Shown here one piece after another: positions 1 through 64,000 of a DNA stretch of 64,000 nucleotides. A program made the translations under genes and the position numbers. The DNA is from Alphaproteobacteria bacterium. Lineage in GTDB: Bacteria; Pseudomonadota; Alphaproteobacteria; JAXMDU01. Numbering within the stretch: the first letter of the stretch is position 1; each line of letters opens with the position of its first letter. The notes below the pieces were generated by a model. The model ran no database searches. It was not told the origin of the DNA and saw only the letters and a list, made by a program, of their open reading frames with translations. The stretch lies in NCBI GenBank assembly GCA_046348645.1, contig JAXMDU010000004.1:32645-96644 (forward strand). The letters run 5' to 3'.

Positions 1-693
1 CCGCTGACAAGCGGCTTGCGCAGCATGACCACAGCAGGCCGAGCGCTATGACGGCGCCCTGGATGCGGCGATCAGAGAATTTCGATGCGCAGGGTCGCTC
101 GGTCGCCTTCGCGCAGGCGAACGCCGAACAGCGCCGCACCTTGGCTGAAGCGCCACCCTCAACCAGCGTGAACGGCTGTGGTTCCAGATGACCGAAGGGC
201 TGATAGACGACATCAATGGCTCGCTGGAATCGAGCGATACGCGCCACCTGAACGAATACCTGATGCGCCAGCCGCGGGTCGGTCACCGCATGCCATAGCT
301 GGTGGGATCACGCGTGGCGCGGATTTCGCGCTTGCGGGCTGCCGCCCGTAACCAAGCGGCAGGCGCCTGTCTGGCCGCCCAGCGGAATCCTGAAATAGAA
401 CGGCTTCAAACAGAACCGCCTATCTGAGCTTAAAAGGCTCTAGCATTTGCGTGCCTGGTCAAGATTCACCGGCAGGAATTTGGACAACAGCGGCCAGAGG
501 CGTGCGCTACCACCCGGCGAAGGGGCGCCGTTCGCGGAACCGCAGCTTGTCATGTCGGCGCGTTCCAGGCCTGAAAACACGCTGCTGACAGAAAAGGAGG
601 AAACACCGGCTACGCGCTGCCAAGAAAAAACCGCTTCGCGTCGTGTCAAAAAGCAAGGCGAAACCGAAATCGCTGCGCGTCGTTTCGCGCCGG

Positions 694-1374
694 ATGAGCG
701 CCGAGGAATGGAAGGTTCGATGCGATCTTGCCGCCTGCGCTCGGCTGGCCGATCTGTATGGCATGTCGGACATGGCGGGCACGCATGCCGGCCGGGTGCC
801 CGGACCCGAGGATCATTTCCTGGTCAATCCGTTCGGGTTCCTTTTCGACGAAATCACCGCATCGTCACTGATCAAGGTCGACGCCTGCACGGCAAGGTGG
901 TGGACGGCGATCAGGGCCAGCTCAACCCCGCCGCTGCGTCATTCACAGCGCCATTCCGCATGGCGCGGCTTCGAACAAATCTGCGTGATGCATACCGCGA
1001 ACGCAACAAGCCGATCGCCATGCGAAGGACTGCTGCCCCTGAGCCAAGGAAGGCCCTGCTGATGTGGGACTTCGTGCGCTACCGCGACTATGAAGCGCAG
1101 CTTTGAACCTGGACGAGCGCGAGCGAATCGTGCGCGATGCGGGCGAAGAGGGCGGGCCATCGTCCACCGCAACCATGGCGCGCTTACCCATGGCCGCACC
1201 GTGGGCGAGGCCTTCTGCTGGATGTATCGCCTGGAAGCGGCTCTATCGCTATCAGGTGGGGCGGCCTGGCGGGCGGACGCGAGCTTAGCGGATGTCGGAC
1301 GAGACCTGCAGTACACCGCCGGCCAAGGGCGCAAGCTGCTGGGTCCGGGCGGCGTTGCCGATGCGGCACCTTGA
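694..1374 (+). pseudogene. class II aldolase/adducin-family gene disrupted by several frameshifts
   Basis: Aldolase-II-like segments are split over three + frames (ORF 643-1062: GMSDMAGTHAGRV...NPFGFLFDEITASSLIKVD; ORF 447-1106: GKVVDGDQGQLNP; ORF 1090-1374: IVHRNHGALTHGRTVGEAF). No single intact ORF. Confidence 0.4.
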
Positions 1375-1469
1375 GATGGCCGGGGCTGATCCGCAGAAGC
1401 GGGCCAGGACACAGGCGCAACCTATGCTGATCTGGTTGCTCCGCCGGGATGGGACGATCCTGGCTGTTC

Positions 1470-2617
1470 GCCTGCATCCAGTCCGCCAGGCGACCGAGAA
1501 GAGAGCCGCGCAGGCCTCGACCTGCCCGATCTCGTCGATGTATTCGTTCGGTGACCAGGCCTGGTCGATGCTGCCCGGACCGCGGGCGACGGCAGGAAGT
1601 CCCGCCTCCTGGAACAGCCCAGCCTCGGTGGCGAAAGCGACCGCCCCGCGGCGTTGAGACCAGGTCAGATGGCGGACCAGGGTTTCAGCCGGCATTCGGC
1701 GCCTGGCCACGGGGAGCGGCGGCCTGATCGGCGGTTTCGATCCCGGCATCGGGCGCCACCTGGCGCAGCGCGGGCAGGACCGCCTCGTTCGCGAAACGAT
1801 TGAATCGCGCCAGGATGTCTTCGGCATCGGCGGTCGGCAGGGGCCGAAATTCCCAGTGGAAGCTGCATTGGCGCGGGACGATGTTGACCGCCGTCCCGCC
1901 GCGCACAAGCCCGACATTGACCGTTGTGTGGGGCGGATCAAAGGTCGGATCAAAAGGGCCGCGCTGGCGGAGATCGTCACCAAGCCGGTCCAGGAATGCG
2001 ATCAATTTCGCGGCGGCAAAGACCGCGCTGGCGGCACGACCCGGCGCCGAGGAATGTCCCTCCAGGCCTGTGACCGTGGTCGCAAAGCCGTAAACGCCCT
2101 TGTGGGCATTGGCGATCTTCATCTCGGTCGGCTCGCCGACGATGACCAGCCTGGGTCGCGGCAGTTCGCGCATCAGGCGATGGATCAGGGATGGCACCCC
2201 TGGCAGCCCAGTTCCTCGTCGAACGACAGGGCGAAGTGAAGCGGTGTACCCAGTGGCCGCAGCCAGGAACCGCGGCACCATCGCCAGCGCCGTTCCGATG
2301 AAGCCTTTCATGTCGGCGGTGCCGCATCGCCATGTACCCATGCGCGTTCAGCTTCGCCGAAGGGATCGCCGTCCCAGGGCTGGCCCGCCACCGGCGACAT
2401 CGACCGTATCCCGACGCTGGTACCTTGGCCCATCCAGCGACCAGGCCTGGCGCAGAAGATGGCCTTGTCGCCGGCCGGGTTGCGATCCAGCACCATGCGC
2501 GCGCCGAAGCGCGCCGGTGTTCTGAGCGAATTCCTCGATCAGTGCCGGGTTGGAATTGGCAGACGTCGTATCGAACGCGACCTGATCGCTGATCATCGAT
2601 TGAGGCGTGTCGCTCAC
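1470..2617 (-). pseudogene. M20 peptidase / acetylornithine deacetylase (ArgE)-like gene with multiple frameshifts
   Basis: ArgE/M20-like blocks lie in four different minus frames: 2348-2617 (N-terminus), 2308-2496 (PWDGDPF), 1685-2341 (GTADMKGFIG...NVGLVRGGTAVNIVP), 1285-1983 (GPGSIDQAWSPNEYI). End coordinates approximate. Confidence 0.45.
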
Positions 2618-2705
2618 GCTTTGGCCCTGCCCGCGACTTTGCCCTGCCTACAGCTTTGCCTTGTCTACAACTCTGCCCCGGCCGCGACGACCCGGCTTCC
2701 ACTGA

Positions 2706-3330
2706 TCAGACGTTCTGCAGCGTGCCGCCCGAAAGATTGCCGAGCATCGCCAGCAATTCGCGCCGCGTCGCCTGATCATCGCGGAAGGCGCCCAGCATGC
2801 GGCTGGTCACCATGGTGACGCCCGGCCGATGCACGCCGCGGGTGGTCATGCACTGGTGTGCGGCCTCGATGACGACGCCGACCCCTTTCGGCTGCAGCAC
2901 CTGATCGACCACGTTGGCGATCTGTGCCGTCATCTTTTCCTGGATCTGCAGGCGCTTTGCAAAGATATCGACGACCCGGGCCAGCTTGCTGATGCCGACG
3001 ACACGGCTGCGCGGCAGATAGGCGACATGCGCCTTGCCGATGATCGGGGCGAAGTGATGCTGCAGTGGTCAGCCAGGATGTCACGCAGCAGGACGATCTC
3101 GTCGTAGCCGTCCACTTCCTCGAAGGTTCGCTGCAGGATCTCGATCGGGTCTTCGCGATAGCCGGCAAAATATTCGTCATAGGATCGGGCCTTGATCGGG
3201 CGTTGCGCGCAGGCCCTCGCGGTCCGGATCATCGCCGGCATAGCGGATCGGGGTGCACCGCCTTCAACGCCTCGTCGCGGCTTGGCCGTCCGCCATCGCG
3301 CGGGGCCGAAGCGCCACGCATGATCTTCAT
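2706..3330 (-). pseudogene. folE: GTP cyclohydrolase I (FolE) with at least two frameshifts
   Basis: C-terminal frame 2706-2933 gives [17 protein letters not shown]; hand translation upstream gives [18 protein letters not shown] and [17 protein letters not shown] in that frame, but YDEYFAGYREDPIEILQRTFEEVDGYDEIVLLRDI is in another frame (shift near 3065-3075) and DPDREGL..TP in a third (shift near 3190). 5' end approximate. Confidence 0.5.
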
Positions 3331-3922
3331 GTCCCGCTGGTCGGCGCTCATCGCTCAGATCCTGCCTGCCCAGGTCTGCGCAGCGGCCCCTCAATGCACG
3401 CGCCTTGGCACGTGCGGGCAATCGGAAAACGCCTTGTACGCGGACGGAACTGCTCGCCGCTCGCGCTGTGCATCTCGTGGAATCCCTCCATGATCCCCGA
3501 TGGCGACTTGTGACGGCGTTCCGCTTGAATAGCGGAAGGATTCCCCGGCCGCAGGACCGGCTGCTCGCCCACCACGCCGTCGCCCCGCACTTCCTGGACA
3601 TGCCCCTGGCTGTCGGTGATCCGCCAGTAGCGGCGGCGAAGCTGCTGTCCTCATCGCCTCGTTCCGGATCGCCTTCAATGTGATAGGCCCAGACGAAGTA
3701 GTTTGTCGGCTGGCGCCGACTGGTCGGTCAGGTATTCCGGCTCGACCGATACCCGGATCGCCCGTGTCGTTTCCGAATACGACATGTTCGCGTTCTTGCT
3801 GCCCATCGCCTGCCTCGACTTTCGCTGGGAAAGAAACCAACCTTGGGCGCAAACCGGCACTGCCGCCGCACGTGACCATGATAGTCGGGGAACCGGTGTT
3901 GTCCAGGCTCTCGATCCACGCG

Positions 3923-5116
3923 TCACGGGCCGAGGGCCCCGTCCAGGTCGGCGAGGATGTCGTTCACGTCCTCGAGGCCGATCGACAGCCTGACGGTCCC
4001 ATCCGTGATGCCCATGCCGGCTCGTTCCGCGGGCGTCAGGCGCTGATGGGTCGTGGTGGCGGGATGGGTGGCCAGGCTTTTTGCATCGCCCAGGTTGTTG
4101 GAAATGTCGACCAGCGTCAGGCGATCGAGAAAACGGAACGCCGCGTCCTTGCCGCCCGCGAAGTCAAGCACGACGATGTTCGCGAAGTCCCGCATCTGTG
4201 CCTTGGCAAGCGCGTGTTGGGGGTGGCTGGCAAGACCGGGATAAAGAACCCGCGCCAGCCCCGGTCGCCCATCGAGGAACGTGGCGACGCGGCGCGCATT
4301 CTCGCAATGGCGGGCCATGCGCAATGACAGGGTCTCCAGGCCCTTGAGCAGGACCCAGGCGTTGAACGGGCTCATCGCCGGGCCGGTATGGCGCAGGAAC
4401 GGGGTGAGCTCGTCATCGACATATTTGGCCGTGCCCAGCACCGCGCCGCCCAGCACCCGCCCCTGGCCGTCGATGTGCTTGGTTGCTGAATAGACAACGA
4501 TGTCGGCACCCAGTTCGAGTGGCTTCTGCAGCATGGGCGAGGCGAACACGTTGTCGACCACGACCCGCGCGCCGGCCGCGTGGGCCAGATCGGCAACCGC
4601 CCTGAGATCGATGATCTCGAGAGTCGGATTGGACGGCGTTTCCAGAAACACGGCCTTGGTCGGCCGCGACAGGGCCTGGGCCCAGGCGGAACGGTTGGTG
4701 CCATCGACAAAGACGGTCTCGATCCCCCAGCGCGGAAGGATTTCGCCGATGATGAACTGGCACGACCCGAACAGCGCGCGCGCCGCAACGACCCGGTCGC
4801 CGGCCCGCAGCTGGCAGGCAAGGCTGGTGAATACCGCCGCCATGCCGCTTGCGGTTGCCCGGCAGGCTTCGGCGCCTTCAAGCAGGGCAAGCCGATCCTC
4901 GAACATGCGCACGGTGGGATTGGAGAAGCGCGAATAGACGAAGCCGGGCTCCTGATTCTTGAAACAGGCCTCGGCCTGCTCGGCCGAGTCATAGACGAAC
5001 CCCGACGTCAGGAAGAGCCCTTCGCTGGTCTCGCGGAACTGGCTGCGCACGGTACCGCCGCGAACCAGCTTGGTCTCGGGGTTCCAGGTCTTCGGATCTG
5101 CTGGTGGCTTTGTCAT
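3923..5116 (-). CDS. metZ: O-succinylhomoserine sulfhydrylase (PLP-dependent Cys/Met metabolism family)
   Basis: ORF 3923-5158; strong MetZ-like sequence (NPTVRMFEDRLALLEGAEA...SATKHIDGQGR...SPFNAWVLLKGLETLSLRM). Start chosen at internal ATG (MTKPPADPKTW) preceded by GAGGA. Confidence 0.85.
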   Translation of the reverse strand: MTKPPADPKTWNPETKLVRGGTVRSQFRETSEGLFLTSGFVYDSAEQAEACFKNQEPGFVYSRFSNPTVRMFEDRLALLEGAEACRATASGMAAVFTSLACQLRAGDRVVAARALFGSCQFIIGEILPRWGIETVFVDGTNRSAWAQALSRPTKAVFLETPSNPTLEIIDLRAVADLAHAAGARVVVDNVFASPMLQKPLELGADIVVYSATKHIDGQGRVLGGAVLGTAKYVDDELTPFLRHTGPAMSPFNAWVLLKGLETLSLRMARHCENARRVATFLDGRPGLARVLYPGLASHPQHALAKAQMRDFANIVVLDFAGGKDAAFRFLDRLTLVDISNNLGDAKSLATHPATTTHQRLTPAERAGMGITDGTVRLSIGLEDVNDILADLDGALGP

Positions 5117-5245
5117 CACATCGTCCTCACCGCCGACCGGGCCGCGACGCGCCAACAAAAAACCCGCCCACTCACTGTCGGAGCGGCCGGGCGCTACGAC
5201 CTTTTAGCGGGTTGTTTAACGTGGCCGCAAGCCGGTCGGCTCAAA
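5117..5245 (-). promoter_or_regulatory. metZ leader with candidate SAM riboswitch-like element and hairpin plus U6 attenuator
   Basis: Minus-strand leader contains GCUUGC and CUAAAAGG boxes followed by a bulged GC stem ending in GGGCGGG and UUUUUU, then GAGGA and the start codon. metZ leaders in alphaproteobacteria commonly carry SAM-II; not verified by covariance model. Confidence 0.25.
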
Positions 5246-5301
5246 TCACCACGGTGCCGCTCTCATAGGACGCAGCGCCATGGCCGTCAAGCTGCACCCC
5301 A

Positions 5302-6318
5302 TCACGAACAGCGCCCCCCGCCCAGCACGCAGAACTTCGCGCAATGCGGATGGTTGAGCTTGACCGGTGTCGCCGCTTCGGCAAGCGTCGCTCCCATTTC
5401 GAAGCGCGCGTCATAGGGAAGCAGCGTGCAGGCCACGACGGCGGGCCGCTTGGCGCCGATGCGTTTCACGACCATGCGCGAACTGGCGCACATCATCTCG
5501 TCTGGCGAGCGGTTCAGGATGCCCCAGCAGGCCGTCGTGATCTCGGGGACATCGGCGGTCTGCTCCATCTCGGGAAACAGCACCAGGGACTGCGGATTGG
5601 AGGCCTGGATCGGCCACCCTTCGCGCGCGAACAGGCGGCCAAAACCGGCCCGCAGCGATTCGGCCGGTTCGTTCCAGGGCGGTTCGTTCCAGATGGTCCG
5701 TGCGGCAATGGCGACCCGGAACCCGCTGGCAACAAGCCAGCGTACCCCGTCCAGGGTGCGGGCATAGCTGCCATCGCCGCGTTCATGGTCATGGCGTTCG
5801 GCCTCGTAGTGATCGAGGGACACCCGAATCAGGAGACGGTCCTGGAACCGGTTCTTCAGATCAAGCAGCCTGGCCCGGTGGCGTTCCATCGGCCGCATGG
5901 CATTGGTCAGCACCAAGACGCGAAAGCCGCGGGCCAGGGCAAGATCCAGGATCGGCATGATCTCGGGGTTCATGAAGGGCTCGCCACCGGTCAGGCCGAC
6001 TTCCGCCACCGGCAGCCGGTCGCGCGCAATCTCGTCGAGGTAAGCCTGGACCTCGGCGCACGAAATATAGGTAAGGCGGTCGTTGCGCGGGCTCGATTCG
6101 ATATAGCAGCCGCGACAGGCGATATTGCACAACGTGCCGGTGTTGATCCAAAGCGTTTCCAGGGCGCGAAGCGCAACGCTGGCCCTGGTCTCGCCCGTCA
6201 AGGTCTTGTCAGGGTCCTGGAATTTCAAAGGATTCAAGGTTGGACGAAGATCAACTGAAACGTTCATGAAACCACGCCCGGCAGCCAGCGGCTTGATCCG
6301 ACTCATTTGGTGAAGCAT
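5302..6318 (-). CDS. radical SAM / Cys-rich domain protein (ArsS-like)
   Basis: CNIACRGCYIE (CxxxCxxC) radical SAM motif after LETLWINTGTL; Cys-rich C-terminus (HPHCAKFCVLGGGRC). Start could be the internal ATG at about 6267. Confidence 0.65.
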   Translation of the reverse strand: MLHQMSRIKPLAAGRGFMNVSVDLRPTLNPLKFQDPDKTLTGETRASVALRALETLWINTGTLCNIACRGCYIESSPRNDRLTYISCAEVQAYLDEIARDRLPVAEVGLTGGEPFMNPEIMPILDLALARGFRVLVLTNAMRPMERHRARLLDLKNRFQDRLLIRVSLDHYEAERHDHERGDGSYARTLDGVRWLVASGFRVAIAARTIWNEPPWNEPAESLRAGFGRLFAREGWPIQASNPQSLVLFPEMEQTADVPEITTACWGILNRSPDEMMCASSRMVVKRIGAKRPAVVACTLLPYDARFEMGATLAEAATPVKLNHPHCAKFCVLGGGRCS

Positions 6319-6410
6319 ACCCCCAAGGCAAGCCCCTTCCTAGCGTGGCTTCATCATCATGGCGGCGCTTGAGGGGCGTCGGCACTTGATCTAAGAATCG
6401 GGGCCGGGGC

Positions 6411-6484
6411 GCGGGTGTAGTTCAATGGTAGAACATCAGCTTCCCAAGCTGAGAACGTGGGTTCGATTCCCATCACCCGCTCCA
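6411..6484 (+). tRNA. tRNA-Gly (anticodon CCC)
   Basis: 74 nt cloverleaf GCGGGTGTAGTTCAATGGTAGAACATCAGCTTCCCAAGCTGAGAACGTGGGTTCGATTCCCATCACCCGCTCCA: 7-bp acceptor stem, GTTCGATTC T-loop, anticodon loop UUCCCAA, 3' CCA encoded. Confidence 0.9.
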
Positions 6485-6609
6485 ATCCGGCTGCGGTCGA
6501 ACGACATTCGCCGCCGACCCAGCCTGCCCATGCCATCTTTGGCACCGCCGTCCGGGCCGGCGGCACCGCCGTCCGAGCCGGCGAATGAGCCTTGCACAAG
6601 GGGGATTGC

Positions 6610-7629
6610 ATGCATTATCGCCGGCTTGGCCGCAGCGGAATCAGGGTTTCACCGCTCTGCCTGGGCGCCATGATGTTTGGCGGTCCCACCGACGCGCCGA
6701 CCTCGGCCCGGATCATCGCCAAGGCGCGTGACGCGGGGATCAACTTTCTCGACACGGCCAACGCCTATAGCATGGGGGCGTCCGAGGAGATCGTCGGCCG
6801 CAGCATCGCCACGGACCGCGACGCCTGGGTCCTGGCCACCAAGGTGGCCCAGCCCATGGGCAAGGGCATCCATGATCGCGGCCTGTCGCGGAAGCATATC
6901 TGGCAATCGGTCGATGCCAGCCTGCGACGGCTGGGGACCGACTATATCGATATTCTCTATCTGCACCGCGAAGACATCGGAACGCCGCTCGAAGAAACTG
7001 TCATGGCGCTTGGCGACCTGACGCGGCAGGGCAAGATCCGCTATGTCGGCCTATCCAATTTTCGCGCTTGGCGGATGGCAGAAATCTGCGCCATCAGCGA
7101 CCGCCTTGGCGTCGGCCGGCCAGTGGTGTGTCAGCCCTATTACAACCTGCTCAACCGCCAGCCCGAGGTCGAGGTCCTGCCCTGCTGCCACCATTTCGGC
7201 CTGGGGGTCGCACCCTACAGCCCGTTTGCGCGCGGCGTCCTGAGCGGAAAATACCGGCCCGGAGCCGAGCCGGCCACCGGGTCGCGCGCCGGGCGCAAGG
7301 ACAAGCGCATCCTGGAAACCGAGATGCGGACCGAATCTTTTACGATCGCCGAGACGATCATTGCCCATTGCCGGCAGCGCGGCCTGACGCCGGTCCAGTT
7401 CGCGATCAACTGGGTGCTGAACAACGCGTTGATCACGGCCCCCATCGTCGGGCCCCGCACCGAAGAGCAAATGGACGATTACCTGTTGGTGCTCGACGCC
7501 CCCTTCACGGCCGAAGACGAGGCCCTGGTCGACCGCCTGGTCACGACCGGGCACGCCTCGACGCCTGGCTACAACGACCCGCTTTACCCCATCGAGGGCC
7601 GCGTGCCGCGAACCGGGCCGGGTGCCTGA
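6610..7629 (+). CDS. aldo/keto reductase family oxidoreductase
   Basis: YRRLGRSGIRVSPLCLGAMMFGG...INFLDTANAYSMGASEEIVG...YIDILYLHR; start at ATG 6610 after AGGGGGA. Confidence 0.85.
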   Translation: MHYRRLGRSGIRVSPLCLGAMMFGGPTDAPTSARIIAKARDAGINFLDTANAYSMGASEEIVGRSIATDRDAWVLATKVAQPMGKGIHDRGLSRKHIWQSVDASLRRLGTDYIDILYLHREDIGTPLEETVMALGDLTRQGKIRYVGLSNFRAWRMAEICAISDRLGVGRPVVCQPYYNLLNRQPEVEVLPCCHHFGLGVAPYSPFARGVLSGKYRPGAEPATGSRAGRKDKRILETEMRTESFTIAETIIAHCRQRGLTPVQFAINWVLNNALITAPIVGPRTEEQMDDYLLVLDAPFTAEDEALVDRLVTTGHASTPGYNDPLYPIEGRVPRTGPGA

Positions 7630-7702
7630 CCCGCGGCACGGCCGACCGCAATCCGCCGAAAAAAGGACAAGACAACCACAGCACGGACTCTGGGAGGTCA
7701 GC

Positions 7703-8173
7703 ATGGACTTTGCGCGTATCCTGAAGGACTTCACCGCCGCCGCCGAAGTCGGCGACGGCCGCAGCTTTGCCGCCCTGTTCACCGAGGACGGCATTTATGA
7801 AGATGCCTTCTACGGCACGTTCCAGGGCCGTGACGCCATTGCGTCGATGATCAAGGATTCCTTTCATCGCGATGCCGACAATTATCGCTGGCAGATGATC
7901 GACCCGGTCTGCGACGGCCGCACCGGCTATGTGCGCTGGCTGTTCAGCTATACAAGCAAGATGCCGCACAGCGCCGGCCAGCGCGTGGTGATGGATGGTG
8001 TCGGCTGCTTCCAGCTGCGCGACGGCCTGATCGAACGTTACGAAGACGTCGCGCGGATTGGCGAGGCCCTGGTCCAGCTTGGGCTGCCCGCCGACAAGCT
8101 GCACGGCGTGTTCCGCCGCAAGAGCGACGAGATGCTGGCCCTGCCGCATGTTATCCAGCACCTGAAGGGCTGA
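7703..8173 (+). CDS. NTF2-like (SnoaL-like) small protein
   Basis: about 156 aa, start MDFARILKDF after GGGAGG; fold assignment is from general sequence character only. Confidence 0.45.
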   Translation: MDFARILKDFTAAAEVGDGRSFAALFTEDGIYEDAFYGTFQGRDAIASMIKDSFHRDADNYRWQMIDPVCDGRTGYVRWLFSYTSKMPHSAGQRVVMDGVGCFQLRDGLIERYEDVARIGEALVQLGLPADKLHGVFRRKSDEMLALPHVIQHLKG

Positions 8174-8315
8174 CCCGATCAGGACTTCGGCAGGACCTTT
8201 GCCCGAGCGGCGGCCGACCACCCGCGATACCGTCATCGCGGTTGCCATCATGCCGGGCGTGACCATGATGGTCCCGGGCATGCAACCGATCGTCCGGTGA
8301 GGGGAGAACATCACC

Positions 8316-9614
8316 ATGGCTCTGCCACCACGCATCGACTGGTCGACACCGCTTTGGCTGGCCTGCGGCAAGCGCACCCCCTTCGCGCGGGTCGATGGCC
8401 CGTTGAAGGCCTATGACGCCATTGCCCTGTCCGTGCCGGTCGTGCGCGCAATGACCGCAGGCCTGCGTTCGGGAGAATCACCCGATCTTGCGATCTGGGG
8501 CACGGTCGCACCCAATCTTGCCTACAGCAACATCGCCCGCGAGGTGTGGCTGGATGCCGGCCTTGATCCGCGCGTGCCGGCGTTCTCGACGGTGATGGCC
8601 TGTGCAACCAGCATGGCCGCCGCCTTTGCCGCGGCGGGGATGCTGGCGCAGGGCGCCGGAAGCCTGGCGCTGGTCGGCGGCGTCGAGACCATGAGCCGGG
8701 TCCAGGCGGGACTGGGCCAGAACCTGTCCGATGGGCTGCGCCGCGCCGCCCAGGCGCGCGGCTGGGGCGGGCGCATCAATGCCCTGCGCGCACTGCGGCT
8801 GGCCGATATCCGTCTCCAGGTCCAAAGCGTCAAGAACCGGACCACCGGCCTCAGCATGGGCGAGCATTGCGAGGAGATGGCCAAGACCTGGTCCATTCCG
8901 CGCGACGCGCAGGACGACATCGCGCTGGCCAGCCATCGCCATGCCATCGCAGCCCAGGAGCGCGGCTTCTTCGACGATCTGATCGTCGCGGTCGAGACGG
9001 TCGATCGGGACCCGCTGCCGCGGCGCGACACAAGCCGCGAGCGGCTGGCTGCCCTGAAGCCGGTTTTCGACCGCACCAGCGGCAAGGGCACGATCACGGC
9101 TGGCAACGCCTCGCCGCTCACCGACGGCGCCGCCGGGCTATGGGTCGCGACCGAGAGCGGTCTTGCGCGTCTTCCCGATTCCATTCCCCGGGTCCGGCTG
9201 CTGGATTGGGAGTTTGCCGCCGTCGACCTGAAGAACGAGGGGTTGCTGATGGCGCCGGCCTATGCCATCCCGCGCCTGCTGAATCGCCATGGCCTGGGCC
9301 ATGGCGATATCGCGTTGTGGGAAATCCACGAAGCCTTTGCGGCCCAGGTGCTTTGCAATCTGCGGGCGATCGAAAGCCCCGAATTCCTGCGCGATCGGGC
9401 CGGGGTCCTGGCGACACCCGCCGAGGTCCCGCGCGAGCGGATCAACCCCAATGGCGGCAGTATCGCCCTTGGGCATCCGTTCGGCGCAACGGGGGCGCGC
9501 ATTCTAAGCCAGGCGGTTCAAGCCCTGGCAACGATGCCATCCGGAAGCCGGGCCATCGTCAGCGTCTGCGCGGATGGCGGTCTGGGTGCCGTCGCCCTGC
9601 TGGTGCGACCGTGA
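8316..9614 (+). CDS. thiolase family acetyl-CoA C-acyltransferase
   Basis: RTPFARVDG N-terminus, active-site Cys context MACATSM, C-terminal GHPFGATGARIL; RBS GAGGGGAGA. Confidence 0.8.
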   Translation: MALPPRIDWSTPLWLACGKRTPFARVDGPLKAYDAIALSVPVVRAMTAGLRSGESPDLAIWGTVAPNLAYSNIAREVWLDAGLDPRVPAFSTVMACATSMAAAFAAAGMLAQGAGSLALVGGVETMSRVQAGLGQNLSDGLRRAAQARGWGGRINALRALRLADIRLQVQSVKNRTTGLSMGEHCEEMAKTWSIPRDAQDDIALASHRHAIAAQERGFFDDLIVAVETVDRDPLPRRDTSRERLAALKPVFDRTSGKGTITAGNASPLTDGAAGLWVATESGLARLPDSIPRVRLLDWEFAAVDLKNEGLLMAPAYAIPRLLNRHGLGHGDIALWEIHEAFAAQVLCNLRAIESPEFLRDRAGVLATPAEVPRERINPNGGSIALGHPFGATGARILSQAVQALATMPSGSRAIVSVCADGGLGAVALLVRP

Positions 9615-9626
9615 TCGAAACGCGCG

Positions 9627-11504
9627 TCAGCCGATTCGGAAAATTTCGATCGGGCTGCCGCGCCCGCGCAGCATGAACGTTCCAAGCGAAATCTCGTCGG
9701 TGTCCCGGCCGGCCGCCGTCACCACGCTTCGGGATGCGAGAATGATCCAGTCCTCGCCGTCGCGATGGAAGTTCTTCGCCAGATCTTCGATCCGCTGCGC
9801 CGCATTCACCGTATCGCCAACCACCGTGTAATTGAGCCGCGTTGGCGCGCCGATGTTGCCGACCACGGCCGGCCCCGAATGCAGGCCGATGCGGACGCGA
9901 ATGGGGGCCAGGCCATCACGCCGCCGGCGCCGATTGGCCTCGCCCAGCCTGGCGGTGATCGCAAGCGCCGCGCGCACGGCGCGTTCGCCATGATCGACCA
10001 GGGGTTCAGGCGCCCCCCAGAAGGCCAGCATCGCATCGCCGATGTACTTGTCGACGGTTCCGCCTTCGGCCTCGACGCAGTCCGCCAGCATGGCGAAATG
10101 CTCGTTCAGCAGATCGACCAGATGCCCGGCCGGAAGGTGTTCGGCCATCTTGGTGAAGCCGGTGATGTCGACGAACATGACGGTGATTTCGCGCGTTTCG
10201 GTATGCACGTTCTCGATCGCGCCCCGGCGGACCAGGGTTGCGACCAGGCTGCTTGGCAGATAGCGCATTGCCCCGCGCAGGAAGCCGAGCATGGTGTTGA
10301 AATCGTGGACGGCCGCATCGATTTCGACCACCCCGCTTGCCCGCACCGGCCGGACGCGATCAAGGTCGAGCCGGCGGACCCGGCGGGCGGCCACCGCGAA
10401 GCGCCGAAAGGGCCGCGCCAATCGGCGGCTGATCATCAGCGTCAGCAGCATGGCGAAACCGATCAGGATCCCGCCAACCAGCGCGATCAGGCGAATGCGA
10501 TCGGTCTGGCGTTCGATCTGCGCATAGGGCGCGAAGACCTGGATCGTCCACGCTTCGGGTCCGAAACTCCTGACTTGGCGCTCGCCGATGAAATAGTCCA
10601 TGCCGTCGGCGCGGGTGGAGCGGGAGCGGAACTCCTCACCACCCTCGGCGAAGTCGGGCTGGTCCGCGGCAAGGGCAAGGCTGGTCAGGACCGGATCGTT
10701 GACCTCCCAGGATCGCGCCAGCGGCTTCTGATCGCTTAGCGCTGGCGGCGCAGCAAGAGCCCAGGACTGGGCAACCACTTCGTCGCGGTCACGAACGATG
10801 ACCGCACGCCAGCCAGTCGACGCAAGCTCGCGCTCGAGATACTCGCTCAGGTCGGCGATCGACAGAACCGAGACCAGGGTGCCGAAATTCTGGCCGTTGC
10901 GACCAAGCGGCGTATGGATCGTGAGAAAGGTTCTTTGGACCGATTCGGCAAAGAAGAAATTGCCCCATTGCGGACCGTCACGCCCGGCCACTTCGGCCGC
11001 AATCCGTCGCAGGTTTGAATCCTGTGACCAGTCCGAGCGCCAGATGGCCCCGCTGCTGCGCTGGGCGCGCAGGGCCTTGCCGTTCCAGTCGACGAAGGCA
11101 AGCTGCCGGACCTGCGGTGCGGCTGCCAGCGCCGCGATCAGGGCCGGCCCGAAGACCTGATCCCGGCGCGGATCAAGATCGCCCCGCTTGACCAGGTCGG
11201 CAACATAGGCGGCCTGCACCATGGCGGGATTGAAATGCGAGTGGATCTTGCGCTCGATCTCGTCGACCAGTTGCGAAGCCTCTTCATGGAAGAGTTCGCT
11301 GGTGTTCCGTTCCGCCACCGCAATGCCAAGCGCAAGCGCAAGCGCGCTTGGGGCGACGATCAGGGCGGCGATCCCAAGGACCAGGTGCCGCAACGACAAG
11401 GCCGGCAGCGGCCGCAGGCGCAGGCGGGGCGTATCAAGGTGGGGCGTCGTTACGCCACTGGCGACGGAGACGGATGCCGTCAGCCCGGCCGCATTGTCGA
11501 CCAT
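9627..11504 (-). CDS. membrane-anchored class III adenylate/guanylate cyclase with N-terminal sensor and HAMP-like region
   Basis: Two hydrophobic segments flank a roughly 300-aa extracytoplasmic region; cyclase core VMFVDITGFTKMAE...DKYIGDAMLAFWGAP...RIGLHSGPAVVGNIG. Confidence 0.75.
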   Translation of the reverse strand: MVDNAAGLTASVSVASGVTTPHLDTPRLRLRPLPALSLRHLVLGIAALIVAPSALALALGIAVAERNTSELFHEEASQLVDEIERKIHSHFNPAMVQAAYVADLVKRGDLDPRRDQVFGPALIAALAAAPQVRQLAFVDWNGKALRAQRSSGAIWRSDWSQDSNLRRIAAEVAGRDGPQWGNFFFAESVQRTFLTIHTPLGRNGQNFGTLVSVLSIADLSEYLERELASTGWRAVIVRDRDEVVAQSWALAAPPALSDQKPLARSWEVNDPVLTSLALAADQPDFAEGGEEFRSRSTRADGMDYFIGERQVRSFGPEAWTIQVFAPYAQIERQTDRIRLIALVGGILIGFAMLLTLMISRRLARPFRRFAVAARRVRRLDLDRVRPVRASGVVEIDAAVHDFNTMLGFLRGAMRYLPSSLVATLVRRGAIENVHTETREITVMFVDITGFTKMAEHLPAGHLVDLLNEHFAMLADCVEAEGGTVDKYIGDAMLAFWGAPEPLVDHGERAVRAALAITARLGEANRRRRRDGLAPIRVRIGLHSGPAVVGNIGAPTRLNYTVVGDTVNAAQRIEDLAKNFHRDGEDWIILASRSVVTAAGRDTDEISLGTFMLRGRGSPIEIFRIG

Positions 11505-11645
11505 TGATCGCCTCGAACAACGCCCCGGCCGTCGAGATGGCGGCCAATCGGGTCGGGCAGGCAGACTAGACCAGGAGCCGTGAACCCGAGGTTAACGGAG
11601 GTTAATTGTCACAGCCCCTTCGACCCGGCAAATGATCCAATGGAC

Positions 11646-11709
11646 AGGCCATCTTATAGACAGGCCTATCACAAGATTGGCCCATCACAAGATCGGCCCG
11701 CCATCAGTA
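11646..11709. repeat. 4 tandem 16-bp units (GGCCYATCACAAGATY-like); last unit contains the stop codon of ACAD 11704-12870
   Basis: ggccatcttatagaca / ggcctatcacaagatt / ggcccatcacaagatc / ggcccgccatcagtac read directly. Confidence 0.7.
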
Positions 11710-12870
11710 CGACTTCGGCAGCCCCAGGATCCGCTCGGCGATATAGGACAGCAGAAGCGGCGGCGTCACCGGGCCAATGCGCTGGATCCAGATCTCGCGA
11801 TAATAACGCTCGACGTGGAACTCCTTGGCATAGCCCATACCCCCATAGGCAAAGATCGCCCGCTTGCAGGCCCTGAGACCCGCCTCGGCGCCCAGGAACT
11901 TGGCGGCATTGGCTTCGGCGCCGCAGGGCTTGCCCTGGTCGAACAGGCTGGCGGCCTTGAAGGTCATCAGGTTGGCGGCTTCAAGCTCGCACCAGCTTTC
12001 CGCCAATGGATGCTGGACCGCCTGATTCTTGCCGATCGGCCGGCCGAACACGATCCGCTCGTTCGCATAGGCCGAGATCTTGCGCAGCGCCGCACGGCCG
12101 ATGCCAATCGTCTCGGCCCCGACAATGATGCGTTCCGGGTTGATGCTGTCGAAGATGTAGCGGAGGCCCTTGCCTTCCTCGCCGATCAGGTCCTCTTTCG
12201 GAACCGGCATGCCATCGAAGAAGACCTGATTCGTGTCGACGGCTTCGCGGCCCATTTTCGGGATCACGCGGGCCTCGGCGTAGCGGCGATCGAAGTCCGT
12301 ATAGAACAGGCTGAGACCGTCAGCCGGCCGTTTGCACTTGTCAATTGGCGTGGTGCGGGCCAGCAGAACGATCTTGTTCGCTTCCTGGGCAGTGGTGGTC
12401 CAGATCTTCTGGCCGCTTACCACATAGTTCTTCCCGTTCCATTCCGCCCGGCACTGGGCCCGGGTGGTATCGACGCCGGCATTGGGTTCCGTCACCCCGA
12501 AACAGGCCCGATCCTTGAGGGTAATGAGCCGATTGACCCAGCGTTCGCGCTGGTCTTCGCTGCCATGCAGGATGACGGCCTGCGGGCCGAAAATGTTGAT
12601 GTGAACGGCCGAGCAGCCCGAAAGGCAGGCGCCGGTCTCGGCGATCGTCTGCATCATCAAGGCACCCTCGACGAAGCCAAGGCCCGAGCCGCCGTATCTT
12701 TCCGGCACCACGATGCCAAGCCAGCCCGCATCGGCCAGGGCCTGGCAGAAATCCACCGGAAAACGGGCATCGCGATCGACGGCCAGCCAATAGGCATCGT
12801 CGAAACGCTCGATGGTCTTCAAGACACCGTCGCGGATCGCCAATTGCTCGTCTGTAAACTCGAAATCCAT
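11704..12870 (-). CDS. acyl-CoA dehydrogenase (paralog group ending LGLPKSY)
   Basis: MDFEFTDEQLAIRD start; typical ACAD blocks (GVTEPNAGVDTT, FGRPIGKNQAVQHPLAE, YGGMGYAKEFHVERYYRE). Confidence 0.85.
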   Translation of the reverse strand: MDFEFTDEQLAIRDGVLKTIERFDDAYWLAVDRDARFPVDFCQALADAGWLGIVVPERYGGSGLGFVEGALMMQTIAETGACLSGCSAVHINIFGPQAVILHGSEDQRERWVNRLITLKDRACFGVTEPNAGVDTTRAQCRAEWNGKNYVVSGQKIWTTTAQEANKIVLLARTTPIDKCKRPADGLSLFYTDFDRRYAEARVIPKMGREAVDTNQVFFDGMPVPKEDLIGEEGKGLRYIFDSINPERIIVGAETIGIGRAALRKISAYANERIVFGRPIGKNQAVQHPLAESWCELEAANLMTFKAASLFDQGKPCGAEANAAKFLGAEAGLRACKRAIFAYGGMGYAKEFHVERYYREIWIQRIGPVTPPLLLSYIAERILGLPKSY

Positions 12871-13030
12871 GACCCTTCCCATCCTTTGGCGCGCCGGGCC
12901 TTTGGGCCGGGCAAAGATTGCTCATACGCCGGATACCGCCCAGTGAAAAGGGGGAGGCCGACGTTGTGCGGCCCCCGAAGCCGGCTAGAATGGCAACCCT
13001 TTTTACATTGGAGTCAATCCAGGAGACAGC

Positions 13031-14230
13031 ATGAGCGGGCCCCTTTCCGGTATCCGGGTTATCGATACGTGTTCCGTGTTCTATGGCCCGTTTGCAGCCC
13101 AGATCCTGGGCGATCTGGGCGCCGATGTGATCAAGGTCGAACCCCTGACCGGCGACACCTCGCGCCGGCTGGGGCGCGCCCATCACGACGACATGTCGGC
13201 CCATTTCCTGAATTTCAACCGCAACAAGCGGGCCGTGGCCCTGGACCTGACCCAGGCCGAGGGACGCGCGGTGCTGGCCAGGCTGGTCGAGAAAGCCGAC
13301 GTCTTCATGCTCAATCTCCGGCGCAAGCCGGCCGCGAAGCTTGGCATCGGCTATGCCGATATCGCCCGGGTCAACCCCAGGATCGTTTACTGTGCCTGCA
13401 TCGGCTATGGCCATCGGGGTCGCTACCGGGACCGCCCGGCCTATGACGATCTGATCCAGGGGGTGACCGGCATCGCCGCCCAGCTGGGTCGCCATCTGGG
13501 GACCGACCCGCGCTACGTTCCGACCCCGATTGCCGACAAGACCTCGGCGGTCTATGCGGCGCTTGCGGTTTCCAGCGCGCTGGTGCATCGCGCCAAGACG
13601 GGCGAGGGCCAGGAAATCGAAGTCCCGATGTTCGAGACCCTGACCGCCTATACCATGATCGATTACATCTATGGCCTGACCTTTGTGCCGCCAATCGGCG
13701 GGGCCGGCTACGAGCGCACCATGTCGCCCTACCGGCGGCCCTACAAGACCAAGGATGGCCATATCTGCGCGCTTTGCTACACCGACCGCCACTGGCAGCG
13801 ATTCTTCGTTGGCGTCGAGCGGCCCGATCTGGCCGCCGATTCACGCTTCAAGACGCTCGATCAGCGCACCGCCCATATCGACGAGCTGTATTCGACCTTC
13901 GAAAAAATCCTGGTCGCCCGCACCACCGCTGAATGGTTCGACTTCTTCGAAAAGGCGGACATCCCGGTGGCGCCGCTGCTGCGTGGCGAGGACCTGTTCG
14001 ACGATCCGCATGTCAAGGATGTCGGCCTCTTCAGCCAGGTCGATCACCCGACCGAGGGCCGTGTCTGGCAGATCAACGTGCCGCTCGATTTCGCCAAAAC
14101 CCCGGCCGGCGTCCGGCGGCAGGCGCCGAACTTCGCCGAGCACAGCGTCGAGGTGCTGCGCGAACACGGCTTCGGCGAGGCCGAAATCAACCGCCTGATC
14201 GAGGCGGGCGTGGTGGCGGCAAGGCGCTGA
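13031..14230 (+). CDS. CoA-transferase family III (CaiB/BaiF-type)
   Basis: MSGPLSGIRVIDTCSVFYGPFAAQILGDLGADVIKVE N-terminus; 399 aa. Confidence 0.85.
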   Translation: MSGPLSGIRVIDTCSVFYGPFAAQILGDLGADVIKVEPLTGDTSRRLGRAHHDDMSAHFLNFNRNKRAVALDLTQAEGRAVLARLVEKADVFMLNLRRKPAAKLGIGYADIARVNPRIVYCACIGYGHRGRYRDRPAYDDLIQGVTGIAAQLGRHLGTDPRYVPTPIADKTSAVYAALAVSSALVHRAKTGEGQEIEVPMFETLTAYTMIDYIYGLTFVPPIGGAGYERTMSPYRRPYKTKDGHICALCYTDRHWQRFFVGVERPDLAADSRFKTLDQRTAHIDELYSTFEKILVARTTAEWFDFFEKADIPVAPLLRGEDLFDDPHVKDVGLFSQVDHPTEGRVWQINVPLDFAKTPAGVRRQAPNFAEHSVEVLREHGFGEAEINRLIEAGVVAARR

Positions 14231-14333
14231 CGACCCCGCTGATCAGACGGCTTGATCCCAGAAACGCTTTGATCCCAAAACCGGCAGGGAGCGGCATCAG
14301 GCCGCCCCCTGCCTGTCGGTCCGTTGCGGCCGG

Positions 14334-15122
14334 CTACTTGCGGAAACGGCGGAAATTGGGCTTCCGCTTCTGCATGAAGGCGGACGCGCCTTCGGTCATT
14401 TCTTCACCGCCGGCCAGGCGCAACAGCACCTGCTTGGCGTGCTCCATGGCCGGCGCAAGGCTGTCCCACCAGACATTCGAGCTGATCTTGGAAAGCTCGA
14501 TATAGGCCGGGCTCTTGTCGAGGATTTCCTCAGCCCAGGCTTCGACCTCGTCAAACAGCTTCTTGTGCGGGACCACCTTGTTGATCCAGCCCATGTCGAG
14601 GGCTTCCTGGGCGGTATAGAGCCGGCAGAGATAGACGACCTCGCGCGCCTTTTTCTCGCCCACCGTCAGGGAGAAGAGATTGGTGGCGCCATAGACCGGC
14701 GACGAGCCGATGCGCGGGCCGGTCTGGCCGAACTTCGCGTGCTCGGACGCGATGGCAAGATCGGAGCAGATGACAAGCTCGTTGCCGCCGCCGACTGCGA
14801 AGCCGTTCACCGCCGCGATGATCGGCTGCGGGATGTGACGCATGAGGTTAAGCGTATAGGACGAGCCGCCGAACAGCTTGCGTCCCATGCTGACGTCGAA
14901 ATCGGCGAGATCGGCAAGATAGCCGCCCGCCGAAAAGGCCTTGTCGCCGGCGCCGGTCAGGACCACGACGCCGATCTTGCCATCATTGCCGGCATCGGCA
15001 AGCGCGTCGCCCAGCTCGGTGATCGTTTCGCCGTCGAACGCGTTATGTCGTTCCGGATGATTGATGGTGATCCGGGCGATGTGCCCCTTCTTCTTGTAGA
15101 TGATGTGCTTGAATTTCTGCAT
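14334..15122 (-). CDS. enoyl-CoA hydratase/isomerase (crotonase) family
   Basis: ARITINHPERHNAF...VLTGAGDKAFSAGG...AAVNGFAVGGGNEL; start at internal ATG (MQKFKHII) after AAGGAG. Confidence 0.8.
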   Translation of the reverse strand: MQKFKHIIYKKKGHIARITINHPERHNAFDGETITELGDALADAGNDGKIGVVVLTGAGDKAFSAGGYLADLADFDVSMGRKLFGGSSYTLNLMRHIPQPIIAAVNGFAVGGGNELVICSDLAIASEHAKFGQTGPRIGSSPVYGATNLFSLTVGEKKAREVVYLCRLYTAQEALDMGWINKVVPHKKLFDEVEAWAEEILDKSPAYIELSKISSNVWWDSLAPAMEHAKQVLLRLAGGEEMTEGASAFMQKRKPNFRRFRK

Positions 15123-15176
15123 CACAGACGCTCCTTGTTGTTCTTGCGATCTCGGTCGCCCAGGTTGCCGCACACC

Positions 15177-16313
15177 CTAAAGTGTACGGGAAATGATCTC
15201 TTTCATGATCTCGGATGTACCGCCGGCGATGCGGCCCTGGCGCACATCGACGAAGGCGCGGCCGATCGGATATTCCCACATGAAGCCGGCGCCGCCGTGA
15301 AGCTGCAGGCAATCGTCGATCTTGTCGTTCGCCGTGTCTGCGCTCCAGTACTTGATCATCGCGGCATCGACCGAATCGAGCTTGCCCTGCATCAGCAGCT
15401 CGGTGCAGCGGTCAAGCATGATCCGTGCCAGGATGCAATGCGTCTTGACCTCGGCCAGCTTGAACCGGGTGTTCTGGAACTCGAAGATCGGCCGACCAAA
15501 GGCCGTGCGGCCCTTGGTGAACTCGACCGTCCATTCGAGCGCCGCCTCCATCAGCGCGACGTTGCGGGCCGCCGCGATGATGCGTTCGCGGGTCAACTGT
15601 TCCATCAGATAGGTGAAGCCGCGCCCTTCCTCGCCCAGCAGGTTCGAGACCGGAACACGCACGTCCTGGAAGAACAGCTCCGAGGTGTCCTGGGCCTTGA
15701 AGCCGATCTTCTCGAGATTGCGGCCGCGGACGAACCCCTTGCGGGTCGCTTCGACGACAACCAGGCTGACGCCCTTGCCTTTCGCGGTGGGGTCGGTCTT
15801 GCAGGCGACGATGATGATGTCGGCGCTCTGGCCGTTCGAAATGTAGATCTTCTGCCCGTTGACGACATAGTGGTCGCCATCGCGGATCGCGCGGGTGGTG
15901 ATGTTCTGAAGATCGCTGCCGACCGAAGGCTCGGTCATCGCGATGGCGCCGATATATTCGCCGCTTGCCATCTTTGGCAGCCACGCCTTCTTCTGGGCTT
16001 CGCTTCCATAATGCAGCAGATAGGGCGCGACGATATCTGAATGAAGCGCAAAGCCCGGACCGGTGGCACCGACCCGCGTCAGTTCCTCGATCACGATCAT
16101 GCTGTGGGCGACATCGCCCCCGAGCCCGCCATATTCTTCCGGGATCGAGCAAAGCAGCATGCCGGTCGCGCCGGCCTTGAGCCACACGTCGCGGGGAACA
16201 ACGCCCGACTTTTCCCATTTCGCGTGATGCGGGACCACCTCTTGCTCGACGAAGCGGCGGACGGTCTGGCGAAAGATCTCGTGTTCCTCGCTGAACAACG
16301 TGCGCGGAATCAT
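15177..16313 (-). CDS. acyl-CoA dehydrogenase (second subfamily)
   Basis: AMTEPSVGSDLQNITTRA...GQKIYISNG...FGRPIFEFQNTRFKLAE...GGAGFMWEYPIGRAF. Confidence 0.85.
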   Translation of the reverse strand: MIPRTLFSEEHEIFRQTVRRFVEQEVVPHHAKWEKSGVVPRDVWLKAGATGMLLCSIPEEYGGLGGDVAHSMIVIEELTRVGATGPGFALHSDIVAPYLLHYGSEAQKKAWLPKMASGEYIGAIAMTEPSVGSDLQNITTRAIRDGDHYVVNGQKIYISNGQSADIIIVACKTDPTAKGKGVSLVVVEATRKGFVRGRNLEKIGFKAQDTSELFFQDVRVPVSNLLGEEGRGFTYLMEQLTRERIIAAARNVALMEAALEWTVEFTKGRTAFGRPIFEFQNTRFKLAEVKTHCILARIMLDRCTELLMQGKLDSVDAAMIKYWSADTANDKIDDCLQLHGGAGFMWEYPIGRAFVDVRQGRIAGGTSEIMKEIISRTL

Positions 16314-16410
16314 CCTGTTCTCCTGGCTGGGGCTGACGGGTGGGATCGGAAAGCGATCTTAGATCGCAGCGCCAAGCCTTGTCACCCGGCCTGCCCCGCC
16401 AAGCCGCGGT

Positions 16411-17190
16411 TCAGTCGCCAAGCGCCCCGGCGACAAAGCCGTCGACCAGGCGGGCAAAGGCGGTGGGGGCCTGATAGGGAATGAAATGCGCTGCCTTTTC
16501 CACCACCACGAACGAGGCGTTGGGCAGGGCCTCGAACACCGCCCGGCACGGGCCCGGCCCCCAGCCCCGATCCAAGCGGCCCGCCAGCACCAGGGTCGGG
16601 CAGCCGATGTCTTGCACCAGGGTTGAAATATCGTGATCGATCGACCCCAGCAGAATATTGGCATAGCTCTGGGGATCGTTCTCGGCCACGGCGGCCAGGA
16701 AGGCCCGGTAGCGATCGTCAAGCGGCAGGCCATTGAACGCGACCTCGACCGCCGCCGGCAGAACCGGACCGAGACTCGCCGCCTTGAGGACAAGGCCGGC
16801 CCGCTTGCGGATGACGTCCCCCACCCTGCCATCGGCGACCCGAAGCCCACAGGTGGACAGCACCAGGGCCGGCACGCGGCCCGGATGACGGGCGGCAAAC
16901 GTCGCGGCGACCATGGTCCCCATGGCGCAGCCGACCGGGACGACCTCGGTCACCCCGGCCGCGTCCAGAACCGCTTCGAGATCGGCCAGCTCGCGCTCGA
17001 GCGTCTGCGGCTCGGTCGCCCGGGGCGAACGCCCGGCGCCGCGGCGATCATAGACAACGATGCGGTAGCGTTCGCCCAGCAGCGCCACGGCATCGCGCCA
17101 CATGCGGCCATCGCTGCCAAGACCGTGCAGAAGGACCAGGGTCCGCCCCCGTGCATTGCCGAGAATCTGATAATGAAGATCGGTCGTCAT
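16411..17190 (-). CDS. alpha/beta-fold hydrolase
   Basis: LVLLHGLGSDGRMW, nucleophile elbow GCAMG; start at internal ATG (MTTDLHYQ). Confidence 0.7.
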   Translation of the reverse strand: MTTDLHYQILGNARGRTLVLLHGLGSDGRMWRDAVALLGERYRIVVYDRRGAGRSPRATEPQTLERELADLEAVLDAAGVTEVVPVGCAMGTMVAATFAARHPGRVPALVLSTCGLRVADGRVGDVIRKRAGLVLKAASLGPVLPAAVEVAFNGLPLDDRYRAFLAAVAENDPQSYANILLGSIDHDISTLVQDIGCPTLVLAGRLDRGWGPGPCRAVFEALPNASFVVVEKAAHFIPYQAPTAFARLVDGFVAGALGD

Positions 17191-17256
17191 GGCTCGACCA
17201 GAGTGGACCATGCCAGCAGTGGAACATGAAGGACGGCCATGCTAGGAGATTCTCCC

Positions 17257-18204
17257 ATGCAAGCGAAGCCCAATGTCCTTGTGGTCGTGAAGCCGCCCGA
17301 CAATGTCGTCGCCCGGCTCGAGCGTGATTTCACCCTGCTCAAGCTGTGGGAGCTGGGCAGCGACGAAACCGCCGCGCTGCGCCGCGTGGCCGATCGGGTC
17401 CAGGTGCTGTTCACCTTCAATCGCTATCTCACACCGGACTTTCTTGATCCCTTGCCGAATCTCAAGCTGATCTGCTGCTTCGGGGCCGGCTTCGATCGAG
17501 TGCCGATGGACTATTGCCGTCAGCGCGGCATCCGGGCGACGAATGGTCCCGACACCAACGCCGGCTGCGTTGCCGACGCGGCGATGGGACTTTTGCTTGC
17601 GACCCAGCGGCGGATTGCCGCCGGCGACCGCTTCCTGCGCCGCGGCGGCTGGCTCAAGCAGCGGCTCTATGACACGACCTCGCGCTTCTACGGGCGGCGC
17701 CTGGGCCTTTTGGGTTTCGGTTACATCAATGCCGCGGTGGCCAAGCGGGCCCGGGGCTTCGATCTCGAAATCGCCTACTGTACCCGCAACCGCCGCCCTG
17801 ACGTTGCCTATCGCTGGGAGCCCGATCTTATCGCCCTGGCCAGGTGGGCCGATTACCTGGTCGCTGCCATCCCGCTTGACGCGACGACCCGACACATCAT
17901 CAATCGTCCAGTAATCGAGGCGCTGGGCCCGAAGGGCATGTTCGTCAACGTTTCGCGCGGGCCGATTGTCGATCAGCCGGAATCATCGGCGGCCCTGCAG
18001 GACGGGCGCCGAGCAGCGCGGGGCTCGACGTGTTCGACGGCGAACTCCCATGTGCCGGCCGAGCTGATGGCGCTCGACAACGTGGTGCTGACCCCGCATG
18101 TGGGCGGCATGACCCATGAAAGCTTTGCCGACGGGGCCGAACTGCTGGCCCGCAACATCACGGCTTTCTATGCCGGTCGGCCGCTGATCACGCCGCTGCT
18201 GTGA
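17257..18204 (+). CDS. D-isomer-specific 2-hydroxyacid dehydrogenase family; internal compensating frameshift pair
   Basis: GLLGFGYINAAVAKRA NAD motif and C-terminal VVLTPHVGGMT; between about 18001 and 18056 the ORF reads RRAARGSTCSTANS while the expected AGLDVFDGE is in another frame. Confidence 0.65.
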   Translation: MQAKPNVLVVVKPPDNVVARLERDFTLLKLWELGSDETAALRRVADRVQVLFTFNRYLTPDFLDPLPNLKLICCFGAGFDRVPMDYCRQRGIRATNGPDTNAGCVADAAMGLLLATQRRIAAGDRFLRRGGWLKQRLYDTTSRFYGRRLGLLGFGYINAAVAKRARGFDLEIAYCTRNRRPDVAYRWEPDLIALARWADYLVAAIPLDATTRHIINRPVIEALGPKGMFVNVSRGPIVDQPESSAALQDGRRAARGSTCSTANSHVPAELMALDNVVLTPHVGGMTHESFADGAELLARNITAFYAGRPLITPLL

Positions 18205-19113
18205 TCAGCCGTCCTTGGGGCCAAGCTCGACGCCATTGAGCTTGCCCAACGCCTTGGCCAGCGATGCGGCCAGGTCATTGCCATAGCCCATCGAATCCGC
18301 CAGCGCATAGGCCTGGTGGATCGCCTGCGCCATGAACACCGGCGCCGTGATGCTTTCCGCCATGCGCGTGTAGCACCGAATGTCCTTTTTCGCGAGGGCA
18401 AGCTGGAAGATCTGCTGGCTTGGGCCCTTGCCAGTGATCCACGGCATGATGCGATCGAAGGTTGAACTCTGGGCGCCGCCCTGGGGAATGATCTTGTGGA
18501 CCATATCGAGGTCGATGCCGGCCTTGGCCGCCACCGCCATCGTTTCACAGACCAGCGCGCCGATCCCGAGGGCAAGGAAGTTATTCACCATCTTGAACCG
18601 ATGCGCCGTCCCCACCGCGCCGATATGGAAAATCGTTTCGGTGAAGGTCGAAAGAACAGGCGTGATGCGCTTCAGCATTGCCGCGTCGGTGCCGACAAAG
18701 ATGTTGAGCGTGCCGGCCTCGGCATGGGTCGGGTTGCGCTGCAGGGGGGCATCGACATAGTGGATGCCGCGCGCCTTCAGCGCCTCGATGGTCCGGCCGA
18801 TCTCGTTTGGATCGACGGTGGTCGAATCGATGACGATCAGGCCGGGCTTCGCCCCCTCGACGATGCCGCCCGGGCCCAGGCAATGACGCTCGACCTCGAC
18901 CTGCGACGGCAGGCACAGGAAGACGATGTCGGATTGGCCGGCGATCTCGGCCGCCGATCGGCCCTCGGTCGCCCCCCGGGACACAAGATCGTCGATCGGC
19001 TTCCTGTTGCGGTGTCCCATGACCATCAGGGGATAGCCCTTCATGACGATGTTCTTCGCCATGCCGTGCCCCATCAGCCCGGCCCCCAAGAATCCAATCC
19101 GTTCCTTCGCCAT
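18205..19113 (-). CDS. NAD-binding 3-hydroxyisobutyrate dehydrogenase-like (6-phosphogluconate DH N-terminal domain family)
   Basis: Start MAKERIGFLGAGLMGHGMAKN after AAGGAAG; the longer ORF 18205-19479 N-extension looks spurious. Confidence 0.75.
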   Translation of the reverse strand: MAKERIGFLGAGLMGHGMAKNIVMKGYPLMVMGHRNRKPIDDLVSRGATEGRSAAEIAGQSDIVFLCLPSQVEVERHCLGPGGIVEGAKPGLIVIDSTTVDPNEIGRTIEALKARGIHYVDAPLQRNPTHAEAGTLNIFVGTDAAMLKRITPVLSTFTETIFHIGAVGTAHRFKMVNNFLALGIGALVCETMAVAAKAGIDLDMVHKIIPQGGAQSSTFDRIMPWITGKGPSQQIFQLALAKKDIRCYTRMAESITAPVFMAQAIHQAYALADSMGYGNDLAASLAKALGKLNGVELGPKDG

Positions 19114-19133
19114 GGTCGCTTCCTTTTGTCCTT

Positions 19134-20273
19134 TTATAGGCCTTGAACAATGCGCATGAATTCTTCGGTATCGGCGCCCAGATCGGGCGGGGCCCGGGTG
19201 ATGCCGGGACGCGTGCCGTTGAAGCTGAGCGGATTCAGAATGACCTCGAGATCGGGCCGGCCGGGGACCTTGGCCGAAACCTCGCTCGCCGCCAGTTCCG
19301 GATGGGTGCAGATTTCGCGCACGTCGTGCAGCGGCCCGGCCGGCACACCCGCCGCTTCGATCCTGGCGACCCAGTTGTCGCACGTATCGGTCTTGAACAC
19401 CGCTTCGATCAGCGGCAGCAGCAGGTGCTTGTTCTCGATCCGCAGGCCGGTATTGCAGAAGCGCGGATCGTCGGCCCATTCCAGATGGCCCAGAGCCTCG
19501 GCGAATTTGCGGAACAGCCGGTCGTTCCCGGGCGCCACCACGATCAGACGGTCCTGGGTGGGAAAGGCCTGATAGGGCACGACGATGCCCGTACCCGAGC
19601 CCCAGCGACCCGGCTCCTCGCCCGAGGTGCGGTATTGGCCGATCGGGAAATTCATCAGGTTCATCGCCACCTCGAACAGCGAGGTTTCAATGTGGCAGCC
19701 CTGGCCGGTGCGATCACGCTCGCGCAAGGCCTGCAGGACGCCGATCAGGATCCACTGCGCGGTGGCGAAATCGATCAGGGCAATGCCCACCCGCGAGGGC
19801 GGCCGGTCCGGCTCGCCGGTGATCGCCATGATCCCCGAGAAGCCTTCCATCAGAAAGTCGTAGCCGGGCTTGGTGGCGTTGGCGCCCTTCTTGCTGAAGG
19901 CGCGCACCGAAGCGCAGATCAGGCCGGGCTTCTCGCGCCGCAGATCATCGGGGTCGAGGCCAAGCTTGCCCACCGTCCCCGGCCGCAGGTTCTGGATGAA
20001 CACGTCGGCCTTTTTCAAGAGGAACGTGCGCAGCAGTTTCGATTGGGCCGGGTCCTTGAGATCCAGAACGACCGAGCGCTTGTTGCGATTGACGGCGTGG
20101 AACGGCGCCGCCGATCCATAGGGCCGGGGATTGCCCATGCGGCGTGTGCTGTCGCCACCATCCGGGTTTTCAACCTTGTAGACCGTGGCGCCAAAGTCGC
20201 CGAGCGTCTGCGCCGAAAAGGGGCCGGCAATGGCCTCGCCCATTTCGACGACCGTGATTCCCGATAGCGGCAT
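19134..20273 (-). CDS. CoA-transferase family III (CaiB/BaiF-type)
   Basis: MPLSGITVVEMGEAIAGPFSAQTLGDFGATVYKVENP; start at internal ATG by analogy with paralogs. Confidence 0.85.
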   Translation of the reverse strand: MPLSGITVVEMGEAIAGPFSAQTLGDFGATVYKVENPDGGDSTRRMGNPRPYGSAAPFHAVNRNKRSVVLDLKDPAQSKLLRTFLLKKADVFIQNLRPGTVGKLGLDPDDLRREKPGLICASVRAFSKKGANATKPGYDFLMEGFSGIMAITGEPDRPPSRVGIALIDFATAQWILIGVLQALRERDRTGQGCHIETSLFEVAMNLMNFPIGQYRTSGEEPGRWGSGTGIVVPYQAFPTQDRLIVVAPGNDRLFRKFAEALGHLEWADDPRFCNTGLRIENKHLLLPLIEAVFKTDTCDNWVARIEAAGVPAGPLHDVREICTHPELAASEVSAKVPGRPDLEVILNPLSFNGTRPGITRAPPDLGADTEEFMRIVQGL

Positions 20274-20350
20274 TCCTGCTTGTTCCCCTTTCCTCCGGAT
20301 CGTTGTCACGGGTCCGTCGCGCCGACGCTTCAGCCGTTCTCTCTGGCTCG

Positions 20351-21121
20351 TCAGGTGCGAACGCCGATCTTGCTTCGCCAGCGGCGCATGCCGGCAAGCC
20401 AGCGGTCGTAATCAGCCAGCTTGCGCCGCGCCATGTCGAGCACTTCGGGATGGGGAAGGATCAGGAACTTTTCCGCCTCGATCCCCGCCATCACCGAATC
20501 CGCCACCGCCGCGGGTTCGATTATGGCCTTGTCGGCGCCGCTCAGAAAGCTTTGATTGGCCGCCACCATCGGCGTGCGCACGGTCTGCGAGGCGATCACG
20601 GAAACCCGCACGCCCTGATCGCCATAGGCAATGGCAAGATATTCGGCAAAGGCGATGGCCGCGCGCTTGGTCACCATGTAGGCCGCCGCGTGGACCTGCG
20701 CCAAAAGGCCGGCCGCTGACGTGCTCAGGATGAAATAGCCGTCGCGCCGCGCCGCCATCAGCGGCATCACGGCCCGCGCCGCGTAAACATGCGCCATGAC
20801 ATGAAGGTTCCAGTTGAGCGTCCATTCGGCATCCGGCGCCGCCTCGGTGCCGGGCTGCAGAATGCCGACATTGGACACATAAAGGCCGATCGGTCCCGCC
20901 GCTTCGGCGCGGGCGACCAGGGCCTTCACGTCCTCTTCGCGACTGACGTCGCACGGCACGGCAATGCCCCCGATCCGCGCCGCCACCGCATCAAGATCGC
21001 TTCGGGTGCGCGCCGCCAGGAATACTTCCTTCGCCCCTTCGGCCTTGAACCGCTCGGCCAGTGCAAGCCCGATGCCCGACGTCGCACCGGTCACCACCAC
21101 CACCTTGCCTGCGATCTTCAT
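20351..21121 (-). CDS. short-chain dehydrogenase/reductase (SDR)
   Basis: GKVVVVTGATSGIGLALA Rossmann motif; YMVTK (YxxxK) active site. Confidence 0.8.
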   Translation of the reverse strand: MKIAGKVVVVTGATSGIGLALAERFKAEGAKEVFLAARTRSDLDAVAARIGGIAVPCDVSREEDVKALVARAEAAGPIGLYVSNVGILQPGTEAAPDAEWTLNWNLHVMAHVYAARAVMPLMAARRDGYFILSTSAAGLLAQVHAAAYMVTKRAAIAFAEYLAIAYGDQGVRVSVIASQTVRTPMVAANQSFLSGADKAIIEPAAVADSVMAGIEAEKFLILPHPEVLDMARRKLADYDRWLAGMRRWRSKIGVRT

Positions 21122-21154
21122 GCCACGTCCCTCTGCCTGGCCGCCGCGGCCGGC

Positions 21155-22291
21155 TCAGTCCTTCATCAGGCGGCGAAAATCGGCGGTCCCTTCGCCATAA
21201 TCGGGCGGCACCAGCTTGACCGGGCAAATCTGGCCGTCAAAGTGAAGCGGGTTGCGCATGACCCGGACATCCGGGCGGCCCGGCAGCGGGACCGAGATGC
21301 CGCTGGCCTGGAATTCCCCCGATCCGACCACATCGGCAATGCTGTTCACCGGCCCGGCCGGAACGCCCGCGGCCGTGAAGCGGCGCACCCATTCATCGCA
21401 GACGTCGGACTTCAAGGCGCCGACGATCAGCTCGTAGAGAATCTTGCGATGGTCCCAGCGCGACTGCATCGTGGTGAAGCGCTGATCATCCGCCCATTCG
21501 GCATGGCCCAGCACGGTGCAGAACGCCCGGAACAGGCGCTCGTTCCCGGGCGCCACCGCGACGGGGCGGTCGGCGGTGGGAAACGCCTGATAGGGGAAGA
21601 AATAGGCGATGCCCGATCCCCACCGACCTGGCTCGCGGCCCGAGGTCTGATAATTGCCGACCGGAACGCCCAGCAGGTTCATCATCACCTCGAACAGTGA
21701 CGTCTCGATGTGGCAGCCGCACCCGCTGTGGTCGCGGTCGCGCAGCGCTTTCAACACGCCGATGACCAGCCACTGCGCGGTCGAGTAGTCGGAAATCGCC
21801 ATGCCCACCCGGCAGGGCTCGCCGTCGTTCGGGCCGGTAACCGCCAACATGCCGGCGTAAGCCTGCATCATGAAATCATAGCCGGGTTTGTCGCGATTCT
21901 CGCCCTCCTTGCTGAAGGCCCGCACCGAACAGCAGATCAGGCGCGGGTTCTCGCGCCGAAGCGCGTCCGGATCGAGGCCGTACTTCGCCAGCGTGCCCGG
22001 GCGCATGTTCTGGATGAATACATCGGCCTTTTCGAGAATGAAACGCCGCAGCAACGCTGCGTCCTCGGGCTTGGTAAAATCCAGAACCACCGAGCGCTTG
22101 TTGCGGTTCACGGCATGAAACGTGAAGGCCGATCCATAGGGCTGGCCGCCGCCCAGATGGCGGGTGGAATCGCCGCCACGCGGATTTTCGATCTTGTAGA
22201 CGGTCGCCCCGAAATCGCCAAGGACCATGGCGGAAAACGGTCCGGCGATGTTCTCGCCGATCTCGACGACGGTGATCCCGGCGAGCGGCAT
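21155..22291 (-). CDS. CoA-transferase family III (CaiB/BaiF-type)
   Basis: MPLAGITVVEIGENIAGPFSAMVLGDFGATVYKIENP. Confidence 0.85.
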   Translation of the reverse strand: MPLAGITVVEIGENIAGPFSAMVLGDFGATVYKIENPRGGDSTRHLGGGQPYGSAFTFHAVNRNKRSVVLDFTKPEDAALLRRFILEKADVFIQNMRPGTLAKYGLDPDALRRENPRLICCSVRAFSKEGENRDKPGYDFMMQAYAGMLAVTGPNDGEPCRVGMAISDYSTAQWLVIGVLKALRDRDHSGCGCHIETSLFEVMMNLLGVPVGNYQTSGREPGRWGSGIAYFFPYQAFPTADRPVAVAPGNERLFRAFCTVLGHAEWADDQRFTTMQSRWDHRKILYELIVGALKSDVCDEWVRRFTAAGVPAGPVNSIADVVGSGEFQASGISVPLPGRPDVRVMRNPLHFDGQICPVKLVPPDYGEGTADFRRLMKD

Positions 22292-22305
22292 GCAGGTCTC
22301 CCGAC

Positions 22306-23445
22306 TTATCTGGATGCGATCTTATCGAACTCGGCGTTGAATTCGCCAAGCTCGGGCGCGCCCCGCGTGACGCCAGGGCGTTTGCCGTCGAAGCTGAGCG
22401 GCGACAGGATCAATTCGAGATCCGGGCGCCCCGGTGCGGTGCCGATAATGCCGCTGGCCTTGGTCTCGGGATCGACCGCGACCTCGGCCAGATCATGCAC
22501 AGGGCCGCACGGGATCCCGGCCTTGTCGAGGGCATCGACCCAATGCTTGCACGTCCTGGTGCGCAGAACCCCTTCGATCAAGTCTTGCAGGGCATCGGCG
22601 TTACGGTCGCGGTCGGCCGGTTCGGCGAAGCGCGGATCGCGCGCCCATTCCGGATGGCCCAGCGCATCCGCCAGCTTGGTAAACAGCCGGTTGTTCGCGC
22701 AGGCAATGACAACCAGGCCGTCGCTGGCCGCAAAGGGCTGCAAGGGAACGGTTCCCGGCAGACGCCCGCCGGCCCGCTTGGCAAGCTCGCCAGTCGACCG
22801 ATACTGCCCGTATGGATTGGCAATCATCGACATCGCCACTTCGTAAAGCGACGTATTGATCGTTGCGCCCTGGCCGGTGCGCGTGCGCTCGTAAAGCGCC
22901 GACACGATCCCGATCGCGCTAAACACCCCGGTCATGGTGTCGATCGCGGACACACCAATCCTGGACGGCGGCCGATCCGATTCGCCGGTCAAGCTCAGCA
23001 GGCCGCAATAACCCTGCATCAGGATGTCATAGCCGCCCTTGTGTTCATTCGGCCCGCCCTTGGTGAAGGCGCCAAGCGAGCAATGAACGAGTGACGGCTT
23101 CAAGGCCCGAAGCCCCGCCGCGCCAAGGCCCAGGCGGTCAATCACGCCGGTGCGCAGGTTCTGTACCAGCACATCGGCCCGCTCGACGATAAATGTCTTC
23201 AACCGCGCCACCTGGGCCGGATCCTTGAGATCGATGGCGAGCGAGCGCTTGTTCCGGTTTTGCATGTGGAACATCGAACTGGCGCCGTATTGTCGCGGTC
23301 CGCCGATGCGCCGCGTGCTGTCGCCGCCAGCGGCGGGGTTTTCGATCTTGATCACGGTGGCGCCAAGATCAGCCAGGATCTGGCCGCATTGCGGCCCGGC
23401 GATGTTCTCGGTGATTTCGATGACGGTGATGCCGGTCAATTGCAT
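22306..23445 (-). CDS. CoA-transferase family III (CaiB/BaiF-type)
   Basis: MQLTGITVIEITENIAGPQCGQILADLGATVIKIENP. Confidence 0.85.
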   Translation of the reverse strand: MQLTGITVIEITENIAGPQCGQILADLGATVIKIENPAAGGDSTRRIGGPRQYGASSMFHMQNRNKRSLAIDLKDPAQVARLKTFIVERADVLVQNLRTGVIDRLGLGAAGLRALKPSLVHCSLGAFTKGGPNEHKGGYDILMQGYCGLLSLTGESDRPPSRIGVSAIDTMTGVFSAIGIVSALYERTRTGQGATINTSLYEVAMSMIANPYGQYRSTGELAKRAGGRLPGTVPLQPFAASDGLVVIACANNRLFTKLADALGHPEWARDPRFAEPADRDRNADALQDLIEGVLRTRTCKHWVDALDKAGIPCGPVHDLAEVAVDPETKASGIIGTAPGRPDLELILSPLSFDGKRPGVTRGAPELGEFNAEFDKIASR

Positions 23446-23463
23446 GGGTTCTGCTCGATCCGT

Positions 23464-24612
23464 TCAGGCCTTGGGACGACTGCCAAGCGTGGCGAAAAAT
23501 TCGGCATTGAATTCGCCCAGGTCGGGCGGATTGTGCCGGATTGGCGGACGATCGCCGTTGAAGCTGAGCGGAAAGCCAACCACTTCAATGTCGTCGCGTC
23601 CCGGCAGCTTCTTGAAGATTTGGCTGTACTCGACCTCGGGATTGCTGGTCGCCTGCGCCAGGTCATGGACCGGCCCACAGGGGACGTCGAACGCGTCGAG
23701 CACCGATTGCCAGTGGGCGCGCGTGTTGCTGGACAGAACCTCCTGGATGGCCCCCACCACCAGGTCCTTGTTCTCGAAGCGCGCGTTCAGGGTGGCGAAA
23801 CGCGGATCGGTCTTCCATTCCGGCTTGCCCAGCGCATCGGCCACCCGCCGGAAAAGACCGTCGTTGGCCGTGGCGATGACAAGCTGACCGTCCTTGGTAT
23901 CGAAGGGCTGCAGCGGCACAAAGCCCGGAAGCTGCGCGCCGGCGCGAACCGGGATCTTGCCCGAGAATTTGTACTGGGCCAGCGACGCGCCCATCATGAA
24001 CATCGACGTCTCGAACAGGGAATTGTCGACCGTCGCGCCTTCGCCCGTCACCGATCGCTTGGCCAGCGCCGCCAGGATCCCGATCGCGTTCCACAGCGAC
24101 GCGGTGATATCGATTGACGATATGCCGATCCTGACCGGCGGCCGGTCGGGATAGCCGGTCAGGCTGAGAAGCCCCGAATACGCCTGGAGGATCAGGTCAT
24201 AGCCGCCCTTGTGGGCGTTCGGGCCACCCTTGGTGAAGGCGCCCACGTTGCAGTAGACCAGACTGGGTTTTACCGCCCGCAGGCTGGCGGCATCGAGGCC
24301 GATCTTTTCGACCGTGCCGGGCCGCAGGTTTTGCAGAACGACATCGGCCCGTTCGACAATGAAGCGCTTCAGAAGCGCGACATTGGCCGGATCCTTGAGG
24401 TCGAGGGCCAGCGAGCGCTTGTTGCGATTGTTGGCGTGGAACATGGCGGCCGAGCCATGACGCTTCGGCGCCCCCATGTGCCGCGACGCATCGCCACCGC
24501 TCGGATTCTCGACCTTGATCACGGTCATGCCAAGATCTGCGAGAACCTGGCCAGACAACGGGCCGGCGACGTTCTCGCCGATCTCGACCAGGGTCATCTT
24601 GCTGAGGTCCAC
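23464..24612 (-). CDS. CoA-transferase family III (CaiB/BaiF-type)
   Basis: MDLSKMTLVEIGENVAGPLSGQVLADLGMTVIKVENP. Confidence 0.85.
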   Translation of the reverse strand: MDLSKMTLVEIGENVAGPLSGQVLADLGMTVIKVENPSGGDASRHMGAPKRHGSAAMFHANNRNKRSLALDLKDPANVALLKRFIVERADVVLQNLRPGTVEKIGLDAASLRAVKPSLVYCNVGAFTKGGPNAHKGGYDLILQAYSGLLSLTGYPDRPPVRIGISSIDITASLWNAIGILAALAKRSVTGEGATVDNSLFETSMFMMGASLAQYKFSGKIPVRAGAQLPGFVPLQPFDTKDGQLVIATANDGLFRRVADALGKPEWKTDPRFATLNARFENKDLVVGAIQEVLSSNTRAHWQSVLDAFDVPCGPVHDLAQATSNPEVEYSQIFKKLPGRDDIEVVGFPLSFNGDRPPIRHNPPDLGEFNAEFFATLGSRPKA

Positions 24613-24650
24613 GCCTTTGTCTCCTCGCTTGGTTTTGGCGATGCGCCCGG

Positions 24651-24714
24651 CCTAATCCGATTCTGGCCTAATCCGATTTCGGCCCAACCCGATTCTGGCC
24701 TAATACGATTTCGG
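24651..24714. repeat. 4 tandem 16-bp units (CCTAATCCGATTYYGG-like); last unit contains stop and final codons of ACAD 24700-25872
   Basis: cctaatccgattctgg / cctaatccgatttcgg / cccaacccgattctgg / cctaatacgatttcgg. Confidence 0.75.
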
Positions 24715-25872
24715 CAGCCCGAGAACCCGCTCGGCAATGTAGGAGAGGACCATCGGCCCCGTGATCGGCGCGATGCGATAGATCTGCATCTCGCGAAAAT
24801 AGCGCTCGACGTGGAATTCCTTGGCATAGCCCATGCCACCCATCGAGAAGATCGCGCGTTTGCAGGCCTCGAACCCGGCTTCGGCCGCGTAGAACCGGGC
24901 CGCATTGGCCTCTGGCCCGCATTCCTTGCCCTTGTCGTAGTACGAACAGGCCCGATAGGTCAGCAGATCGGCCGCCTCAAGCTTGCACCAGCTTTCCGCC
25001 AGCGGATGCTGAATCGCCTGGTTCTTGCCGATCGGGCGGTCGAAGACGATCCGCTCCTTGGCGTATTCCGTGGCCCGCTTAAGCGCCATGCGGCCCATCG
25101 AGACGCTCTCGGCCGCCACCAGCAGGCGATCGGGGATGAGGCCGTCGAGCAGGTACTTGAAGCCCTTGCCTTCCTCACCAATCCGGTCTTCCTCGGGAAT
25201 GGGCAGGCCATCGTAGAAGACCTGGTTCGAATCGAGCGCGTGACGGCCCATCTTCTCGATTTCGCGCACCTCGACATAGCGGCGATCGAAATCGGTGAAG
25301 AACAAGGTCAGACCGTCGATCGGACGCTTGGTCTTTTCGATCGGCGTGGTCCGGGTCAGCAGCAGGACCTTGGTCGCGACCTGGGCGGTCGATGTCCAGA
25401 TCTTCTGGCCATGGACGATGTAGGCCTTTCTTTTCGGATCGTATTCGGCCCGGGTCTGGATGCGGGTCGTGTCGAGGCCGGCATTGGGTTCGGTGATGCC
25501 GAAGCACGGCTTCACATCGCCCTTGATGATGGGGGTCAGCATCCGCTGCCGCTGTTCCGGCGTGCCATGCTTGACCACCGGATGCGGCCCGAAGACATTG
25601 ATGTGGATTGCCGTGCACGCCGAAAGGCCGCCACCCGATTCGGCAATCGCCTGCATCATCAGGCAGCCTTCGGTGATGCCAAGCCCCGCGCCGCCCAGGT
25701 CGGGCGGCATCATGATCCCGATCCAGCCCGCATCGGCAATGGCACGATGAAAATCGTGCGGGAAGCCGCCTTCCTGATCCTTTTTCAGCCAATAGGCGTC
25801 GTCGTATGGCGCGCAGACCTTGGCCACGGCCTCGCGGATGGCAAGCTGATCCTCGGTAAATGAATGATCCAT
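24700..25872 (-). CDS. acyl-CoA dehydrogenase (LGLPKSY paralog group)
   Basis: MDHSFTEDQLAIRE...FGITEPNAGLDTT...YAKEFHVERYFRE...LGLPKSY. Confidence 0.85.
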   Translation of the reverse strand: MDHSFTEDQLAIREAVAKVCAPYDDAYWLKKDQEGGFPHDFHRAIADAGWIGIMMPPDLGGAGLGITEGCLMMQAIAESGGGLSACTAIHINVFGPHPVVKHGTPEQRQRMLTPIIKGDVKPCFGITEPNAGLDTTRIQTRAEYDPKRKAYIVHGQKIWTSTAQVATKVLLLTRTTPIEKTKRPIDGLTLFFTDFDRRYVEVREIEKMGRHALDSNQVFYDGLPIPEEDRIGEEGKGFKYLLDGLIPDRLLVAAESVSMGRMALKRATEYAKERIVFDRPIGKNQAIQHPLAESWCKLEAADLLTYRACSYYDKGKECGPEANAARFYAAEAGFEACKRAIFSMGGMGYAKEFHVERYFREMQIYRIAPITGPMVLSYIAERVLGLPKSY

Positions 25873-25899
25873 CGTCTGATCCGGTAGGGGGTGACTGAC

Positions 25900-25925
25900 T
25901 TAGTATGACTTTCTTAGTATGACTT
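25900..25925. repeat. 2 tandem copies of TTAGTATGACTT (14-bp period) plus a degenerate third; second copy starts at the stop codon of ACAD 25914-27086
   Basis: gtgactgac ttagtatgactt tc ttagtatgactt gggcagg. Confidence 0.65.
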
Positions 25926-27086
25926 GGGCAGGCCAAGCGCACGTTCGGCGATGTAGGACAGCACCAGCGGCGGCGGGATCGGCCCGATGCGCAGGACCTG
26001 CACCTCGCGGAAATAGCGCTCGACGTGGAATTCCTTGGCATAGCCCATGCCGCCCATCGAGAAGATCGCCTTTTGGCAGGCATCGAAGCCCGCTTCGGCG
26101 CCCAGCCACTTGGCAGCGTTCGATTCCGGCCCGCAGGGCTTGCCCTGGTCGTAAAGGGTGGCGGCCTTGTAGACCATCAATTCCGCCGCTTCGAGCTTGC
26201 ACCACGCCTCGGCCAGGGGATGCTGCACCGCCTGGTTCTTGCCGATCGGGCGGTCGAACACGATCCGCTCCTTGGCATACTGGGCGGCGCGTTTCAGGGC
26301 GGCGCGCCCCATGCCCACCGATTCGGCCCCCACCATGAACCGTTCCGGATTCATGCTGTCCAGGATGTAATAGAAGCCCCGGCCTTCTTCGCCGATCAGG
26401 TCGTCCTTCGAAACCGGCATCCCGTCATAGAAGACCTGATTGGAATCGACCGCGTGGCGGCCCATTTTCGGGATTTCCCGCACCTCGGCGTAGTCCCGGT
26501 TCAGATCCGTGTAGAACAGGCTGATGCCGTCCTGGGGACGCTTGGTCTTGTCGACCGGCGTGGTGCGGGCCAGCAGCATGACCTTGTTTGCCTGCTGGCC
26601 GGTCGAGGTCCAGATCTTCTGGCCCGAGACGATGTATTTCTGGCGGGCCGGGTCCCATTCCGCCTTGCAGGTCAGCCGGGTGGTATCGATCCCGGCGCCG
26701 GGCTCGGTCACCCCGAAACAGGCCCGGTCCTTGAGGGTAATAAGCCGGTTCACCCACCGCTCGCGCTGCTCTTCCGAGCCGTGCTTCACCATCGCCATCG
26801 GCCCGAACATGTTCATGTGGATGGCTGAACAGGCGGCCAGGCAACCGCCCGACTGGGCGATGGTCTGCATCACCAGGGTGCCCTCGACCCAGCCCAGGCC
26901 GGCGCCGCCGTATTTCTCGGGCATGACCACCCCAAGCCAGCCGGCATCCGCCATGGCGCGCGCGAAATCGTGGGGGAATTCGTGCTTGTTGTCCTTGTCC
27001 AACCAGTAGGCGTCGTCAAACTTCTCGCAGACCTTGTTGATCGCATCCCGGATCGCAAGCTGTTCGTCGCTGAACTCGAAATCCAT
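25914..27086 (-). CDS. acyl-CoA dehydrogenase (LGLPKSY paralog group)
   Basis: Start MDFEFSDEQLAIRD (internal ATG of ORF 25914-27140, RBS GGAGCAGG). Confidence 0.85.
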   Translation of the reverse strand: MDFEFSDEQLAIRDAINKVCEKFDDAYWLDKDNKHEFPHDFARAMADAGWLGVVMPEKYGGAGLGWVEGTLVMQTIAQSGGCLAACSAIHMNMFGPMAMVKHGSEEQRERWVNRLITLKDRACFGVTEPGAGIDTTRLTCKAEWDPARQKYIVSGQKIWTSTGQQANKVMLLARTTPVDKTKRPQDGISLFYTDLNRDYAEVREIPKMGRHAVDSNQVFYDGMPVSKDDLIGEEGRGFYYILDSMNPERFMVGAESVGMGRAALKRAAQYAKERIVFDRPIGKNQAVQHPLAEAWCKLEAAELMVYKAATLYDQGKPCGPESNAAKWLGAEAGFDACQKAIFSMGGMGYAKEFHVERYFREVQVLRIGPIPPPLVLSYIAERALGLPKSY

Positions 27087-27309
27087 CCCCTGCTCCACCG
27101 ATTGGGACCGCTGGACCGAACCTCGGCCTCGGGGTGGCACTGTAGCGTTCGCAGGCGCCGACCGGCAAGCCGCGCCGGCCGGATGGCGAGTGTTTCCAAA
27201 TACCGGAGCAATGTTCTAGGCTTGCCGCAATGCGCCGTGGCGGACCACACCGGGTCCGCCGCTTCCCGACAGTCCTGGATCCCACCGACCCAACCGCATC
27301 GAGGCCCGC

Positions 27310-28530
27310 ATGGTTACGCAGAAGGACAAAACCGGCCTGCTTTCAGGCCTCCGCATCATCGAGCTTGGCCACGCGGTGGCGGTCCCCTTCGGGACCAGCC
27401 TTCTTTCCGATTTCGGGGCCGAAATCATCAAGATCGAGGACCCGACCCAGGGCGACATGTGCCGTGATTTCGGTCCGAAGAAGAATGGGGTCGGCCTGTG
27501 GTGGAAGGTGACCGGCCGCAACAAGAAATGCGTGACGCTCAACCTGAAGGACCCGCGCGGGGTCGATCTTTGCAAGCGCCTGATCGCCACCGCCGATGCC
27601 GTGGTCGAGAATTTCCGCCCCGGAGTTCTGAAACGGCTGGGCCTTGGCAACGACGTGCTCCGGTCGATCAAGCCCGATCTCGTCATCACCAGCGTCTCGG
27701 GCTATGGCCAGACTGGGCCCTTTTCGGATCGGCCGGGGTTCGGCAAGGTGGGCGAAGCCATGGGCGGCGTCATGAACCTGACCGGCGAGGTGAATGGCGC
27801 CCCCCTGGCGCCGGGCTTTTCCTTCGCCGATTGCTGCTCGGGCATGTTCTCGGCCCTCAGCACCATGATGGCCCTCTACCACCGGGACGCCATGAAAGGC
27901 GTGGCGGCCACCCTGGATATCGGCCTGTTCGAGCCGATCCAGCGCATGATCGAGTGGCAGGTGATCGTCGCCGATCAGCTTGGCATCGTTGCCAAGCGTT
28001 CAGGCGCCCGCTTTCCCCTGGAAGGATCGGGCTTTTCGAACTGCTTTCCCTGCCGGGACGGCAAATGGGTCATGATCTCGGCTGCATCGGCCACCGTGGT
28101 GCGCCGGGTCCTGAACGCCATCGACACGGCAGGCGCGCTGGCCAAGGACCCCCGCTTCGCCACTGATGACGCCCTTCTCAAGAACCTGGATGGACTTGAT
28201 TCAGAGGCCAGAACATGGATCGCGGCGCGCGACCGCGACCCGGTCATCACGCGCTTCACCGAGGTGGGCGCCGTCTGCGGGCCGATCTACGATGCCGCCG
28301 ACATCATGGCCGACCCCCAGGTCCTGGCCCGCGAGGATGTGATCGAGATCGACGACCCCGATCTTGGCAAGACCCGCATGGTCGGCGTGGTTCCCAAGGT
28401 CCCGGAAGCGCCCGGCCGTGTCCGCTGGGCCGGCCCCGCCCTGGGGGCCCACAATCACGAGGTTTTCGCCTCGATCCTCGGGCTCAAGGCCGCCGAGATC
28501 GATCAGTTGCGCGCCGCGGGAATCGTCTGA
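27310..28530 (+). CDS. CoA-transferase family III (CaiB/BaiF-type)
   Basis: LLSGLRIIELGHAVAVPFGTSLLSDFGAEIIKIEDP; divergent from the minus-strand operon. Confidence 0.85.
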   Translation: MVTQKDKTGLLSGLRIIELGHAVAVPFGTSLLSDFGAEIIKIEDPTQGDMCRDFGPKKNGVGLWWKVTGRNKKCVTLNLKDPRGVDLCKRLIATADAVVENFRPGVLKRLGLGNDVLRSIKPDLVITSVSGYGQTGPFSDRPGFGKVGEAMGGVMNLTGEVNGAPLAPGFSFADCCSGMFSALSTMMALYHRDAMKGVAATLDIGLFEPIQRMIEWQVIVADQLGIVAKRSGARFPLEGSGFSNCFPCRDGKWVMISAASATVVRRVLNAIDTAGALAKDPRFATDDALLKNLDGLDSEARTWIAARDRDPVITRFTEVGAVCGPIYDAADIMADPQVLAREDVIEIDDPDLGKTRMVGVVPKVPEAPGRVRWAGPALGAHNHEVFASILGLKAAEIDQLRAAGIV

Positions 28531-28585
28531 GCCGAAAATCGGGGGCCAAAAATCGGGGCCAAAAATCGAGGGCCGAAAAACAGGA
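28531..28585. repeat. 4 tandem units of about 14 bp (GCCAAAAATCGGGG-like) immediately after the CoA-transferase stop
   Basis: gccgaaaatcggggg / ccaaaaatcgggg / ccaaaaatcgaggg / ccgaaaaacagga. Confidence 0.65.
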
Positions 28586-28742
28586 GATCAGGCGCGCGGC
28601 CAAGGCGGCATCCGAGGCTGACCATGGTTGCGCCCATCGCGGCCGCCCCCTATCCTTGCCCGCCAAGCTTGCTTGCGCTGCAAAACCAACAACCCGAAGG
28701 CGCCGGCATGGACTGACCCTGGCATGGTGGCAGGAGGACATA

Positions 28743-29789
28743 ATGGCCATTAGCAAGACGGCGTTTGTTTCTGGAGCACTGATCGGCGGCTTGGTTCTGG
28801 GCCTGGCAGGCGGCGCGAATGCCGCGCAGGTCAACGGACCCAAGGTGCAGTGGAATTTTTCCATGTGGGGGACGCCGCGCGCCGCCACCGTGGGGTTCGA
28901 GCATCTTGCCAAGCTCGTATCCGAGGCGACCGACGGCAACTTCACGATCAAGATCCATTACGGTGGCGCCCTTTCGGAGCCGAAGGAAAACCTCGATGGC
29001 GTCGCCATCGGCGCGTTCGAGATGTCGCTGGTGGCAACCGGGTTCGTTCCCGGCAAGCTGCCGGTGGCGGATGGCTGCGCGCTTCCCATGCTACCGACAC
29101 CGACCGTCCATCACACCCGGGTCGTGCGCGAGACGTTCTACAAGCACCCCGACCCAAACCGCGAACTGACCGGCTGGCAATCGGTTCTCATCATGCCGAT
29201 GCCGTTCGGCGCCAACGAATTCGCGGGCAAGGGCGAGCCACCGCTGACGCTGGACGGCTGGAAGGGCAAGCGGGTGCGCGCGCTGAGCGGCGATGCCAAG
29301 GCGATGAAGGCGCTGGGCGCGGTTCCCCAGAACCTGCCAACCCCGGAAGCCTATGGCGCGCTGGAGCGCGGCCTGCTCGATGCCGCATCCAGCGGCTACT
29401 ATTCGATCCAGGCCTTCCGCTGGCACGAGCTGACCGATTGGTACACGACCAACATGGCGCTTTCCTCGGCCATGTCGGTCGTTCCCGCCACCAAGAAGGC
29501 CTATGACGCCCTGCCCCCACAGTACAAGAAACTGCTGATGGACAAGGTTCCAGCCTCGCTCGACGCGTGGGAAAAAGCCTATACCGATGCCGACCTTGCG
29601 GCGCTTGAGGTCTTCAAGAAGAAGGGCATGCGAGGGATCACCTATTCGCCGGCCGACCTTGCCAAGCTGGATGCCGCCGCCCGGCCGATCTGGAACGAGT
29701 GGGTCGCCGACGTGACCAAGAAAGGCTACAAGGGCAAGGAATTGCTTGACCTGATGCTGGCCACGGCCAAGACCGTCAAGACCTCTTAG
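28743..29789 (+). CDS. periplasmic solute-binding protein, TRAP DctP-like family (orphan)
   Basis: Signal peptide MAISKTAFVSGALIGGLVLGLAGGANA; DctP-like blocks (LVSEATDGNFTIKIHYGGAL, DGWKGKRVRALSGDAKAMKALGAVPQN, ALERGLLDAA). The ORF-track N-extension from 28215 looks spurious. Confidence 0.55.
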   Translation: MAISKTAFVSGALIGGLVLGLAGGANAAQVNGPKVQWNFSMWGTPRAATVGFEHLAKLVSEATDGNFTIKIHYGGALSEPKENLDGVAIGAFEMSLVATGFVPGKLPVADGCALPMLPTPTVHHTRVVRETFYKHPDPNRELTGWQSVLIMPMPFGANEFAGKGEPPLTLDGWKGKRVRALSGDAKAMKALGAVPQNLPTPEAYGALERGLLDAASSGYYSIQAFRWHELTDWYTTNMALSSAMSVVPATKKAYDALPPQYKKLLMDKVPASLDAWEKAYTDADLAALEVFKKKGMRGITYSPADLAKLDAAARPIWNEWVADVTKKGYKGKELLDLMLATAKTVKTS

Positions 29790-29890
29790 GGCAAGACATC
29801 ATAGCGCCCGGGCCATTGCAGCAACGGCCGATCCATTGACCGGCACAAACAAGGCGGCGCCAGCGGTGCCGCCTTGTCCCTTTGTCCAGA

Positions 29891-29932
29891 CTGCATTGCT
29901 GGCACTGCATTGCTGGCGCTGCATTGCCGGTC
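29891..29932. repeat. 3 tandem 14-bp units CTGCATTGCTGGCN
   Basis: ctgcattgctggca / ctgcattgctggcg / ctgcattgccggtc, downstream of SBP gene 28743-29789. Confidence 0.7.
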
Positions 29933-30026
29933 GTTGAGAAACTGAGTATCCTGCAGTGTTGTCGGCTTTCGTGGTCGGCAAGCACGCAACATCCTGGAAA
30001 CCCTGGAAACTAAGGATCCCAAGACG

Positions 30027-31091
30027 ATGCCGATGATTCGATCGATCACCCGCCTTGGCGCGGTGGGCGCGTGTGCGCTGGGCCTGACCGCCCTGGCCGC
30101 GGCTGCCGGCGTTCCAGCCTTGGCCGCCACCGTGGATGGGCCGAAAGTGAACTGGAACTTCAACATGTACGGCCCGAAGCGCGCCGTGACGGCCGGGCCC
30201 GAGGAGCTTGCGCGGCTGGTCTCCGAGGCGACGGGCGGCAATTTCAACATCCAGATCCACTATGCCGAAATTCTCGGCCCGCCGCGCGAGGCGCTCGACG
30301 CCATCAGCATCGGCGCCTACGAGATTACGCTTGTTGTCAGCGCTTTCACGCCCGGCAAGCTGCCGGTCGTCGAAGGCCTGGGGCTGCCGATGCTGCCGAC
30401 CCCCACCATCCATCACGGTCGCGCCATGCGGGAAGGGTTCTTCACCCATCCGGTGCCGAATGCGGATGTGGCGCGGTGGAAGGCAAAGCTGATCACGCCG
30501 ATGCCCATTCCGTCGAACGAATTCGTCGGCAAGGGCAAGCCGCCCGCCACCCTGGCAGATTGGAAGGGGCTGCGTTTTCGCGCCCTGGGCGGTGATGCAA
30601 AGACGGTCCAGCTTCTGGGCAGCACGGCGCAGAACTTCCCACCCCCGGAAATCTATGGCGCCATGGAACGTGGCCTGCTGGACGGGACCTCGTCGACCCT
30701 GAACTCGCACGGCGCGTTCAAGATCTATGAAATCGGCAACTGGTACACCACCAACATGGCCATTTCCTCGGCGCCGTCCATCATCATCGCGGGAATGGGC
30801 GCCATCAATGCCTTGCCGCCCCAATACCAGAAGCTGCTCTATAATTCGGTCGAGGCAACGAACGACTACTGGCTCAAGACCCTGCTGGCCGATGACCTGA
30901 AGGCGATCGAGGCGTTCAAGGCGAAAGGCCTGACCCCGGTCACGTTCAGCGATGCCGATCTTGCCCGCATTCGGGAACTGGTCTCGCCGGTCTGGAACGA
31001 ATGGGTCGCCGACATGGACAAGCGCGGCTATCCCGGCAAGGAGCTGCTGCAACTTATGATCGATAGCGCCAAAAAGGCGAAGGTAAGCTGA
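30027..31091 (+). CDS. periplasmic solute-binding protein, TRAP DctP-like family (orphan)
   Basis: Paralog of 28743-29789; signal peptide, conserved VNWNFNMYGPKRA and DWKGLRFRALGGDAK. Confidence 0.55.
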   Translation: MPMIRSITRLGAVGACALGLTALAAAAGVPALAATVDGPKVNWNFNMYGPKRAVTAGPEELARLVSEATGGNFNIQIHYAEILGPPREALDAISIGAYEITLVVSAFTPGKLPVVEGLGLPMLPTPTIHHGRAMREGFFTHPVPNADVARWKAKLITPMPIPSNEFVGKGKPPATLADWKGLRFRALGGDAKTVQLLGSTAQNFPPPEIYGAMERGLLDGTSSTLNSHGAFKIYEIGNWYTTNMAISSAPSIIIAGMGAINALPPQYQKLLYNSVEATNDYWLKTLLADDLKAIEAFKAKGLTPVTFSDADLARIRELVSPVWNEWVADMDKRGYPGKELLQLMIDSAKKAKVS

Positions 31092-31154
31092 GAAAGTAAG
31101 CTGATCGGGGGCCGGGCCGGCTGCGACCGGCTGGCCCTGTTCGAGCCCGATGAC

Positions 31155-31200
31155 GGCGGCCGGATCGATAGCAGATCGATCCGGCCGCCGTTTTTCTTTT
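31155..31200 (+). terminator. rho-independent terminator
   Basis: Perfect 15-bp inverted repeat GGCGGCCGGATCGAT ... ATCGATCCGGCCGCC followed by GTTTTTCTTTT. Confidence 0.75.
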
Positions 31201-31407
31201 GTCCCCCTGGTTTTGTCTCCCCAGAACCCTGGCCAGAACCCTGGGATCTGGCCTTGCCATGCCAGGGCTTGATCGGCAGGGTTTGCGGGAAAAGGGCGCG
31301 GCACGGTAGATTGTTGCCAGCCGCGACCGTGGACCGCCCGCGGGGATCAAGGCGGTATAATAGCGGGCGCAGAAGCCGCCCGCCGATTCAACAGAGGAGG
31401 TTTACGC

Positions 31408-32454
31408 ATGATGACGCCGCTGCGTCTGATGACCATGCCGCTGACCGCAGGCATGCTGGCTGTCGGGCTTGCCATGCCGGCCCCAGCCCAGACCGTTCAG
31501 GGACCGAAGGTCGAGTGGAACTTCGGCATGTACGGCAACAAGCGCGCCGCCACGGCCGGGTTCGAAGAACTGTCGCGCCTGGTCGGCGAAGCGACGAACG
31601 GCAATTTCAACATCAAGATCCATTATGGCGAAGCGCTTGGCCCGTCGAAAGAAGCGCTCGATGCGATCAAGATCGGCGCCTATGAGATGACGCTGGCCGT
31701 CAGCGGCTTCACGCCTGGAAAGCTGCCGGTGGTCGAAGGTCTTGGCCTGCCGTTCCTGCCCACACCAACCATCCACCACGTCCGCGCCATGCGCGAAGGC
31801 TTCATGCAGCACCCGACGCCGAAGGCCGAAGTTTCCGGCTGGGGTGCGGTGACCATCACGCCAATGCCGATCGGCTCGAACGAGTTCCTTGGCAAGGGCA
31901 AGCCGCCGGTCATGCTTGCGGACTGGAAGGGCTTGCGGGTCCGCGCGCTGAGCGGCGACGCCAAGGCCATGCGCCTGATCGGGGCCGTGCCGCAGAACGT
32001 GCCGACGCCGGAAACCTATGGCGCCATCGAGCGCGGCCTGCTCGATGCCGCCTCGACACTTTACTACGCCCACGCCGCTTTCCGCACCCACGAGGTGACG
32101 AACTGGTACACCACCAACATGTCGCTCTCGTCGGCACCGTCGCTGGTTCTGGCCGGGGCCAAGGCATTCGACGCATTGCCGCCCCAATACAAGAAACTGG
32201 TGATGGATTCGGTCAAACCGTCCAACGATTTCTGGGTCAAGGTGCTGATCGAGGACGATGCCAAGGCGCTTGAGCTGTTCAAGCAGAAGGGGCTGGTGGC
32301 GGTGACCATCCCGGAATCCGAATTGGCGAAGCTGCGCGAGCTGGTGAAGCCGATGTACCAGGAATGGATCGACGACATGAACAAGCGCGGCCACAATGGC
32401 CAGGAGCTGTTCGATCTGATGATCAAGAGCGCCCAGGCCTACAAGGGCGCCTGA
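31408..32454 (+). CDS. periplasmic solute-binding protein, TRAP DctP-like family (orphan)
   Basis: Third tandem paralog; RBS GAGGAGG; signal peptide MMTPLRLMTMPLTAGMLAVGLAMPAPA. Confidence 0.55.
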   Translation: MMTPLRLMTMPLTAGMLAVGLAMPAPAQTVQGPKVEWNFGMYGNKRAATAGFEELSRLVGEATNGNFNIKIHYGEALGPSKEALDAIKIGAYEMTLAVSGFTPGKLPVVEGLGLPFLPTPTIHHVRAMREGFMQHPTPKAEVSGWGAVTITPMPIGSNEFLGKGKPPVMLADWKGLRVRALSGDAKAMRLIGAVPQNVPTPETYGAIERGLLDAASTLYYAHAAFRTHEVTNWYTTNMSLSSAPSLVLAGAKAFDALPPQYKKLVMDSVKPSNDFWVKVLIEDDAKALELFKQKGLVAVTIPESELAKLRELVKPMYQEWIDDMNKRGHNGQELFDLMIKSAQAYKGA

Positions 32455-32491
32455 TCACGGGTGCGGCGTTCGCCACACTGATGGTCCGAAT

Positions 32492-32524
32492 GGGGCGGCG
32501 GGGAAACCCGCCGCCCTTTTCCAT
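32492..32524 (+). terminator. rho-independent terminator
   Basis: GGGCGGCGGG GAAA CCCGCCGCCC followed by TTTTCC. Confidence 0.65.
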
Positions 32525-32553
32525 TCCGGACCGGCGTGACGACAGCCCGCCGG

Positions 32554-34515
32554 TCAGAGCGCGAGACGCGCCTTCAATTCGTCGATCGCTTCGGGATTGA
32601 CCAGCGACGACGTGTCGCCCGCCGGTTCGCCCAGGATCACGGACCGCACCATCCGCCGCATGATCTTGAGATTGCGGGTCTTCGGCAGATCGGAAACGAA
32701 GATCACCTGCTTCGGCCGATAGGATGTTCCCATCTTGGCGACGACGGCGTTGGAAAGCTCGGCCCGCAGGCTCTCGCTTTCCGGAACACCCGGCATCGGC
32801 ACGCAGACGCAGCCGACCGCATTGCCCTTGATGTCGTCGGGCAGGCCGATCACCGCCGCCTCGACGATCTTGCCGGTCGCCATCAGCACACCTTCGATCT
32901 CGGCGGGTCCGGTGCGCTTGCCCGAGATCTTGAGCGTATCGTCGGACCGGCCAAGCAGGTACCACAGGCCGTCGTCGTCCCTGATGGCCCAGTCGCCATG
33001 GCGCCAGACGTTCTCGTACATCGACCAGTAGGTTTCGAGGTAGCGATCGTCGTCCTTCCACAGGCTGCGGGTCAGGCCGATGCTGGGCAGCGTCATCACC
33101 AGTTCGCCCACCTGGCCCGGACCGACCGGCTTGCCGTTGTCGTCGAAGATGCGGGCGCCGGTTCCCGGCATGGGACCCGTGAACGAGCATGGCTTCATCG
33201 GGTGGATCACGGTCGAGCCGACAATGCCGCCCCCCACCTCGGTGCCGCCGGTATAGTTGAGGATGGGGACCCGCTTCTGCCCCACTCTCTCGAACAGCCA
33301 CACCCAGGCATCGTGCGTCCAGGGTTCGCCCGAGCCCATGATGATGCGCAGGGCCGAGAAATCATAACGATCGACTTCGTTGCCATAACGCATCAGCGAG
33401 CGCACCGTGGTGGGCGCGATGCCCTGATAGGTGATGCGCTGCTCCTGCATCAGGCGCCAATGGCGGCCGGTATCCGGATAATCGGGCGTGCCTTCGGCGA
33501 CGATCAGGCTGGCACCGTTCACGGTCGTGCCGACCGCGGTCATCGGCCCGACCAGCCAGCCCATGTCAGAGATCCACATCATGCGATCGGATTCGCGCAT
33601 GTCGAAGATCAGGCCGTAATCCATGGCCAGCCGCACGGTGAAGCCGGCATGGGACAGCTTGGTGCCCTTGGGCTTTCCCGTGGTCCCCGACGTAAAGACC
33701 AGAAGCGCCACGTCATCCGAGGCCATCGGCTCGGTCGCGGCCTCGGGCTTCTGCTTGGCGACCGATTCGTGCCACCACAGGTCGCGGCCTTTCTGCATGG
33801 GACAGACAACCTTGTCGCCCAGGTTGTGGACCACAAAGACGCGCCGCACCGTCGGGCAGGATTGCAGGGCCTCGTCCAGGGTCTGCTTCATCGCGATCTC
33901 GCGGCCACGCCGCCAGGTGCCATCGGCGGTGACCACTGCTTTTGCTTCGCCTTCTTTCAGGCGCACGATGATCGGTTCGGTTCCGTAACCCGAAAAGAGC
34001 GGCAGCGCGATGGCCCCGATCTTGATGATCGCGAACAGGGCCACATAGGCTTCGGGCAGCCCAGGCATATAGAGACTGATAACATCGTTCTTGCCCAGGC
34101 CTTCGGCGCGGAACGCATTCGCAAGCCGGCAGACTTCGGCATCGAATTCGGCATAGGTGAAGCTCTTCTGCTTGTCGTCCTCGGTGATGCCGACCATGTA
34201 GGTGCGGTTCCAGAGCGCGGTGTTCCGATGCCGATCGATGCAGTTGAGGACGATGTTGGTCTTGCCGCCCACGCACCAGCGCGTCCAAGGTGCTCCTTTC
34301 GAGGTGTCCATCACCTTGGAGTAGGGTTCAAAGAAGCGGATATCGAGATACCGGATCAGCGCATTCCAATACCATTCGGGGTCGGCTTCGGAGCGGGCAT
34401 TGAGGTCTTCATAGCTCTTGGCGCCGACCGCATCGATGAAGGCCTGGATACGGCTTTGAGCGATGGTCTCTGGGCTGGGGCGCCAGGCGACGTCGCTTTT
34501 CTTGATCATCTCCAT
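32554..34515 (-). CDS. AMP-forming acyl-CoA synthetase (acetyl/propionyl/acetoacetyl-CoA synthetase-like)
   Basis: AMP-binding motifs FTSGTTGKPKG, YTGGTEVGG, GELV, ISGKR; start at internal ATG (MEMIKKSD) after AAGGAGA. Confidence 0.8.
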   Translation of the reverse strand: MEMIKKSDVAWRPSPETIAQSRIQAFIDAVGAKSYEDLNARSEADPEWYWNALIRYLDIRFFEPYSKVMDTSKGAPWTRWCVGGKTNIVLNCIDRHRNTALWNRTYMVGITEDDKQKSFTYAEFDAEVCRLANAFRAEGLGKNDVISLYMPGLPEAYVALFAIIKIGAIALPLFSGYGTEPIIVRLKEGEAKAVVTADGTWRRGREIAMKQTLDEALQSCPTVRRVFVVHNLGDKVVCPMQKGRDLWWHESVAKQKPEAATEPMASDDVALLVFTSGTTGKPKGTKLSHAGFTVRLAMDYGLIFDMRESDRMMWISDMGWLVGPMTAVGTTVNGASLIVAEGTPDYPDTGRHWRLMQEQRITYQGIAPTTVRSLMRYGNEVDRYDFSALRIIMGSGEPWTHDAWVWLFERVGQKRVPILNYTGGTEVGGGIVGSTVIHPMKPCSFTGPMPGTGARIFDDNGKPVGPGQVGELVMTLPSIGLTRSLWKDDDRYLETYWSMYENVWRHGDWAIRDDDGLWYLLGRSDDTLKISGKRTGPAEIEGVLMATGKIVEAAVIGLPDDIKGNAVGCVCVPMPGVPESESLRAELSNAVVAKMGTSYRPKQVIFVSDLPKTRNLKIMRRMVRSVILGEPAGDTSSLVNPEAIDELKARLAL

Positions 34516-34688
34516 CGGTCCGGTCTCCTTTGCTGTCCTGGCGACGCGGCGCTCGCCACCACCCATGATGTCATTATATTCATGGTTGGCTCAACCACCC
34601 GCTATAATGGCCAGCCCGCCGGTCAGTTGTGCCTTGCGCTGGCCGGTGGCAGTGCTGTGTAATCCATCAGCAGAACGGAGGCTAGGCC

Positions 34689-35603
34689 ATGTACGCCATC
34701 CTTCGCATCGTCGGTCGGATCGTCGCCGTGACCGGCCTGCTGGCCGGCTTGGCCGCGGGATATGGATCGGGTGCGCGCGCCGGAACGGCCGTCGATCTTG
34801 CTCTTGTCATGGCGATCGACGTGTCAGGCAGCGTCGATGAGACCGAGGCCCGCCTTCAGCGCCAGGGCTATGTGGCGGCCTTTTCCCATCCCGAGGTCAT
34901 CGCCGCCATCCGGTCCGGCACGCTGGGCCGCATCGCCGTGCTCTACTTCGAATGGTCGGATTACTCGCATCAGTCACTGGTGGTCGATTGGACGGTCATC
35001 GACAGCGACACCGCCGCCCGCGCCTTTTCAACCCTGCTAGCCGAAACACCCATCAGCCGCGGGCGACGCACCTCGATCTCGGGCGCCATCGATTTCGGCG
35101 TCGCCCAGTTCAGTCGCAGCCCGTTCGACGGCACCCGGAAAGTGATCGATATTTCGGGTGATGGTCCGAACAACAGCGGCCCCACCGTCACCAGCCCGCG
35201 CGACGGCGCGCTGGCGCAGGGCATCACCATCAACGGGCTGCCGGTGGTGAATGACCGTATGGACCCCTACGGCGCGCCGCAGATGCCCGATCTGGACCGC
35301 TACTACCTGGCCTGCGTGATCGGCGGCCCCGGATCGTTCATCGTCGTGGCCAAGGATTTCCACGATTTCGCCAATGCGGTACGGCGCAAGCTGGTCCTTG
35401 AGATCGCGGGCGGCGAGCCCGACGCGCGACACGCCAGCAACCAATCCGTTCCCGCCCAACTGCGCATTGCCCAGGCTGCGCCGGCGCCGCTGCCGCAATA
35501 CGGCCGCAGCCCACAGGCCATTTTCCCGCCGGGTTGCGATGCCGGCGAGCGCTACATGCGGCAGCGATTCCTGGATTTCAATTCGGGCGGCGGCTTCCGC
35601 TGA
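34689..35603 (+). CDS. DUF1194 (vWA-like) domain protein, secreted
   Basis: Signal peptide; DLALVMAIDVSGSVDETEARLQRQGY...GRIAVLYFEW pattern as I recall for DUF1194. Confidence 0.6.
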   Translation: MYAILRIVGRIVAVTGLLAGLAAGYGSGARAGTAVDLALVMAIDVSGSVDETEARLQRQGYVAAFSHPEVIAAIRSGTLGRIAVLYFEWSDYSHQSLVVDWTVIDSDTAARAFSTLLAETPISRGRRTSISGAIDFGVAQFSRSPFDGTRKVIDISGDGPNNSGPTVTSPRDGALAQGITINGLPVVNDRMDPYGAPQMPDLDRYYLACVIGGPGSFIVVAKDFHDFANAVRRKLVLEIAGGEPDARHASNQSVPAQLRIAQAAPAPLPQYGRSPQAIFPPGCDAGERYMRQRFLDFNSGGGFR

Positions 35604-35636
35604 CCGGCTTCCGCTGACGCCCGGCAGAACCGGGCG

Positions 35637-37178
35637 TCAGACGATTCGCGTCTTGTGGCCTTCCCAGTAGCGGGCCTTGATCCGATGCTTGGCAAGCTTG
35701 CCGCTGGGAAGGCGGGGCAATTCAACTTCGAAATCGACCGAGCGCGGGCACTTGATGTGGGACAGATGCGCCCGGCAAAAACTGATCAGTTCGGCCGCGG
35801 TTTCGGGTGACGCCGAGGCCGGATCGACAAGCTGCACGACCGCCTTCACCTCTTCGCCAAATTCGGCATTGGGAACACCGATCACCGCCACGTCCGTCAC
35901 CTTGGGGTGGGTGACAAGCAGGTTTTCCGCTTCCTGCGGATAGATGTTCACGCCGCCGGAAATGATCATGTGGGCCTTGCGGTCGGTCAGGTAGAGATAG
36001 CCGTCCCGGTCGAGATACCCCACGTCGAACAGGGTCGACCAGCCCTGGGCATTATGGGCACTGGCCGTTTTTGCGGGATCATTGTGATAGGCAAAGGCCG
36101 GACCGCCCTCGAAATAGATCACGCCTTCTTCGCCGGCGGCGCATTCCTGGCCGTCATCGCCGACGATCCGCACACGGCCGATCACGGCCTGGCCGACCGA
36201 GCCCTTGTGGGCAAGCCAGGTCGGGGAATCGATGCTGGTCAGGCCGTTGCGTTCCGAGCCTGCGTAGTATTCCCACAGGATCGGCCCCCACCAGCCAATC
36301 ATCGTCTCCTTGACCGGAATCGGGCATGGCGCCGCCGCATGCACGGCGCAGCGGTGACTGGAAAGATCAAACCCGCGCCGCACCGCCTGGGGCAGCTTCA
36401 GCATGCGGATGAAATGCGTGGGCACCCATTGGCTGTGCGTGATGTGATGTTTTTCGATCAGTTGAAGCGCAAGGAGGGCGTCAAACTTTTCCATCACCAC
36501 GACGGTCGCGCCAAGCCGCTGGAAGCGCATGGTGAAGTTGAGCGGCGCCGCGTGATAGAGCGGGCCGGGCGATAGATAGACGGCATCGCCGCTGCCGCCG
36601 TAAAGCCCGATGATCAGGGTCTGGACGGTCGAATCCTGGCCCATCGGCCCCGCCGGCGGCTTTCGGTAAACGCCCTTGGGCCGGCCCGTGGTACCCGATG
36701 AATAGAGCAGGGCCGAGCCTTCGCTTTCATCCGGAAGCGGATCGGGCGATTCGCCCGCGATCGCCGCCTCGAAGGACGCGAAGCCCGGCTCGACGCCATC
36801 GATCATCAGCCAATGCGCAACCCCTGGAACCAGGGCGGGAAGCGCCCCCGCCACCGCCGCGCCGGCCTTGCTGCTGACAACCGCCCTGGCACCGGAATCG
36901 GCCACGATATAGGCGGCCTCGTCCGGCGTCAGGTGGGTACTGATCGGCGCGAAGAACAAGCCCGAACGCTGCGCCGCCCATGCGACGACGAAGAGCTGAG
37001 CCTGATTTTCGATCATGAAGGCGATGGCATCGCCCGCCTTGAGACCGAGCCTTCGGAACAGCCGCGCGCAGCGGTTGGACTGCGCGTCAAGCTCGCCATA
37101 GGTAAGCCGCGCCCCGCCCGGCTCGACAATGACCGCAGGCTTGTCGGGCCAAGCCTGCGCATGGACTCCTGGCCACAT
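35637..37178 (-). CDS. AMP-dependent acyl-CoA synthetase/ligase
   Basis: LYSSGTTGRPKG, YYAGSERNG, GYLYLTDRKAHMIISGGVNIYPQE. Confidence 0.8.
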   Translation of the reverse strand: MWPGVHAQAWPDKPAVIVEPGGARLTYGELDAQSNRCARLFRRLGLKAGDAIAFMIENQAQLFVVAWAAQRSGLFFAPISTHLTPDEAAYIVADSGARAVVSSKAGAAVAGALPALVPGVAHWLMIDGVEPGFASFEAAIAGESPDPLPDESEGSALLYSSGTTGRPKGVYRKPPAGPMGQDSTVQTLIIGLYGGSGDAVYLSPGPLYHAAPLNFTMRFQRLGATVVVMEKFDALLALQLIEKHHITHSQWVPTHFIRMLKLPQAVRRGFDLSSHRCAVHAAAPCPIPVKETMIGWWGPILWEYYAGSERNGLTSIDSPTWLAHKGSVGQAVIGRVRIVGDDGQECAAGEEGVIYFEGGPAFAYHNDPAKTASAHNAQGWSTLFDVGYLDRDGYLYLTDRKAHMIISGGVNIYPQEAENLLVTHPKVTDVAVIGVPNAEFGEEVKAVVQLVDPASASPETAAELISFCRAHLSHIKCPRSVDFEVELPRLPSGKLAKHRIKARYWEGHKTRIV

Positions 37179-37211
37179 GGGCGATCCTATCGGGTTGCCG
37201 GGTGCATCGGC

Positions 37212-38909
37212 CTACCGCTTGCGGGCCTCGGATTTGGCGCGGTCGCGCTTGATCTCCTCGGCCAGGCGATAGCCCGCCTTGACGCGATCCCAGGTCTTGT
37301 CGGTAAAGGCGACCGCCCGCAGCTTCGCCTTCTGCACCTTCTCGGTCGGCGTCTTCGGCAGAACGTCATAGAATTCGATATAGCGCGGCACGACGAAATA
37401 GGGCATGCGCTTGTCGCACCAGGCGGTCAATTCCTCGGCCGTCAGCTTGGCGCCTGGTTTCAGAACCACGCAGGCCTTCACCTCGTCCTCGCCCGCCTCC
37501 ATGTCGGCCGGCACCCCGACCACCGCGCAATCATCCACCGCCGGGTGGGCCAGGATCGGCGCCTCGACCTCGTAGGAGGAAATATTCTCGCCGCGGCGAC
37601 GCAGCGCGTCCTTGATCCGGTCAAGGAAGTAGTACCACCCCTTGGCGTCACGCTTCACGGCGTCGCCGGTGTGGAACCAGAGATTGCGATAGGCCTCGAG
37701 GGTTTTCTCGGGCATGCCGAAATAGCCGGCATTGAGGGTCCAGGGTTCCTTGTGGCGGACAATGAATTCGCCCACCTCGCCGATGCCGACCTCTTCGTCG
37801 GTGTCGGGATTGACGACCCGGATGTCAAACCAGTCCGACACCGCAACGCCGCAGGCCCCGGCCGGGCGCTTGTGGCCGGTTGGCGTAAGAATCGGAATCG
37901 CGATCTCGGTCATGCCGTAGCATTCGAGGAATTCCTTGATGCCGAAGCGCTTCTGGAAGTCCGCCATGATCTTGAAGGCGGTCGGCGCCGCGAAGATGCG
38001 GGTCAGCTTGTGGCCCTTGTCGCGCGGCGTCGGCGGTTGCTCGTAAACAAAGGTCATGGCAACGCCCAAGAAGTTGGTGACCGTGCAGCGCGATTCATAC
38101 AGCCGGTCGACGAAGGCGCTGGGGCTGAACCGCTCGTAGCACACGCAGCGCGCGCCGGCGATCAGGCTGGGATAGATCGTCAGAAGCTGGGCGTTGGCAT
38201 GGAAGAACGGAAAGCCGGTCATGTAGGTATCGCGGCTCGTGAGCGAGACCAGGTGCCGGCATTCCTCGCTGAAGAAGTAGTTGTGGGCATGGGGCATCAT
38301 CACGCCCTTCGAGGGCCCCGTGGTGCCCGAGGTGAACATGATTGACGCCAGGTCGCGCGACGTGACCTGGACTTTCGGGTTCGACGTGTCGCGCGTGAGG
38401 ATGTCGTGGAAATCACGCGTCTTGACGCGCGTGAACGCGGGTTCCTGTCCCTTGTCGACGCCGCGTGGCGACCACAGGATGACCTGTTCGAGATGCGGCA
38501 TGTTGGCTTCGCTCTCGACCACCGCGGGCGCCAGCTCGCGATCCAGAATCATCAGCCGCGCCTTGCTCAGATTCGCCTGATGTTCAAGGAAGCTGCCCTT
38601 GTAGGCCGTGTTGATCGGGCACTCGATCGCACCCAGCTTGTTGAGCGCAAACCACGAATAGAGGTAATCGAGGCTGTTGCGCGCGAACAGAACGACCGTA
38701 TCGCCCTTGGTGACGCCAAGGGCGGCCAAGCCGTGCGCCAGGCGGTTGACGGTCCGGTTCACGTCCGAGAAGCTGTGCGGCTTTTCGCTGCCCCACTGCA
38801 GGAAGGGCTTGTCGCCGATCGTCTTCGCCTGATGCTCAAGCACCTTGCCAAGCACCCATTCCTCTTTCTTGAACTTCGGCTTTATCTTTGGATAGGTGAG
38901 AACTGGCAT
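37212..38909 (-). CDS. AMP-dependent acyl-CoA synthetase/ligase
   Basis: MFTSGTTGPSKG, ECYGMTE, GWYYFLDRIKDALRRRGENISSYEVE. Confidence 0.8.
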   Translation of the reverse strand: MPVLTYPKIKPKFKKEEWVLGKVLEHQAKTIGDKPFLQWGSEKPHSFSDVNRTVNRLAHGLAALGVTKGDTVVLFARNSLDYLYSWFALNKLGAIECPINTAYKGSFLEHQANLSKARLMILDRELAPAVVESEANMPHLEQVILWSPRGVDKGQEPAFTRVKTRDFHDILTRDTSNPKVQVTSRDLASIMFTSGTTGPSKGVMMPHAHNYFFSEECRHLVSLTSRDTYMTGFPFFHANAQLLTIYPSLIAGARCVCYERFSPSAFVDRLYESRCTVTNFLGVAMTFVYEQPPTPRDKGHKLTRIFAAPTAFKIMADFQKRFGIKEFLECYGMTEIAIPILTPTGHKRPAGACGVAVSDWFDIRVVNPDTDEEVGIGEVGEFIVRHKEPWTLNAGYFGMPEKTLEAYRNLWFHTGDAVKRDAKGWYYFLDRIKDALRRRGENISSYEVEAPILAHPAVDDCAVVGVPADMEAGEDEVKACVVLKPGAKLTAEELTAWCDKRMPYFVVPRYIEFYDVLPKTPTEKVQKAKLRAVAFTDKTWDRVKAGYRLAEEIKRDRAKSEARKR

Positions 38910-39089
38910 TCCTTCGTCTCCCTGTCAGGTGTTGCGTGCTTGTGGCAATGGACGGCCGGCGGCGGCCGCAACCCGCGTCCCAACGCCGTTCCTGCCCGCC
39001 ATCCGTGGCATTCCCTCTCGATCGCCCTTATAACCCGGGGGCCGGCGGCTGGAAACGGCCGACGCAAAGCAACCGCCTGGAGAGACAAG

Positions 39090-40073
39090 ATGAAAGCCTG
39101 GGTTATCGACCGCCACGGGGATCCGACCGTTTTCGCCGAGACCGAGGTCGCACCCCCCGAGGTCAAGGCCGGCCACGTCCTGATCGAGGTGGCGGCCACC
39201 AGCGTCAACCCCATCGATACCAAGCTGCGCCAGAACCCGGCGCCCTTTGCGCCGGCCTTGCCGGCCATCCTGCACGGCGACGTGGCGGGCACCGTGGCGG
39301 CCGTGGGCAGCGGCGTCGCCGGCTTCAAGCCCGGCGACGCGGTCTATGGCTGCGCAGGCGGCGTCCGCGGGCAAGGCGGCGCACTGGCGGATTTCATGCT
39401 GGCCGACGCCCGGCTGCTTGCGCCCAAGCCGCAAAGCCTGTCCATGGCCGAGGCGGCCGCGCTGCCGCTGGTCGCCCTGACCGCCTGGGAAGGGCTGATG
39501 GACATGGCCAGGCTGCGGGCCGGGCAGAGCGTTCTCATTCACGGCGCCGGGGGCGGCGTCGGCCATGTAGCGGCCCAGATCGCCAAGGCGGCGGGCGCCG
39601 CCGTTGTCGGCACCGGCTCGCGCCCCGAGACGCTGGCCCTGATCCGCAGCCTTGGGGTCACCGCCGCCGACTACAAGTCACAGGGCGGCGCCGATCTGGT
39701 GAAGACGTATACCGGCGGGCGGGGGTTCGACGTGGTGTTCGACATGACCGGGGCCGATGCGCTGGCCGCAACTGCGGAAACGGTGCGAACCCGGGGCCAG
39801 GTTGTGTCCATCGCCGGTTTCGGGCGGGTGAACATGACCAGCCTCTTCATGAAAGGCGTCTCGATCCACTTCGTGTTCATGATCATCCCCATGCTGACCG
39901 GCGAGGGGCGCGAACGCCATGGCGAGATCCTGCGGTCGGTCGCGCGACTGGCCGACCAGGGACGTTTGAAGCCCCATCTCGATTCGGAGCATTTCACATT
40001 TGCCCAGGTGGCCGATGCCCACCGCCGGCTTGAATCCGGCAAGGCAGTCGGGAAGGTCGTCCTGACCCGCTAA
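39090..40073 (+). CDS. MDR-family zinc-binding dehydrogenase / quinone oxidoreductase
   Basis: MKAWVIDRHGDP...VLIEVAATSVNPIDTK...GQSVLIHGAGGGVGHVAAQIAKAAGA; start at internal ATG of ORF 38406-40073. Confidence 0.8.
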   Translation: MKAWVIDRHGDPTVFAETEVAPPEVKAGHVLIEVAATSVNPIDTKLRQNPAPFAPALPAILHGDVAGTVAAVGSGVAGFKPGDAVYGCAGGVRGQGGALADFMLADARLLAPKPQSLSMAEAAALPLVALTAWEGLMDMARLRAGQSVLIHGAGGGVGHVAAQIAKAAGAAVVGTGSRPETLALIRSLGVTAADYKSQGGADLVKTYTGGRGFDVVFDMTGADALAATAETVRTRGQVVSIAGFGRVNMTSLFMKGVSIHFVFMIIPMLTGEGRERHGEILRSVARLADQGRLKPHLDSEHFTFAQVADAHRRLESGKAVGKVVLTR

Positions 40074-40320
40074 CAGGCTGGCCCGTTGGCAGGCGACCTG
40101 AGCGCAAGCATCGCTGTCGGCGGATTTTGCATCGGCCGGGATCGCCGCCCGGCCTCGCTCGCCCCGACAAATATCATTTTATTTCAACAGCTTGATTGAC
40201 AACCGGCGGGTGGCACGACGGGCCGGCAAGGTTCGGTGCGGCATTTTTCCCTGTCGAGAATCTTTACACTTGCCGGCGCCGGACCTCGCCCTATCCCAGC
40301 AAGCCGCTGGAAAACAACAA

Positions 40321-40354
40321 TTAACCATGTTTGGCACGGCTCTTGCATGGTTAA
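40321..40354 (+). promoter_or_regulatory. sigma-54 (-24/-12) promoter TGGCACG-N4-TTGCA embedded in a perfect 9-bp inverted repeat
   Basis: ttaaccatg TT TGGCACG gctc TTGCA tggttaa; consensus spacing exact; about 85 bp upstream of the PEP-CTERM gene start. Confidence 0.6.
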
Positions 40355-40431
40355 CGGCAGGTCGTGAACCGCGCCGGGTGCCAGACCGGCGCATGGGGCC
40401 GAAAACCAGAGCCACTATCCAGGAGGACACA

Positions 40432-41106
40432 ATGAAGAACCTAGCGATCGGACTGAGCGCTGCGCTCGCCCTTGCCATCGGCGGCACATGGCTTGGCGAC
40501 GCAAAGGCTGCGACCATTTCGGTTGAGAGCGGTGGCATCACCCTCAACTCGTTCGACACCACGAAAGCGGGCACCCTGGCAGATCCCTGGCTGATCGACG
40601 AGACGATGACCGCGCATGGCCATCTCAAGTTCTCGGGCGATGACGAACCGGGCGGCTCGAGCCCCCTTGGCGGTGCCAATCCGACGGGTAGCGGTCACGA
40701 CGAGGGTCGCTGGATCTCGAAGACGGTGCTGAACGATACCGGCATCACCTGGACGTCGTTCGAGCTTGAACTGCAGGTCCTTCTTGGCACGCCATCGGGT
40801 CAAGGCGACGGTCTCAGCTTCGCGGATGGCAGCAGCCTGACGACGCTCTTCACGTCGGACAAGTTCTCGTCCTACACGCGGTTCGACGTCGATCGCGACT
40901 ACCTGAACTTCAGCGGCGGCGAGGTCCTGGATGGCCAGTCGGTCACCTTCCTGTTCGTGATCACCGACAACCTGGCGAACGACCCGTTCTTCCTGCTGCA
41001 GACGCCGAACATCCGTGACGTGCCAGTGCCGGAACCGGCGACGCTGGGGCTGGTGGGCCTGGGCCTGGCCGGACTTGCGGCTTTGCGCCGGCGCAAGGCA
41101 TCCTGA
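40432..41106 (+). CDS. PEP-CTERM sorting-domain protein (exosortase substrate)
   Basis: Signal peptide MKNLAIGLSAALALAIGGTWLGDAKA; C-terminal VPVPEPATLGLVGLGLAGLAALRRRKAS (PEP motif, TM helix, basic tail). Confidence 0.85.
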   Translation: MKNLAIGLSAALALAIGGTWLGDAKAATISVESGGITLNSFDTTKAGTLADPWLIDETMTAHGHLKFSGDDEPGGSSPLGGANPTGSGHDEGRWISKTVLNDTGITWTSFELELQVLLGTPSGQGDGLSFADGSSLTTLFTSDKFSSYTRFDVDRDYLNFSGGEVLDGQSVTFLFVITDNLANDPFFLLQTPNIRDVPVPEPATLGLVGLGLAGLAALRRRKAS

Positions 41107-41130
41107 TCGCGCAGGATCGATCTGCGGAAA

Positions 41131-41160
41131 CGGCGGCCCCTGGGGCCGCCGTTTTCTTTT
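41131..41160 (+). terminator. rho-independent terminator
   Basis: CGGCGGCC cctgg GGCCGCCG followed by TTTTCTTTT. Confidence 0.7.
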
Positions 41161-41447
41161 CAGCCGGCCTTCTCTGACCCCGGCCTTCTCTGACCAGCGC
41201 AATCGGGCCAGGCTAGGGCAGGACCGGGCGATAATGCCGCGCGCGATCTCCTCGCCATCGGCCACAACCACATCCGCGCCGAAAGATTTGAGATAGGCTT
41301 GCTGCTCGCCCTTCGGGGCGTGCCCCGCGATGCGGATCCCGGTGTTTGCGGCCCGCCGGCCGCGGGGCCATTCAAGACCTGGCCCTGGTCATGCAGCCAG
41401 ACTGATTTGAATTATAATAAATCAATACCGTCGCTGTTGACCACCGC

Positions 41448-41461
41448 GTTGACTTCAGTCA
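41448..41461. promoter_or_regulatory. FNR/FixK-type box TTGAC-N4-GTCAA upstream of ubiT
   Basis: Perfect palindrome ttgacttcagtcaa centred about 34 bp upstream of the predicted ubiT start, next to an AT-rich stretch. Confidence 0.5.
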
Positions 41462-41487
41462 AAGACGACCCCAGCAATTCACCGAGA

Positions 41488-42066
41488 ATGGCCGCGATGT
41501 CGAGTTTCGCCCCCGCCCCGGAAGGGGCACCCTGCCTGCCGCCCCTGGCCGGCCGTCTGCTGGCGCCGTTGCCGCTGGGGCCGATCGCCCTGGTTGCCGG
41601 GCGCCTGTTGGGGCGGATCGCGCGCCACCATCCCGAGATGTTCGACCGCCTGGGCGAAAGCGCGACGAAAACCTTTCTGATCGACGCGACCGACCTGCCA
41701 TTCGTTTTTGTGCTGCGGCCCGATCCACTGCGCCCACGGATCGCCGTCACAAGACGGGGCCGTATCCCCGCATTCGATGCGCGAATCGCGGGCCCGCTGG
41801 CGGCTTTGCTGGGCCTTGTCCAGGGAACCTATGACGGCGATGCCCTGTTCTTTTCGCGCGACCTGATGATCGAAGGCGACGTGGAAGCGGTGCTGGCGCT
41901 GCGCAACGCCATCGACGATGCCGAGCTTGACCTGCTGAGCGAAGCCACCGGCCTGTTAGGGCCGCTTCGCCGGCCGGCCGAAGCCCTGTCGCGCGACGTG
42001 TTGCCGGTCATTCATTGGCTGGCGCGGGCATTGCCGCCCCAGCCCCTGGGTCGCCGCGCCCCATGA
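41488..42066 (+). CDS. ubiT: SCP2-domain ubiquinone biosynthesis accessory factor UbiT
   Basis: LFFSRDLMIEGDVEAVLALRNAIDDAEL resembles E. coli UbiT (YhbT); stop overlaps ubiU start (ATGA); start uncertain (41488 or 41497). Confidence 0.65.
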   Translation: MAAMSSFAPAPEGAPCLPPLAGRLLAPLPLGPIALVAGRLLGRIARHHPEMFDRLGESATKTFLIDATDLPFVFVLRPDPLRPRIAVTRRGRIPAFDARIAGPLAALLGLVQGTYDGDALFFSRDLMIEGDVEAVLALRNAIDDAELDLLSEATGLLGPLRRPAEALSRDVLPVIHWLARALPPQPLGRRAP

Positions 42067-43055
42067 CCCCCCGGCACCTGGAACTGGTCTGCCCGGCTGG
42101 AACGCCGGCAGCCCTGCGCACCGCGGTCGATGCCGGGGCGCACGCCATTTATTGCGGCTTCAATGACGAAACCAACGCCCGCAATTTCCCCGGCCTGAAT
42201 TTTTCGCGCCAGGACATGGCCAGGGGCATTGCCTATGCCCACGGCAAGGGTGCCAAGGTGCTGGTCGCCATCAACACCTTTCCACGCGCCGGCGCCGAGA
42301 CGCTTTGGCACCGGGCCGTCGCCGACGCCGATGCAGCGGGGGCAGACGCGATCATCCTGGCCGATATCGGCCTCTTGGCCTTTGCGCGCGACCACCACCC
42401 GCGGCCACGCCGCCATGTGTCGGTGCAGGCGGCGGCCGCCAATCCCCAGGCCATCGCGTTCTACACCGGCGAATTCGGCGTCAAGCGTGTGGTGTTGCCG
42501 CGTGTCCTGTCGGTTGCCGAGATTGCCGCCATCAACCGCCAGATCGACTGCGAGACCGAGGTCTTCGTCTTCGGCGGTCTGTGCGTCATGGCAGAGGGGC
42601 GTTGTTCCCTGTCGTCCTATGTCACGGGAAAGTCGCCCAACATGAATGGCGTCTGCTCGCCCGCCAGCGACGTCAGCTACCAGACGATCGGAACATCGGT
42701 CGTCTCCCGCCTCGGCGGATTCACCATCGACCAGGCCTCGCGCGACGAGCCGACCCCTTATCCGACCCTGTGCAAGGGATGCTTCAAGTCCGGTGCCTAT
42801 ACCGGCCATGTCTTTGCGGAACCGGCAAGCCTTGACGCGGCCGAACTGATCCCCGCCCTGGCCGAGGCCGGCGTTTCGGCGCTCAAGCTTGAAGGCCGGC
42901 AGCGGAGCCGCGCCTATGTCGGCAATGTCGTAAGCACGTTTCGCCGCGCGGTCGATGCCTATGCGGCGGGAAAGCCCATTCCAGCCGGGCAGTTGCAGGC
43001 GATGAGCGAAGGGCAAAGCACGACGGCCGGGGCCTATGTCAAGACCTGGCGATAG
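42063..43055 (+). CDS. ubiU: U32-family O2-independent ubiquinone hydroxylase subunit UbiU
   Basis: Peptidase U32 features (LELVCPAGTPAALRTAVDAGAHAIYCG, conserved Cys cluster) plus ubiT-ubiU-ubiV order. Confidence 0.7.
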   Translation: MTPRHLELVCPAGTPAALRTAVDAGAHAIYCGFNDETNARNFPGLNFSRQDMARGIAYAHGKGAKVLVAINTFPRAGAETLWHRAVADADAAGADAIILADIGLLAFARDHHPRPRRHVSVQAAAANPQAIAFYTGEFGVKRVVLPRVLSVAEIAAINRQIDCETEVFVFGGLCVMAEGRCSLSSYVTGKSPNMNGVCSPASDVSYQTIGTSVVSRLGGFTIDQASRDEPTPYPTLCKGCFKSGAYTGHVFAEPASLDAAELIPALAEAGVSALKLEGRQRSRAYVGNVVSTFRRAVDAYAAGKPIPAGQLQAMSEGQSTTAGAYVKTWR

Positions 43056-43064
43056 GACGGCGCC

Positions 43065-43997
43065 ATGACCGCCATGCCACCCGGGCGAATGGGTCTCACG
43101 CTGGGGCCGGTGCTGTTCCATTGGAATGGCACGCAGCTTTCCGATTTCTATGTCCGGATCGCGGACGAAGCGCCGGTCGAGCGGGTCTGCATCGGCGAGG
43201 TAGTCTGTTCGAAGCGCTTGCCAAGCGTCATCGACAGCCTGGCCCGGGCCATCGAACGCCTGGAACGGGGCGGCAAGGAGGTCATTCTTTCGACCCTTTC
43301 CCTCGTCACCCTGGAGAACGAAAGAAACCGGGTCACGGATCTGGTTCGCGACGCCGCCATGCCCGTCGAAGTGAACGATATTTCGTCCGTTCCGGCGGTT
43401 CAGGGACGCGCCTTCACGGTCGGCCCGTTCGTCAACATCTACAATGAAAGCACGCTCGGCTATTTTGCGCGCCATGGCGCGACGCGCATCTGCCTGCCGC
43501 CCGAACTGCCGCTGTCGTCCATCGCGGTCCTGGCCCGGACCGGCGCGCCGCTTGGCGTTGCCTGCGAGGTTTTCGGCTTCGGGCGTGTGCCGCTTGCCAT
43601 GTCAGGCCGCTGCTATCACGCCCGCCTGCACGGGACGCGCAAGGATGCCTGCCAGTTCGTGTGCGAAAAGGACGCCGACGGGCGGCCCGTCGATACGCTG
43701 GACGGGCAGCCGTTCCTGGCGGTGAACGGCGTCATGACCATGTCGCAGAGCTGCGTCAACCTGATCGAGGATGTCCGCGACATCGCGGGCGCCGGGATCG
43801 ATTCGATCCGCCTGTCGCCCCAGACCTGCGACATGGTCCGGGTCGCGAAGATTTTCCGCGCCGCCATCGATGGCGAGCGGGACCCGGCCGCCGCGCGCCA
43901 GGACCTGGCCGCGCTCATTCCCTTCGCGCCCTTTTCGAACGGGTTCCTGCACGGGACGCGCGGCGTCGCCTATGTCGGTCCCGCAGAGGCCGGCTGA
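43065..43997 (+). CDS. ubiV: U32-family O2-independent ubiquinone hydroxylase subunit UbiV
   Basis: U32 family (YhbV-like), cysteines CEVFGFGRVPLAMSGRCYHARLHGTRKDACQFVC; last 20 codons lie in the left direct repeat. Confidence 0.7.
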   Translation: MTAMPPGRMGLTLGPVLFHWNGTQLSDFYVRIADEAPVERVCIGEVVCSKRLPSVIDSLARAIERLERGGKEVILSTLSLVTLENERNRVTDLVRDAAMPVEVNDISSVPAVQGRAFTVGPFVNIYNESTLGYFARHGATRICLPPELPLSSIAVLARTGAPLGVACEVFGFGRVPLAMSGRCYHARLHGTRKDACQFVCEKDADGRPVDTLDGQPFLAVNGVMTMSQSCVNLIEDVRDIAGAGIDSIRLSPQTCDMVRVAKIFRAAIDGERDPAAARQDLAALIPFAPFSNGFLHGTRGVAYVGPAEAG

Positions 43998-44217
43998 AAC
44001 GCCCTATTCCGCCGCCTTCTGGCGGAACTTCGAGAGCGAGCCCGAATGCATGATCTTGCCGTTGAGATTACGGCCGATCATGCCTTCCACCATCTGCGCG
44101 CAACCGATCAGCTTGTCGAGATCGATGCCGGTCTCGATGCCAAGCTCGGCGCACAGGAACACCATGTCCTCGGTGCAGATGTTGCCGGCCGCGCCCTTGT
44201 GGCCGGCGAAGGGACAG
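43937..44217. repeat. left copy of about 281-bp direct repeat (ubiV 3' end, spacer, 3' end of HMG-CoA lyase-like gene)
   Basis: Near-identical to 48104-48386 with a few 1-2 nt indels/substitutions; flanks the low-GC insertion. Confidence 0.85.
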
Positions 44218-47200
44218 CCGCCGAGCTCACCCTCAGCATCCCATCAACCCAGGAGCACAATAACCCCAGACTCTACTTGTGAATACGATCAAAGCCAGGA
44301 GCACTTCAGCGTCACAGAATGAGAATTCTGTGGAAGCACACTTTTTACGCTTCTTCGCTCCGTTTTTTCGTTGTTGCAACCCACCGCCGTGACGCGCCTC
44401 CTGCCTTGCCTCGCTTTTTCTTCCCTCCCAGATTCACAGCCCCCTTACACTTCGGGTAGTCAGCGCATCCATAGAATGGGCCGAAACGTCCGTTGCGAAG
44501 CTTAGTAGGCCCACCGCATTCAGGGCATGGAGGCCCATCCTTCTGCAGTGACGGATCGGACGGGGAGCTTTTTCGTCCAGACGTGCCCCGCGCACTGTCG
44601 TGCCAGCCGCAGCCTTCCTCATCCTCGCATGTAAAGTACGGGCCGTAGCGGCCCTCCGCATAATATGTTCGCGAGTTGCAGTTCGGGCATCGCGGATTTT
44701 CTGCCTCGGCTACCGTCGAAGCTGCCTCCGCTCGCGCGATCCCAATCCTCTTCGAGACGAATGCAGCAACCTGTTCTGCGAACCCTTCGCTTTCGGCCCT
44801 GGTCATGAACTCATCTGTTCGAGACGTATGTGACAAGGGATTGAGAGAGCCCGACCAGATGACGCGATTATCAATCAAGACGATCTTCTCATGAATGTCG
44901 CGCCGGCAATCGACGACCACCCCAATTCCTTCCAAAGCATCCAAGGCTTGTTTCCCAAGCTCCTCGGGAATTGAGCCGTTGAACCGGGGTGGCCTCGTTA
45001 CACACCGAATTGCGACTCCGTCGCCGATTTTTGTTCTGAACAGGTCTCCATAGGACGCTACACGCTCCGGCGTTATGAAGCCGGAATACATGACAATCGA
45101 CCGCTCCGCCCGGTTCATATCCACCAGACAAGCGTCGGCGAATGTTTTGGAGTGAAACAGCCCGAGCTTCTCTGCATCCAGATCAAGCTCAACAATGCCC
45201 ATGAGGTCTTTCAGATCGCGTTCAATCGGACGCAACGCCATCACTTCGGAAGCGTCGATCACACGACCATGTTCCTGCGCAGTGTGCAGGATACCTCTAA
45301 GCAACGCGGTGCTGGGCAGATGCATATCGAGATAGGTCAGATTGGCCAGCACCAAGAGGTGCTCTTGAGCCCGGCTGACGGCGACGTTCATGAGTCGGGC
45401 ACCGACGTGCTTAGGAGGGATACCCTGCACAAACAACCCAATCCTCCGACTTGGCCCAATGCTTTCAGGGATATCGAGGATCATCATGCGCTTTTCGTCG
45501 CCTTGATAACGATGGACTGTACCGGTCGCGGCGAGTTGGGCCACTGGCTCCATATCCCCAATAAGCTTCTGCAACAGTTTGGCTTGTGCTGCATAGGGCG
45601 TGCATACACCGAGCGCGCTTGAGCTATCCAGAAATCCGTTTGATGCTAAATAGCCGACAAGATTTCGGATGAGAAGCGCATTCAGAAGGTTGAATCGGGA
45701 TTTAAAGATGTTTCGGCTTTCGAACGGCCATAGTCTGGACGTATCGATGATGGTAAGCGCCCCGTCATATGGCGCAGGCGGTCGTGGGCCGTTGGGCCGA
45801 TGGCGTTCTTTGGCCGTTGTAAGCCTTCCTTGATACATGTCTGTCGCGATGAGGCCGCATATCTCGTCCGTCATGCGATACTGAGTATCGAGCAGCGCAT
45901 ATCTGGGATCTTCGCTCTTTCCGTCGATGCCCGCCGACTCAAAGACATCCTGCCCAATGAGATCGTGGATTGCCTGTTGGCGGCTCGGCAAGATCGGCGG
46001 GAGCTGTCGGAAATCACCAGAAACGATCACCCGTTCCGTTGACAGGCCCGCAGCGAAATAAAGCGCGGGCAGAAGCACCATCGACGCTTCGTCAATCACG
46101 ACAACATCAAACCGGCCTATGTCACGTGCCTGGAGGTACGACTTTGCAACAGTTGTCCCGATCACGCGCGCCTCACGCATGATCGACGCTTCCATTTCCG
46201 CTAACCGCCGCGCAATTTCCTGAAGTTCGGCCACAAGCGGCTGACGTTCACCATCAATCGCCTGTCTGTCCCTTTCAAGCTGTTGCCGGTCTTGTACAGA
46301 GAGCTGGGATGCCAAGGATTCAGCCGAAGATCGCACTTCGTTACGTTTGTTCTCTAATGTCTTGGCTTCGGCCGTCCCGTTTCGAACAATTGCTTCCTGA
46401 CGCGCTATTTCCGATTCGGCACGTCGATAGTCGCTTATGATTATCTCATCGGAACGAAGAAAAACGCGACGCAACACGCCTGCGCTTTTCCGCTGTTGCA
46501 GCTCAGCTTTGCAGTCCTGAATTTGTTGCTGCGCCTTTTCATAGGATGCGGCAGCAGTCTTTATGGCGTTAAGGCATGTGTTCAGTTGCTGATTGAGGGA
46601 TGTCAGCTTGCTTTCGGTCCTATCAAGCCGCGCAAAGAGCTGAAGCTTTTCGTTTATAGATGTCGCTTTGGCGTCGAACAGCGCCACTTGTTCTTCCAGC
46701 TCGTGTTGTCGCTCCCTGAGTCCCTTCGACAACCGTTCGATAATACCGTCTGTCGTCACATAGGATGCGTACTCGTTCTTAAGCTCCGGAAGGACAATGT
46801 TGCCGATGCGAACAACTTTGCCTTCTTCAAACGCGGCATGTTTGAGATGCTCCAGATGACGGCAAAGCTTATAGATAAGCTGATCAACAGCCTGGTTCGT
46901 GTTGGAGCAGACGAGGATACGCTTTCCAGCGTCAAATGCGGCTTGAATGCCGACGGACAGTGTTTGCGTTTTTCCCGTCCCCGGAGGTCCCCACAGGTAT
47001 GAAATGCTGTGCTCCAGCATCAAGTGCAGTGCAGCGTTCTGGCTATCATTCAGATCGTGAGGCGGCACGCCGATTGGCGACACTTCGGAGTTGTGGATTT
47101 CCTTGGATACGACGCTATCCGCCACTGATGCAGATAGATTCAGTTCGCCCTTGCCCACCTGATCAAGGCGGTCTTTCAGTGCTTCGATCAGAGCCGTGTT

Positions 47201-48103
47201 GTCGATGAGAAGTATGCAACGTCGGATTGATGGTCCCAGGTTGCCATCCAGCGAAATAAGTATGGTCCCTTCCGATATTGATACGATTTGCCCTCTGCTA
47301 CGTCGGCCATCGACTTCAATTTCTATTCGCGCTTCCTCGAAAATCTCCGCTTCTTCAGAGAACGGGAATACATAGATAGGTTGGCCCGCCTGCGTGTCTA
47401 CGACTTTGCCGCGCTCCAGTTCATAACGGCGACTGCCGCTACCTTCTCTTCGCATTTCGCTTATCAGGGCGTCGAGCGCGAGAACATAGCGCTGTATGTT
47501 TGTGGAATCCTGCGGCAGATCGATAACCAGATCGGTGTCCAGAGCCGGTTGGTAGGCATCAGGCTTTCCCCTAACCCCTGGAGCAGCGATCCCGGTGAAA
47601 TGTTGCGGTATCCTCCTGTCATCAGGTTGCTCGTCCGGGATAGACGGAGTTGATACTTCAGCAGGCCTTTGGCTCGCCGAAGCGAATGATGCCGCTGGGT
47701 CTGAAGATGTACGGGAAGGTACGGGCCGGTTCTCCGGGCGCACGCCAACAGGCTGCCCCTCAAACAAGTGGCCGGTTGGCGCAGGGCCTTCCCTTGATTG
47801 GTTCTCTATTGCTGTGAGGCGTTCTTCAACTCGGCTACGAAGCCTCTTTGCCCGGTCGGTCTTCCGGTGTTCAAGCTCATCGAGAAGGCTCCGCATCGTG
47901 GCCCGCTCTTCGCCTTTTTCGGCGAAAAGCTTCTCAAGCTGGACTATTCCATGCTGGATGAAGGTCCGCTTCATTCTTGGTCGCCTGCCTCAAGCGCCGT
48001 TCCTTTGCTCCCAGGAAAACGTATGCCACTTCGGATGGTAAGAATTTCTCAAGACCATAGTGTTGCCCCCTAGAATAGTGCCGACGGCGAGGTAACGCTT
48101 CTT
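44218..48103. mobile_element. putative horizontally acquired insertion (about 3.9 kb, lower GC), no integrase/transposase, single cargo gene
   Basis: GC about 47-52% in sampled lines versus about 60-75% in flanks; bounded by the 281/283-bp direct repeats; interrupts the 3' region of the HMG-CoA lyase-like gene. Confidence 0.55.
44345..47974 (-). CDS. 1209-aa fusion: Upf1-like SF1 helicase + PLD (HKD) nuclease domain + two topoisomerase-type C4 zinc ribbons
   Basis: Helicase motifs WGPPGTGKTQT, VCSNTNQAVDQL, VVVIDEASM, SGDFRQLPP, QYRM, VHRYQGDEKRMMILD, NVAVSRAQEHL, with about 250-aa coiled-coil insert between Walker A and B; HKD motif HEKIVLIDNRVIWSGSLN; ribbons CPNC...C..C and CPEC...C..C; K/R-rich tail. 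Confidence 0.75.
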   Translation of the reverse strand: MKRTFIQHGIVQLEKLFAEKGEERATMRSLLDELEHRKTDRAKRLRSRVEERLTAIENQSREGPAPTGHLFEGQPVGVRPENRPVPSRTSSDPAASFASASQRPAEVSTPSIPDEQPDDRRIPQHFTGIAAPGVRGKPDAYQPALDTDLVIDLPQDSTNIQRYVLALDALISEMRREGSGSRRYELERGKVVDTQAGQPIYVFPFSEEAEIFEEARIEIEVDGRRSRGQIVSISEGTILISLDGNLGPSIRRCILLIDNTALIEALKDRLDQVGKGELNLSASVADSVVSKEIHNSEVSPIGVPPHDLNDSQNAALHLMLEHSISYLWGPPGTGKTQTLSVGIQAAFDAGKRILVCSNTNQAVDQLIYKLCRHLEHLKHAAFEEGKVVRIGNIVLPELKNEYASYVTTDGIIERLSKGLRERQHELEEQVALFDAKATSINEKLQLFARLDRTESKLTSLNQQLNTCLNAIKTAAASYEKAQQQIQDCKAELQQRKSAGVLRRVFLRSDEIIISDYRRAESEIARQEAIVRNGTAEAKTLENKRNEVRSSAESLASQLSVQDRQQLERDRQAIDGERQPLVAELQEIARRLAEMEASIMREARVIGTTVAKSYLQARDIGRFDVVVIDEASMVLLPALYFAAGLSTERVIVSGDFRQLPPILPSRQQAIHDLIGQDVFESAGIDGKSEDPRYALLDTQYRMTDEICGLIATDMYQGRLTTAKERHRPNGPRPPAPYDGALTIIDTSRLWPFESRNIFKSRFNLLNALLIRNLVGYLASNGFLDSSSALGVCTPYAAQAKLLQKLIGDMEPVAQLAATGTVHRYQGDEKRMMILDIPESIGPSRRIGLFVQGIPPKHVGARLMNVAVSRAQEHLLVLANLTYLDMHLPSTALLRGILHTAQEHGRVIDASEVMALRPIERDLKDLMGIVELDLDAEKLGLFHSKTFADACLVDMNRAERSIVMYSGFITPERVASYGDLFRTKIGDGVAIRCVTRPPRFNGSIPEELGKQALDALEGIGVVVDCRRDIHEKIVLIDNRVIWSGSLNPLSHTSRTDEFMTRAESEGFAEQVAAFVSKRIGIARAEAASTVAEAENPRCPNCNSRTYYAEGRYGPYFTCEDEEGCGWHDSARGTSGRKSSPSDPSLQKDGPPCPECGGPTKLRNGRFGPFYGCADYPKCKGAVNLGGKKKRGKAGGASRRWVATTKKRSEEA

Positions 48104-48386
48104 GAACGGGTTCCTGCACGGACGCATGGCGTCGCCTATGTCGGTCCCGCAGAGGCCGGCTGAAATCGCCCTATTCCGCCGCCTTCTGGCGGAACTTCGA
48201 GAGCGAGCTCCGAATGCATGATCTTGCCGTTGAGATTACGGCCGATCATGCCTTCCACCATCTGCGCGCAACCGATCAGCTTGTCGAGATCGATGCCGGT
48301 CTCGATGCCAAGCTCGGCGCACAGGAACACCATGTCCTCGGTGCAGATGTTGCCGGCCGCGCCCTTGTGGCCGGCGAAGGGACAGC
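48104..48386. repeat. right copy of about 283-bp direct repeat
   Basis: Duplicate of 43937-44217; contains a degenerate copy of the ubiV 3' end and the 3' end of the HMG-CoA lyase-like gene. Confidence 0.85.
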
Positions 48387-49129
48387 GCGAGCGCGGCGAG
48401 CGAACTGTCGAACAGATCGACGCCCATTTCGAGCGCCGCGTAGAAATTCGCCGGGCCAAGGCCGCGAGTATCGTGCAGATGGAGGCCGATCCGCACCTCG
48501 GGCCAGATCTCGCGCACGATGCCGATGCGGCGCTTGATCGCTTCCGGATTGGCCCAGCCGACCGTGTCGGCAAGATAGAGGGCCGGGATCTTGTAATCAT
48601 GCTCGGCGGTCACCGCTTTGATCAGCCGCACGTTTGTGGCGATCTGGGTCTCGGGGATCTCGCCTTCCATGTTGCAGCCGAAGGCGGTCGCGATATAGGC
48701 GGCCGAGGGCGCGACACGATGCTGCTTGTAGAGCTCGATCCATTCGTGCTGATCCTTGCGGTACTGCTCGATGCTGCGGTTGTTGTTCTGGGTGCAGAAG
48801 GCCTCGCTGGTGGAATAATAGATGACGCCTTCAAGGGTTACGTTCCTGAGATCGAGGGCCCGCAGGAAGCCCTGCTTGTTGAGCCAGGTCGCCGTATATT
48901 TCACGCCCGGCCGCGGATGGATGGCGGCGAAGAATTCGGGCGTGTCGGCCATCGGCGGCACCCGTTTCGGGTTGACGAGCGAGGCGACGTTGATGTGCTT
49001 CAGACCGGTATCGCTCAGGGCATCGATCAGGGCCACCCGCTGTTCCAAGGGATAGATGGTTTTTTCGATCTGGAAGCCCTCGCGCGGGCCTTCCTCGCGG
49101 AATTCGACGAAACGGGGCAGCGTCGCCAT
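48136..49129 (-). pseudogene. HMG-CoA lyase-like (DRE-TIM metallolyase) gene, frameshifted at the repeat/insertion junction
   Basis: N-terminal body (FREEGPREGFQIEKTIYP...RIGLHLHDTRGLGPANFYAALEMGVDLFDSS) in ORF 48236-50107; C-terminus (CPFAGHKGAAGNICTEDMVFL...) in ORF 48136-48600; frame changes at about 48387-48395. Confidence 0.6.
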
Positions 49130-49327
49130 GGCCGATTCTCCTGTTGCCGGTCGCTCCTGGTGCGGAAATGCGAAGGCCTGAAAAAGTAAGGACTTCGTCT
49201 GAGGATCGATGTTAGCGCAATCGGCGGGGCGCGCAATCATGACCGCCGGCCTTGCCGGCCAGCCGGTTTCAGCCCAAGATCGTGCCCCGTTCGTACCAGA
49301 CAGCAACAGTGACAGTCGGAGGAGCAT

Positions 49328-50488
49328 GTGAGCGAGCGACCAGCGATTGTCAGCGCCTTTGAGCACCCGTTGCGAAAAGGCCCCGACTACAGCGCCCTGC
49401 GATTCATCGGCGAAAGTGCGGCAGGCGCGCTGGCCGATGCCGGGCTGAAGCCCGGCGATATCGACGGGCTGGCAACCGCCGGCGAAACGATGGCGGTCAA
49501 CTATATTGCGGAATACCTGAACCTGAAGCCGCGCTGGTTCGATTCGACGTCGATCGGCGGATCGTCGTTCCTGTCGCACATCATGCACGCGTCGGATGCG
49601 ATCCGTCAGGGCAAGGCGCGCGCGGTGCTGCTGTGCTATGGTAGCACGGCGCGATCGTCGGCGGCGGCGCTGGGCGGCAGCGCCCGCACCCTGGTCATCG
49701 ACGCCCAGGGCGTCGGCGATTCCGACTATTACTACACACCCTATGGCGTCAACCTGGTATCGCAATACGCGCTGGTGGCCAGGCGCCACATGCACGAATA
49801 CGGCACCACCCGCGAGCAGCTGGCCGAGATTGCCGTCACCTGCCGCACCCATGCGGCGCTCAACCCGCTGGCCCGCTTTCGCGACCCGATCACGGTCGCC
49901 GATGTCGTGAAGTCGCGCCCGGTCGCCGAACCTCTGCACCTGCTGGATTGCTGCGTGATCACCGATGGCGGCGGCGCGGTCATCGTCGCCGCGCCCGAGG
50001 TCGCCCGCAACTGCAAGAAGAAGCCGATCCGGGTGCTGGGCGGATCGGAAGCCGCCGCCCACCGCGAGGGCGGGCACCATCGCCTGCTTGACGTGGCGGC
50101 CAGGCAATCGGGCCCGGCCGCCTTTGCCGCGACCGGATTGAAGCCATCGGATGTCGATTTCTGCATGATCTATGACAGCTTCACCATCACGGTGATGACG
50201 ACGCTCGAGGGGCTTGGCTTCTGCAAGCCGGGCGAAGGCGGCGCCTTTGTGCAGGGCGGGCGCATCAGGCTAGGTGGCGCGCTTCCCATCAATCCCGATG
50301 GCGGTGCGCTTTCCAATCACCACCCGGGACGGCGCGGCATCTTCCTGGCCATCGAGGCAGTGCGCCAGTTGCGTGGCGAAGGCGGGCCCCGGCAGGTCAA
50401 GGATGCCAGGATCGCCCTCTGTCACGGAACCGGCGGCTACCTTTCTGACCGCCACAGCGGTGTCACTTTGCTGTTGGGAGCTGACTGA
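49328..50488 (+). CDS. thiolase-like protein (SCP-x/non-condensing thiolase type)
   Basis: GTG start after GGAGGA; thiolase-like blocks; translationally coupled to the downstream DUF35 gene (TGATG overlap). Confidence 0.7.
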   Translation: MSERPAIVSAFEHPLRKGPDYSALRFIGESAAGALADAGLKPGDIDGLATAGETMAVNYIAEYLNLKPRWFDSTSIGGSSFLSHIMHASDAIRQGKARAVLLCYGSTARSSAAALGGSARTLVIDAQGVGDSDYYYTPYGVNLVSQYALVARRHMHEYGTTREQLAEIAVTCRTHAALNPLARFRDPITVADVVKSRPVAEPLHLLDCCVITDGGGAVIVAAPEVARNCKKKPIRVLGGSEAAAHREGGHHRLLDVAARQSGPAAFAATGLKPSDVDFCMIYDSFTITVMTTLEGLGFCKPGEGGAFVQGGRIRLGGALPINPDGGALSNHHPGRRGIFLAIEAVRQLRGEGGPRQVKDARIALCHGTGGYLSDRHSGVTLLLGAD

Positions 50489-50898
50489 TGGACAAGGCAA
50501 CGAAACATCCCGCCCCGCCGATGACCCCGGAGTCGGCGCCCTATTGGAAGGCGGCGAGCAAGGGCGAGCTGCTGATCGGCTGGTGCGAGGACTGCAAGAA
50601 GCCGCACCACGCGCCCCAGGGGGTGTGCCCGTTCTGCTGGTCGTCGAAGACCCGCGCCAAGCCGGCCAGTGGACGCGGCAAGGTGAATTCCTTCACGGTG
50701 ATCCACCAGACCGCAATGCCCGATTTTGTCGGCCTGGTGCCCTTTGTGGTTGCCTATGTCGAGCTTGAAGAGGGCGTGTCGCTGGTCAGCAACATCGTCG
50801 AGTGCGAATGGAGCAAGGTCAGGATCGACATGCCGGTAGTCGCAACCTTCGAGACGGTAGCCGAGAACGTCGGCATCCCGCTGTTCAAGCCGGCCTGA
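50488..50898 (+). CDS. DUF35 Zn-ribbon/OB-fold protein (thiolase partner)
   Basis: CEDCKKPHHAPQGVCPFC zinc ribbon followed by OB-fold-like C-terminus; usual pairing with SCP-x-type thiolases. Confidence 0.65.
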   Translation: MDKATKHPAPPMTPESAPYWKAASKGELLIGWCEDCKKPHHAPQGVCPFCWSSKTRAKPASGRGKVNSFTVIHQTAMPDFVGLVPFVVAYVELEEGVSLVSNIVECEWSKVRIDMPVVATFETVAENVGIPLFKPA

Positions 50899-50933
50899 GC
50901 GCGACGAAGCGACGAAACCGGGATGGACGAAAA

Positions 50934-50968
50934 TGGGGCGGCCGCCTGGGGCCGCCCCGCCCTTTTCG
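50934..50968. terminator. bidirectional rho-independent terminator between convergent genes
   Basis: GGGGCGGCC gcctg GGCCGCCCC followed by gcccTTTTCG on + and aTTTTCG on -. Confidence 0.6.
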
Positions 50969-52021
50969 TCAGCTTGCGCCTTTCTTGGCCTCGCTCAGAA
51001 CGAAGTCGAGCATCTGCTGGGCGGGATAGCCCTTCGGCGTCATCTCCTTCACCCATTCGTCCCAGACGGGTTGCCCCCCGACACGGGCGAATTCCTCGCG
51101 CATGGCGGGCGGGATCACCACCGTCCTAACACCCCGTTTCTTGAAGGCATCCTCGGCCTTGTCTTCTTCGGCCTGCAGGGCGTCGCTCTGGGCTTTGTGG
51201 GCCGCGGGGGTGACATCGAGAATCACCTTCTTGTACTGGGGCGGCAGCTTGTTGAAGGCATCGCGATTGAAATCGACATTCGAGATCGACACGCCGAGCG
51301 CCAGGCCCTTCGTGTACCACTTGCTGATCTCGTGAAGCTTGTAGACCTCGAAGGCGTAATAGGCGAAACCGGCGGCGTCGATCACGCCGCGCTCCAGGCT
51401 GCCATAGACCTCGGGGCTGGTGACCGAGGTGGCCACGGCGCCAAGCTTGGCCATCGCCGCGCCCTGACCGCCGATCGCGCGCACCCGCAGGCCTTTCCAG
51501 TCGGAAAGCTTTTCCGGCGCCTTGCCGGTGCCCATGAACTCGTAGGACGGAATGACATTCGACAGGCCGTAATTGACGTTCCAGACATCGAAATCCCGCT
51601 TCACGAACGCATGCCGATGGAAGATATCCGAGACGCGTGTCTGGGTTCTCAGGTCATCGAGCGGAAGGAAGGGCAGGCTCAGCACCGCAAGGCCGGGCTG
51701 CTTGCCCGGCGCGAAGGCGGGCACCACCCATCCCGCTTCATAGGCCCCGAGCTTGAGGCCGTCCAGGACTTCCTTTTCAGGGGACAGGGTCGCGCCATAG
51801 ACGACCTCGATCCTGAAATTGCCGTTCGTCTCGGCGGCGACAAGTTCCGAGAACTTGTCCATCGAGATCGAAACGGCGCGTGGCTTGCCATAGGCGGCCA
51901 GCCGCCAGTGGACCTTGGGCCCGTCGACGGCGGCCTGGGCCGCCGCCGCAGAGCCGAAAACAAGCGCCGCCCCAAGCGTGATCGCCGCGACGGTCATACC
52001 AAAACGATAATGCAAGAACAT
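50969..52021 (-). CDS. periplasmic solute-binding protein, TRAP DctP-like family (orphan)
   Basis: Start MFLHYRFGMTVAAITLGAALVFGSAAAAQA after GGAGGA; fourth SBP paralog. Confidence 0.55.
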   Translation of the reverse strand: MFLHYRFGMTVAAITLGAALVFGSAAAAQAAVDGPKVHWRLAAYGKPRAVSISMDKFSELVAAETNGNFRIEVVYGATLSPEKEVLDGLKLGAYEAGWVVPAFAPGKQPGLAVLSLPFLPLDDLRTQTRVSDIFHRHAFVKRDFDVWNVNYGLSNVIPSYEFMGTGKAPEKLSDWKGLRVRAIGGQGAAMAKLGAVATSVTSPEVYGSLERGVIDAAGFAYYAFEVYKLHEISKWYTKGLALGVSISNVDFNRDAFNKLPPQYKKVILDVTPAAHKAQSDALQAEEDKAEDAFKKRGVRTVVIPPAMREEFARVGGQPVWDEWVKEMTPKGYPAQQMLDFVLSEAKKGAS

Positions 52022-52208
52022 GGCAGATTTTCCTCCGTGCGCCTTTGATCTGATTGTTGTGATTTGCAGAGCACGTTGCCGGTTGTCCGGCAGAGCCGAT
52101 CCCGACATTGCATCCATGATTGCCCAAATGCTGGAAAAGTCGAGGGGAAATGCGCGGCCCTCAATTCATGCAATTCGGTCGCACATGCAAGATGGCGACT
52201 GGAAATGG

Positions 52209-52237
52209 AAAAAGCCCGCCACGGGTCAGCGCGGCGG
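52209..52237. repeat. 29-bp direct repeat copy 1 (AAAAAGCCCGCCACGGGTCAGCGCGGCGG), degenerate terminator
   Basis: Identical 29-mer recurs at 52989-53017; together they bracket a roughly 750-bp lower-GC segment. Confidence 0.8.
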
Positions 52238-52401
52238 CATGAACGGCCGAACATTCGCCGTCGCCTTCATCGAAGGACTGCCAAAACCGCAACCAGAAAA
52301 GGAGGAGAAGCAATCCGAAATACGAGACACCAACAAAGTCGCCTGACGCCCCCGCTCACCGCGGCACTGTCAGCCGATTACCCTCTCCGTACATGTTTTG
52401 C

Positions 52402-52869
52402 CTACCGCGCCCCTGAAAGCTGCAAGAGTCCGGACCAAGCGTTCACGATAACGACAAACATTCCGCAAAGTATGACAATAAACAAACCGGTCGTTACGGG
52501 CCAATCATACCAAAAACTGACGCGATCACGGTTTACTTCGCCGTAGACCTCTCGCGCATCTTTCTCAAATCTACCGTATAGGCGATTCAACCTCTCTCTT
52601 TTCTCTTTCATTGAATCCGTCGCGTAGACGATCACCATCAACCACATCTCCGCCACACCGATAGCGGCAATCGTAAGAATGGTCTTCCCCCAGCACGTCA
52701 GAGCGAACGGTGTCCGTGTCAAAAAGTACAGAGCGGCAAAGAGCAGCAGGGCATAATTCGTGATCTTCCAAGTCCTATCCTTCATGGCCGCGATATGTGC
52801 GATGGCGTCGCGGTGAATCATGTCGTACGCCCGCTGCGTTTCGACCTGTTCGGGTTGCTTTTCCTCCAT
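52402..52869 (-). CDS. small membrane protein of unknown function, 155 aa, three predicted TM helices, low GC
   Basis: Start MEEKQPEQ after AAGGAG; hydrophobic stretches ITNYALLLFAALYFL, ILTIAAIGVAEMWLMVIVYA, TTGLFIVILCGMFVVIVNAW; GC about 48%. Confidence 0.55.
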   Translation of the reverse strand: MEEKQPEQVETQRAYDMIHRDAIAHIAAMKDRTWKITNYALLLFAALYFLTRTPFALTCWGKTILTIAAIGVAEMWLMVIVYATDSMKEKRERLNRLYGRFEKDAREVYGEVNRDRVSFWYDWPVTTGLFIVILCGMFVVIVNAWSGLLQLSGAR

Positions 52870-52985
52870 GGCCGACTCCTTCAAATGTATCACCTTGAAT
52901 AGGCTACCGAGGATTAAGCCGTGTTTGGAAAAATTCCAGCGCGCCAATGTTGCAAAGGCGAGAGGCCCACATGCCCGAGAGCGCC

Positions 52986-53030
52986 AATAAAAAAGCCCGC
53001 CACGGGTCAGCGCGGCGGGCTTTTGTCTTT
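52986..53030 (-). terminator. rho-independent terminator for the MaoC-like gene; includes 29-bp repeat copy 2
   Basis: GCCCGCC...GGCGGGC stem; minus-strand RNA ends in UUUUUUAUU, plus strand has TTTTGTCTTTC. Confidence 0.75.
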
Positions 53031-53044
53031 CGTCTGTCAGCCGA

Positions 53045-53500
53045 TCAACGGGGCCGCTTCAGCATCATGCCGGCGCGCTTCGTGCTCATCACGCACTGGT
53101 TGTGCTGGTTGAAGCCCTCGTGCAGGCATTCGACCACGCCGCGATCGGGTCGCGTCTTGCTTTCCCGCTTGCCGATGATCGTGGTCTGGCCACGCAGCGT
53201 GTCGCCCGGGAAGACCGGGTTCGGGAACTTTGTGTCCGCAAAGTACAGATTGCCAAGCGTCGTGCCGAGGGTCAGCTCGGTCACCTGCAGGGCGGTGACG
53301 AACGACATCACATAGAGCGGGTTGATCTCGACCCGCTTGAACCGCGCATGCTGGGCCGCCCACTCTTCGTCCATGTAAGTGGGTTCGGTTTCCATGCACA
53401 TGCATGTGTACCAGATGCTGTCCGGCAGGGTCATCGTCCGCGTCACCTCGTGGCGATAGACCTTGCCGACCTCAAACTCCTCGAAATAGAGACCTGCCAT
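53045..53500 (-). CDS. MaoC-like (R)-specific enoyl-CoA hydratase / hotdog-fold dehydratase
   Basis: Start MAGLYFEEFEVGKVYRHEVTRT; 152 aa. Confidence 0.7.
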   Translation of the reverse strand: MAGLYFEEFEVGKVYRHEVTRTMTLPDSIWYTCMCMETEPTYMDEEWAAQHARFKRVEINPLYVMSFVTALQVTELTLGTTLGNLYFADTKFPNPVFPGDTLRGQTTIIGKRESKTRPDRGVVECLHEGFNQHNQCVMSTKRAGMMLKRPR

Positions 53501-53532
53501 GTGATGTCCTTCCCGTTCCCTTCCTATTTCCA

Positions 53533-53568
53533 AGCCCGTTGCCTGGCCCGTTCCTCGGCGTGTTCCCT
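53533..53568. repeat. 3 degenerate tandem 12-bp units (GCCCGTTCCTNG-like) downstream of ACAD 53584-54756
   Basis: gcccgttgcctg / gcccgttcctcg / gcgtgttccctg. Confidence 0.5.
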
Positions 53569-53583
53569 GGCGCGGGCCGGCCT

Positions 53584-54756
53584 TCAATATGATTTTGGCA
53601 GCCCGAGCACCCGTTCGGCAATATACGACAGAATGAGCGGCGGTGGAATTGGTCCGATGCGGAGCACCTGGACCTCGCGCAGATAGCGCTCGACATGGAA
53701 CTCCTTGGCATAGCCCATGCCGCCATGGGTCATGATCGCCTGCTCGCAGGCCTCGAACCCGGCCTCGGCCGCCAACCACTTGGCGGCATTGGATTCAGGG
53801 CCGCAGGGCTCGCCCTGGTCGTAGAGCGTGGCGGCCTTGAAGGCCATCAGGTTGGCGGCCTCGAGCTTGCACCAGGCCTCGGCCAGCGGGTGCTGGATGG
53901 CCTGGTTCTGGCCGATGGGGCGGCCAAAGACGACGCGATCACGCGCATACTGGGTGGCCCGCCGCAGGCCGGCCCGGCCCATGCCCACACATTCCACCGC
54001 CACCAGGATGCGTTCCGGGTTCAGGCTGTCCAGGAGGTAGTAAAAGCCTTTGCCCTCCTCGCCGATCAGGTCTTCCTTGGGGACCGGCATGCCGTCATAG
54101 AACACCTGGTTCGAATCGACCGCGTGGCGGCCCATCTTCTGGATTTCCCGCACCTCGGCGTATTTCTTGTTGAGGTCGGTATAGAAAAGGCTCAGGCCAT
54201 CGATCGGGCGCTTGGTCTTCTCGATCGGCGTGGTGCGCGCGATCAGCATCACCTTGTTGGCAACCTGGGCGGTCGAGGTCCAGATCTTCTGGCCCGAGAT
54301 GATGTAGCGCTGGCTCTTGGCATCCCACTCGGCCTTGGTGGTGAGATGGGTGGTGTCGATGCCGGCCCCGGGCTCGGTAACGCCGAAGGCCGAGCGGTCC
54401 TTCAGGGTGATGAGCCGATTGACCCAGCGGCGCTTCTGTTCGTCGGTGCCGTATTTCACGATGGCACCGGGCCCGAAGATGTTGACGTGCACCGCCGAAC
54501 AGGCGGCAAGACAGCCGCCTGATTCGGCGATCGTCTGCATCATCAGCGCCGCTTCGGTATAGCCCAGGCCCGAGCCGCCGTATTCCTCGGGCATGATGAT
54601 GCCAAGATAGCCGGCCTCCGCCATGGCCTTGGCAAAATCGTGCGGGAATTCGTGCTTGGTGTCGCGCTCGAGCCAGTAGGAATCGCTGAAGCCTTCGCAA
54701 ATCTTGGCAACGCCGTCCCGGATTGACAGTTGTTCCGGGGTAAACTTGAAATCCAT
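53584..54756 (-). CDS. acyl-CoA dehydrogenase (LGLPKSY paralog group)
   Basis: MDFKFTPEQLSIRD...FGVTEPGAGIDTT...GGMGYAKEFHVERYLRE...LGLPKSY. Confidence 0.85.
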   Translation of the reverse strand: MDFKFTPEQLSIRDGVAKICEGFSDSYWLERDTKHEFPHDFAKAMAEAGYLGIIMPEEYGGSGLGYTEAALMMQTIAESGGCLAACSAVHVNIFGPGAIVKYGTDEQKRRWVNRLITLKDRSAFGVTEPGAGIDTTHLTTKAEWDAKSQRYIISGQKIWTSTAQVANKVMLIARTTPIEKTKRPIDGLSLFYTDLNKKYAEVREIQKMGRHAVDSNQVFYDGMPVPKEDLIGEEGKGFYYLLDSLNPERILVAVECVGMGRAGLRRATQYARDRVVFGRPIGQNQAIQHPLAEAWCKLEAANLMAFKAATLYDQGEPCGPESNAAKWLAAEAGFEACEQAIMTHGGMGYAKEFHVERYLREVQVLRIGPIPPPLILSYIAERVLGLPKSY

Positions 54757-54927
54757 CGTTCTGCCTCCTCAAAGACCAGGTCGGGCAGCGCTGATCCCCG
54801 ATCGCGCTCTTGTGCCTTGTGCTGACCCAGTCTAGCGCCCCACAATGCCCGTGCAACAACTCCCGCTTGGCCGAGTTCGCCACTGGGTGAAGCAGGCGGC
54901 GGAACGGTCCGTGTTGGGAGGGATTCC

Positions 54928-56142
54928 ATGAGCGGCCCCTTGAGCGGCTATCGCATCCTGGATGCGAGCACGGTCTTTCTTGGCCCCTATGCCACGTCGC
55001 TGCTGGGCGACATGGGGGCCGACGTGGTCAGGATCGAGGCGCCGGGCGGCGACAACATGCGCCATGTCGGCCCGGCCCGCCACCCCGGCATGGCCGCCAT
55101 GTTCCTCAACATCAACCGGAACAAGCGCTCGGCCGTGCTGGACCTGGCCAGACCCGAAGGCCTGGCCGCCCTGAAACGCCTGGCCGAAACCGCCGATGTG
55201 CTGCTGCACAACCTGCGCCCGAAGCCGGCGGCGAAGCTTGGCCTCACCTATGCGGCCTTTGCCGCCGTCAATCCGCGCCTAGTCTTCTGCAACGCGGTGG
55301 GCTTCGGGCGGAACGGCCCCTATTGCGACCGGCCGGCCTATGACGACATCATCCAATCGATGTCGGGGGTCGCATCGCTGATGGCGAGGTCGCTTCAGGG
55401 CGCGCCGCGCTATGTGCCGATGGCGATGGCCGACAAGACCTCGGGCCTGATGGCGCTGTCCGCCATCCTTGCCGCGCTGATCCACCGCGACCGCACCGGC
55501 GAGGGGCAGGAAGTGGAACTGCCGATGTTCGAGACGGTGGCGTCCTTCGCGCTGATGGACCACATGAGCGGCACCGCGTTCGAGCCGCCGCTGGGACCGA
55601 CCGGCTATGGCCGCCAGCTGTCGCCCTATCGCCGCCCGTTCAAGACCCGGGACGGCCATATCTGCGTGCTGCCCTACACCGACAAGAACTGGCGCGATTT
55701 CTTCCGGGTCGCCGGCCGGCCGGATCTGGCCGCCGACCCGCGCTTCGCGACGCTGTCCTCGCGCACCGAGCACACCGAAGAGCTTTACCGGCTGCTGGAC
55801 GAGATCATGACGACCCGCGGCTCGGCCGAATGGATGCAGGCGCTGCTTGGGGCCGACATCCCGGCCGCGCCGGTGAACAGCCAGGACGACCTGCTTGACG
55901 ATCCGCATCTGAAGCAGGTCGGATTTTTCGAGATCTTCGATCATCCGAGCGAGGGCAAGCTGCGCTATGCCCGCGCGCCGATGACGTTCTCGCGCACGCC
56001 GACGGCAATCCGGCGCGGCTCGCCCCGCCTGGGCGAGCACACCGAAGAAATCCTGGCCGAAGCGGGCTATGACCGGGGCGAGATCGAGGCCCTGCTTGCG
56101 TCCGGCGCGGCCGGGCTTCCCCCTGGAACGGAGACCCCATGA
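54928..56142 (+). CDS. CoA-transferase family III (CaiB/BaiF-type)
   Basis: MSGPLSGYRILDASTVFLGPYATSLLGDMGADVVRIE; close paralog of 13031-14230. Confidence 0.85.
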   Translation: MSGPLSGYRILDASTVFLGPYATSLLGDMGADVVRIEAPGGDNMRHVGPARHPGMAAMFLNINRNKRSAVLDLARPEGLAALKRLAETADVLLHNLRPKPAAKLGLTYAAFAAVNPRLVFCNAVGFGRNGPYCDRPAYDDIIQSMSGVASLMARSLQGAPRYVPMAMADKTSGLMALSAILAALIHRDRTGEGQEVELPMFETVASFALMDHMSGTAFEPPLGPTGYGRQLSPYRRPFKTRDGHICVLPYTDKNWRDFFRVAGRPDLAADPRFATLSSRTEHTEELYRLLDEIMTTRGSAEWMQALLGADIPAAPVNSQDDLLDDPHLKQVGFFEIFDHPSEGKLRYARAPMTFSRTPTAIRRGSPRLGEHTEEILAEAGYDRGEIEALLASGAAGLPPGTETP

Positions 56143-57302
56143 CCAATCACGCCCCTCGCGGCGCCCTTTCGGGCCTGCGCGTTCTCGATTTCAGCCGCGT
56201 CATCGCCGGCCCCTTCTGCACCATGCAGCTGGCCGACATGGGCGCCGAGATCATCAAGGTCGAGCACCCGCAGACCGGCGACGACACCCGCGCCTGGAAG
56301 CCGCCCGAGGCCGGCGGCGAAAGCTATTTCTATCTGGCCCTGAACCGCACCAAGCGCGGCATCGCGCTTGACATCGCATCGGACGAAGGCCGCGCCATCG
56401 CCCGCGACATGGCGATGAAAAGCGACGTGGTGATCGAGAATTTTCGCCCCGGCGTGATGGGGCGCCTGGGCCTTGATTATGACCAGCTCAAGGCGCTGAA
56501 CCCGCGCCTGATCTATTGTTCGGTCTCGGCCTATGGGCAGGCGGGGCCGATGGCCGACCGGCCGGGTTTCGACCCGGTGCTACAGGCCGAACTCGGCTGG
56601 ATGGCGATGAACGGCGAACCCGGGGCCGAAGCGCTGCGCCTGCCGGTCGCGGTGATCGACACCTTCACGGCCCTTTATGCAGCGTCATCGATCCTGGCCG
56701 CCGTGATCGCGCGGGGGGCGACCGGCCATGGCCAGCGGATCGAGCTGTCGCTGATGGGGGTGGGGCTTGCGACCCTTGCCGCCCAGGCCCAGTACGCGCT
56801 GATTGCCGGCCAGACCATGCCGCGCACCGGCAACAATCACCCGATCGCGGTGCCGGTCGGGCTGTTCCCGACCCGGGGCGGCCCGATCTATGCCGCGCCC
56901 GCCAACGACAAGCTGTTCGAGGCGTTCTGCCGCGAGGTGCTGCGCGAGCCCGAGCTGGTCGCCGACCCGCGCTTCCGCGACAACGCGGCGCGGATGCAGA
57001 ACGCCAAGGCGATCTACGATCATGTCACAGGCTCGCTGGCGCGGCTCGATCGTGACGAGGTGCTGGCCCGCGCCCGCAAGGCCGGCCTGCCGGTGGGCGC
57101 GGTGCGCGACCTGACCGAAGCGCTGGAAGCGCCGGAAATCAAGGCGGCCGGGCTGGTGGCGACCGTCGATCACCCGACCGCCGGCGCCTTGCGCATGGTG
57201 GGATCGCCGATCGGAATGTCCGAAACGCCGGTCAGGCAACCGACCCCCCCGCCCCGCCTGGGCGAGCATACGGATCAGGTTCTGACCGACCTGCTGATCT
57301 GA
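56139..57302 (+). CDS. CoA-transferase family III (CaiB/BaiF-type)
   Basis: LSGLRVLDFSRVIAGPFCTMQLADMGAEIIKVEHP; start overlaps upstream stop (ATGA). Confidence 0.85.
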   Translation: MTNHAPRGALSGLRVLDFSRVIAGPFCTMQLADMGAEIIKVEHPQTGDDTRAWKPPEAGGESYFYLALNRTKRGIALDIASDEGRAIARDMAMKSDVVIENFRPGVMGRLGLDYDQLKALNPRLIYCSVSAYGQAGPMADRPGFDPVLQAELGWMAMNGEPGAEALRLPVAVIDTFTALYAASSILAAVIARGATGHGQRIELSLMGVGLATLAAQAQYALIAGQTMPRTGNNHPIAVPVGLFPTRGGPIYAAPANDKLFEAFCREVLREPELVADPRFRDNAARMQNAKAIYDHVTGSLARLDRDEVLARARKAGLPVGAVRDLTEALEAPEIKAAGLVATVDHPTAGALRMVGSPIGMSETPVRQPTPPPRLGEHTDQVLTDLLI

Positions 57303-57377
57303 TCGGGCGCGCCTTGACGCGTTGCGCAAGGGCGGCGTGATCCGCTGATCCCGCCGCCGCGTCGAGTGCGGTTTGGC

Positions 57378-58163
57378 CTAGCGTCCCTTCCACACCGGCT
57401 TGCGCTTTTCGGCGAAGGCGCGTGGTCCTTCGATCGCGTCCTCGCTCTGATAGGCCTTTTCGTGGATCTGGGTCGCTTCCTTGATGGCGTGCCCGGTGAC
57501 GATGTCCATCGCCGCGCGGGCCGAAAGCTTCGCGGCCTCGACCGAGAGCGGCGCGCCCTCGGCGATCCGCGACGCCAGGGCGCGGGCCCGTTCCAGCACC
57601 TTGGCGGCGGTGGGCTCGATGTAGTTGACGAAGCCCACCTGGTGGAAGCGCTCGACCGGCATGAAATCGCCGACCAGGGTCAGTTCCAGCAGCAGCGGCG
57701 CCGGCATCGCCCACATCGCCGGCATCGCCCAGGCCGAGCCACGGCCGCGATGCACCTCGGTGATGCCGAGCGTCGAGCCGGCAAGCCCGATCCGCAGATC
57801 GCAATTGATCGTCAGCATCATGCCGCCTGCCGGCGCATGGCCGTTCATGGCGGCGATGATCGGCTTCTTCACATCGCGCATGATGGGGCAGGACGGATCG
57901 CCGATCAGCTCAAGGATGTCGATGCCCTGCTTGGCGCGGATCTCGGCCGTTTCCTTGAGATCCATGCCGGCGCAGAACGTGCCGCAGTCGCTGCCGGTCA
58001 GAATGGCGACGCGCACTTTCGGATTCTTGTTGATGTCCTTCCAGATCTCTTCCAGCCGCTTGAATGCCGCGACGTTGAGAGCATTGCGGCGATCCGGACG
58101 GTTGAGCGTCACCGTCGCCACGTAGTTGGAGATTTCGTAGAGAACAACATCCTTATCGCTCAT
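57378..58163 (-). CDS. enoyl-CoA hydratase/isomerase family; carries an in-frame 18-bp tandem duplication
   Basis: VATVTLNRPDRRNAL...ILTGSDCGTFCAGMDL...AAMNGHAPAGGMML; SAWAMP-AMWAMP duplication at 57703-57738. Line-based coordinates here may be off by 1. Confidence 0.75.
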   Translation of the reverse strand: MSDKDVVLYEISNYVATVTLNRPDRRNALNVAAFKRLEEIWKDINKNPKVRVAILTGSDCGTFCAGMDLKETAEIRAKQGIDILELIGDPSCPIMRDVKKPIIAAMNGHAPAGGMMLTINCDLRIGLAGSTLGITEVHRGRGSAWAMPAMWAMPAPLLLELTLVGDFMPVERFHQVGFVNYIEPTAAKVLERARALASRIAEGAPLSVEAAKLSARAAMDIVTGHAIKEATQIHEKAYQSEDAIEGPRAFAEKRKPVWKGR

Positions 58164-58351
58164 AGGGCTCCCTTCCCACGCATTTGCATTCCAGAGCGGC
58201 TTCGGGCGCGCCTCACGCGGGCTTTGCCAGCCGGTCCTGTGGCTTGATAGCATGGGCCGGCCATTTCTAACAGTTGTCAGGCTTGGCCGCTGTTCGCGCG
58301 CTGCCGCCCGATTTCAGCCGACAGGCCCAATTTCAGCAGAAAGGATCATCC

Positions 58352-59008
58352 ATGTTCCAGCTCGACCGCCAGGGGGCCGTTTTCGTTCTCACCATGGATC
58401 GGGGCGAGAACCGCTTCGATCTTGACGTCTATGCCGCCCTCGATCGCCATCTCGACACGGTCGAGCGCACCACCGGCGCCCGGGCGCTGGTGACGACGGG
58501 CATGGACAAGTTCTATTCGAACGGCCTCAACATCGACGTCATCCTGGCCCGCGGCGGGCGCAAGGCGCTGGACGAGGTGGTGACCGTCACGACCCGCTTC
58601 TGCCAGCGCCTTTCCACCTTCCCGCACCCGACCGTGGCGGCCATCAATGGCCACGCCTATGCCGCCGGGGCGGTGGTGGCGCTGGCCCATGATTACCGCA
58701 TCATGCGCGAGGATCGCGGTTACTTCTGCCTGCCCGAGATCGATCTCAAGGTGGCGCTGCCGTCCGGCCTGCTCGAGATGTTCCGCGACCGCATGACGCC
58801 CCAGGCGCTGCGCGATTGCGTGCTGTTCGGCCGCCGCTATACCAGCACCGAGGCCCTGGCCGCCGCGCTGGTCGACCGGCTTGTTCCGGCCGCCGATGTT
58901 CTGGCGCAGTCGATGGCGCTTGCCACATCCCTGGCCGACAAGGACCCGCCCACTCTGGCCGAGATGAAACGCGGCCTTTACGGCCGGGGCGGCGCGGCCA
59001 TGCCGTAA
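58352..59008 (+). CDS. enoyl-CoA hydratase/isomerase family protein
   Basis: Start MFQLDRQGAVFVLTMDRGENRF after AAAGGA; AAINGHAYAAGAVVALAHDYRIM. Confidence 0.7.
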   Translation: MFQLDRQGAVFVLTMDRGENRFDLDVYAALDRHLDTVERTTGARALVTTGMDKFYSNGLNIDVILARGGRKALDEVVTVTTRFCQRLSTFPHPTVAAINGHAYAAGAVVALAHDYRIMREDRGYFCLPEIDLKVALPSGLLEMFRDRMTPQALRDCVLFGRRYTSTEALAAALVDRLVPAADVLAQSMALATSLADKDPPTLAEMKRGLYGRGGAAMP

Positions 59009-59126
59009 GCGGAGGGCGGATCACTTTCCGCCTTGACCGCCGCGGGCGATTCGAACAATTGTTAGACAGGCGCTGCGGCATCCCGCCCGCCCCTGCAAGC
59101 CAGCCCCGAAAGCGAGACCCAATCCC

Positions 59127-59963
59127 ATGTTCCAGAAAGACCTGCTCCAGGACAAACGGATCCTGATTACCGGCGGCGGCTCGGGCCTGGGGCGTGCCAT
59201 GGCCAAGCGCTTCGCCGAGCTTGGCGCCCATGTGATCGTCGCGGCGCGGCGCGAAGAGCTGCTCCGGGAAACGGTGGCCGAGATCCAGGCGGCCGGCGGC
59301 CGGGCCAGCTGGCATCCGCTCGATATCCGGGTTGCATCGCTGTGCGAAGAGGTGGTCGAGCGCATCTGGTCCGAGGGTCCGCTTGATGTGCTGGTCAACA
59401 ATTCGGCCGGCAATTTTGCCGCCCGGACCGAAACCCTGTCGGCCCGGGCACTCGATTCGGTCCTCAACCCGACCCTGCACGGAACGCTTTACATGACTGT
59501 CGAATGCGGCAAGCGCTGGATCCGCGACCGCCGCAAGGGCAACGTCATCAGCATGGTGTTTTCCGGCGCTTCGGTCGGCTCGGCGTTCACGGTGCCGTCG
59601 GCGATGTCAAAGGCGGGCATGGTGGCGATGACCCGCAGCCTGGCGGTTGAATGGGGCCCGAAGGGCATCCGCCTGAACGCCATTTCGCCCGGCGCCTTTC
59701 CGACCAAGGGCGCCTGGGACCGGCTGCTGCCGCGCCCCGAACTGGCGCACGAGTTCGAGACCAACAACCCGCTCGGCCGTCCCGGCCGCTACGACGAAGT
59801 TGTCCATCTTGCCGCGTTCCTGGCCGCCGACGGGTCCGAATACATCAATGGCGATGTCATCACCATCGACGGCGGCCAATGGCTGCAAGGGGCCGGGACC
59901 TTCAACTTCCTGCGCAAGCTGACCGACGCCGAGTGGGACAGCATGAAGCCGCCCAAGCGCTGA
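59127..59963 (+). CDS. SDR-family oxidoreductase (2,4-dienoyl-CoA reductase-like)
   Basis: RILITGGGSGLGRAMA Rossmann motif; SAMSKAGM (YxxxK-type context). Confidence 0.75.
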   Translation: MFQKDLLQDKRILITGGGSGLGRAMAKRFAELGAHVIVAARREELLRETVAEIQAAGGRASWHPLDIRVASLCEEVVERIWSEGPLDVLVNNSAGNFAARTETLSARALDSVLNPTLHGTLYMTVECGKRWIRDRRKGNVISMVFSGASVGSAFTVPSAMSKAGMVAMTRSLAVEWGPKGIRLNAISPGAFPTKGAWDRLLPRPELAHEFETNNPLGRPGRYDEVVHLAAFLAADGSEYINGDVITIDGGQWLQGAGTFNFLRKLTDAEWDSMKPPKR

Positions 59964-60025
59964 GAGCCGCGTGCAGGACGGTCGGGCGCGGGAAAGCCGG
60001 AGGTCCCGGAATGCCGAGGCGCGTT

Positions 60026-60499
60026 TCAGCCGCCCGCCGGCGGCCGCTTGCGAAGCAGGAAGCGCAGGGTCGCCTCGAGGCACGGCTCGCCCCTTTGATT
60101 GACGAGCGATGCCGCAAGCACCACGACACCGGTGGTGCGCCCCGGATCAAGCGCCGCAACCTTGAGCATCGGCTGCACGGTATCGTTCCGGAAGACGGGC
60201 TTCAGGAACTTGACCGTCATGTCGAGCAGGAACATCAGCGATTGATCGAGACCGAGCGCAAAGCTTCCCGACCCCGGCGACAGCAGGTTCACAAGCTGGA
60301 AGCCGCTGGCCAGCTGATCGGGGAAGCCGCGGGCCCGGCAGTATTCCCGGTCGTAATGGGTCTTGTTCCCGTCGCCGCTGACGACAAGCTGGGCCGCGAA
60401 ATGGCCATCATCGACGGTGCGCGACGGCATATAAAAGGTATCACCAACGGTGAAATCCTCGAAAAAGCGTGCCGGGGGTGTGGCGGGAATGGTGCTCAT
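60026..60499 (-). CDS. MaoC-like / hotdog-fold acyl dehydratase
   Basis: 157 aa; FFEDFTVGDTF N-terminus typical of MaoC-dehydratase-like proteins. Confidence 0.6.
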   Translation of the reverse strand: MSTIPATPPARFFEDFTVGDTFYMPSRTVDDGHFAAQLVVSGDGNKTHYDREYCRARGFPDQLASGFQLVNLLSPGSGSFALGLDQSLMFLLDMTVKFLKPVFRNDTVQPMLKVAALDPGRTTGVVVLAASLVNQRGEPCLEATLRFLLRKRPPAGG

Positions 60500-60636
60500 C
60501 GGGTCCTCGTCCAGTCAAACGATGCGGCTCGACCTTCGAATGTCGCATGGCGCCTGTCAAGGCACGATTGCCGAACCGCTTGCTGGCCCCATCGACTGAG
60601 CCCTAAAGTCGCGCGTGCATTCCGGATCGAGGCCCC

Positions 60637-62247
60637 ATGAGCATCATCAAGTCCACCGTTCATACCGCCAGCGAGGAATTCCGGCTGAATGCCGAGGCCT
60701 ATCGCGCCGAAATCGCGCGCCTGCACGCGCTCAGGCGCGAGGCGCGCCGCGGCGGTCCTGACGAGGCGCGCAGGCGCCATACCGAAGAGCGCGGCCAGAT
60801 CCTGCCACGCGACCGGGTGCGCGCGCTGATCGATCCGGGCTCGCCGTTTCTCGAGTTCGGCGAGCTGGCCGGTCTCAACCTGTACGAGGGCGTGCCACCC
60901 GGTGGCAGCATCATCACCGGCGTCGGCCGCATCGAGGGCCGGCACTGCATGATCATCGCCAATGACGCGACCGTGAAGGGCGGCACCTGGTATCCGATCA
61001 CCTGCCGCAAGCATGTGCGCGCCCAGGAATACGCCCACACCCATCGCCTGCCCTGCATCACCCTGGTGCAGAGCGGCGGCGCCAACCTGCCGACCCATGC
61101 CGGCATCTTTCCCGACAAGGGTATGTGCGGCTCGATCTTCCAGAACCAGATCCGCATGTCCGGCGACAAGATTCCGCAGATTGCCGTGGTGTTCGGCCCG
61201 TCAACCGCCGGCGGTGCCTATGTTCCCGCGCTGTGCGACGAATCGGTGATCGTGCGCAACAAGGGATTCATGTATCTGGGCGGCCCCGAACTGACCCGCG
61301 CCGCGACCGGCGAAGTGGTGGACCAGGAAAGCCTGGGCGGCGCCGAGATGCACAGCCGCATTTCGGGTGTGACCGACCACATCGCCGAGGATGACCGCCA
61401 CGCGCTGGCCATCACCCGCAAGATCGTCGCCAACATGGGCAATCTGCCGAAGCAGCGCTGGGACGTGGCGCCGCCCCGCCCGCCCCGCTACGACCCGACC
61501 GAGATCTACGGCATCATCAGCCGCGACCCCAAGCTGCCGCACGAAACCCGCGAGATCGTCGCCCGCCTGGTGGATGACAGCGAATTGCAGGAATTCAAGG
61601 CGCTGTTTGGCGATACGCTGATCTGCGGTTTTGCCCGCATCAAGGGCTTCGAGGTCGGCATCCTGTGCAATCGCGGCGTGCTGTTCGCCGAAAGCGCGGT
61701 CAAGGGCGCGCATTTCATCGAGCTTTGCACGCGGCGCGATATCCCGCTTCTGTTCCTGCCCGACGTGTCGGGCTTCATGGTGGGCAAGGTCGCCGAGCAG
61801 GGCGGCATCGCCAAGGCGGGCGCACGGCTGATGACGGCGATGGCATCTGCCAACGTGCCGAAATACACGGTCTACATCGGCGCGGCCTATGGCGCCGGTT
61901 ATATGGCGATGGCGGCCCGCCCCTTCGAGCCGACCGCGACCTTCTTCTGGCCCAATGGCCGCGCCGACCTGATGGGCCCCGATCAGGCCGCCAACACCCT
62001 GTGGGATGTCCGCGTCGCCGGATTGCGCCGCCAGAACAAGACCTGGACGCCCGCGGACGAACGAAGCTTCAAGGAACCGATGCTGGCCGATTTCAACGCC
62101 TTCTCGAATGCCTACAACTTTGCCGCCAATCTGTGGACAGATGGCGTGATCGACCCGGTCGAGACCCGCGACGTGCTGGCCCTGATGCTTGATGTTGCCG
62201 GCCGCACGCCACCGGTCGAGACCCGATACGGCATTTTCCGGCATTAA
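60637..62247 (+). CDS. biotin-dependent acyl-CoA carboxylase, carboxyltransferase (beta) subunit (methylcrotonyl/geranyl-CoA carboxylase-like)
   Basis: MCCase-beta/PCC-beta-like sequence (GGSIITGVGRIEGRHCMIIANDATVKGGTWYP...FGPSTAGGAYVPAL...FLPDVSGFMVGK). Confidence 0.85.
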   Translation: MSIIKSTVHTASEEFRLNAEAYRAEIARLHALRREARRGGPDEARRRHTEERGQILPRDRVRALIDPGSPFLEFGELAGLNLYEGVPPGGSIITGVGRIEGRHCMIIANDATVKGGTWYPITCRKHVRAQEYAHTHRLPCITLVQSGGANLPTHAGIFPDKGMCGSIFQNQIRMSGDKIPQIAVVFGPSTAGGAYVPALCDESVIVRNKGFMYLGGPELTRAATGEVVDQESLGGAEMHSRISGVTDHIAEDDRHALAITRKIVANMGNLPKQRWDVAPPRPPRYDPTEIYGIISRDPKLPHETREIVARLVDDSELQEFKALFGDTLICGFARIKGFEVGILCNRGVLFAESAVKGAHFIELCTRRDIPLLFLPDVSGFMVGKVAEQGGIAKAGARLMTAMASANVPKYTVYIGAAYGAGYMAMAARPFEPTATFFWPNGRADLMGPDQAANTLWDVRVAGLRRQNKTWTPADERSFKEPMLADFNAFSNAYNFAANLWTDGVIDPVETRDVLALMLDVAGRTPPVETRYGIFRH

Positions 62248-62265
62248 CCCGCGCGCAAGGCCACC

Positions 62266-64000
62266 ATGCCCCTGTTCCGCAAAATTCTGATCGCCAACCG
62301 CGGCGAGATCGCCTGCCGGATTGCCCGAACCTGCCATCGCCTGGGCATTCCCGTGGTTGGCATCCATTCCATTCCCGATCGCGATTCGCTGGCGGTGCGC
62401 ATGATCGGCGAATCGATCGAGATCGGCGGCGCCACCCCGACCGAAAGCTATCTCAACATCGAGGCCGTGCTTGGCGCGGCAAAGCGCGCCGGCGCGGATG
62501 CGATCCATCCTGGTTTCGGATTCCTGTCCGAGAATGCGGCCTTCGCCCGGGCCGTCGAAGCGGCCGGCATCACCTTTATCGGACCGAGCGCGCGCATCCT
62601 TGAACGATTCGGCGACAAGGCCGCGGCCAAGCAGGAAGCCCGCGCCGCCGGTGTGCCGGTCGTTCCAGGCAGCGTCGATCCAAGCCGCGACCCGAACGAG
62701 ATCCAGCGCCTGGCGCAGGAAATCGGGCTACCCGTCATGTTGAAGGCGGCGGCCGGCGGCGGCGGGCGCGGCATGCGCATCGTCAACGACGCGGCGCACC
62801 TCGGGCACGAGGTCGAGGCTGCCATGCGCGAGGCCAAGGGCGCCTTCGGCGATGACCGCCTGATCGTCGAGAAGCTGGTGACCTATGGCCGCCACATCGA
62901 GGTCCAGATCGCCGGCGACGGCAATGGCAACGTGATCCATCTCTACGAACGGGAATGCACACTGCAACGGCGCCACCAGAAGGTGATCGAGGAAGCGCCG
63001 GCGCCCAACCTGCCGGTCGCCTTGCGGGCCCGGATTCTGGACGATGCCTGCCGCCTGGCGGCGCGCGACCGGTTCCGGGGCCTGGGCACGGTCGAGTTCA
63101 TTCTGACCGGCGATCAATACTACTTCCTCGAGGTGAACCCGCGCCTGCAGGTCGAACATCCGGTAACCGAATCGGTGACCGGCCTTGATCTGATCGAGAT
63201 CCAGCTGCGCGCGGTGGCGGGCCACGGTCTTGCCGTCGCGCAAGAATCGGTCCGGATCGACGGCCATGCCGTCGAGGCGCGCGTCTATGCCGAGGATCCC
63301 GCCCAGGGCTTCATGCCATCCACGGGCCGCCTGGCGGGCGTGCATTTCCCGCCCGACATCCGGGTCGAGACCGGCGTCGACAGCGGCAGCGAGATCACCC
63401 CCTATTACGATGCCATGATCGCCAAGCTGATCACCCATGCGCCAAGCCGTGACGAGGCGCTGGATCGCATGGACCACGCCCTGGCCGAGACCGCCATCTT
63501 CGGCATCACCACCAATATCGGCTTTCTGCGCACCTTGGTTGCCCTGCCGGAAACCCGCTCGGCGCGCTTCCACACGACCCTGATCGATGAAGGTTTGAGC
63601 CGCTGGGCGACGACATCGGCCGACAGCGCCGAGACCCGGGCCATCGCCGCCTATCTCTGGCTGCGCAGCCAGCGCGCCAGCACCGAAACCGACCCCTGGG
63701 GCGCGTGGAACGGGATGACAGGCTGGCAGGTCGGAATCGGCGAACAGGTGGTCGATGGCGTGCCAACCCTGATCCTGCGCGGCGAATCCGAAACGGCCGA
63801 GATTCGATTGTCGCAGATCGGCGCCGATGGCGCGCTCCGCATCGGGCTTGGGCCAGCGATCGTCACGGTCCGGGCCAGACCGCTGGCGGATGGCCGCGAT
63901 CTTGTCACGGTCGATGCGCGCCAGCTTGCCATACGCGCCGCGATCGGTGCGGGCCGCATTCACCTGCATGGCGAATTCGGCACGGTAAGCTATGGCGTCG
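62266..64000 (+). CDS. biotin carboxylase / biotin-carboxyl-carrier alpha subunit of acyl-CoA carboxylase (3' partial, runs off window)
   Basis: MPLFRKILIANRGEIACRIARTC...MLKAAAGGGGRGMRIV...EVNPRLQVEHPVTE; not in ORF track because no stop within the window. Confidence 0.85.
   Translation, partial: MPLFRKILIANRGEIACRIARTCHRLGIPVVGIHSIPDRDSLAVRMIGESIEIGGATPTESYLNIEAVLGAAKRAGADAIHPGFGFLSENAAFARAVEAAGITFIGPSARILERFGDKAAAKQEARAAGVPVVPGSVDPSRDPNEIQRLAQEIGLPVMLKAAAGGGGRGMRIVNDAAHLGHEVEAAMREAKGAFGDDRLIVEKLVTYGRHIEVQIAGDGNGNVIHLYERECTLQRRHQKVIEEAPAPNLPVALRARILDDACRLAARDRFRGLGTVEFILTGDQYYFLEVNPRLQVEHPVTESVTGLDLIEIQLRAVAGHGLAVAQESVRIDGHAVEARVYAEDPAQGFMPSTGRLAGVHFPPDIRVETGVDSGSEITPYYDAMIAKLITHAPSRDEALDRMDHALAETAIFGITTNIGFLRTLVALPETRSARFHTTLIDEGLSRWATTSADSAETRAIAAYLWLRSQRASTETDPWGAWNGMTGWQVGIGEQVVDGVPTLILRGESETAEIRLSQIGADGALRIGLGPAIVTVRARPLADGRDLVTVDARQLAIRAAIGAGRIHLHGEFGTVSYGV

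Follow-up and report, generated by a model that had tools for sequence, protein, structure and literature searches.

What does a perfect palindrome mean when it brackets a promoter? In the window, by which we mean the whole 64-kb stretch of DNA analysed here, positions 40321-40354 read TTAACCATG-tt-TGGCACG-gctc-TTGCA-TGGTTAA and hold a consensus sigma-54 promoter inside an inverted repeat. A preliminary description, whose letters and coordinates for this segment all proved correct on re-reading, had recognized the promoter of a PEP-CTERM gene under PrsK/PrsR-type control and had suggested that the repeat is an operator or a DNA-structure element gating RpoN. The promoter and its regulatory context stand; the function proposed for the palindrome does not. 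We consider it highly probable that a PEP-CTERM gene transcribed on its own has its core promoter at 40321-40354, with the known PrsK/PrsR-sigma-54 architecture, and that the palindrome is incidental.

The putative sigma-54 promoter, tTGGCACGgctcTTGCa (40331-40347, + strand), matches all specified positions of the consensus yTGGCACGrnnnTTGCw, taken as quoted in PMC12754779. It is made up of TGGCACG (40332-40338), GCTC (40339-40342) and TTGCA (40343-40347), all on the + strand, with the GG of the -24 element at 40333-34 and the GC of the -12 element at 40345-46, at the canonical separation of 10 nt. From the position of the -12 GC, and with a start expected ~12 nt past it, transcription is predicted to begin at 40358 (+1, +/- 2 nt; + strand). 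This is the one full-consensus sigma-54 site in the 64-kb window. The shorter pattern TGGCAC-N5-TTGC, which occurs once, turned up at least once in 25 of 100 shuffles, so the core -24/-12 match is not significant by itself; the promoter is credible because of its position, its conservation and the boxes upstream of it. Two other candidates were set aside. The next-best sigma-54 site (15430-15415, - strand, 11 of 12 matches) falls within the coding sequence of an acyl-CoA dehydrogenase and was discounted. A - strand terminator-like match at 40341-40323 was also rejected, since no gene leads into it and such matches are near the shuffle background.

The surroundings of the promoter follow a published plan. 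Haft et al. (2006; BMC Biol 4:29, PMC1569441) described a cis-region upstream of 99 of 167 proteobacterial PEP-CTERM genes, in which a 17-nt motif 1 with the 3' end TTTACA, repeated at times, is separated by 62.8 +/- 10.6 nt from a 17-nt motif 2 that conforms to the sigma-54 -24/-12 consensus. Motif 2 lies on average 71 +/- 38.5 nt from the start codon, and most of the genes form operons of one gene, preceded by >200 nt of intergenic DNA. The DNA motif had a phylogenetic profile that agreed with those of the NtrC-type response regulator PrsR, the histidine kinase PrsK, and PrsT, and the region was assigned to PrsK/PrsR/PrsT plus sigma-54; the box was reported in Proteobacteria only (PMC1569441).

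We find no essential difference from this region in the window. Motif 1 is present in two copies on the + strand: a proximal box, TGTCGAGAATCTTTACA (40252-40268, about -106 to -90), which is a 17-nt TGT-N11-ACA dyad ending in TTTACA, and a distal copy, TGTCGGCGGATTTTGCA (40115-40131, about -243 to -227). Both are candidate sites for PrsR as enhancer-binding protein. The 64 kb contain no match to TGTCG-N6-TTTRCA beyond these two boxes, which share one intergenic region and are 137 bp apart, or ~13 helical turns. The spacer between the proximal box and the sigma-54 motif is 62 nt (40269-40330), motif 2 is a 17-nt consensus -24/-12 element, the ATG lies 84 nt downstream of it, and the gene, a transcription unit of its own in an alphaproteobacterial host, is preceded by 358 nt of intergenic sequence (40074-40431). 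The window adds three lineage-specific extras to the published region: the invariant CATGGTT that follows the -12 element, the palindrome, which is not conserved, and an IHF-like block located between the boxes. Judged by this layout, the promoter is of a type already described, in which sigma-54 and upstream PrsR-type activator boxes serve a single PEP-CTERM surface-protein gene.

Comparison with related genomes points the same way. We compared homolog loci whose proteins are 89, 81, 78, 76 and 68% identical to that of the window. The same upstream alcohol dehydrogenase (ADH) gene is found in L007 (78%), L008 (76%) and L009/L010 (68%), and in L006 (89%) the upstream position is taken by an ORF fragment that carries no annotation, and an SCP2 (UbiT-like) gene lies downstream. 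The intergenic regions of the orthologs have diverged (mean column identity 54-57%), and the blocks that stand out in the alignment are TGTCGGYGGATTTTGCA, TATTTCAAT...TTR, CTTGTCG-N6-TTTACAC, the -24/-12 promoter and the Shine-Dalgarno sequence. What phylogenetic footprinting retains across the 89-68% identity loci is confined to the boxes, the IHF-like block, the promoter and the Shine-Dalgarno sequence. The promoter is kept in five diverged orthologous loci. Consensus, published box-spacer layout and ortholog conservation together support the earlier identification of a sigma-54 promoter of a PrsK/PrsR-type PEP-CTERM gene.

The boxes are constrained in sequence and in placement. TGTCG and TTTACA of the proximal box are invariant in the six orthologs with a conserved promoter, and the box-to-promoter spacer measures 61-63 nt in L006, L035, L007, L008 and L009. 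L006, L007 and L009-L011 also keep the distal box, 135-137 bp away from the proximal one. More distant family loci share this layout, with a spacer of 63 nt in Accumulibacter (L013) and 59 nt in Geobacteraceae (L016); in Burkholderiales L014 and Leptothrix L015 the boxes are degenerate. Three further loci (L036, L037 and L040, with homologs P0007, P0012 and P0021) are non-syntenic, and their upstream regions are short or different. In L036 the proximal box begins GTCG; a TTTACA box is still present there, and a degenerate GG-N10-GC site can be made out by eye.

Between the two boxes lies the IHF-like site TTTCAACAGCTTG (40182-40194, +; about -176 to -164), preceded by an A/T tract and conserved as the block TATTTCAAT...TTR in alignments A1 and A3. 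We call it IHF-like by reference to WATCAANNNNTTR, which we take to be the IHF consensus: the window has one mismatch, and the site is perfect in ortholog L009 (TATCAATGGGTTA). IHF would bind at 40182-40194.

The gene itself (40432-41106, +) encodes a 224-aa PEP-CTERM protein with a signal-peptide-like N-terminal segment and the C-terminal segment VPEPATLGLVGLGLAGLAALRRRKAS, its tail having the form VPEP...RRRK. The protein scores 33.1 bits against Pfam PF07589 (cutoff 20.7) and 27.5 bits against TIGR02595 (cutoff 16), and is identical to NCBI MFO1188319.1, a PEP-CTERM protein from an Alphaproteobacteria MAG. It has 230 homologs, many at 50-89% identity; a PDB sequence search with the family profile gave no significant match. 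A Shine-Dalgarno sequence, AGGAGG (40421-40426, +), stands 5 nt before the ATG; it is invariant in the six orthologs with a conserved promoter and reads AGGGGA in the non-syntenic L036. Downstream of the gene, an intrinsic terminator composed of ACGGCGGCCCC-T-GGGGCCGCCGT followed by TTTCTTTT (41130-41160, +) folds as RNA at -32.3 kcal/mol (z = -3.4; 0 of 200 shuffles as stable). The strong hairpin and its T-tract argue that the PEP-CTERM gene is a single transcription unit.

The leader predicted from the inferred start at 40358 is ~74 nt long and has a weak consensus RNA fold (-3.8 kcal/mol, 7 pairs). An Rfam search of 40000-41300 gave no leader match, its sub-threshold chance matches falling on the terminator hairpin only. 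We also noted in the leader the sequence GTGCCA (40378-40383, ~+21), an inverted copy of the -24 element TGGCAC. GTGCC is kept in four of six orthologs, and the leader has no strong conserved RNA structure.

Genes of this kind have been studied experimentally as pepA in floc-forming Betaproteobacteria. In Aquincola tertiaricarbonis RN12, RpoN1 is needed for the transcription of pepA, whose start has been mapped 3' of TGGCAC/CTGCTT, and an enhancer sequence lies upstream (PMC9850573). In Zoogloea resiniphila MMB, according to the summary of Gao et al. (2018) in PMC9012009, PepA expression depends on PrsK/PrsR/RpoN. The window resembles these systems in that a gene for a small secreted PEP-CTERM protein follows a -24/-12 promoter with an enhancer sequence further upstream. 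It differs in its -12 element (consensus TTGCA, against CTGCTT in Aquincola), in its host, an alphaproteobacterial MAG, and in its setting amid fatty-acid and ubiquinone genes rather than in an EPS cluster. Dependence on RpoN and PrsK/PrsR was demonstrated by experiment for the Aquincola and Zoogloea pepA genes, the latter as summarized. The window protein aligns over its C-terminal half (residues 99-222 only) to the floc_PepA equivalog model NF033554 at 43.3 bits (E = 3.8e-11), under the cutoff of 80; by this score it is related to PepA but not an equivalog. The published layout and these experiments, so far as the summary conveys them for Zoogloea, support both the promoter call and its premise that PEP-CTERM/exosortase loci are often under sigma-54-dependent PrsK/PrsR control (PMC1569441, PMC9850573, PMC9012009).

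We propose that the promoter would work as follows. Sigma-54 holoenzyme would bind the -24/-12 elements (40331-40347) and remain locked as a closed complex, and PrsR~P, an NtrC-family enhancer-binding protein, would bind to the TGTCG-N6-TTTRCA pair, near -98 and -235. Looping of the DNA may be aided by the IHF-like site and by the AT-rich spacer that precedes -24. ATP hydrolysis by PrsR would then open the promoter, with transcription starting near 40358, and the mRNA, with its ~74-nt leader, would end at the terminator at 41130-41160. The PEP-CTERM protein would be exported and then passed to an exosortase. What the sequences show directly are the matches, their spacings, how they are conserved and the lack of covariation; the binding of PrsR, IHF and sigma-54, the start of transcription and the cause of the constraint on the stretch from -11 to -6 we infer.

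The trans-acting factors are assumed rather than seen, because their genes are not in the window. The 64 kb contain no gene for rpoN, prsR (TIGR02915), prsK (TIGR02916), prsT, exosortase (EpsH) or a histidine kinase; Pfam detected no sigma-54, enhancer-binding-protein or exosortase domain among the 47 window ORFs submitted to it, and a six-frame search of the window found neither a GAFTGA nor an RpoN-box motif. By Pfam, these ORFs either have no match or encode UbiTUV, a helicase, proteins of acyl-CoA metabolism and a small number of further enzymes.

The neighbourhood of the gene is metabolic. Upstream, a zinc-type ADH gene ends at 40073, a name that comes only via ortholog annotations (the Pfam annotation given to the identical upstream ORF in L001/L002/L004). 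Directly downstream of the PEP-CTERM gene, at 41299-43997 (+), lie ubiT-ubiU-ubiV, for O2-independent ubiquinone biosynthesis. An SCP2/UbiT-like gene likewise follows the PEP-CTERM gene in contigs with the identical protein; in L006, a Na+/H+ exchanger gene intervenes between the two. Positions 3.9-35.6 kb and 49-64 kb hold an unusually dense acyl-CoA catabolic cluster, with nine CoA-transferase family III paralogs, six acyl-CoA dehydrogenases, enoyl-CoA hydratases, thiolases, AMP-forming ligases and three DctP-type binding proteins. A low-GC island at 44-48 kb (GC 0.53-0.58) is occupied by a single 1209-aa ORF (44345-47974, -) with SF1 helicase (AAA_11/AAA_12), PLD-like nuclease and Top1-type zinc-ribbon domains. 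Its best PADLOC matches are Mokosh MkoA (182 bits) and MkoC (140 bits), and it is therefore probably a horizontally acquired Mokosh-like defence gene. In a second low-GC patch, at 52000-53000 (0.53), the ORFs 52402-52947 and 53045-53779 (-) had no PADLOC match.

We now turn to the palindrome. The inverted repeat is perfect, with 9-bp arms and 16 nt between them. The left arm, TTAACCATG (40321-40329, +), lies just upstream of -24 in an AT-rich spacer of conserved composition, and the right arm, CATGGTTAA (40346-40354, +), overlaps the -12 element. Such repeats are common: with loops of up to 30 nt, the window has 48 perfect ones of 9 bp, against ~16 in block shuffles, and the repeat at 40321-40354 is the only one with AT-rich arms (0.24 expected). 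The arm 9-mer TTAACCATG has no copy elsewhere in the 64-kb window. That an AT-rich perfect 9-bp repeat should be centred on the window's single sigma-54 site is improbable a priori, at ~0.4-1%, a rough estimate from the window repeat density.

The two arms fare differently in the orthologs. We followed them in an ungapped 44-bp core alignment of six sequences, including the window. The left arm is TTAACCATG in the window and L006, where it is complementary to the right arm at nine of nine positions; it is TTAACAAAA in L035 (6/9), TTTACCAAG in L007 (6/9), TTTGCGAAC in L008 (4/9) and TTAATAAAA in L009 (3/9). The AT-rich spacer in which it lies keeps its composition, not its sequence. No equally good repeat in another register was found in the orthologs, pair counting gave zero compensatory changes between the arms, and the observed pairing is no better than in shuffles. 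Of the nine right-arm bases, seven fall inside the invariant block CTTGCATGGTT (40342-40352, +; -16 to -6), which extends the -12 element and is the longest invariant run of the intergenic alignment (A4 columns 27-37, identical in 6/6 sequences). This block is not common to more distant family promoters.

With the right arm conserved alone and the left arm drifting, the dyad is therefore found only in the window's shallow lineage. Across 40 loci, L001-L006 have both arms, L008 and L035 have the right one without the left, and L012 has one stray 9-mer; the palindrome is absent from more distant PEP-CTERM family promoters. A metagenome scan for TGGYAYGGCTCTTGCATGGTT returned five contigs in two unrelated contexts, with no PEP-CTERM gene, motif 1 or left arm, and added no further orthologs. 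These two unrelated metagenomic sigma-54-like sites share a near-identical core and the start of the right arm (TGGCAYGGCTCTTGCATGGTTA), and the left arm is missing.

Because it is not kept in related genomes, we regard the palindrome as most likely incidental: its perfect 9/9 complementarity, confined to the window's own lineage, is most likely fortuitous. By its conservation, the right arm is part of a lineage-specific, strongly constrained extension of the -12/melting region (CTTGCATGGTT). The idea that the repeat gates RpoN, whether as operator or as DNA structure, is thus not borne out: the left arm drifts in syntenic orthologs and does not covary, the right arm is conserved by itself, the repeat is absent from family promoters, and the hairpin that it could form is unremarkable.

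The alternative that survives best, although we think it unlikely, is a lineage-specific operator, at which a dimeric repressor or nucleoid-associated protein would occupy the arms, or the RTTAAY hexamers within and beside them, and occlude or lock the promoter; negative control would then be added to PrsR activation. The perfect 9-bp dyad does bracket the -24/-12 elements, no other 9-bp inverted repeat in the window has AT-rich arms, and CATGGTT does not vary among the orthologs. The hexamers are also concentrated at the promoter. RTTAAY occurs in the window at 40320-40325, 40350-40355 and 40366-40371 (about -38, -8 and +6), the first two copies being contained in the palindrome arms. In L006, L035, L007, L008 and L009 it is likewise found at -38, -8 and +6 and nowhere else in the ~335-nt intergenic regions, with 1-3 copies per ortholog against 0.04-0.17 expected per sequence from shuffles. 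The motif is thus restricted to three recurrent positions around the promoter in all six orthologs.

A dimer operator should, however, keep both half-sites, and here the left one is lost in syntenic orthologs, the right one is invariant and compensatory changes are absent. Nor does the site recur at other promoters: there is no other copy in the window, and none in the 40 loci beyond close orthologs and one stray. Half-sites 25 bp apart, centre to centre, would be unusual for a simple dimer, and none of the adjacent genes encodes a regulator. The hexamer evidence is weakened by its origin, since the motif was defined after looking and the subsets of positions occupied vary among orthologs. A protein that binds on top of a sigma-54 promoter does exist in BosR, at the Borrelia rpoS -24/-12 promoter, a case that resembles the idea in the preliminary description of a factor contacting DNA that overlaps -24/-12. 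The window differs from it in that the dyad is not conserved, no regulator gene lies nearby and there is no sign of such a factor. A literature search for operators on sigma-54 promoters found no direct analogue.

A related possibility, which we judge quite unlikely, is that the RTTAAY triad would be the binding array of an extra protein clamping the PrsR/sigma-54 promoter, with the palindrome as a locally perfected -38/-8 pair. If true, this would be negative or architectural control exerted directly on a -24/-12 promoter, which is rare. We treat the hexamers as unexplained, because the motif was chosen post hoc, after inspection, and because the subsets at -38, -8 and +6 differ from ortholog to ortholog. 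The invariance of CATGGTT past the -12 element is likewise not accounted for by the general sigma-54 consensus. Most simply, the constraint on -11 to -6, in the region where melting of sigma-54 promoters begins, may reflect a promoter-strength or locking property of the lineage.

It is very improbable that the sigma-54 match is a chance consensus and that the gene is transcribed from another promoter. An expectation of 0.27 occurrences of TGGCAC-N5-TTGC per window leaves room for chance, but the extended consensus is perfect and stands in the right place and orientation, the site is conserved in orthologs with diverged flanks, it is coupled to two PEP-CTERM boxes at the published spacing, and no sigma-70-like promoter was found on the + strand of the upstream intergenic region. 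Least credible of all is a cruciform or hairpin, driven by supercoiling, that would hide or expose the -12 element: the 9-bp arms could pair at every position, and the right one overlaps the -12 element and the melting region, but the arms are short and AT-rich, the loop is 16 nt, the single-stranded 44-mer folds at an ordinary -6.6 kcal/mol (z = -1.66, a stability reached by 14 of 200 shuffles), and the pairing is neither conserved nor accompanied by covariation.

Similar elements were seen in two other settings. Locus L033 (Ga0315298_1001542) carries, on the - strand at reverse-complement position 4354, an unrelated sigma-54-like promoter with an identical TGGCATGGCTCTTGCATGGTTA core; ~30 nt further on are a Shine-Dalgarno sequence and a GTG-start ORF that does not encode a PEP-CTERM protein. 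In an uncultured Opitutus MAG, which is verrucomicrobial, homologous PEP-CTERM genes (L017, ~9780-9915; L024, ~5110-5275) are preceded by motif-1-like boxes (TGTCGGAAATTCTTACG; CGTCGGCAAATTTTACA) and sigma-54-like sites (TGGCACGGGCAAAGCT; TGGCGTTCCTGATGCT), with spacers of roughly 110-120 nt.

We thus favour the reading of 40321-40354 as a PrsR/sigma-54 core promoter with an incidental palindrome. For method, the locus illustrates how a striking, perfect promoter palindrome can dissolve once orthologs are aligned; what might still repay a specialist's interest is limited to the RTTAAY hexamers and the invariant block from -11 to -6. For the family, it would supply one more clean, comparatively footprinted PrsR/sigma-54 PEP-CTERM box, in an uncultured alphaproteobacterium, and it suggests that the target gene of such a box can stand alone amid unrelated metabolic genes.

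Follow-up and report, generated by a model that had tools for sequence, protein, structure and literature searches.

What switches on the genes for O2-independent ubiquinone synthesis in an alphaproteobacterium, and where do the transcript and the reading frame of the leading gene, ubiT, begin? Both questions are raised by a short palindrome that lies directly upstream of ubiT-ubiU-ubiV in a 64 kb stretch of DNA, which we refer to as the window. The initial annotation had read this palindrome as an FNR/FixK-type anaerobox and had proposed that ubiT has either a very short or leaderless transcript or a start codon further downstream. We examined the genes, the box, its conservation across orthologous loci, and the geometry of the predicted promoter, and we compared the locus with ubiTUV systems that have been studied experimentally.

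The ubiT-ubiU-ubiV operon and its neighbors

The identification of the downstream genes as ubiT, ubiU, and ubiV was borne out, as each product scored above the curated cut-off of its NCBIfam equivalog model. Read from the second ATG, ubiT (41497–42066, + strand) encodes an SCP2-domain accessory factor of 189 amino acids (Pfam SCP2, E = 3e-10; UbiT equivalog, 71 bits against a cut-off of 46.9). The other two genes encode U32-family [4Fe-4S] proteins: ubiU (42063–43055, + strand), with 330 amino acids and 489.8 bits against the UbiU equivalog (cut-off 440), and ubiV (43065–43997, + strand), with 310 amino acids and 360 bits against the UbiV equivalog (cut-off 275). Cysteines 174, 181, 198, and 237 of UbiU match the E. 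coli cluster ligands C169, C176, C193, and C232 exactly in their spacing. UbiV carries C42...C183-X12-C196-X3-C200 and thereby the published UbiV Fe-S cysteine motif, CXnCX12CX3C (PMC6747719). The best UbiU relatives, at 73% identity, were found in Pannonibacter, Niveispirillum, Rhodoblastus, and Beijerinckiaceae. A search for the identical UbiV protein had no match, and among plasmids we recovered only distant U32 relatives (72–78% identity). An acyl-CoA ligase encoded nearby had an identical counterpart on a single 3-kb Logan contig (run SRR26348421) and nowhere else.

The three genes are co-localized on the + strand, which is the published same-strand architecture with an FNR site preceding ubiT (PMC11707229). 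The ATG of ubiU overlaps the stop codon of ubiT as ATGA (42063–42066), and ubiV starts 9 nt past the ubiU stop codon. Mechanically called open reading frames are longer than the likely genes, spanning 41299–42066 for the ubiT frame and 42015–43055 for the ubiU frame, which is open from a TTG at 42015. From homology and the ATGA overlap, we predict that ubiU starts at ATG 42063 rather than at TTG 42015, and automatic annotation may over-extend both ubiT and ubiU.

Because the next gene downstream is convergent with ubiV, the operon consists of ubiT-ubiU-ubiV only. The product of this convergent gene (44345–47974, − strand), 1209 aa in length, combines helicase domains of the SF1 type (AAA_11/AAA_12) with a topoisomerase-type zinc ribbon at its C-terminus; a PLD-like match was weak and fell short of the Pfam cut-off. 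The gene may be a defense or mobile-element gene. The GC content appears lower from about position 44000 onward.

Upstream of ubiT, the neighboring genes are unrelated and encode a PEP-CTERM protein (same strand), a Zn-dependent dehydrogenase, and acyl-CoA ligases. We considered ubiD as a divergent partner gene, which is common in relatives, and found none in the window. At seven orthologous loci (L012, L014, L072, L083, L085, L088, and L094), a divergent ubiD-like gene starts approximately 30–50 nt 5' of the box; its product in L072 has 502 amino acids and the N-terminus MSFRDLPPFHDLRAF... In those relatives, ubiD and ubiTUV may share one FNR-type site. The window and its closest relative, the metagenomic locus L080 (73% UbiT identity), differ from this arrangement in having a same-strand PEP-CTERM gene 5' of ubiT and no ubiD.

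A candidate Crp/Fnr-type box upstream of ubiT

The candidate binding site for a Crp/Fnr-family regulator of the FNR/FnrL/FixK type, TTGAC-TTCA-GTCAA, was recognized by its exact match and by its conservation at orthologous loci. The 14-mer TTGACTTCAGTCAA lies on the + strand at 41449–41462, within the local sequence ...ccgcgTTGACTTCAGTCAAagacg..., and all 10 of its arm bases form a perfect inverted repeat with the dyad center between 41455 and 41456 (41455.5). The perfect TTGAC-N4-GTCAA palindrome reported initially is thus present, although the coordinates given for it (41448–41461) were one base too low. It had also been placed about 34 bp 5' of the ubiT start, which is true for the second ATG: 34 nt separate the end of the box (41462) from ATG 41497, compared with only 25 nt for the first ATG at 41488. 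The dyad agrees with the TTGAT-N4-ATCAA criterion for an FNR/FixK anaerobox and has intact TTGA and TCAA arms.

Across both strands of the window, exact TTGAC-N4-GTCAA occurred at this one site, compared with 0.07 sites expected from dinucleotide-preserving shuffles; 7 of 100 shuffles produced a single exact match. When the search was widened to TTGAY-N4-RTCAA and one mismatch was allowed, five sites were found in the window, versus 3.6 expected. We rejected the four other one-mismatch sites, which are within chance expectation and, when their coordinates were compared with the lists of open reading frames, lie inside long frames. The box at 41449–41462 is the only convincing site of its type in the window. 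An additional TTGAC half-site occurs in direct orientation at 41437–41441, 12 bp 5' of the left arm of the box (gctgTTGACcaccgcgTTGACttcaGTCAA), and is not conserved in L080.

Conservation of the box at orthologous loci

We retrieved 78 genome loci with a UbiU query and 80 metagenome loci with a UbiT query, and placed the UbiT frames by tblastn. A box in a relative was defined as TTGA-N6-TCAA with at most one mismatch within 300 nt 5' of UbiT. By this definition, a box preceded UbiT in 68 of the 74 genome loci that have UbiT (the window counted) and in 61 of the 75 metagenome loci with enough upstream DNA. Among the genome loci, the box lies 540–760 nt before the conserved ubiU start, and the corresponding distance in the window is 629 nt. 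Both dyad arms are therefore kept at the same position in approximately 130 orthologous loci, which excludes chance and indicates that both arms are under selection. This recurrence at the orthologous position sustains the original reading of the palindrome as an FNR/FixK-type anaerobox.

Six genome loci with ubiT-ubiU (L023, L038, L048, L050, L055, and L059) had no box with at most one mismatch within 300 nt 5' of ubiT. Several of these belong to Bradyrhizobium, including B. elkanii and B. cenepequi. In L038, L048, and L059, TTGATGACGCGCAA is found inside ubiT, 136 nt before the conserved ubiU start.

Promoter geometry and the predicted −10 element

To describe the promoter beyond the box, we grouped the 129 boxed loci into 89 clusters at 80% identity and aligned these non-redundant promoters on the box. 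The box arms carry 1.4–2.3 bits per position. Downstream, the only other informative positions, counted from the dyad center, are T at +29.5 (62 of 89), A at +30.5 (66 of 89), and A at +33.5 (48 of 89), which correspond to −12, −11, and −8 of a −10 hexamer for a start at center +41.5. Positions between the box and the −10 element hold no information across the 89 clusters. A box centered at −41.5 from the start is the textbook class II arrangement of FNR and CRP, and the conserved −10 spacing implies a predicted transcription start near +41.5 from the box center, at the class II position.

When this geometry is applied to the window, 41455.5 plus 41.5 places the predicted transcription start at 41497 (or at G 41496). 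The box-anchored alignment puts the predicted −10 element at GAGAAT (41484–41489, + strand), which keeps the A at position 2 and the T at position 6, matches TATAAT at four of six positions, and is located one base upstream of the majority register. Seven nucleotides separate its end from ATG 41497. The −35 region reads CAAAGA and has no −35 hexamer, which fits expectation because the promoter would be activator-dependent. Between the box and the −10 element, the window has GCAAT at 41474–41478; the same motif, in place or shifted by one base, occurs in L080 and most Bradyrhizobium ubiT promoters and is not conserved across all 89 clusters.

Experimental support for the geometry comes from Sphingopyxis granuli, in which the Fnr box of ubiTUV is centered at −40.5 from the start mapped by dRNA-seq (PMC7713065). 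This is the one alphaproteobacterial ubiT promoter with a mapped start, and it agrees with the alignment (−40.5 versus +41.5).

The ubiT start codon and a probably leaderless message

Two in-frame ATGs lie near the ubiT start, one at 41488, inside the predicted −10 element, and one at 41497. No Shine-Dalgarno sequence was found before 41488, 41497, or TTG 41569, and the 20 nt 5' of 41497 read attcaccgagaatggccgcg. The ubiT frame is open from 41299 and contains in-frame TTG, GTG, or ATG codons at 41299, 41320, 41407, 41437, 41449, and 41488, so that a longer UbiT from an upstream in-frame start may be possible. The TTG at 41449 is the box's own and is itself an in-frame start candidate. In-frame first-position GC is 0.35–0.38 over 41359–41496, which is non-coding-like, whereas codon-position GC from 41497 onward is coding-like (0.77/0.52/0.79). 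Alignments with the N-termini of relatives begin at the second ATG. In L080, the box (TTGATTCATGTCAA), a GAAGAT element, and an ATG occur at exactly the spacings of the window, and ATC occupies the place of the window's first ATG (41488).

Based on box spacing, the lack of a Shine-Dalgarno sequence, and codon-position GC, we propose the ATG at 41497–41499 (+ strand) as the ubiT start codon, which is also where transcription is predicted to start (at A 41497 or at G 41496). We consider it rather likely that ubiT starts at 41497 on a transcript that is leaderless or has a single-nucleotide leader. This places the start codon at 41497 rather than at 41488 or at the beginning of the open reading frame (41299). 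Of the two options raised at the outset, the leaderless one is best supported by the geometry, with the center plus 41.5 falling on 41497 and the ATG position recurring in about 20 of 89 clusters. The start further downstream did not hold up: we rejected TTG 41569, the next start codon in frame, which also lacks a Shine-Dalgarno sequence and whose use would cut off N-terminal residues that can still be aligned with those of relatives.

The position of the ATG in the window recurs in other lineages. Of the 89 promoter clusters, 19 have an ATG at +41.5 to +43.5, or 20 when one at +40.5 is included. Positions of the first in-frame start codon peak sharply at +41.5/+42.5, with 16 of 84 clusters there (binomial p = 3.5e-7 versus a flat distribution), and a second, broad group of first start codons extends from +50 to +85. 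We defined a close-spaced group by a first in-frame start at +38.5 to +46.5 from the box center. ATG was used in 26 of the 30 close-spaced clusters compared with 29 of the 58 others, which often have TTG or GTG. Shine-Dalgarno-like motifs showed the opposite pattern, with 7 of 30 close-spaced clusters and 35 of 58 others containing one (Fisher p = 0.0015). Judged by these sequence features, the close-spaced group behaves as leaderless genes should.

The close-spaced group comprises Bradyrhizobium, Beijerinckiaceae and Rhabdaerophilum MAGs, Roseiarcus, a Rhodoblastus MAG, several metagenome lineages, and L080. In the leadered group, which includes Stappiaceae, Rhodopseudomonas, Magnetospirillum, Niveispirillum, and Roseobacter-group Rhodobacterales, the geometry from the box to the −10 element is unchanged, and a leader of 15–45 nt with a GGAG or AGGAG motif is added. 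The subset with a window-like ATG position makes up about one-fifth of the non-redundant ubiT promoters and includes the window, L080, Bradyrhizobium, Beijerinckiaceae, and Roseiarcus. On balance, we lean toward the view that, in a recurrent alphaproteobacterial subset, a class II promoter of the FNR type produces a leaderless ubiT mRNA, so that one protein-DNA contact would set the start of both transcription and translation.

A 2024 survey of ubiTUV loci reported a median distance from box to start codon of −69 to −72 nt, calculated from annotated starts (PMC11707229), which suggests that the leadered layout is commoner. That survey gives only median distances for the box and the start codon, and the word "leaderless" is absent from its supplements (PMC11707229). 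The leaderless layout of ubiT does not appear to be stated in the papers that we consulted, and we regard the discrete 41–43 nt class as a modest addition.

The upstream spacer and an AT-rich block

The intergenic region 5' of ubiT is approximately 390 nt long in the window, compared with 215 nt in L080. It contains an AT-rich block, TTGAATTATAATAAATCAATA (41407–41427), which stands out against a genome GC content of 64%, lies about 70–90 nt 5' of the predicted transcription start, and shares sub-blocks with L080: GAATTAT...TCAATA (41409–41427) is common to both loci, while the surrounding spacer has diverged. TATAAT occurs in this block on the + strand (41413–41418) and on the − strand (41416–41411), and a promoter scan returned a minus-strand TCAACA-18-TATAAT with 10 of 12 matches. 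The block may represent a second regulatory site and thereby an additional regulatory input; alternatively, it may be a divergent promoter, although no gene that it would drive is obvious. No RNA family or open reading frame explains it. An Rfam search of 40900–41700 found nothing near the gathering score, and the weak matches were limited to the terminator hairpin of the upstream gene.

The remainder of the spacer differs between the two loci. The terminator of the PEP-CTERM gene, a hairpin followed by a T-run, is located at about 41129–41160, and just past it is a perfect tandem duplication of the 16-mer CCGGCCTTCTCTGACC (41164–41195). A GC-rich spacer of approximately 240 nt (41160–41400) is missing from L080. 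Within it, we considered a minus-strand frame (...LKSFGADVVVADGEEIARGII...) that resembles a gene remnant, and dropped it as it had no Pfam match.

Comparison with characterized ubiTUV promoters

Anaerobic induction of these genes by FNR in E. coli, which the initial annotation had cited, is published: FNR activates the O2-independent ubiquinone genes ubiT and ubiUV, with Fnr sites F2 and F1 located 33–36 nt 5' of the transcription starts (PMC10470549). Mutations in the F1 and F2 sites abolish anaerobic induction, and the sites are required for activation by Fnr (PMC10470549). The E. coli layout differs from that of the window. There, ubiT and ubiUV are transcribed divergently and each is served by a separate, imperfect box that resembles an FNR half-site, whereas in the window a single perfect site precedes a single T-U-V operon. 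In addition, E. coli ubiT has an aerobic promoter, and the transcripts carry leaders.

Alphaproteobacterial systems are closer in arrangement. In S. granuli TFA, yhbTUV (ubiTUV; SGRAN_3858-3860) is among the operons most strongly induced in anaerobiosis, and ubiU is uninduced in a Δfnr mutant (PMC7713065). Like the window, this alphaproteobacterium has a three-gene operon led by ubiT with a single Fnr box 5' of ubiT.

In Bradyrhizobium diazoefficiens, a FixK2 box at −48 precedes bll7628-bll7627, which encode a sterol-binding protein and a U32 peptidase (PMC6710368). Anoxia raises the expression of this pair 10-fold and 75-fold, and their expression falls 10- and 15-fold in an nnrR mutant (PMC6710368). 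The Bradyrhizobium spacing from box to ATG resembles that of the window, with the ATG at +42.5 from the box center compared with +41.5, and the −10 region has a similar flavor (CCAGAT versus GAGAAT, with a GCAAT motif in both). Bradyrhizobium differs in its imperfect box (TTGTTCCCGCTCAA) and in that expression has been shown to depend on NnrR. The supplements of the Bradyrhizobium dRNA-seq start-site map have no entry for bll7628 or bll7627.

In Rhodobacter sphaeroides, an FnrL ChIP-chip peak covers TTGATgtagGTCAA 5' of RSP0466-4, and these genes were called experimentally confirmed FnrL targets (PMC2908626). RSP0466 is annotated as a lipid carrier protein and RSP0465 as a U32 peptidase (PMC2908626), and we read them as ubiT and ubiU. 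The exact 14-mer of the window, TTGACttcaGTCAA, also lies under an FnrL peak elsewhere in the R. sphaeroides genome (PMC2908626). The R. sphaeroides box differs in context, as it sits between a divergent ubiD and RSP0466 and may serve both, whereas the window has no ubiD.

More broadly, of the 1566 ubiTUV loci that the 2024 survey covered in Pseudomonadota, 87% have candidate FNR sites; the alphaproteobacterial motif is TTGABCYRGVTCAA, and the site precedes ubiT in 65% of same-strand T-U-V operons (PMC11707229). FNR-family control of ubiTUV is already published, and the locus in the window is a further instance of a documented arrangement. The only addition to current knowledge would be that a sizeable minority of ubiT promoters appear, from their sequence, to be built with an FNR-dependent start on the ATG.

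Proposed mechanism and alternative explanations

We hold it to be quite probable, as the best explanation overall, that 41449–41462 is the operator of a class II activator-dependent promoter for a probably leaderless ubiT-ubiU-ubiV. Under low oxygen, a Crp/Fnr-family dimer of the FNR/FnrL/FixK type would bind TTGAC-N4-GTCAA approximately 41.5 bp 5' of the transcription start. The bound regulator would substitute for the missing −35 hexamer and recruit RNA polymerase to the weak −10 element GAGAAT (41484–41489), so that transcription would begin at the A of ATG 41497 or one base before it. The resulting ubiT mRNA, with no 5' leader or Shine-Dalgarno sequence, would be translated as a leaderless message, ubiU would be translated by coupling via the ATGA overlap (42063–42066), and ubiV would follow 9 nt later. 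The predicted outcome is anaerobic induction of the O2-independent ubiquinone hydroxylation system.

For the window, we infer the binding of an FNR-type protein, the response to O2, the exact transcription start, and leaderless translation; activation of its ubiTUV by the FNR family in particular we judge to be highly probable. No Crp/Fnr-family gene was found in the 64 kb window by tblastn with E. coli FNR and CRP (approximate queries; best E = 0.84), and a pattern search of the same 64 kb for the helix-turn-helix recognition helix had no match, so the cognate regulator is assumed rather than seen.

FnrL/FNR, FixK, and NnrR/DNR-type proteins read overlapping boxes. The box could accordingly be functional but read by another Crp/Fnr paralog, either an NO-responsive protein of the NnrR/DNR type or a FixK set by FixLJ. 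The signal would then be denitrification and NO, or microoxia sensed indirectly, instead of direct sensing of O2 by the FNR iron-sulfur cluster. The 10–15 fold decrease of the B. diazoefficiens ubiT-ubiU operon in the nnrR mutant is consistent with this alternative (PMC6710368), as is comparative genomics that places U32 peptidase and lipid carrier genes in the DNR regulon across alphaproteobacteria (PMC2908626), and the sequence by itself does not reveal which paralog binds. However, the TTGAC/GTCAA arms belong to the FNR/FnrL/FixK type, and an R. sphaeroides ChIP-chip peak of FnrL covers the identical 14-mer (PMC2908626), whereas several boxes at NnrR-dependent denitrification promoters of Bradyrhizobium are of the TTGCG/CGCAA or TTGTT/CGCAA type (PMC6710368). 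Moreover, the regulator shown experimentally in S. granuli and R. sphaeroides is Fnr or FnrL (PMC7713065, PMC2908626). We consider control by another paralog unlikely.

A second alternative retains the box but changes its role: ubiT would be translated from ATG 41488 or an upstream in-frame start, on a transcript from a promoter further upstream, and the box would be a repressor site, a roadblock, or a modulator. This would make use of the frame open from 41299 with its several in-frame start codons, and of the consensus TATAAT on the + strand in the AT-rich block (41413–41418). However, first-position GC is 0.35–0.38 upstream of 41497 and 0.77 downstream of it, the promoter scan found no + strand sigma-70 promoter in the region, and ATG 41488 lacks a Shine-Dalgarno sequence and has no counterpart in L080, with relatives aligning from the second ATG. 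All experimentally studied ubiT boxes are activating (PMC10470549, PMC7713065). We regard this second alternative as quite improbable.

Finally, it is very improbable that the palindrome is a chance occurrence, for all that 7 of 100 shuffles yielded an exact match, or that its left arm TTGACT, a 5/6 match to TTGACA, is the −35 element of a constitutive sigma-70 promoter TTGACT-N18-AGCAAT, a candidate that we rejected: both arms are conserved in about 130 orthologous loci where a −35 hexamer would need the left arm only, AGCAAT is without the essential A at its second position, 18 nt would separate the two hexamers, and the region between the box and the −10 element is uninformative across the 89 clusters.

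Implications

If activation from a class II box with a start on the ATG is true for the window, ubiU would depend on ATGA coupling to ubiT. The leaderless layout could also tie production of the accessory factor to the rules of leaderless-message translation under anoxia or stress. Provided that the start falls on the ATG, ubiT would neatly illustrate how a class II activator can control a leaderless gene. For the organism itself, the alphaproteobacterium represented by the window very probably switches on O2-independent ubiquinone synthesis via an FNR-type regulator, as its relatives do, and a regulated ubiTUV would mark the host as a facultative anaerobe or microaerobe, and possibly a denitrifier.

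Follow-up and report, generated by a model that had tools for sequence, protein, structure and literature searches.

Organization of the locus

The window, a stretch of 64,000 nucleotides from an environmental alphaproteobacterial MAG, contains the genes ubiU and ubiV and, converging on ubiV, a gene for an HMG-CoA-lyase-like protein. Between ubiV and the body of the lyase gene lies a segment of foreign DNA, bracketed by two direct repeats (DR-L and DR-R), each of which holds the 3' ends of both host genes. The features of the locus are as follows.

42015-43055, plus strand: ubiU, upstream of ubiV; NCBIfam equivalog quinone_UbiU 489.8 bits (cutoff 440), Pfam Peptidase_U32
43065-43997, plus strand: ubiV, intact, with its true 3' end within DR-L; NCBIfam equivalog quinone_UbiV 360.2 bits (cutoff 275)
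43931-44226: DR-L, 296 nt; defined by repeat search, MAFFT, global alignment and the outgroup L001
44004-44226, minus strand: lyase 3' end, orphan copy of 73 codons plus stop; in frame, undamaged, separated from the gene body
44227-48097: inserted foreign DNA, 3,871 bp; GC about 0.52-0.58 versus 0.62-0.69 in the flanks; absent from L001
44345-47974, minus strand: sole gene of the insert, 1,209 amino acids; Upf1-like SF1 helicase, PLD nuclease and topoisomerase-type zinc ribbons (Mokosh type II-like)
48098-48392: DR-R, 295 nt; carries the derived changes according to outgroup comparison and global alignment
48098-48164, plus strand: ubiV 3' end, orphan decayed copy; 4 substitutions and a 1-nt deletion relative to 43931-43997
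48171-49129, minus strand: HMG-CoA-lyase-like gene, a pseudogene in this assembly, with frameshifts at about 48387 and 48209; Pfam HMGL-like

The lyase-like gene starts with MATLPRF at 49129 and encodes FDSSLAAL at 48389-48412. Its repaired protein is 91% identical to P0121 over the full length and scores 243.6 bits against NCBIfam PRK05692, just below the cutoff of 246.

In a relative (L001, 75% identical), ubiV is followed by the convergent lyase gene and the repeated segment is single-copy, representing the empty site. This empty site aligns once to both repeats, which is the topology of a Campbell product. On the evidence of this comparison and of base composition, the intervening segment is a real insertion relative to L001, horizontally acquired and compositionally foreign, and the insertion proposed in the preliminary description is thereby borne out. 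No relative closer than 75% at the amino acid level was present in the scan of species-representative genomes. Neither a same-species empty site nor an intact lyase allele was found: the exact ubiV product is without a record, the best lyase match is the 91% one, and a metagenome scan with the repeat-core pattern returned distant lyases only.

The locus is also represented in an independent assembly. A Logan unitig contig (L088) corresponds to positions 44197-48096 of the window at 100% identity, reproducing the left junction and the whole insert. It ends at 48096, just short of DR-R, so that the right junction (48096/48097) is provided by the present assembly only. Compared with independent contigs, unique regions of the MAG contain no indels over 7.7 kb.

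The direct repeats

DR-L and DR-R are directly oriented and identical at 288 of 298 columns of a global alignment; the two copies were also recovered by repeat search and MAFFT. Near-identical direct repeats around an insertion had been reported in the preliminary description, and pairwise alignment confirms them while refining their limits to those listed above. Each copy comprises the last 67 nt of ubiV including its stop (43931-43997 in the left copy), a spacer, and the last 223 nt of the lyase-like gene, with its stop at 44004-44006 on the left and at 48171-48173 on the right. The spacer is 6 nt and not the 45 bp given before. A core of 177 nt (44042-44218, equal to 48210-48386) is 100% identical.

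The 64-kb window holds no other near-identical repeats besides this pair, and direct repeats of at least 60 nt and at least 90% identity, spaced 0.3-12 kb apart, occurred once in 1.2 Mb of related alphaproteobacterial loci. Chance is therefore excluded as an explanation for the pair. We detected no homology past the repeat edges of the kind left by an older, decayed and longer duplication reaching into the insert flanks; the boundaries are sharp, and in the left copy identity to the native sequence stops at 44226.

Wherever the copies differ by an indel, DR-L has the state of the outgroup L001, and it looks native throughout. DR-R carries several changes on its ubiV side, namely substitutions at 48101 and 48103, loss of a G at 48120, and GC to AT at 48126-7. 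Its remaining changes are an additional T at 48166, another at 48209, and a loss of 2 nt plus one substitution at 48387. The derived changes all lie in DR-R and none in the copy contiguous with ubiV. The triplet TTC at 48099-48101 of DR-R corresponds to the outgroup state, and the left copy differs there. The differences are clustered and leave the 177-nt core untouched (P about 1e-4 for a uniform distribution), a pattern that uniform decay explains less well than a mosaic or recombinant history. Within the lyase part of 223 nt, the first 214 nt are free of substitutions and contain one added T at 48209, the sole substitution being that of the junction lesion; the 67-nt ubiV part has 4 substitutions and one indel.

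At the junction with the lyase body, the sequence is GGGACAG-CGCGAGC in DR-R but GGGACAGCCGCCGAGC in DR-L and in the outgroup. The earlier observation that this junction is 2 bp short and shifts the lyase frame holds in alignment with both, and the additional T at 48209, which had been missed, introduces a second frameshift. The orphan lyase end on the left contains an open reading frame at 44004-44165, whose translation (...GGCPFAGHK...HSGSLSKFRQKAAE, followed by the stop) matches the C-terminus of the L001 lyase. Of the codons ELGGCPFAG that had been attributed to the left copy up to about 44229, the E belongs to the insert sequence, the native residue at this position being A. The left end of L088 implies reads with an undeleted lyase in a sister population, so that integration may not have produced the 2-bp lesion, which could instead be strain-specific or erroneous. 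This independent assembly hints that the lesion may be polymorphic.

The inserted gene

The insert carries a single intact gene; its other open reading frames overlap the helicase gene on the opposite strand or in other frames. The gene has the same orientation as the lyase gene and lies downstream of it. A scan of the region yielded no sigma-70-like promoter, a scan that is uninformative for an alphaproteobacterium. The Pfam domains are AAA_11 (2.4e-36), AAA_12 (3.1e-23) and Zn_ribbon_Top1, and PLDc_2 matches residues 953-1071 at 25.4 bits, slightly below the Pfam cutoff of 27. Across 14 homologues there is no variation in the Walker A motif GPPGTGKT, in the DEAS motif or in the residues H1028, K1030 and D1035 of the HxK(x)4D motif. 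Homologues of the protein with E <= 1e-10 number 307. PDB matches of the helicase are IGHMBP2, Nam7 and Upf1.

Mokosh type II (MkoC) is a single-protein system in which a PLD nuclease follows a Upf1-like COG1112 helicase (bioRxiv 10.1101/2022.05.11.491447). Both elements are found here: a Upf1-like (COG1112, SF1B) helicase with its ATP-binding motifs, and a PLD nuclease C-terminal to it in the same polypeptide. In PADLOC, MkoA matches the helicase region at 6e-54, above MkoC at 3.1e-41, and both MkoB and MkoC match the PLD region; the MkoC match is partial, covering profile positions 777-1105 of 1136, that is, its C-terminal third. The protein thus shares the helicase-then-PLD order and the matches to MkoA and MkoC models, but adds an unassigned N-terminal region of about 300 amino acids and C-terminal topoisomerase-type zinc ribbons that lie outside the published definition. 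Homologues are located in a type I R-M/Mrr island, next to AbiEii, and in toxin-antitoxin and relaxase elements, some of them inside mobile elements with relaxase or serine recombinase genes. The cargo is probably a single-gene phage-defence system.

Mobility features of the insert

No recombinase or transposase domain was detected by Pfam in the one gene of the insert, nor any recombinase domain in ubiT, ubiU, ubiV, the lyase gene and the thiolase-like and OB-fold genes. By inspection alone, no recombinase was noticed among the remaining open reading frames at 41-51.5 and 52-53.6 kb. The insert ends carry no terminal inverted or direct repeats above shuffled controls, the inverted-repeat score being equal to the shuffled mean. 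The Pfam scan and the shuffled controls agree with the preliminary description, which had seen no integrase, transposase or short terminal repeats. Nucleotide homology to the closest homologues (79-86% nucleotide identity) stops at the boundaries of the open reading frame, so that no conserved element ends can be recognized. Compared with site-specific integrative elements, the insert has flanking repeats that contain the target 3' end; it has neither an integrase of its own nor conserved ends. Neither the DNA nor the protein of the insert resembles plasmids or phages, and IMG/VR viral contigs gave spurious short matches only.

A second insertion of the same architecture

A homologue with 53% identity (L093, also L094) likewise stands as a single gene with a GC content below that of its flanks. 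It lies between repeats of 97 nt and 97% identity, in which the end of a NUDIX gene (3') is duplicated, with the same gene order and orientation as in the window. These repeats differ by 3 substitutions only. The structure is present in three assemblies with both junctions included, and one Logan unitig contig spans both. The inserts are of nearly equal size, 3,871 bp in the window and 3,901 bp in L093, each amounting to the gene plus 241 nt, and they share no end motifs. Flanking repeats were absent at the other homologues (L081, L082-84, L085-87, L096, L100-107, L108/109 and L110); among about 10 contexts seen for the gene family, only 2 have the repeat structure. Identical homologues from different samples all shared one context. 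The L093 locus and the window together point to a recurrent, host-mediated and duplicative mode of integration.

Origin of the insertion

The preliminary description had considered the duplication far too long for a target-site duplication and had proposed an att-like or recombination-mediated event. We agree with this classification, since a duplication of 296 bp is not of the transposase type. Because the insert lacks both a recombinase and recognizable ends, it was presumably integrated by host functions.

Our best guess, to which we would assign a probability of roughly 40%, is a Campbell-type integration through a homology arm. Campbell-type integration, as in the single crossover of suicide plasmids and in lambda-dgal heterogenotes, is the textbook route to a repeat-insert-repeat structure whose repeats can have any length, the repeat being as long as the arm. 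The arrangement is also akin to prophage e14 in icd, except that no integrase is resident. The topology is the same as here, with the homology segment duplicated directly on both sides of the incoming DNA. We postulate that a copy of the ubiV/lyase 3' region was present on the incoming DNA and took part in a single-crossover ("ends-in") exchange with the chromosomal site, carried out by RecA or by a recombinase supplied in trans. In DR-R, the divergent 112 nt nearest the insert would then represent the old, never-selected end of the arm. With a 296-bp host segment on each side, each host gene has, or once had, a full end, and the displaced duplicates are orphans.

Several observations weigh against this Campbell-type integration. 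In this assembly the lyase is not preserved, given its two frameshifts, and it is odd that an arm diverged in another lineage should have a near-flawless lyase part next to a changed ubiV part. A RecA crossover in the identical core would leave the 2-bp lesion in the "host" part, where it would have to be put down to polymorphism, to error or to a host mutation arising by coincidence. The model also requires a circular or ends-in molecule that already bears host DNA, and hence presupposes an earlier event joining the insert to the host segment; no such molecule is observed here, and the cargo is without a replicon or marker that would speak for a plasmid or for engineering. Searches of genomes, protein records and metagenomes yielded neither a donor circle nor an arm-bearing relative.

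The main rival to Campbell-type integration is capture during break repair, which we consider unlikely. A linear foreign fragment would have been end-joined, by Ku/LigD-type or microhomology-mediated repair, at a staggered or resected break between 43931 and 44226. Fill-in or synthesis-dependent repair would have reproduced the overlap of about 296 nt on either side, so that after one replication one copy would be parental and free of errors, the other a product of error-prone synthesis. The clustered, indel-rich defects confined to one copy (five indel columns, a tandem double substitution and two substitutions 2 nt apart) would agree with this, as would a lesion exactly at the presumed start of synthesis, the lyase-side boundary. 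However, a flawless core of 177 nt between the error clusters calls for an ad hoc polymerase switch, one of the "errors" restores the outgroup codon, and the L093 repeats show substitutions and nothing else. Since L088 suggests that the boundary lesion is absent from a sister population, the strongest argument for break repair would be removed. The missing recombinase, the unconserved ends and the variable repeat length (296 versus 97 nt) speak for break repair, and the near-equal insert sizes would fit the capture of size-limited fragments. Nevertheless, we know of no bacterial case in which end joining has duplicated hundreds of bases of its target. For Sinorhizobium meliloti, an alphaproteobacterium, the available part of one report describes NHEJ capture of foreign DNA that is likewise free of recombinase and homology and accompanied by end fill-in and small indels (PMC6379672). 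Those events took place at defined I-SceI breaks, and long target duplications are not among the ones described in that part (PMC6379672); the 296-nt duplication found here would need a long stagger or templated synthesis.

Less probable still is a remnant or satellite of a site-specific element, in which a tyrosine recombinase targeted the lyase 3' end. The element would have carried a replacement 3' end, with DR-R element-borne and the crossover at the lyase-side boundary, and its integrase would have been deleted later or supplied in trans. Precedents exist in e14 and in CIMEs. In E. coli icd, e14 is flanked by 163-bp direct repeats that duplicate the target 3' end and leave an orphan pseudo-end (PMC6379469). 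As with e14 and phage 21 in icd, the repeats in the window are long, begin within the target gene and contain its 3' end, and one copy stays on the gene while the other is orphaned. Furthermore, the divergent copy lies on the presumed element side, the decayed part is a ubiV fragment never needed for function, the lesion falls at the presumed crossover, the architecture is repeated at the NUDIX 3' end in L093, and cargo homologues occur in mobile elements with a relaxase or serine recombinase. Unlike this insert of one gene and no recombinase, the e14 prophage encodes an integrase and has a defined att core. The present repeat of 296 bp spans two convergent gene ends, and the reconstituted gene is frameshifted in this assembly, so the "replacement" end fails to restore the lyase. 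CIMEs are decayed ICE/IME that have kept attL and attR and lost the genes for integration and transfer. They are defined, however, through a related ICE/IME that supplies an integrase for their att sites; neither such an element nor an integrase was found at this locus, where the insert ends are unconserved and the repeats far longer than typical att cores. A site-specific remnant is further disfavored by the lack of an integrase in the insert and in the scanned adjacent genes, by ends that are conserved neither between the two cases nor with the closer homologues, and by zero synonymous differences in the lyase part of the repeat. In addition, decay to exactly one open reading frame plus 241 nt would need to have happened twice, in independent elements.

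An assembly artefact, raised in the preliminary description, we regard as very unlikely. The contig would have threaded the de Bruijn or overlap graph twice through one shared segment, drawn for example from an empty-site chromosome and a separate molecule bearing the insert with a diverged copy of that segment, or from a strain mixture. The integrated repeat-insert-repeat would then not be real as such, and the indels would be consensus errors. The source is a MAG, the exact 177-nt core exceeds usual k-mers, the differences are rich in indels, and the right junction comes from one assembly, L088 stopping before it; the left end of L088 also implies a sequence in the sample that shares 44196-44226 and then diverges. 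Against this, the two copies differ at 10 columns and DR-R has its own unique sequence, which is not something that assemblers invent. The left junction is reproduced exactly, the unique MAG sequence is free of indels, and the analogous L093 structure is complete in three assemblies. The version with a separate molecule still needs a real molecule that joins the insert to a copy of the host segment.

A transposon or IS was rejected, there being no transposase, no inverted repeats and no fixed duplication length (296 nt here, 97 nt in L093), and an engineered origin, also suggested earlier, is not supported, as nothing in the insert resembles a vector, plasmid or phage and the DNA comes from an environmental MAG. 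A SacI site (GAGCTC) is present at the left junction and an EcoRI site at 44325-44330. Given the lack of vector sequence and the environmental source, we regard both as chance.

Relevance for the spread of defence genes

The locus bears on the open question of how defence genes move outside recognizable mobile elements. One putative defence gene alone has been placed between tightly packed convergent genes, both of whose ends are duplicated, and a distant homologue is found in a like arrangement at another site in another organism. This hints that defence genes can be acquired by host recombination or repair only. If such a host-mediated route, whether integration by a homology arm or capture in break repair, is general, it would explain "orphan" defence genes at non-hotspot sites and would provide a searchable signature, namely long direct repeats duplicating gene 3' ends around single low-GC genes. 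If the two cases are accidents, the window would offer a clean natural example of a Campbell-like duplication at a defence gene, with collateral loss of the lyase.

A broader proposal, which we consider a long shot, is that single defence genes in Alphaproteobacteria are repeatedly acquired without a recombinase, as size-limited fragments of about 3.9 kb, the gene ends on either side being preserved by target duplications of 100-300 nt, or that the helicase/PLD/zinc-ribbon protein promotes its own duplicative insertion. A length of about 3.9 kb is roughly a headful of RcGTA-type gene transfer agents.

Insertion of a single foreign gene between ubiV and a lyase-like gene

The insertion site lies between ubiV and the convergent HMG-CoA lyase-like gene. 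It consists of a one-gene insert bounded by two direct repeats, whose extents were set by global alignment.

Features of the insertion

43931-44226, left direct repeat (DR-L), 296 nt
44227-48097, insert, 3,871 bp
44345-47974, minus strand, sole gene of the insert (cargo), 1,209 aa
48098-48392, right direct repeat (DR-R), 295 nt

The preliminary description had proposed comparison with related genomes lacking the insert, and the closest relative found (L001; ubiV 75% identical at the protein level, lyase 91% identical) has such an empty site, in which ubiV is immediately followed by the convergent lyase. Window positions 43003-44226 and 48099-49143 both align to this locus and overlap at its positions 1145-1449; hence the empty site has one copy of the segment and the window two. 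The GC content of the insert is 0.52-0.58, compared to 0.62-0.69 in the flanks. We consider it very likely that the feature is real and foreign. A SacI site (GAGCTC, 44225-44230) coincides exactly with the left junction, and 100 nt into the insert there is an EcoRI site (44325-44330); no vector sequence is present, and both sites were judged to be chance occurrences.

The cargo contains AAA_11/AAA_12 domains (SF1B helicase), Zn_ribbon_Top1, and PLDc_2 at 25.4 bits, slightly under the Pfam cutoff. PADLOC matched it to MkoA (6e-54) and MkoC (3e-41), and its closest solved structures are IGHMBP2, Nam7, and Upf1. The Walker A, DEAS box, and PLD H-x-K-x4-D residues are invariant across 14 homologues. 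Mokosh type II is a single protein with a Upf1-like helicase followed by a PLD nuclease (bioRxiv 10.1101/2022.05.11.491447). The cargo shares this order in one polypeptide, but has an extra N-terminal region without an assigned domain and C-terminal zinc ribbons. Judged by family resemblance, it is probably a Mokosh type II-like gene with a putative defence function.

Cargo homologues occur next to a type I R-M/Mrr island and near AbiEii. In loci L100-L107, the helicase homologue is adjacent to a NUDIX gene, on the margin of an element with relaxase and toxin-antitoxin genes, and in two contexts it directly adjoins a small serine recombinase, or resolvase (L108:5131-5688 / L109:5131-5688; L110:5556-6236). 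No cargo homologues were found in plasmid, phage, and viral collections.

The absence of an integrase, transposase, and inverted terminal repeats, noted previously, holds: Pfam searches found no recombinase domain in the insert, and neither inverted nor direct terminal repeats were found at its ends. Nucleotide homology to the closest homologues (L081-L087; 79-86% nucleotide identity) begins about 20 nt before the ATG and runs to the stop codon or, in L081, to a point within the gene about 40 nt from its 3' end. As these limits lie near those of the ORF, what relatives share is the ORF itself and not a bounded element. Integration was quite likely carried out by host functions and not by an enzyme encoded in the insert.

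Structure and divergence of the direct repeats

DR-L and DR-R are in direct orientation and identical at 288 of 298 columns of a global alignment, with an identical core of 177 nt (44042-44218 = 48210-48386). Each copy comprises the final 67 nt of ubiV (stop at 43995-43997 in the left copy), a 6-nt spacer, and the final 223 nt of the lyase-like gene (stops at 44004-44006 in DR-L and 48171-48173 in DR-R). The 45-bp spacer of the preliminary description was an error; its remaining account of direct copies holding both 3' ends was correct. No extension of the duplication into the insert was found. The pair is the sole near-identical repeat within the 64-kb window, where the remaining repeat families are paralogues of 60-80% identity. 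Among 80 alphaproteobacterial loci (1.2 Mb in total), a search for direct repeats of at least 60 nt, at least 90% identity, and 0.3-12 kb spacing returned one, of 67 nt.

Changes in DR-R

48101, substitution
48103, substitution
48120, deletion of G
48126-7, substitution GC>AT
48166, insertion of T
48209, insertion of T
48387, boundary lesion: 2-nt deletion and one substitution

With L001 as outgroup, DR-L is ancestral at all indel positions and both of its reading frames are intact. By outgroup comparison and global alignment, DR-R holds all derived changes; its TTC at 48099-48101 agrees with the outgroup and not with DR-L. All ten differing columns lie outside the 177-nt core (P about 1e-4 under uniform placement). 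Of the two orphan ends, that of ubiV (in DR-R) has decayed and that of the lyase (in DR-L) is undamaged. As assembled here, the lyase gene (start 49129) is truncated and carries two frameshifts: the one from the 2-nt shortfall at the right junction, as already described, and a second from the T inserted at 48209. When repaired with the DR-L sequence, it encodes a full-length protein with 91% identity to its L001 counterpart.

Support from independent assemblies

The window is part of a 253-kb contig in a MAG deposited at NCBI as Alphaproteobacteria bacterium. In run SRR26348421, a Logan contig (L088; 3,900 bp) matches window 44197-48096 at 100% identity, so both the left junction and the insert sequence are confirmed. 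On the left, the contig ends exactly 30 nt (k-1) beyond 44227, as expected of a k=31 unitig when the reads contain a second continuation of the 31-mer 44196-44226. DR-R as assembled lacks this 31-mer owing to the 2-nt deletion. Together, these observations suggest that the sample of SRR26348421 includes the lyase sequence without the deletion (CCGCCGAGC, then a non-T base), which would come either from an undamaged right copy or from an empty site. The 2-nt lesion may accordingly reflect a polymorphism, or an error in the MAG.

The right end of L088 lies at 48096, one or two bases short of DR-R, compared to a MAG-based expectation of ~48157, ~60 nt into DR-R. Because the contig stops before DR-R, independent support covers the left junction and the insert, not the right junction. 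This stop implies a branch or coverage gap at the right junction in SRR26348421, which may be heterogeneous there. The flanking Logan contigs L089 (three substitutions in 2,777 bp, no indel) and L090 (identical across 1,077 bp) indicate that the assembly is not generally indel-prone.

A second insertion with the same architecture

P0017, a cargo homologue with 53% protein identity, is a lone gene on L093 among housekeeping neighbors, with ArgJ and NUDIX on one side and ApbA and phasin on the other.

Features of the L093 insertion

3134-3230, left repeat, 97 nt, true NUDIX 3' end plus 21 nt
3231-7131, insert, 3,901 bp
7132-7228, right repeat, 97 nt, orphan; repeats 97% identical

GC content is ~0.64 in this insert and ~0.72 in its flanks. 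As in the window, the helicase gene lies downstream of the gene with the duplicated end and has the same orientation. Both inserts equal the gene plus 241 nt (207+34 in L093, 123+118 in the window), which may be a coincidence or hint at a size-limited fragment; the reported headful of RcGTA-type gene transfer agents is close to both insert sizes. The L093 structure is also present in an NCBI assembly of essentially identical sequence (L094), and a Logan unitig contig (L095) spans both junctions, including variants specific to the right copy. No flanking repeats were found in eight other contexts of the cargo gene family.

Mechanism of integration

The locus combines a foreign single-gene insert, a 296-bp target duplication, no self-encoded recombinase, and a recurring architecture, and its interest rests mainly on this recurrence in a distant homologue. 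The long duplication of gene ends resembles att-like and Campbell-like insertions, from which this locus differs by the missing integrase and the single putative defence gene.

Campbell-type or ends-in recombination is the standard source of arbitrary-length repeats around an insert. Our tentative reading, at a probability of about 0.4, is integration of this type through a target copy carried by the incoming DNA. A prior event, for example aberrant excision, would have joined the insert to host DNA, and the incoming molecule would then have recombined with the chromosomal site. The divergent insert-proximal end of DR-R would represent the arm portion that crossovers cannot refresh. The boundary lesion would be a coincidental change, a polymorphism, or an error, with L088 lending some support to the latter two.

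Break-repair capture, with long-stagger fill-in or templated synthesis, seems rather unlikely: we know of no precedent for long duplications arising in this way, and the flawless core is awkward for it, although it would account for one clean copy and another with clustered, indel-rich changes from the boundary. Recombinase-free capture has a precedent in NHEJ of S. meliloti (PMC6379672). Less likely still is an e14-like or CIME-like element with an integrase supplied in trans, which matches the use of gene 3' ends and the polarity, as in e14/icd (PMC6379469) and CIMEs, but implies that two elements were independently stripped down to a bare ORF; no integrase was found in the insert or the scanned flanking genes, the ends are not conserved, and the lyase part lacks synonymous divergence. 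An assembly artefact, compatible with the end of L088 before DR-R, is highly improbable, as L088 reproduces the left junction and insert, and L089 and L090 show no indels relative to the MAG.

Other features of the window

A low-GC islet (52100-53000, GC 0.53) between TRAP-type solute-binding and MaoC-like genes encodes a predicted membrane protein of 181 aa (52402-52947, minus strand); no repeats were detected on either side of the islet. Acyl-CoA metabolism genes are abundant in the window. Four paralogous copies (11708-12735, 24704-25737, 25918-26951, and 53588-54621) share 60-81% nucleotide identity, and the one at 53584-54756 resembles an acyl-CoA dehydrogenase by eye. Additional paralogue families occupy 19.4-24.6 kb and 28.8-32.1 kb. 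An ORF located upstream of ubiT-ubiU-ubiV (40192-41106) ends in a PEP-CTERM-like sorting signal (VPEPATLGLVGLGLAGLAALRRRK).

Follow-up and report, generated by a model that had tools for sequence, protein, structure and literature searches.

A helicase, PLD nuclease and zinc ribbon protein encoded alone in a low-GC insert is a distant relative of Mokosh type II

Background

A gene for a 1209-aa protein, lying in a low-GC region of a 64,000-nucleotide window (the whole stretch of DNA analysed here), raises the question of whether a single gene may form a defence system on its own and, if so, whether it belongs to Mokosh or to a new kind of system. Mokosh is among the commoner recently discovered anti-phage systems, and it has been suggested to be a prokaryotic relative of the piRNA pair MOV10L1/Zucchini, a parallel that is itself published. 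Type II Mokosh is a single gene whose product has a COG1112/Upf1-like helicase at its N-terminal end and a PLD nuclease at its C-terminal end, and Mokosh mutants in the ATP-binding site or the PLD active site lose defence (Millman et al. 2022 preprint). The E. coli Mokosh II protein, once purified, was a monomer of about 132 kDa in solution, cut only ssDNA targets, nicked plasmid, and protected against an ssDNA phage only. No solved Mokosh structure was found as far as PDB searches showed. The initial annotation of the locus had called the protein either Mokosh type II-like or some new variant, leaving open the domain order of type II Mokosh and whether its members have the coiled-coil insert and the ribbons.

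Results

Gene and low-GC insert

The ORF call, Pfam and the NCBI record agreed on a helicase-PLD-zinc ribbon gene at 44345..47974 on the minus strand; the ORF list and translation showed it to be complete with an ATG start. Its product is NCBI MFO1188323.1, from an Alphaproteobacteria MAG, with the label 'AAA domain-containing protein'. At 54.8% GC, the gene formed the deepest GC dip in the window, the remainder of which was at 64.5%. Comparison of the flanks revealed a 4.17-kb insert bracketed by a direct repeat of about 290 bp (43931..44220 and 48098..48388, neither assigned to a strand), which corresponds to the 3′ ends of two convergent genes, one ubiV-like and the other HMG-CoA-lyase-like. 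The left copy contains the intact ubiV-like 3′ end and a second, non-functional copy of the 3′ part of the HMG-CoA-lyase-like gene, and the right copy contains a degenerate ubiV-like 3′ relic and the intact HMG-CoA-lyase-like 3′ end (stop at 48236). No further credible gene was seen between the two repeats, and the neighbours in the window were U32 peptidase and HMG-CoA-lyase-like genes. The gene was thus horizontally acquired as the sole cargo of a low-GC insert, as had been proposed, and this insert is delimited by repeats. It provides a clean example of a chromosome capturing a single-gene system without an integrase, between 290-bp duplicated host sequences.

It is highly improbable that this chromosomal placement is an assembly artefact, in which a gene from elsewhere in the metagenome, be it a different replicon or a different organism, was joined via the 290-bp repeat. 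The source is a MAG, the gene differs from the host in GC, and when one run was assembled independently in Logan, the gene was found on a 3.9-kb contig ending at the repeats. However, the two repeat copies were not identical: they agree fully over 177 bp, but the 110 bp or so on the ubiV side contain several mismatches and indels of 1 nt, as expected of two genuine copies left by a crossover within the 177-bp part. Moreover, there is no reason why a foreign replicon should hold the 3′ ends of the host's ubiV-like and HMG-CoA-lyase-like genes, and short-read assemblers normally break contigs at a 290-bp repeat.

Helicase core

The N-terminus (coordinates here and below are on the minus strand) begins with a conserved helical segment, residues 1–59 (47798..47974), identified by alignment and the AF2 model, in which E33, R37 and L45 are invariant and for which no match was found in Pfam or PADLOC. 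It is followed by a poorly conserved linker, residues 60–117 (47624..47797), predicted to be disordered (pLDDT <50), and by a helix and beta-barrel before Walker A, residues 159–289 (47108..47500; barrel at 181–258), delimited by the AF2 model and fold search. Judged by topology, this region probably occupies the stalk/1B position of Upf1-like helicases.

Motifs, alignment and the AF2 model placed the two parts of RecA1 at residues 308–395 (46790..47053; also Pfam), with Walker A GPPGTGKT at 329–336, and at residues 602–690 (45905..46171; also hhalign), with VVIDEASM at 625–632, in which motif II DEAS is 628–631, and motif III GDFRQLPP at 653–660. Between them, residues 396–601 (46172..46789) form a long helical, coiled-coil insert at the 1C 'prong' position, as seen in the AF2 model (helices 417–497, 509–557 and 563–601) and in PADLOC profile alignments. 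RecA2 (AAA_12), residues 691–880 (45335..45904; motifs, Pfam, hhalign and AF2 model), contains QYRM at 698–701, VHRYQGDE at 820–827 and VAVSRAQ at 864–870, so that every motif of the Upf1-like SF1 set named at the outset was present in the translation. Pfam returned AAA_11 (2.4e-36) and AAA_12 (3.1e-23), and GPPGTGKT and DEAS were invariant or nearly so (at least 90%) in a 76-sequence alignment. The full-length AF2 model had a pLDDT of 85.4. Its best PDB folds by Foldseek were SETX and IGHMBP2 (TM-score 0.73–0.75 on target), Upf1 and DNA2, with E-values as low as 2e-29 and no target TM-score above 0.75; sequence matches in the PDB were IGHMBP2, Upf1 and Sen1. The helicase is therefore Upf1-like SF1B, containing motifs I–VI, two RecA domains, and the 1B barrel and 1C insertions in RecA1.

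PLD nuclease domain

Downstream of a conserved linker, residues 941–1075 (44750..45154) were assigned as a single-HKD PLD nuclease domain by Pfam, PADLOC, alignment, hhalign and fold. The HKD segment reads HEKIVLIDNRVIWSGSLN at 1028–1045; H1028, K1030, D1035 and N1045 were invariant among the 76 homologues, and the HxK(x)4D motif occurs once per chain (HEKIVLID at 1028), in agreement with the single C-terminal HKD reported initially. The Pfam search that had been suggested thus recovered AAA_11, AAA_12 and the ribbon family described below, with PLDc_2 slightly under its cut-off (25.4 bits against 27), although PLDc_2 is recorded for most homologues. The assignment nevertheless stands because of the invariant residues and independent fold matches, in which the C-terminal model (pLDDT 86.7) matched Zucchini 4ggk (E 1.5e-7), Nuc 1byr, NucT 6ehi and the ssDNA exonucleases PLD3/4. 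Sequence and model together point to a PLD-superfamily nuclease domain of the Nuc/Zucchini type with a single HKD, and significant evidence was therefore obtained for both the helicase and the PLD domain.

Zinc ribbons and basic tail

Two C4 zinc ribbons follow the nuclease domain, ribbon 1 at residues 1092–1128 (44591..44701), with the spacing C1096-x2-C1099...C1116-x5-C1122, and ribbon 2 at residues 1146–1182 (44429..44539), with C1150-x2-C1153...C1170-x5-C1176. Both were supported by alignment, the AF2 model and 4RUL, in which the ribbons aligned with E. coli TopA 712–792 (E 3.6e-4). Zn_ribbon_Top1 (PF01396) matched ribbon 2 at 34.3 bits (cut-off 32), and ribbon 1 alone fell below the Pfam threshold. 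All eight cysteines were conserved in the 76-sequence alignment, six being invariant and two present in at least 90%, and the topoisomerase-type ribbons noted earlier are thus confirmed. The basic tail was likewise borne out: the AF2 model and composition indicate that residues 1183–1209 (44348..44428) are basic and disordered, and residues 1181–1209 have a pI of 11.6.

Family distribution and genomic contexts

The family to which the protein belongs spans many phyla, with about 150 clusters at 50% identity, and no conserved partner gene was found across its loci. The genomic surroundings differ between homologues, with type I R-M operons, toxin-antitoxin genes and transposases among them; for instance, 1) the Thioalkalivibrio homologue is embedded in a type I R-M operon together with toxin-antitoxin genes such as BrnT, 2) the Citrifermentans homologue adjoins an Mrr_cat-Zn_ribbon_Top1 gene, and 3) further homologues are close to toxin-antitoxin genes or a relaxase. 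Relatives at 79–86% nucleotide identity had only this ORF in common, their flanks being unrelated and including AbiEii and a transposase. A conserved core-genome setting was thus not what was found; contexts were variable and often held defence or mobile genes. In ten GTDB loci, type I R-M genes were present among the neighbours and many neighbours were metabolic. The association of the family with defence islands is partial, because of these metabolic neighbours and because several homologues, the window copy included, stand alone among housekeeping genes.

These lone copies bear on the idea that the protein is not immune but a cellular maintenance enzyme, DNA2-, SETX- or IGHMBP2-like, with ssDNA flaps, R-loops or aberrant RNA as its substrates. 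The window copy and homologue P0017 lie among metabolic genes, the closest solved folds (SETX, IGHMBP2, Upf1, DNA2) are housekeeping enzymes, and a housekeeping topoisomerase also uses TopA-type ribbons. We nevertheless hold such a role to be improbable, in view of the atypical GC and repeat-flanked insert, the distribution over many phyla in varied contexts without synteny even between copies of 79–86% identity, the best profile matches being anti-phage Mokosh models, and the scores of NCBIfam housekeeping equivalogs, which were far under their cut-offs.

A somewhat less improbable, though still unlikely, alternative is that the gene serves a mobile element, through exclusion of or competition with rival plasmids and phages, or through maintenance or addiction, and that the insert here is an integration remnant. 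The 290-bp direct repeats are the signature of a circular molecule integrating by single crossover, homologues occur beside a relaxase, transposases and toxin-antitoxin modules, and distant relatives are found on plasmids. On the other hand, the insert has no integrase, replication or transfer gene, many copies lie outside recognisable elements, and searches of 72,556 plasmids and 50,697 phage records found no close relative covering at least 80% of the query. It was also noticed that this reading overlaps mechanistically with defence, the two being hard to tell apart.

Relation to Mokosh

The domain order, helicase at 308–880 and then PLD at 941–1075, fits the published definition of type II Mokosh, namely helicase followed by PLD (Millman et al. 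2022 preprint), which settles a point that the initial annotation had left open. The ATP-binding site and HKD site, both needed in the tested Mokosh systems, are intact in the sequence. PADLOC profiles matched in the order MkoA (6e-54; PDLC03920, best), MkoC (3e-41) and MkoB (1e-4), and a second MkoA profile, PDLC03921, aligned with residues 260–902, insert included. The MkoC match, 139.5 bits, consisted of three partial collinear segments at profile positions 248–1106 of 1136, positions 1–247 being unmatched, and the E. coli MkoC reference scored 1689 bits over 1–1135/1136 on the same profile. With MkoA as the best match, the protein thus lacks a full-length, family-level match to MkoC; four other family members gave the same pattern of a partial MkoC and a best MkoA match. 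Type I membership was also considered and rejected, there being no Ser/Thr-kinase domain by Pfam and no adjacent PLD gene.

BLASTP against E. coli MkoC (WP_000344098.1) gave an E-value of 1e-18 with 24% identity over residues 611–1050, and hhalign against its full length gave 99.8% for residues 622–1070 versus 656–1137, extending from motif II through PLD. The first 600 residues or so remained unaligned by hhalign, and the N-terminal half was not alignable beyond Walker A. The coiled-coil insert between Walker A and Walker B, real in the AF2 model, had been described as unusual; however, the spacing from Walker A to motif II is 402 aa in E. coli MkoC compared with 299 aa here, and the MkoC and MkoA profiles both align across the insert. 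A long insert is thus common to MkoC and not unusual in this clade. The ribbons are a different matter, being absent from the canonical E. coli MkoC/YjhR lineage: no CxxC occurs in the E. coli MkoC reference, and PF01396 was found in 0 of 120 YjhR-like matches. On sequence grounds, then, the protein is a distant, zinc-ribbon-bearing relative of Mokosh type II, a variant and not a new kind of system, in keeping with the first proposal. With so remote a similarity to MkoC, what E. coli Mokosh II does carries over only loosely.

Discussion

We consider it fairly probable that the protein, a relative of Mokosh type II with helicase and nuclease in one chain, works on its own in defence against phage or other invading DNA, as the domain content and profile matches suggest. 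The C-terminal zinc-ribbon domains of TopA bind ssDNA. The ribbons and helicase may load onto single-stranded nucleic acid, for example R-loops, RNA or the ssDNA intermediates of phage replication; 5′-to-3′ translocation would then be powered by ATP hydrolysis, and the PLD domain would nick or cut the single strand. One HKD motif is half a PLD active site, and Nuc and Zucchini work as dimers; cleavage therefore probably needs two molecules meeting on the substrate, perhaps via the coiled coil, and a free monomer would thereby be harmless. An ssDNA or RNA target, dimerisation and a role for the coiled coil are what we infer for this protein, and E. coli Mokosh II has been reported as monomeric in solution.

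A bolder version, which we put forward only tentatively and think rather doubtful, is that these proteins form a third Mokosh-like lineage, missed or mislabelled by defence-finder profiles, in which the ribbons sense ssDNA and the coiled coil drives dimerisation upon contact with the substrate, so that the split HKD site comes together on invader nucleic acid and nowhere else. If true, such a licensing mechanism would be one not yet described for Mokosh. Set beside Mokosh, a widespread sister lineage that retains the helicase-linker-PLD core and gains ribbons of the ssDNA-binding type offers a natural way to ask whether Mokosh recognises ssDNA or RNA and what keeps a nuclease with one HKD motif inactive. 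Profile-based defence annotation probably undercounts this architecture, the NCBI label here naming only an AAA domain.

Comparison with known systems

The protein shares the helicase fold and motifs, and the beta-barrel at 1B before Walker A, with IGHMBP2, Upf1, SETX/Sen1, DNA2 and MOV10L1, whereas sequence identity to the eukaryotic Upf1-like helicases is only 15–18% and its 1C coiled coil is far longer. Its PLD domain is structurally closest to mouse Zucchini/PLD6; unlike the MOV10L1-Zucchini pair, helicase and nuclease are covalently joined and TopA-type ribbons are added. The tandem C4 ribbons resemble the C-terminal domains of E. coli TopA, but there is no Toprim domain or topoisomerase core, and here they form an accessory attached to a helicase-nuclease. 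As to Mokosh type I (MkoA and MkoB), the helicase core is closest to MkoA models and the PLD domain also matches MkoB, whereas the nuclease is fused here instead of being encoded by a separate gene.

In comparison with Mokosh type II (WP_000344098.1, along with yjhR, a truncated pseudogene in K-12), the N-terminal 300 residues or so are unmatched, and about 135 extra residues, comprising the two TopA-type ribbons and the basic tail, follow the PLD domain, whereas the E. coli MkoC lineage ends about 35 residues past the HKD motif. Common to both are a single polypeptide of about 132–134 kDa, an N-terminal Upf1-like helicase with a C-terminal single-HKD PLD domain, occurrence without a partner gene in variable, often defence-rich contexts, and collinear homology that begins at motif II, takes in the helicase-PLD linker and reaches the HKD motif.

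Domain organization and predicted structure of the window protein

The ORF at 44345-47974 (-) is real, with 1209 codons and an ATG start. The helicase motifs reported in the initial annotation were all found at the expected place in its product, i.e. GPPGTGKT (residues 329-336), VVIDEASM (625-632), GDFRQLPP (653-660), QYRM (698-701), VHRYQGDE (820-827) and VAVSRAQ (864-870); the product also has the single HKD motif (HEKIVLIDNRVIWSGSLN, residues 1028-1045), a pair of Cys4 ribbons (C1096/C1099/C1116/C1122 in the first, C1150/C1153/C1170/C1176 in the second) and a tail that is basic (pI 11.6). A Pfam search returned the helicase domains AAA_11 (2.4e-36) and AAA_12 (3.1e-23) as well as Zn_ribbon_Top1 (34.3 bits, cut-off 32), whereas PLDc_2, with 25.4 bits, fell slightly below its cut-off of 27. 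Across 76 aligned full-length homologues, no variation was seen at H1028, K1030, D1035 and N1045, at the Walker A lysine, D628 and Q657, or at six of the eight ribbon cysteines, and at least 90% of the sequences kept E629 and the two remaining cysteines.

The same number of sequences (76) underlay the alignment used to build a full-length AlphaFold2 model (residues 1-1200; mean pLDDT 85.4, pTM 0.72), which consisted of three N-terminal helices (residues 10-59), a disordered and unconserved linker (60-117), a helix plus beta-barrel preceding Walker A (159-258), a RecA1 domain broken by very long helices (417-497, 509-557 and 563-601), RecA2 followed by a helical linker, the PLD domain (941-1075) and two ribbons, each three-stranded. 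Its closest PDB folds were the Upf1-like SF1B helicases SETX, IGHMBP2 (TM-score 0.73-0.75 on target), Upf1, DNA2, Aquarius and ZNFX1, in agreement with the sequence searches. Judged by topology, the modelled barrel and long helices appear to occupy the positions of the 1B and 1C insertions in Upf1-like helicases.

For a separate model of residues 901-1209 (pLDDT 86.7), the best PDB folds were mouse Zucchini/PLD6 (4ggk, E 1.5e-7), Salmonella Nuc (1byr) and H. pylori NucT, together with the ssDNA exonucleases PLD3/PLD4. Because of these fold matches and the invariant HKD residues, the PLD assignment does not depend on the marginal PLDc_2 score. The tandem ribbons could be aligned with E. coli topoisomerase I (4RUL, residues 712-792; E 3.6e-4), whose C-terminal domains are ssDNA-binding. 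The domain identities are near certain. The N-terminal 300 residues had no Pfam or PADLOC match.

Structure of the insertion

The GC content of the window was 62-69% throughout, except at 44-48 kb (53-58%) and in a small patch at 52-53 kb, and the gene itself had 54.8% GC compared with 64.5% for the rest of the window. The gene is the sole cargo of this low-GC insertion, which carried neither an integrase nor any other gene; scanning the insert for promoters and terminators gave no sigma-70-like site, and terminator-like matches were confined to the interior of the ORF. The smaller patch (52000-53000; 53% versus about 64%) holds a 181-aa ORF (52402-52947, -), hydrophobic by eye and without a Pfam match, which may be another small acquired gene.

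Two direct-repeat copies of about 290 bp each (43931-44220 and 48098-48388, spaced by 4167 bp) flanked the gene; the 177 bp next to the lyase gene were identical between them and the remainder was 92-98% identical with two 1-nt indels. The repeat corresponds to the convergent 3' ends of a U32-peptidase (ubiV-like) gene (43065-43997, +) and an HMG-CoA-lyase-like gene (stop at 48236, -). From the positions of the gene ends, the left copy comprises the intact ubiV-like end and a dead lyase fragment, and the right copy a decayed ubiV-like relic and the intact lyase end. Such a pattern would be expected if a circular DNA bearing the gene and about 290 bp of homologous sequence had recombined with the chromosome by one crossover; it looks like the scar of a Campbell-type integration without an integrase. 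A chimera generated during assembly is very improbable, since the two repeat copies are non-identical and are built of the host's own gene ends. In an independent Logan assembly, a 3.9-kb contig broke off at the repeats, which is normal for short-read data. Look-ups of an empty site with the flanking ubiV-like and HMG-CoA-lyase-like proteins gave no match on record.

Upstream of the insert, an SCP2-domain gene and two U32-peptidase genes (42015-43055 and 43065-43997) were located together at 41299-43997 (+); we take these to resemble the UbiT/UbiU/UbiV cluster of oxygen-independent ubiquinone synthesis, and the insert lies directly downstream of them. A 304-aa ORF at 40192-41106 (+), unrelated to the window gene, had a C-terminal PEP-CTERM sorting motif (Pfam, 7.8e-08).

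Homologues and their genomic context

The window protein was identical to an 'AAA domain-containing protein' (NCBI:MFO1188323.1) from a 253-kb contig of an Alphaproteobacteria MAG. The same domain set recurred in full-length homologues (about 1170-1250 aa) in Thioalkalivibrio, Citrifermentans bremense, Terriglobales, Marinimicrobia and Hydrogenedentota, and also in Bacillota, Planctomycetota, Frankiaceae, Nanopelagicales and Chloroflexota. A phmmer search of 1.84 billion cluster representatives with the C-terminal 309 residues retrieved 754 proteins with E<=1e-10, of which 152 reached E<=1e-30; most were 1000-1330 aa long and carried the module C-terminally, and some variants matched through the first ribbon only. 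Scanning contigs with the very generic patterns WGPPGTGK and DEASMV, which gives no measure of prevalence, yielded at least about 10 full-length relatives. The literature searched contained no description of a family combining zf-C4_Topoisom, PLDc_2, AAA_11 and AAA_12, and the family is without a name there and in databases.

No conserved neighbour gene was found across the homologue loci examined. In Thioalkalivibrio (GenBank:KB898087.1; locus L008, 5464-17892), the homologue is situated within a type I R-M operon in the order hsdM, hsdS, DUF4357, homologue, a BrnT pair and hsdR, with an AAA_15/AAA_21 ATPase and a DUF6361 gene downstream and several toxin-antitoxin pairs nearby; this locus is a compact defence island. 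In Citrifermentans (GenBank:AUGE01000017.1; locus L010), a gene for an Mrr_cat-Zn_ribbon_Top1 protein (8531-9448) lies directly upstream of the homologue, and the presence of the same module on this restriction-endonuclease-like protein suggests that Zn_ribbon_Top1 is a recurrent accessory of defence nucleases. Other copies were near MqsA/ParE/Phd, VapBC, or a relaxase plus TacA, a 79%-identical homologue was flanked by AbiEii upstream and a transposase fragment downstream, and one 53%-identical copy was, like the window copy, a lone insert amid housekeeping genes. At 10 GTDB loci, the 104 ORFs around the homologues included type I R-M subunits together with many genes of ordinary metabolism.

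It was also noticed that the start codon of the 79%-identical homologue lies in a 4-nt overlap with a 97-aa ORF (L005, 1335-1628; L007, 1883-2176; a further interval listed with this locus is L007, 505-1320). This ORF was rejected as a conserved partner gene, since the window lacks an equivalent and Pfam gave no match for it.

Relatives at 79-86% nucleotide identity shared the ORF alone, to within about 20 bp, with unrelated flanks. The context pattern is thus that of horizontally mobile single-gene cargo, often but not always among defence genes. A Helitron-like, self-mobilising element, combining a nuclease that forms a covalent intermediate with an SF1B helicase, was considered and set aside, because conserved non-coding termini were absent beside the ORF in relatives. 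The integration scar and the mobile neighbours would also fit a function serving mobile elements, e.g. exclusion or competition, but element genes are absent, and plasmid and phage genome collections contained no close relative (best matches, <=70% query coverage and <30% identity), which makes such a function unlikely.

Comparison with Mokosh systems

In PADLOC, the window protein matched profiles of MkoA (6e-54 and 1.5e-43) and MkoB (1e-4), the helicase and PLD nuclease of Mokosh type I, and of MkoC (3e-41), the single-gene fusion of type II. Piecewise scanning showed that the match to MkoC was collinear, with residues 307-599, 753-896 and 953-1055 corresponding to positions 248-531, 822-963 and 1001-1106 of 1136, respectively, while residues 1-300 had no match and the profile stopped about 30 positions past the PLD domain. 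No full-length match to the MkoC profile was obtained, and by score the protein groups with MkoA helicases; MkoA was likewise the best match of four other family members (185-199 bits, versus 139-171 bits for MkoC). These profile matches, together with the atypical GC, the insert structure and the missing synteny, argue against a housekeeping DNA2/SETX-like processing enzyme, which we regard as quite improbable.

A distant blastn search provided an intact E. coli MkoC reference (WP_000344098.1; 1171 aa, 131.5 kDa) from the leuX island, adjacent to genes for an HNH endonuclease, a restriction endonuclease, an annotated PLD-like anti-phage protein and an anti-phage-associated DUF1156 protein. 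It matched the MkoC profile end to end (1689 bits), and its mass agrees with that of the 132-kDa 'EcMokosh II' (2025 nuclease-NTPase preprint). K-12 yjhR and loci L002 and L003 were rejected as references, yjhR being a truncated or IS-disrupted pseudogene at all three E. coli loci inspected; the K-12 copy (L001, 10016-11032) is a C-terminal 338-aa remnant of a type II Mokosh gene, retaining the helicase end and the PLD domain. Besides K-12 yjhR, matches to a gene of about 69% nucleotide identity occurred in 555 E. coli genomes (within the 60-80% identity band); the one inspected (L013, 3502-7017) is the intact leuX-island gene of 1171 aa.

The window protein and WP_000344098.1 shared 24% identity over residues 611-1050 (E 1e-18), and the hhalign alignment of the family profile to E. 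coli MkoC (99.8%) began shortly before motif II, took in RecA2 and the linker and ended at the HKD motif. This makes the two proteins remote homologues of the same architecture. The long insert between Walker A and B, initially thought unusual, is not so in this clade, since the spacing is 402 residues in E. coli MkoC and 299 here; that region of E. coli MkoC is rich in L, E, A, K and Q, and the alignments to the MkoC and MkoA profiles both continue across the insert. In contrast, the zinc ribbons do not belong to canonical MkoC: the E. coli protein lacks CxxC and ends about 35 residues past the HKD motif. PF01396 was present in about nine in ten of the best 120 homologues of the window protein and in none of 120 listed YjhR-like matches from a short-query search. 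Searches with YjhR (338 aa) and with the N-terminal 300 residues, the latter yielding two fragments only, returned proteins of similar or shorter length without full-length multidomain relatives, as if the method preferred matches of query length, and their negatives are accordingly weak.

The window protein combines in a single chain a Upf1-like helicase and a single-HKD PLD nuclease, both intact, with two TopA-type ribbons, and it is homologous to Mokosh; it is probably a Mokosh-related defence helicase-nuclease. The ribbons and helicase would engage the invader's single-stranded nucleic acid, ATP would power 5'-to-3' translocation, and the PLD domain would then cut. Nuc and Zucchini are dimers, and one HKD motif represents half a PLD active site; two molecules would thus have to come together for cleavage, perhaps via the coiled coil, and this would limit activity to substrates loading several copies. 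E. coli Mokosh II was monomeric in solution; of the DNAs tested it cleaved ssDNA alone, it nicked plasmid, and the only phage it protected against was an ssDNA phage, with cleavage only at 1 uM according to one figure legend but at all concentrations tested according to the running text (2025 nuclease-NTPase preprint). That the window family forms a Mokosh lineage of its own, dedicated to ssDNA and licensed by dimerisation on the substrate, is a tentative and somewhat doubtful proposal.

Mokosh type II was defined as one gene with an N-terminal helicase and a C-terminal PLD nuclease, and defence by Mokosh was abolished by mutations of the ATP-binding site and of the PLD active site (Millman et al., preprint); E. 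coli yjhR has been treated as a helicase-PLD fusion, and the parallel with MOV10L1/PLD6 drawn (Cury et al.). The proposal that the window protein is type II-like or a new variant is supported by the helicase-PLD order and the homology. It differs from MkoC in having two additional zinc ribbons and an N-terminal region that is unrelated, but its family matches a known, common system in architecture and probable role and so is not a new kind of system.
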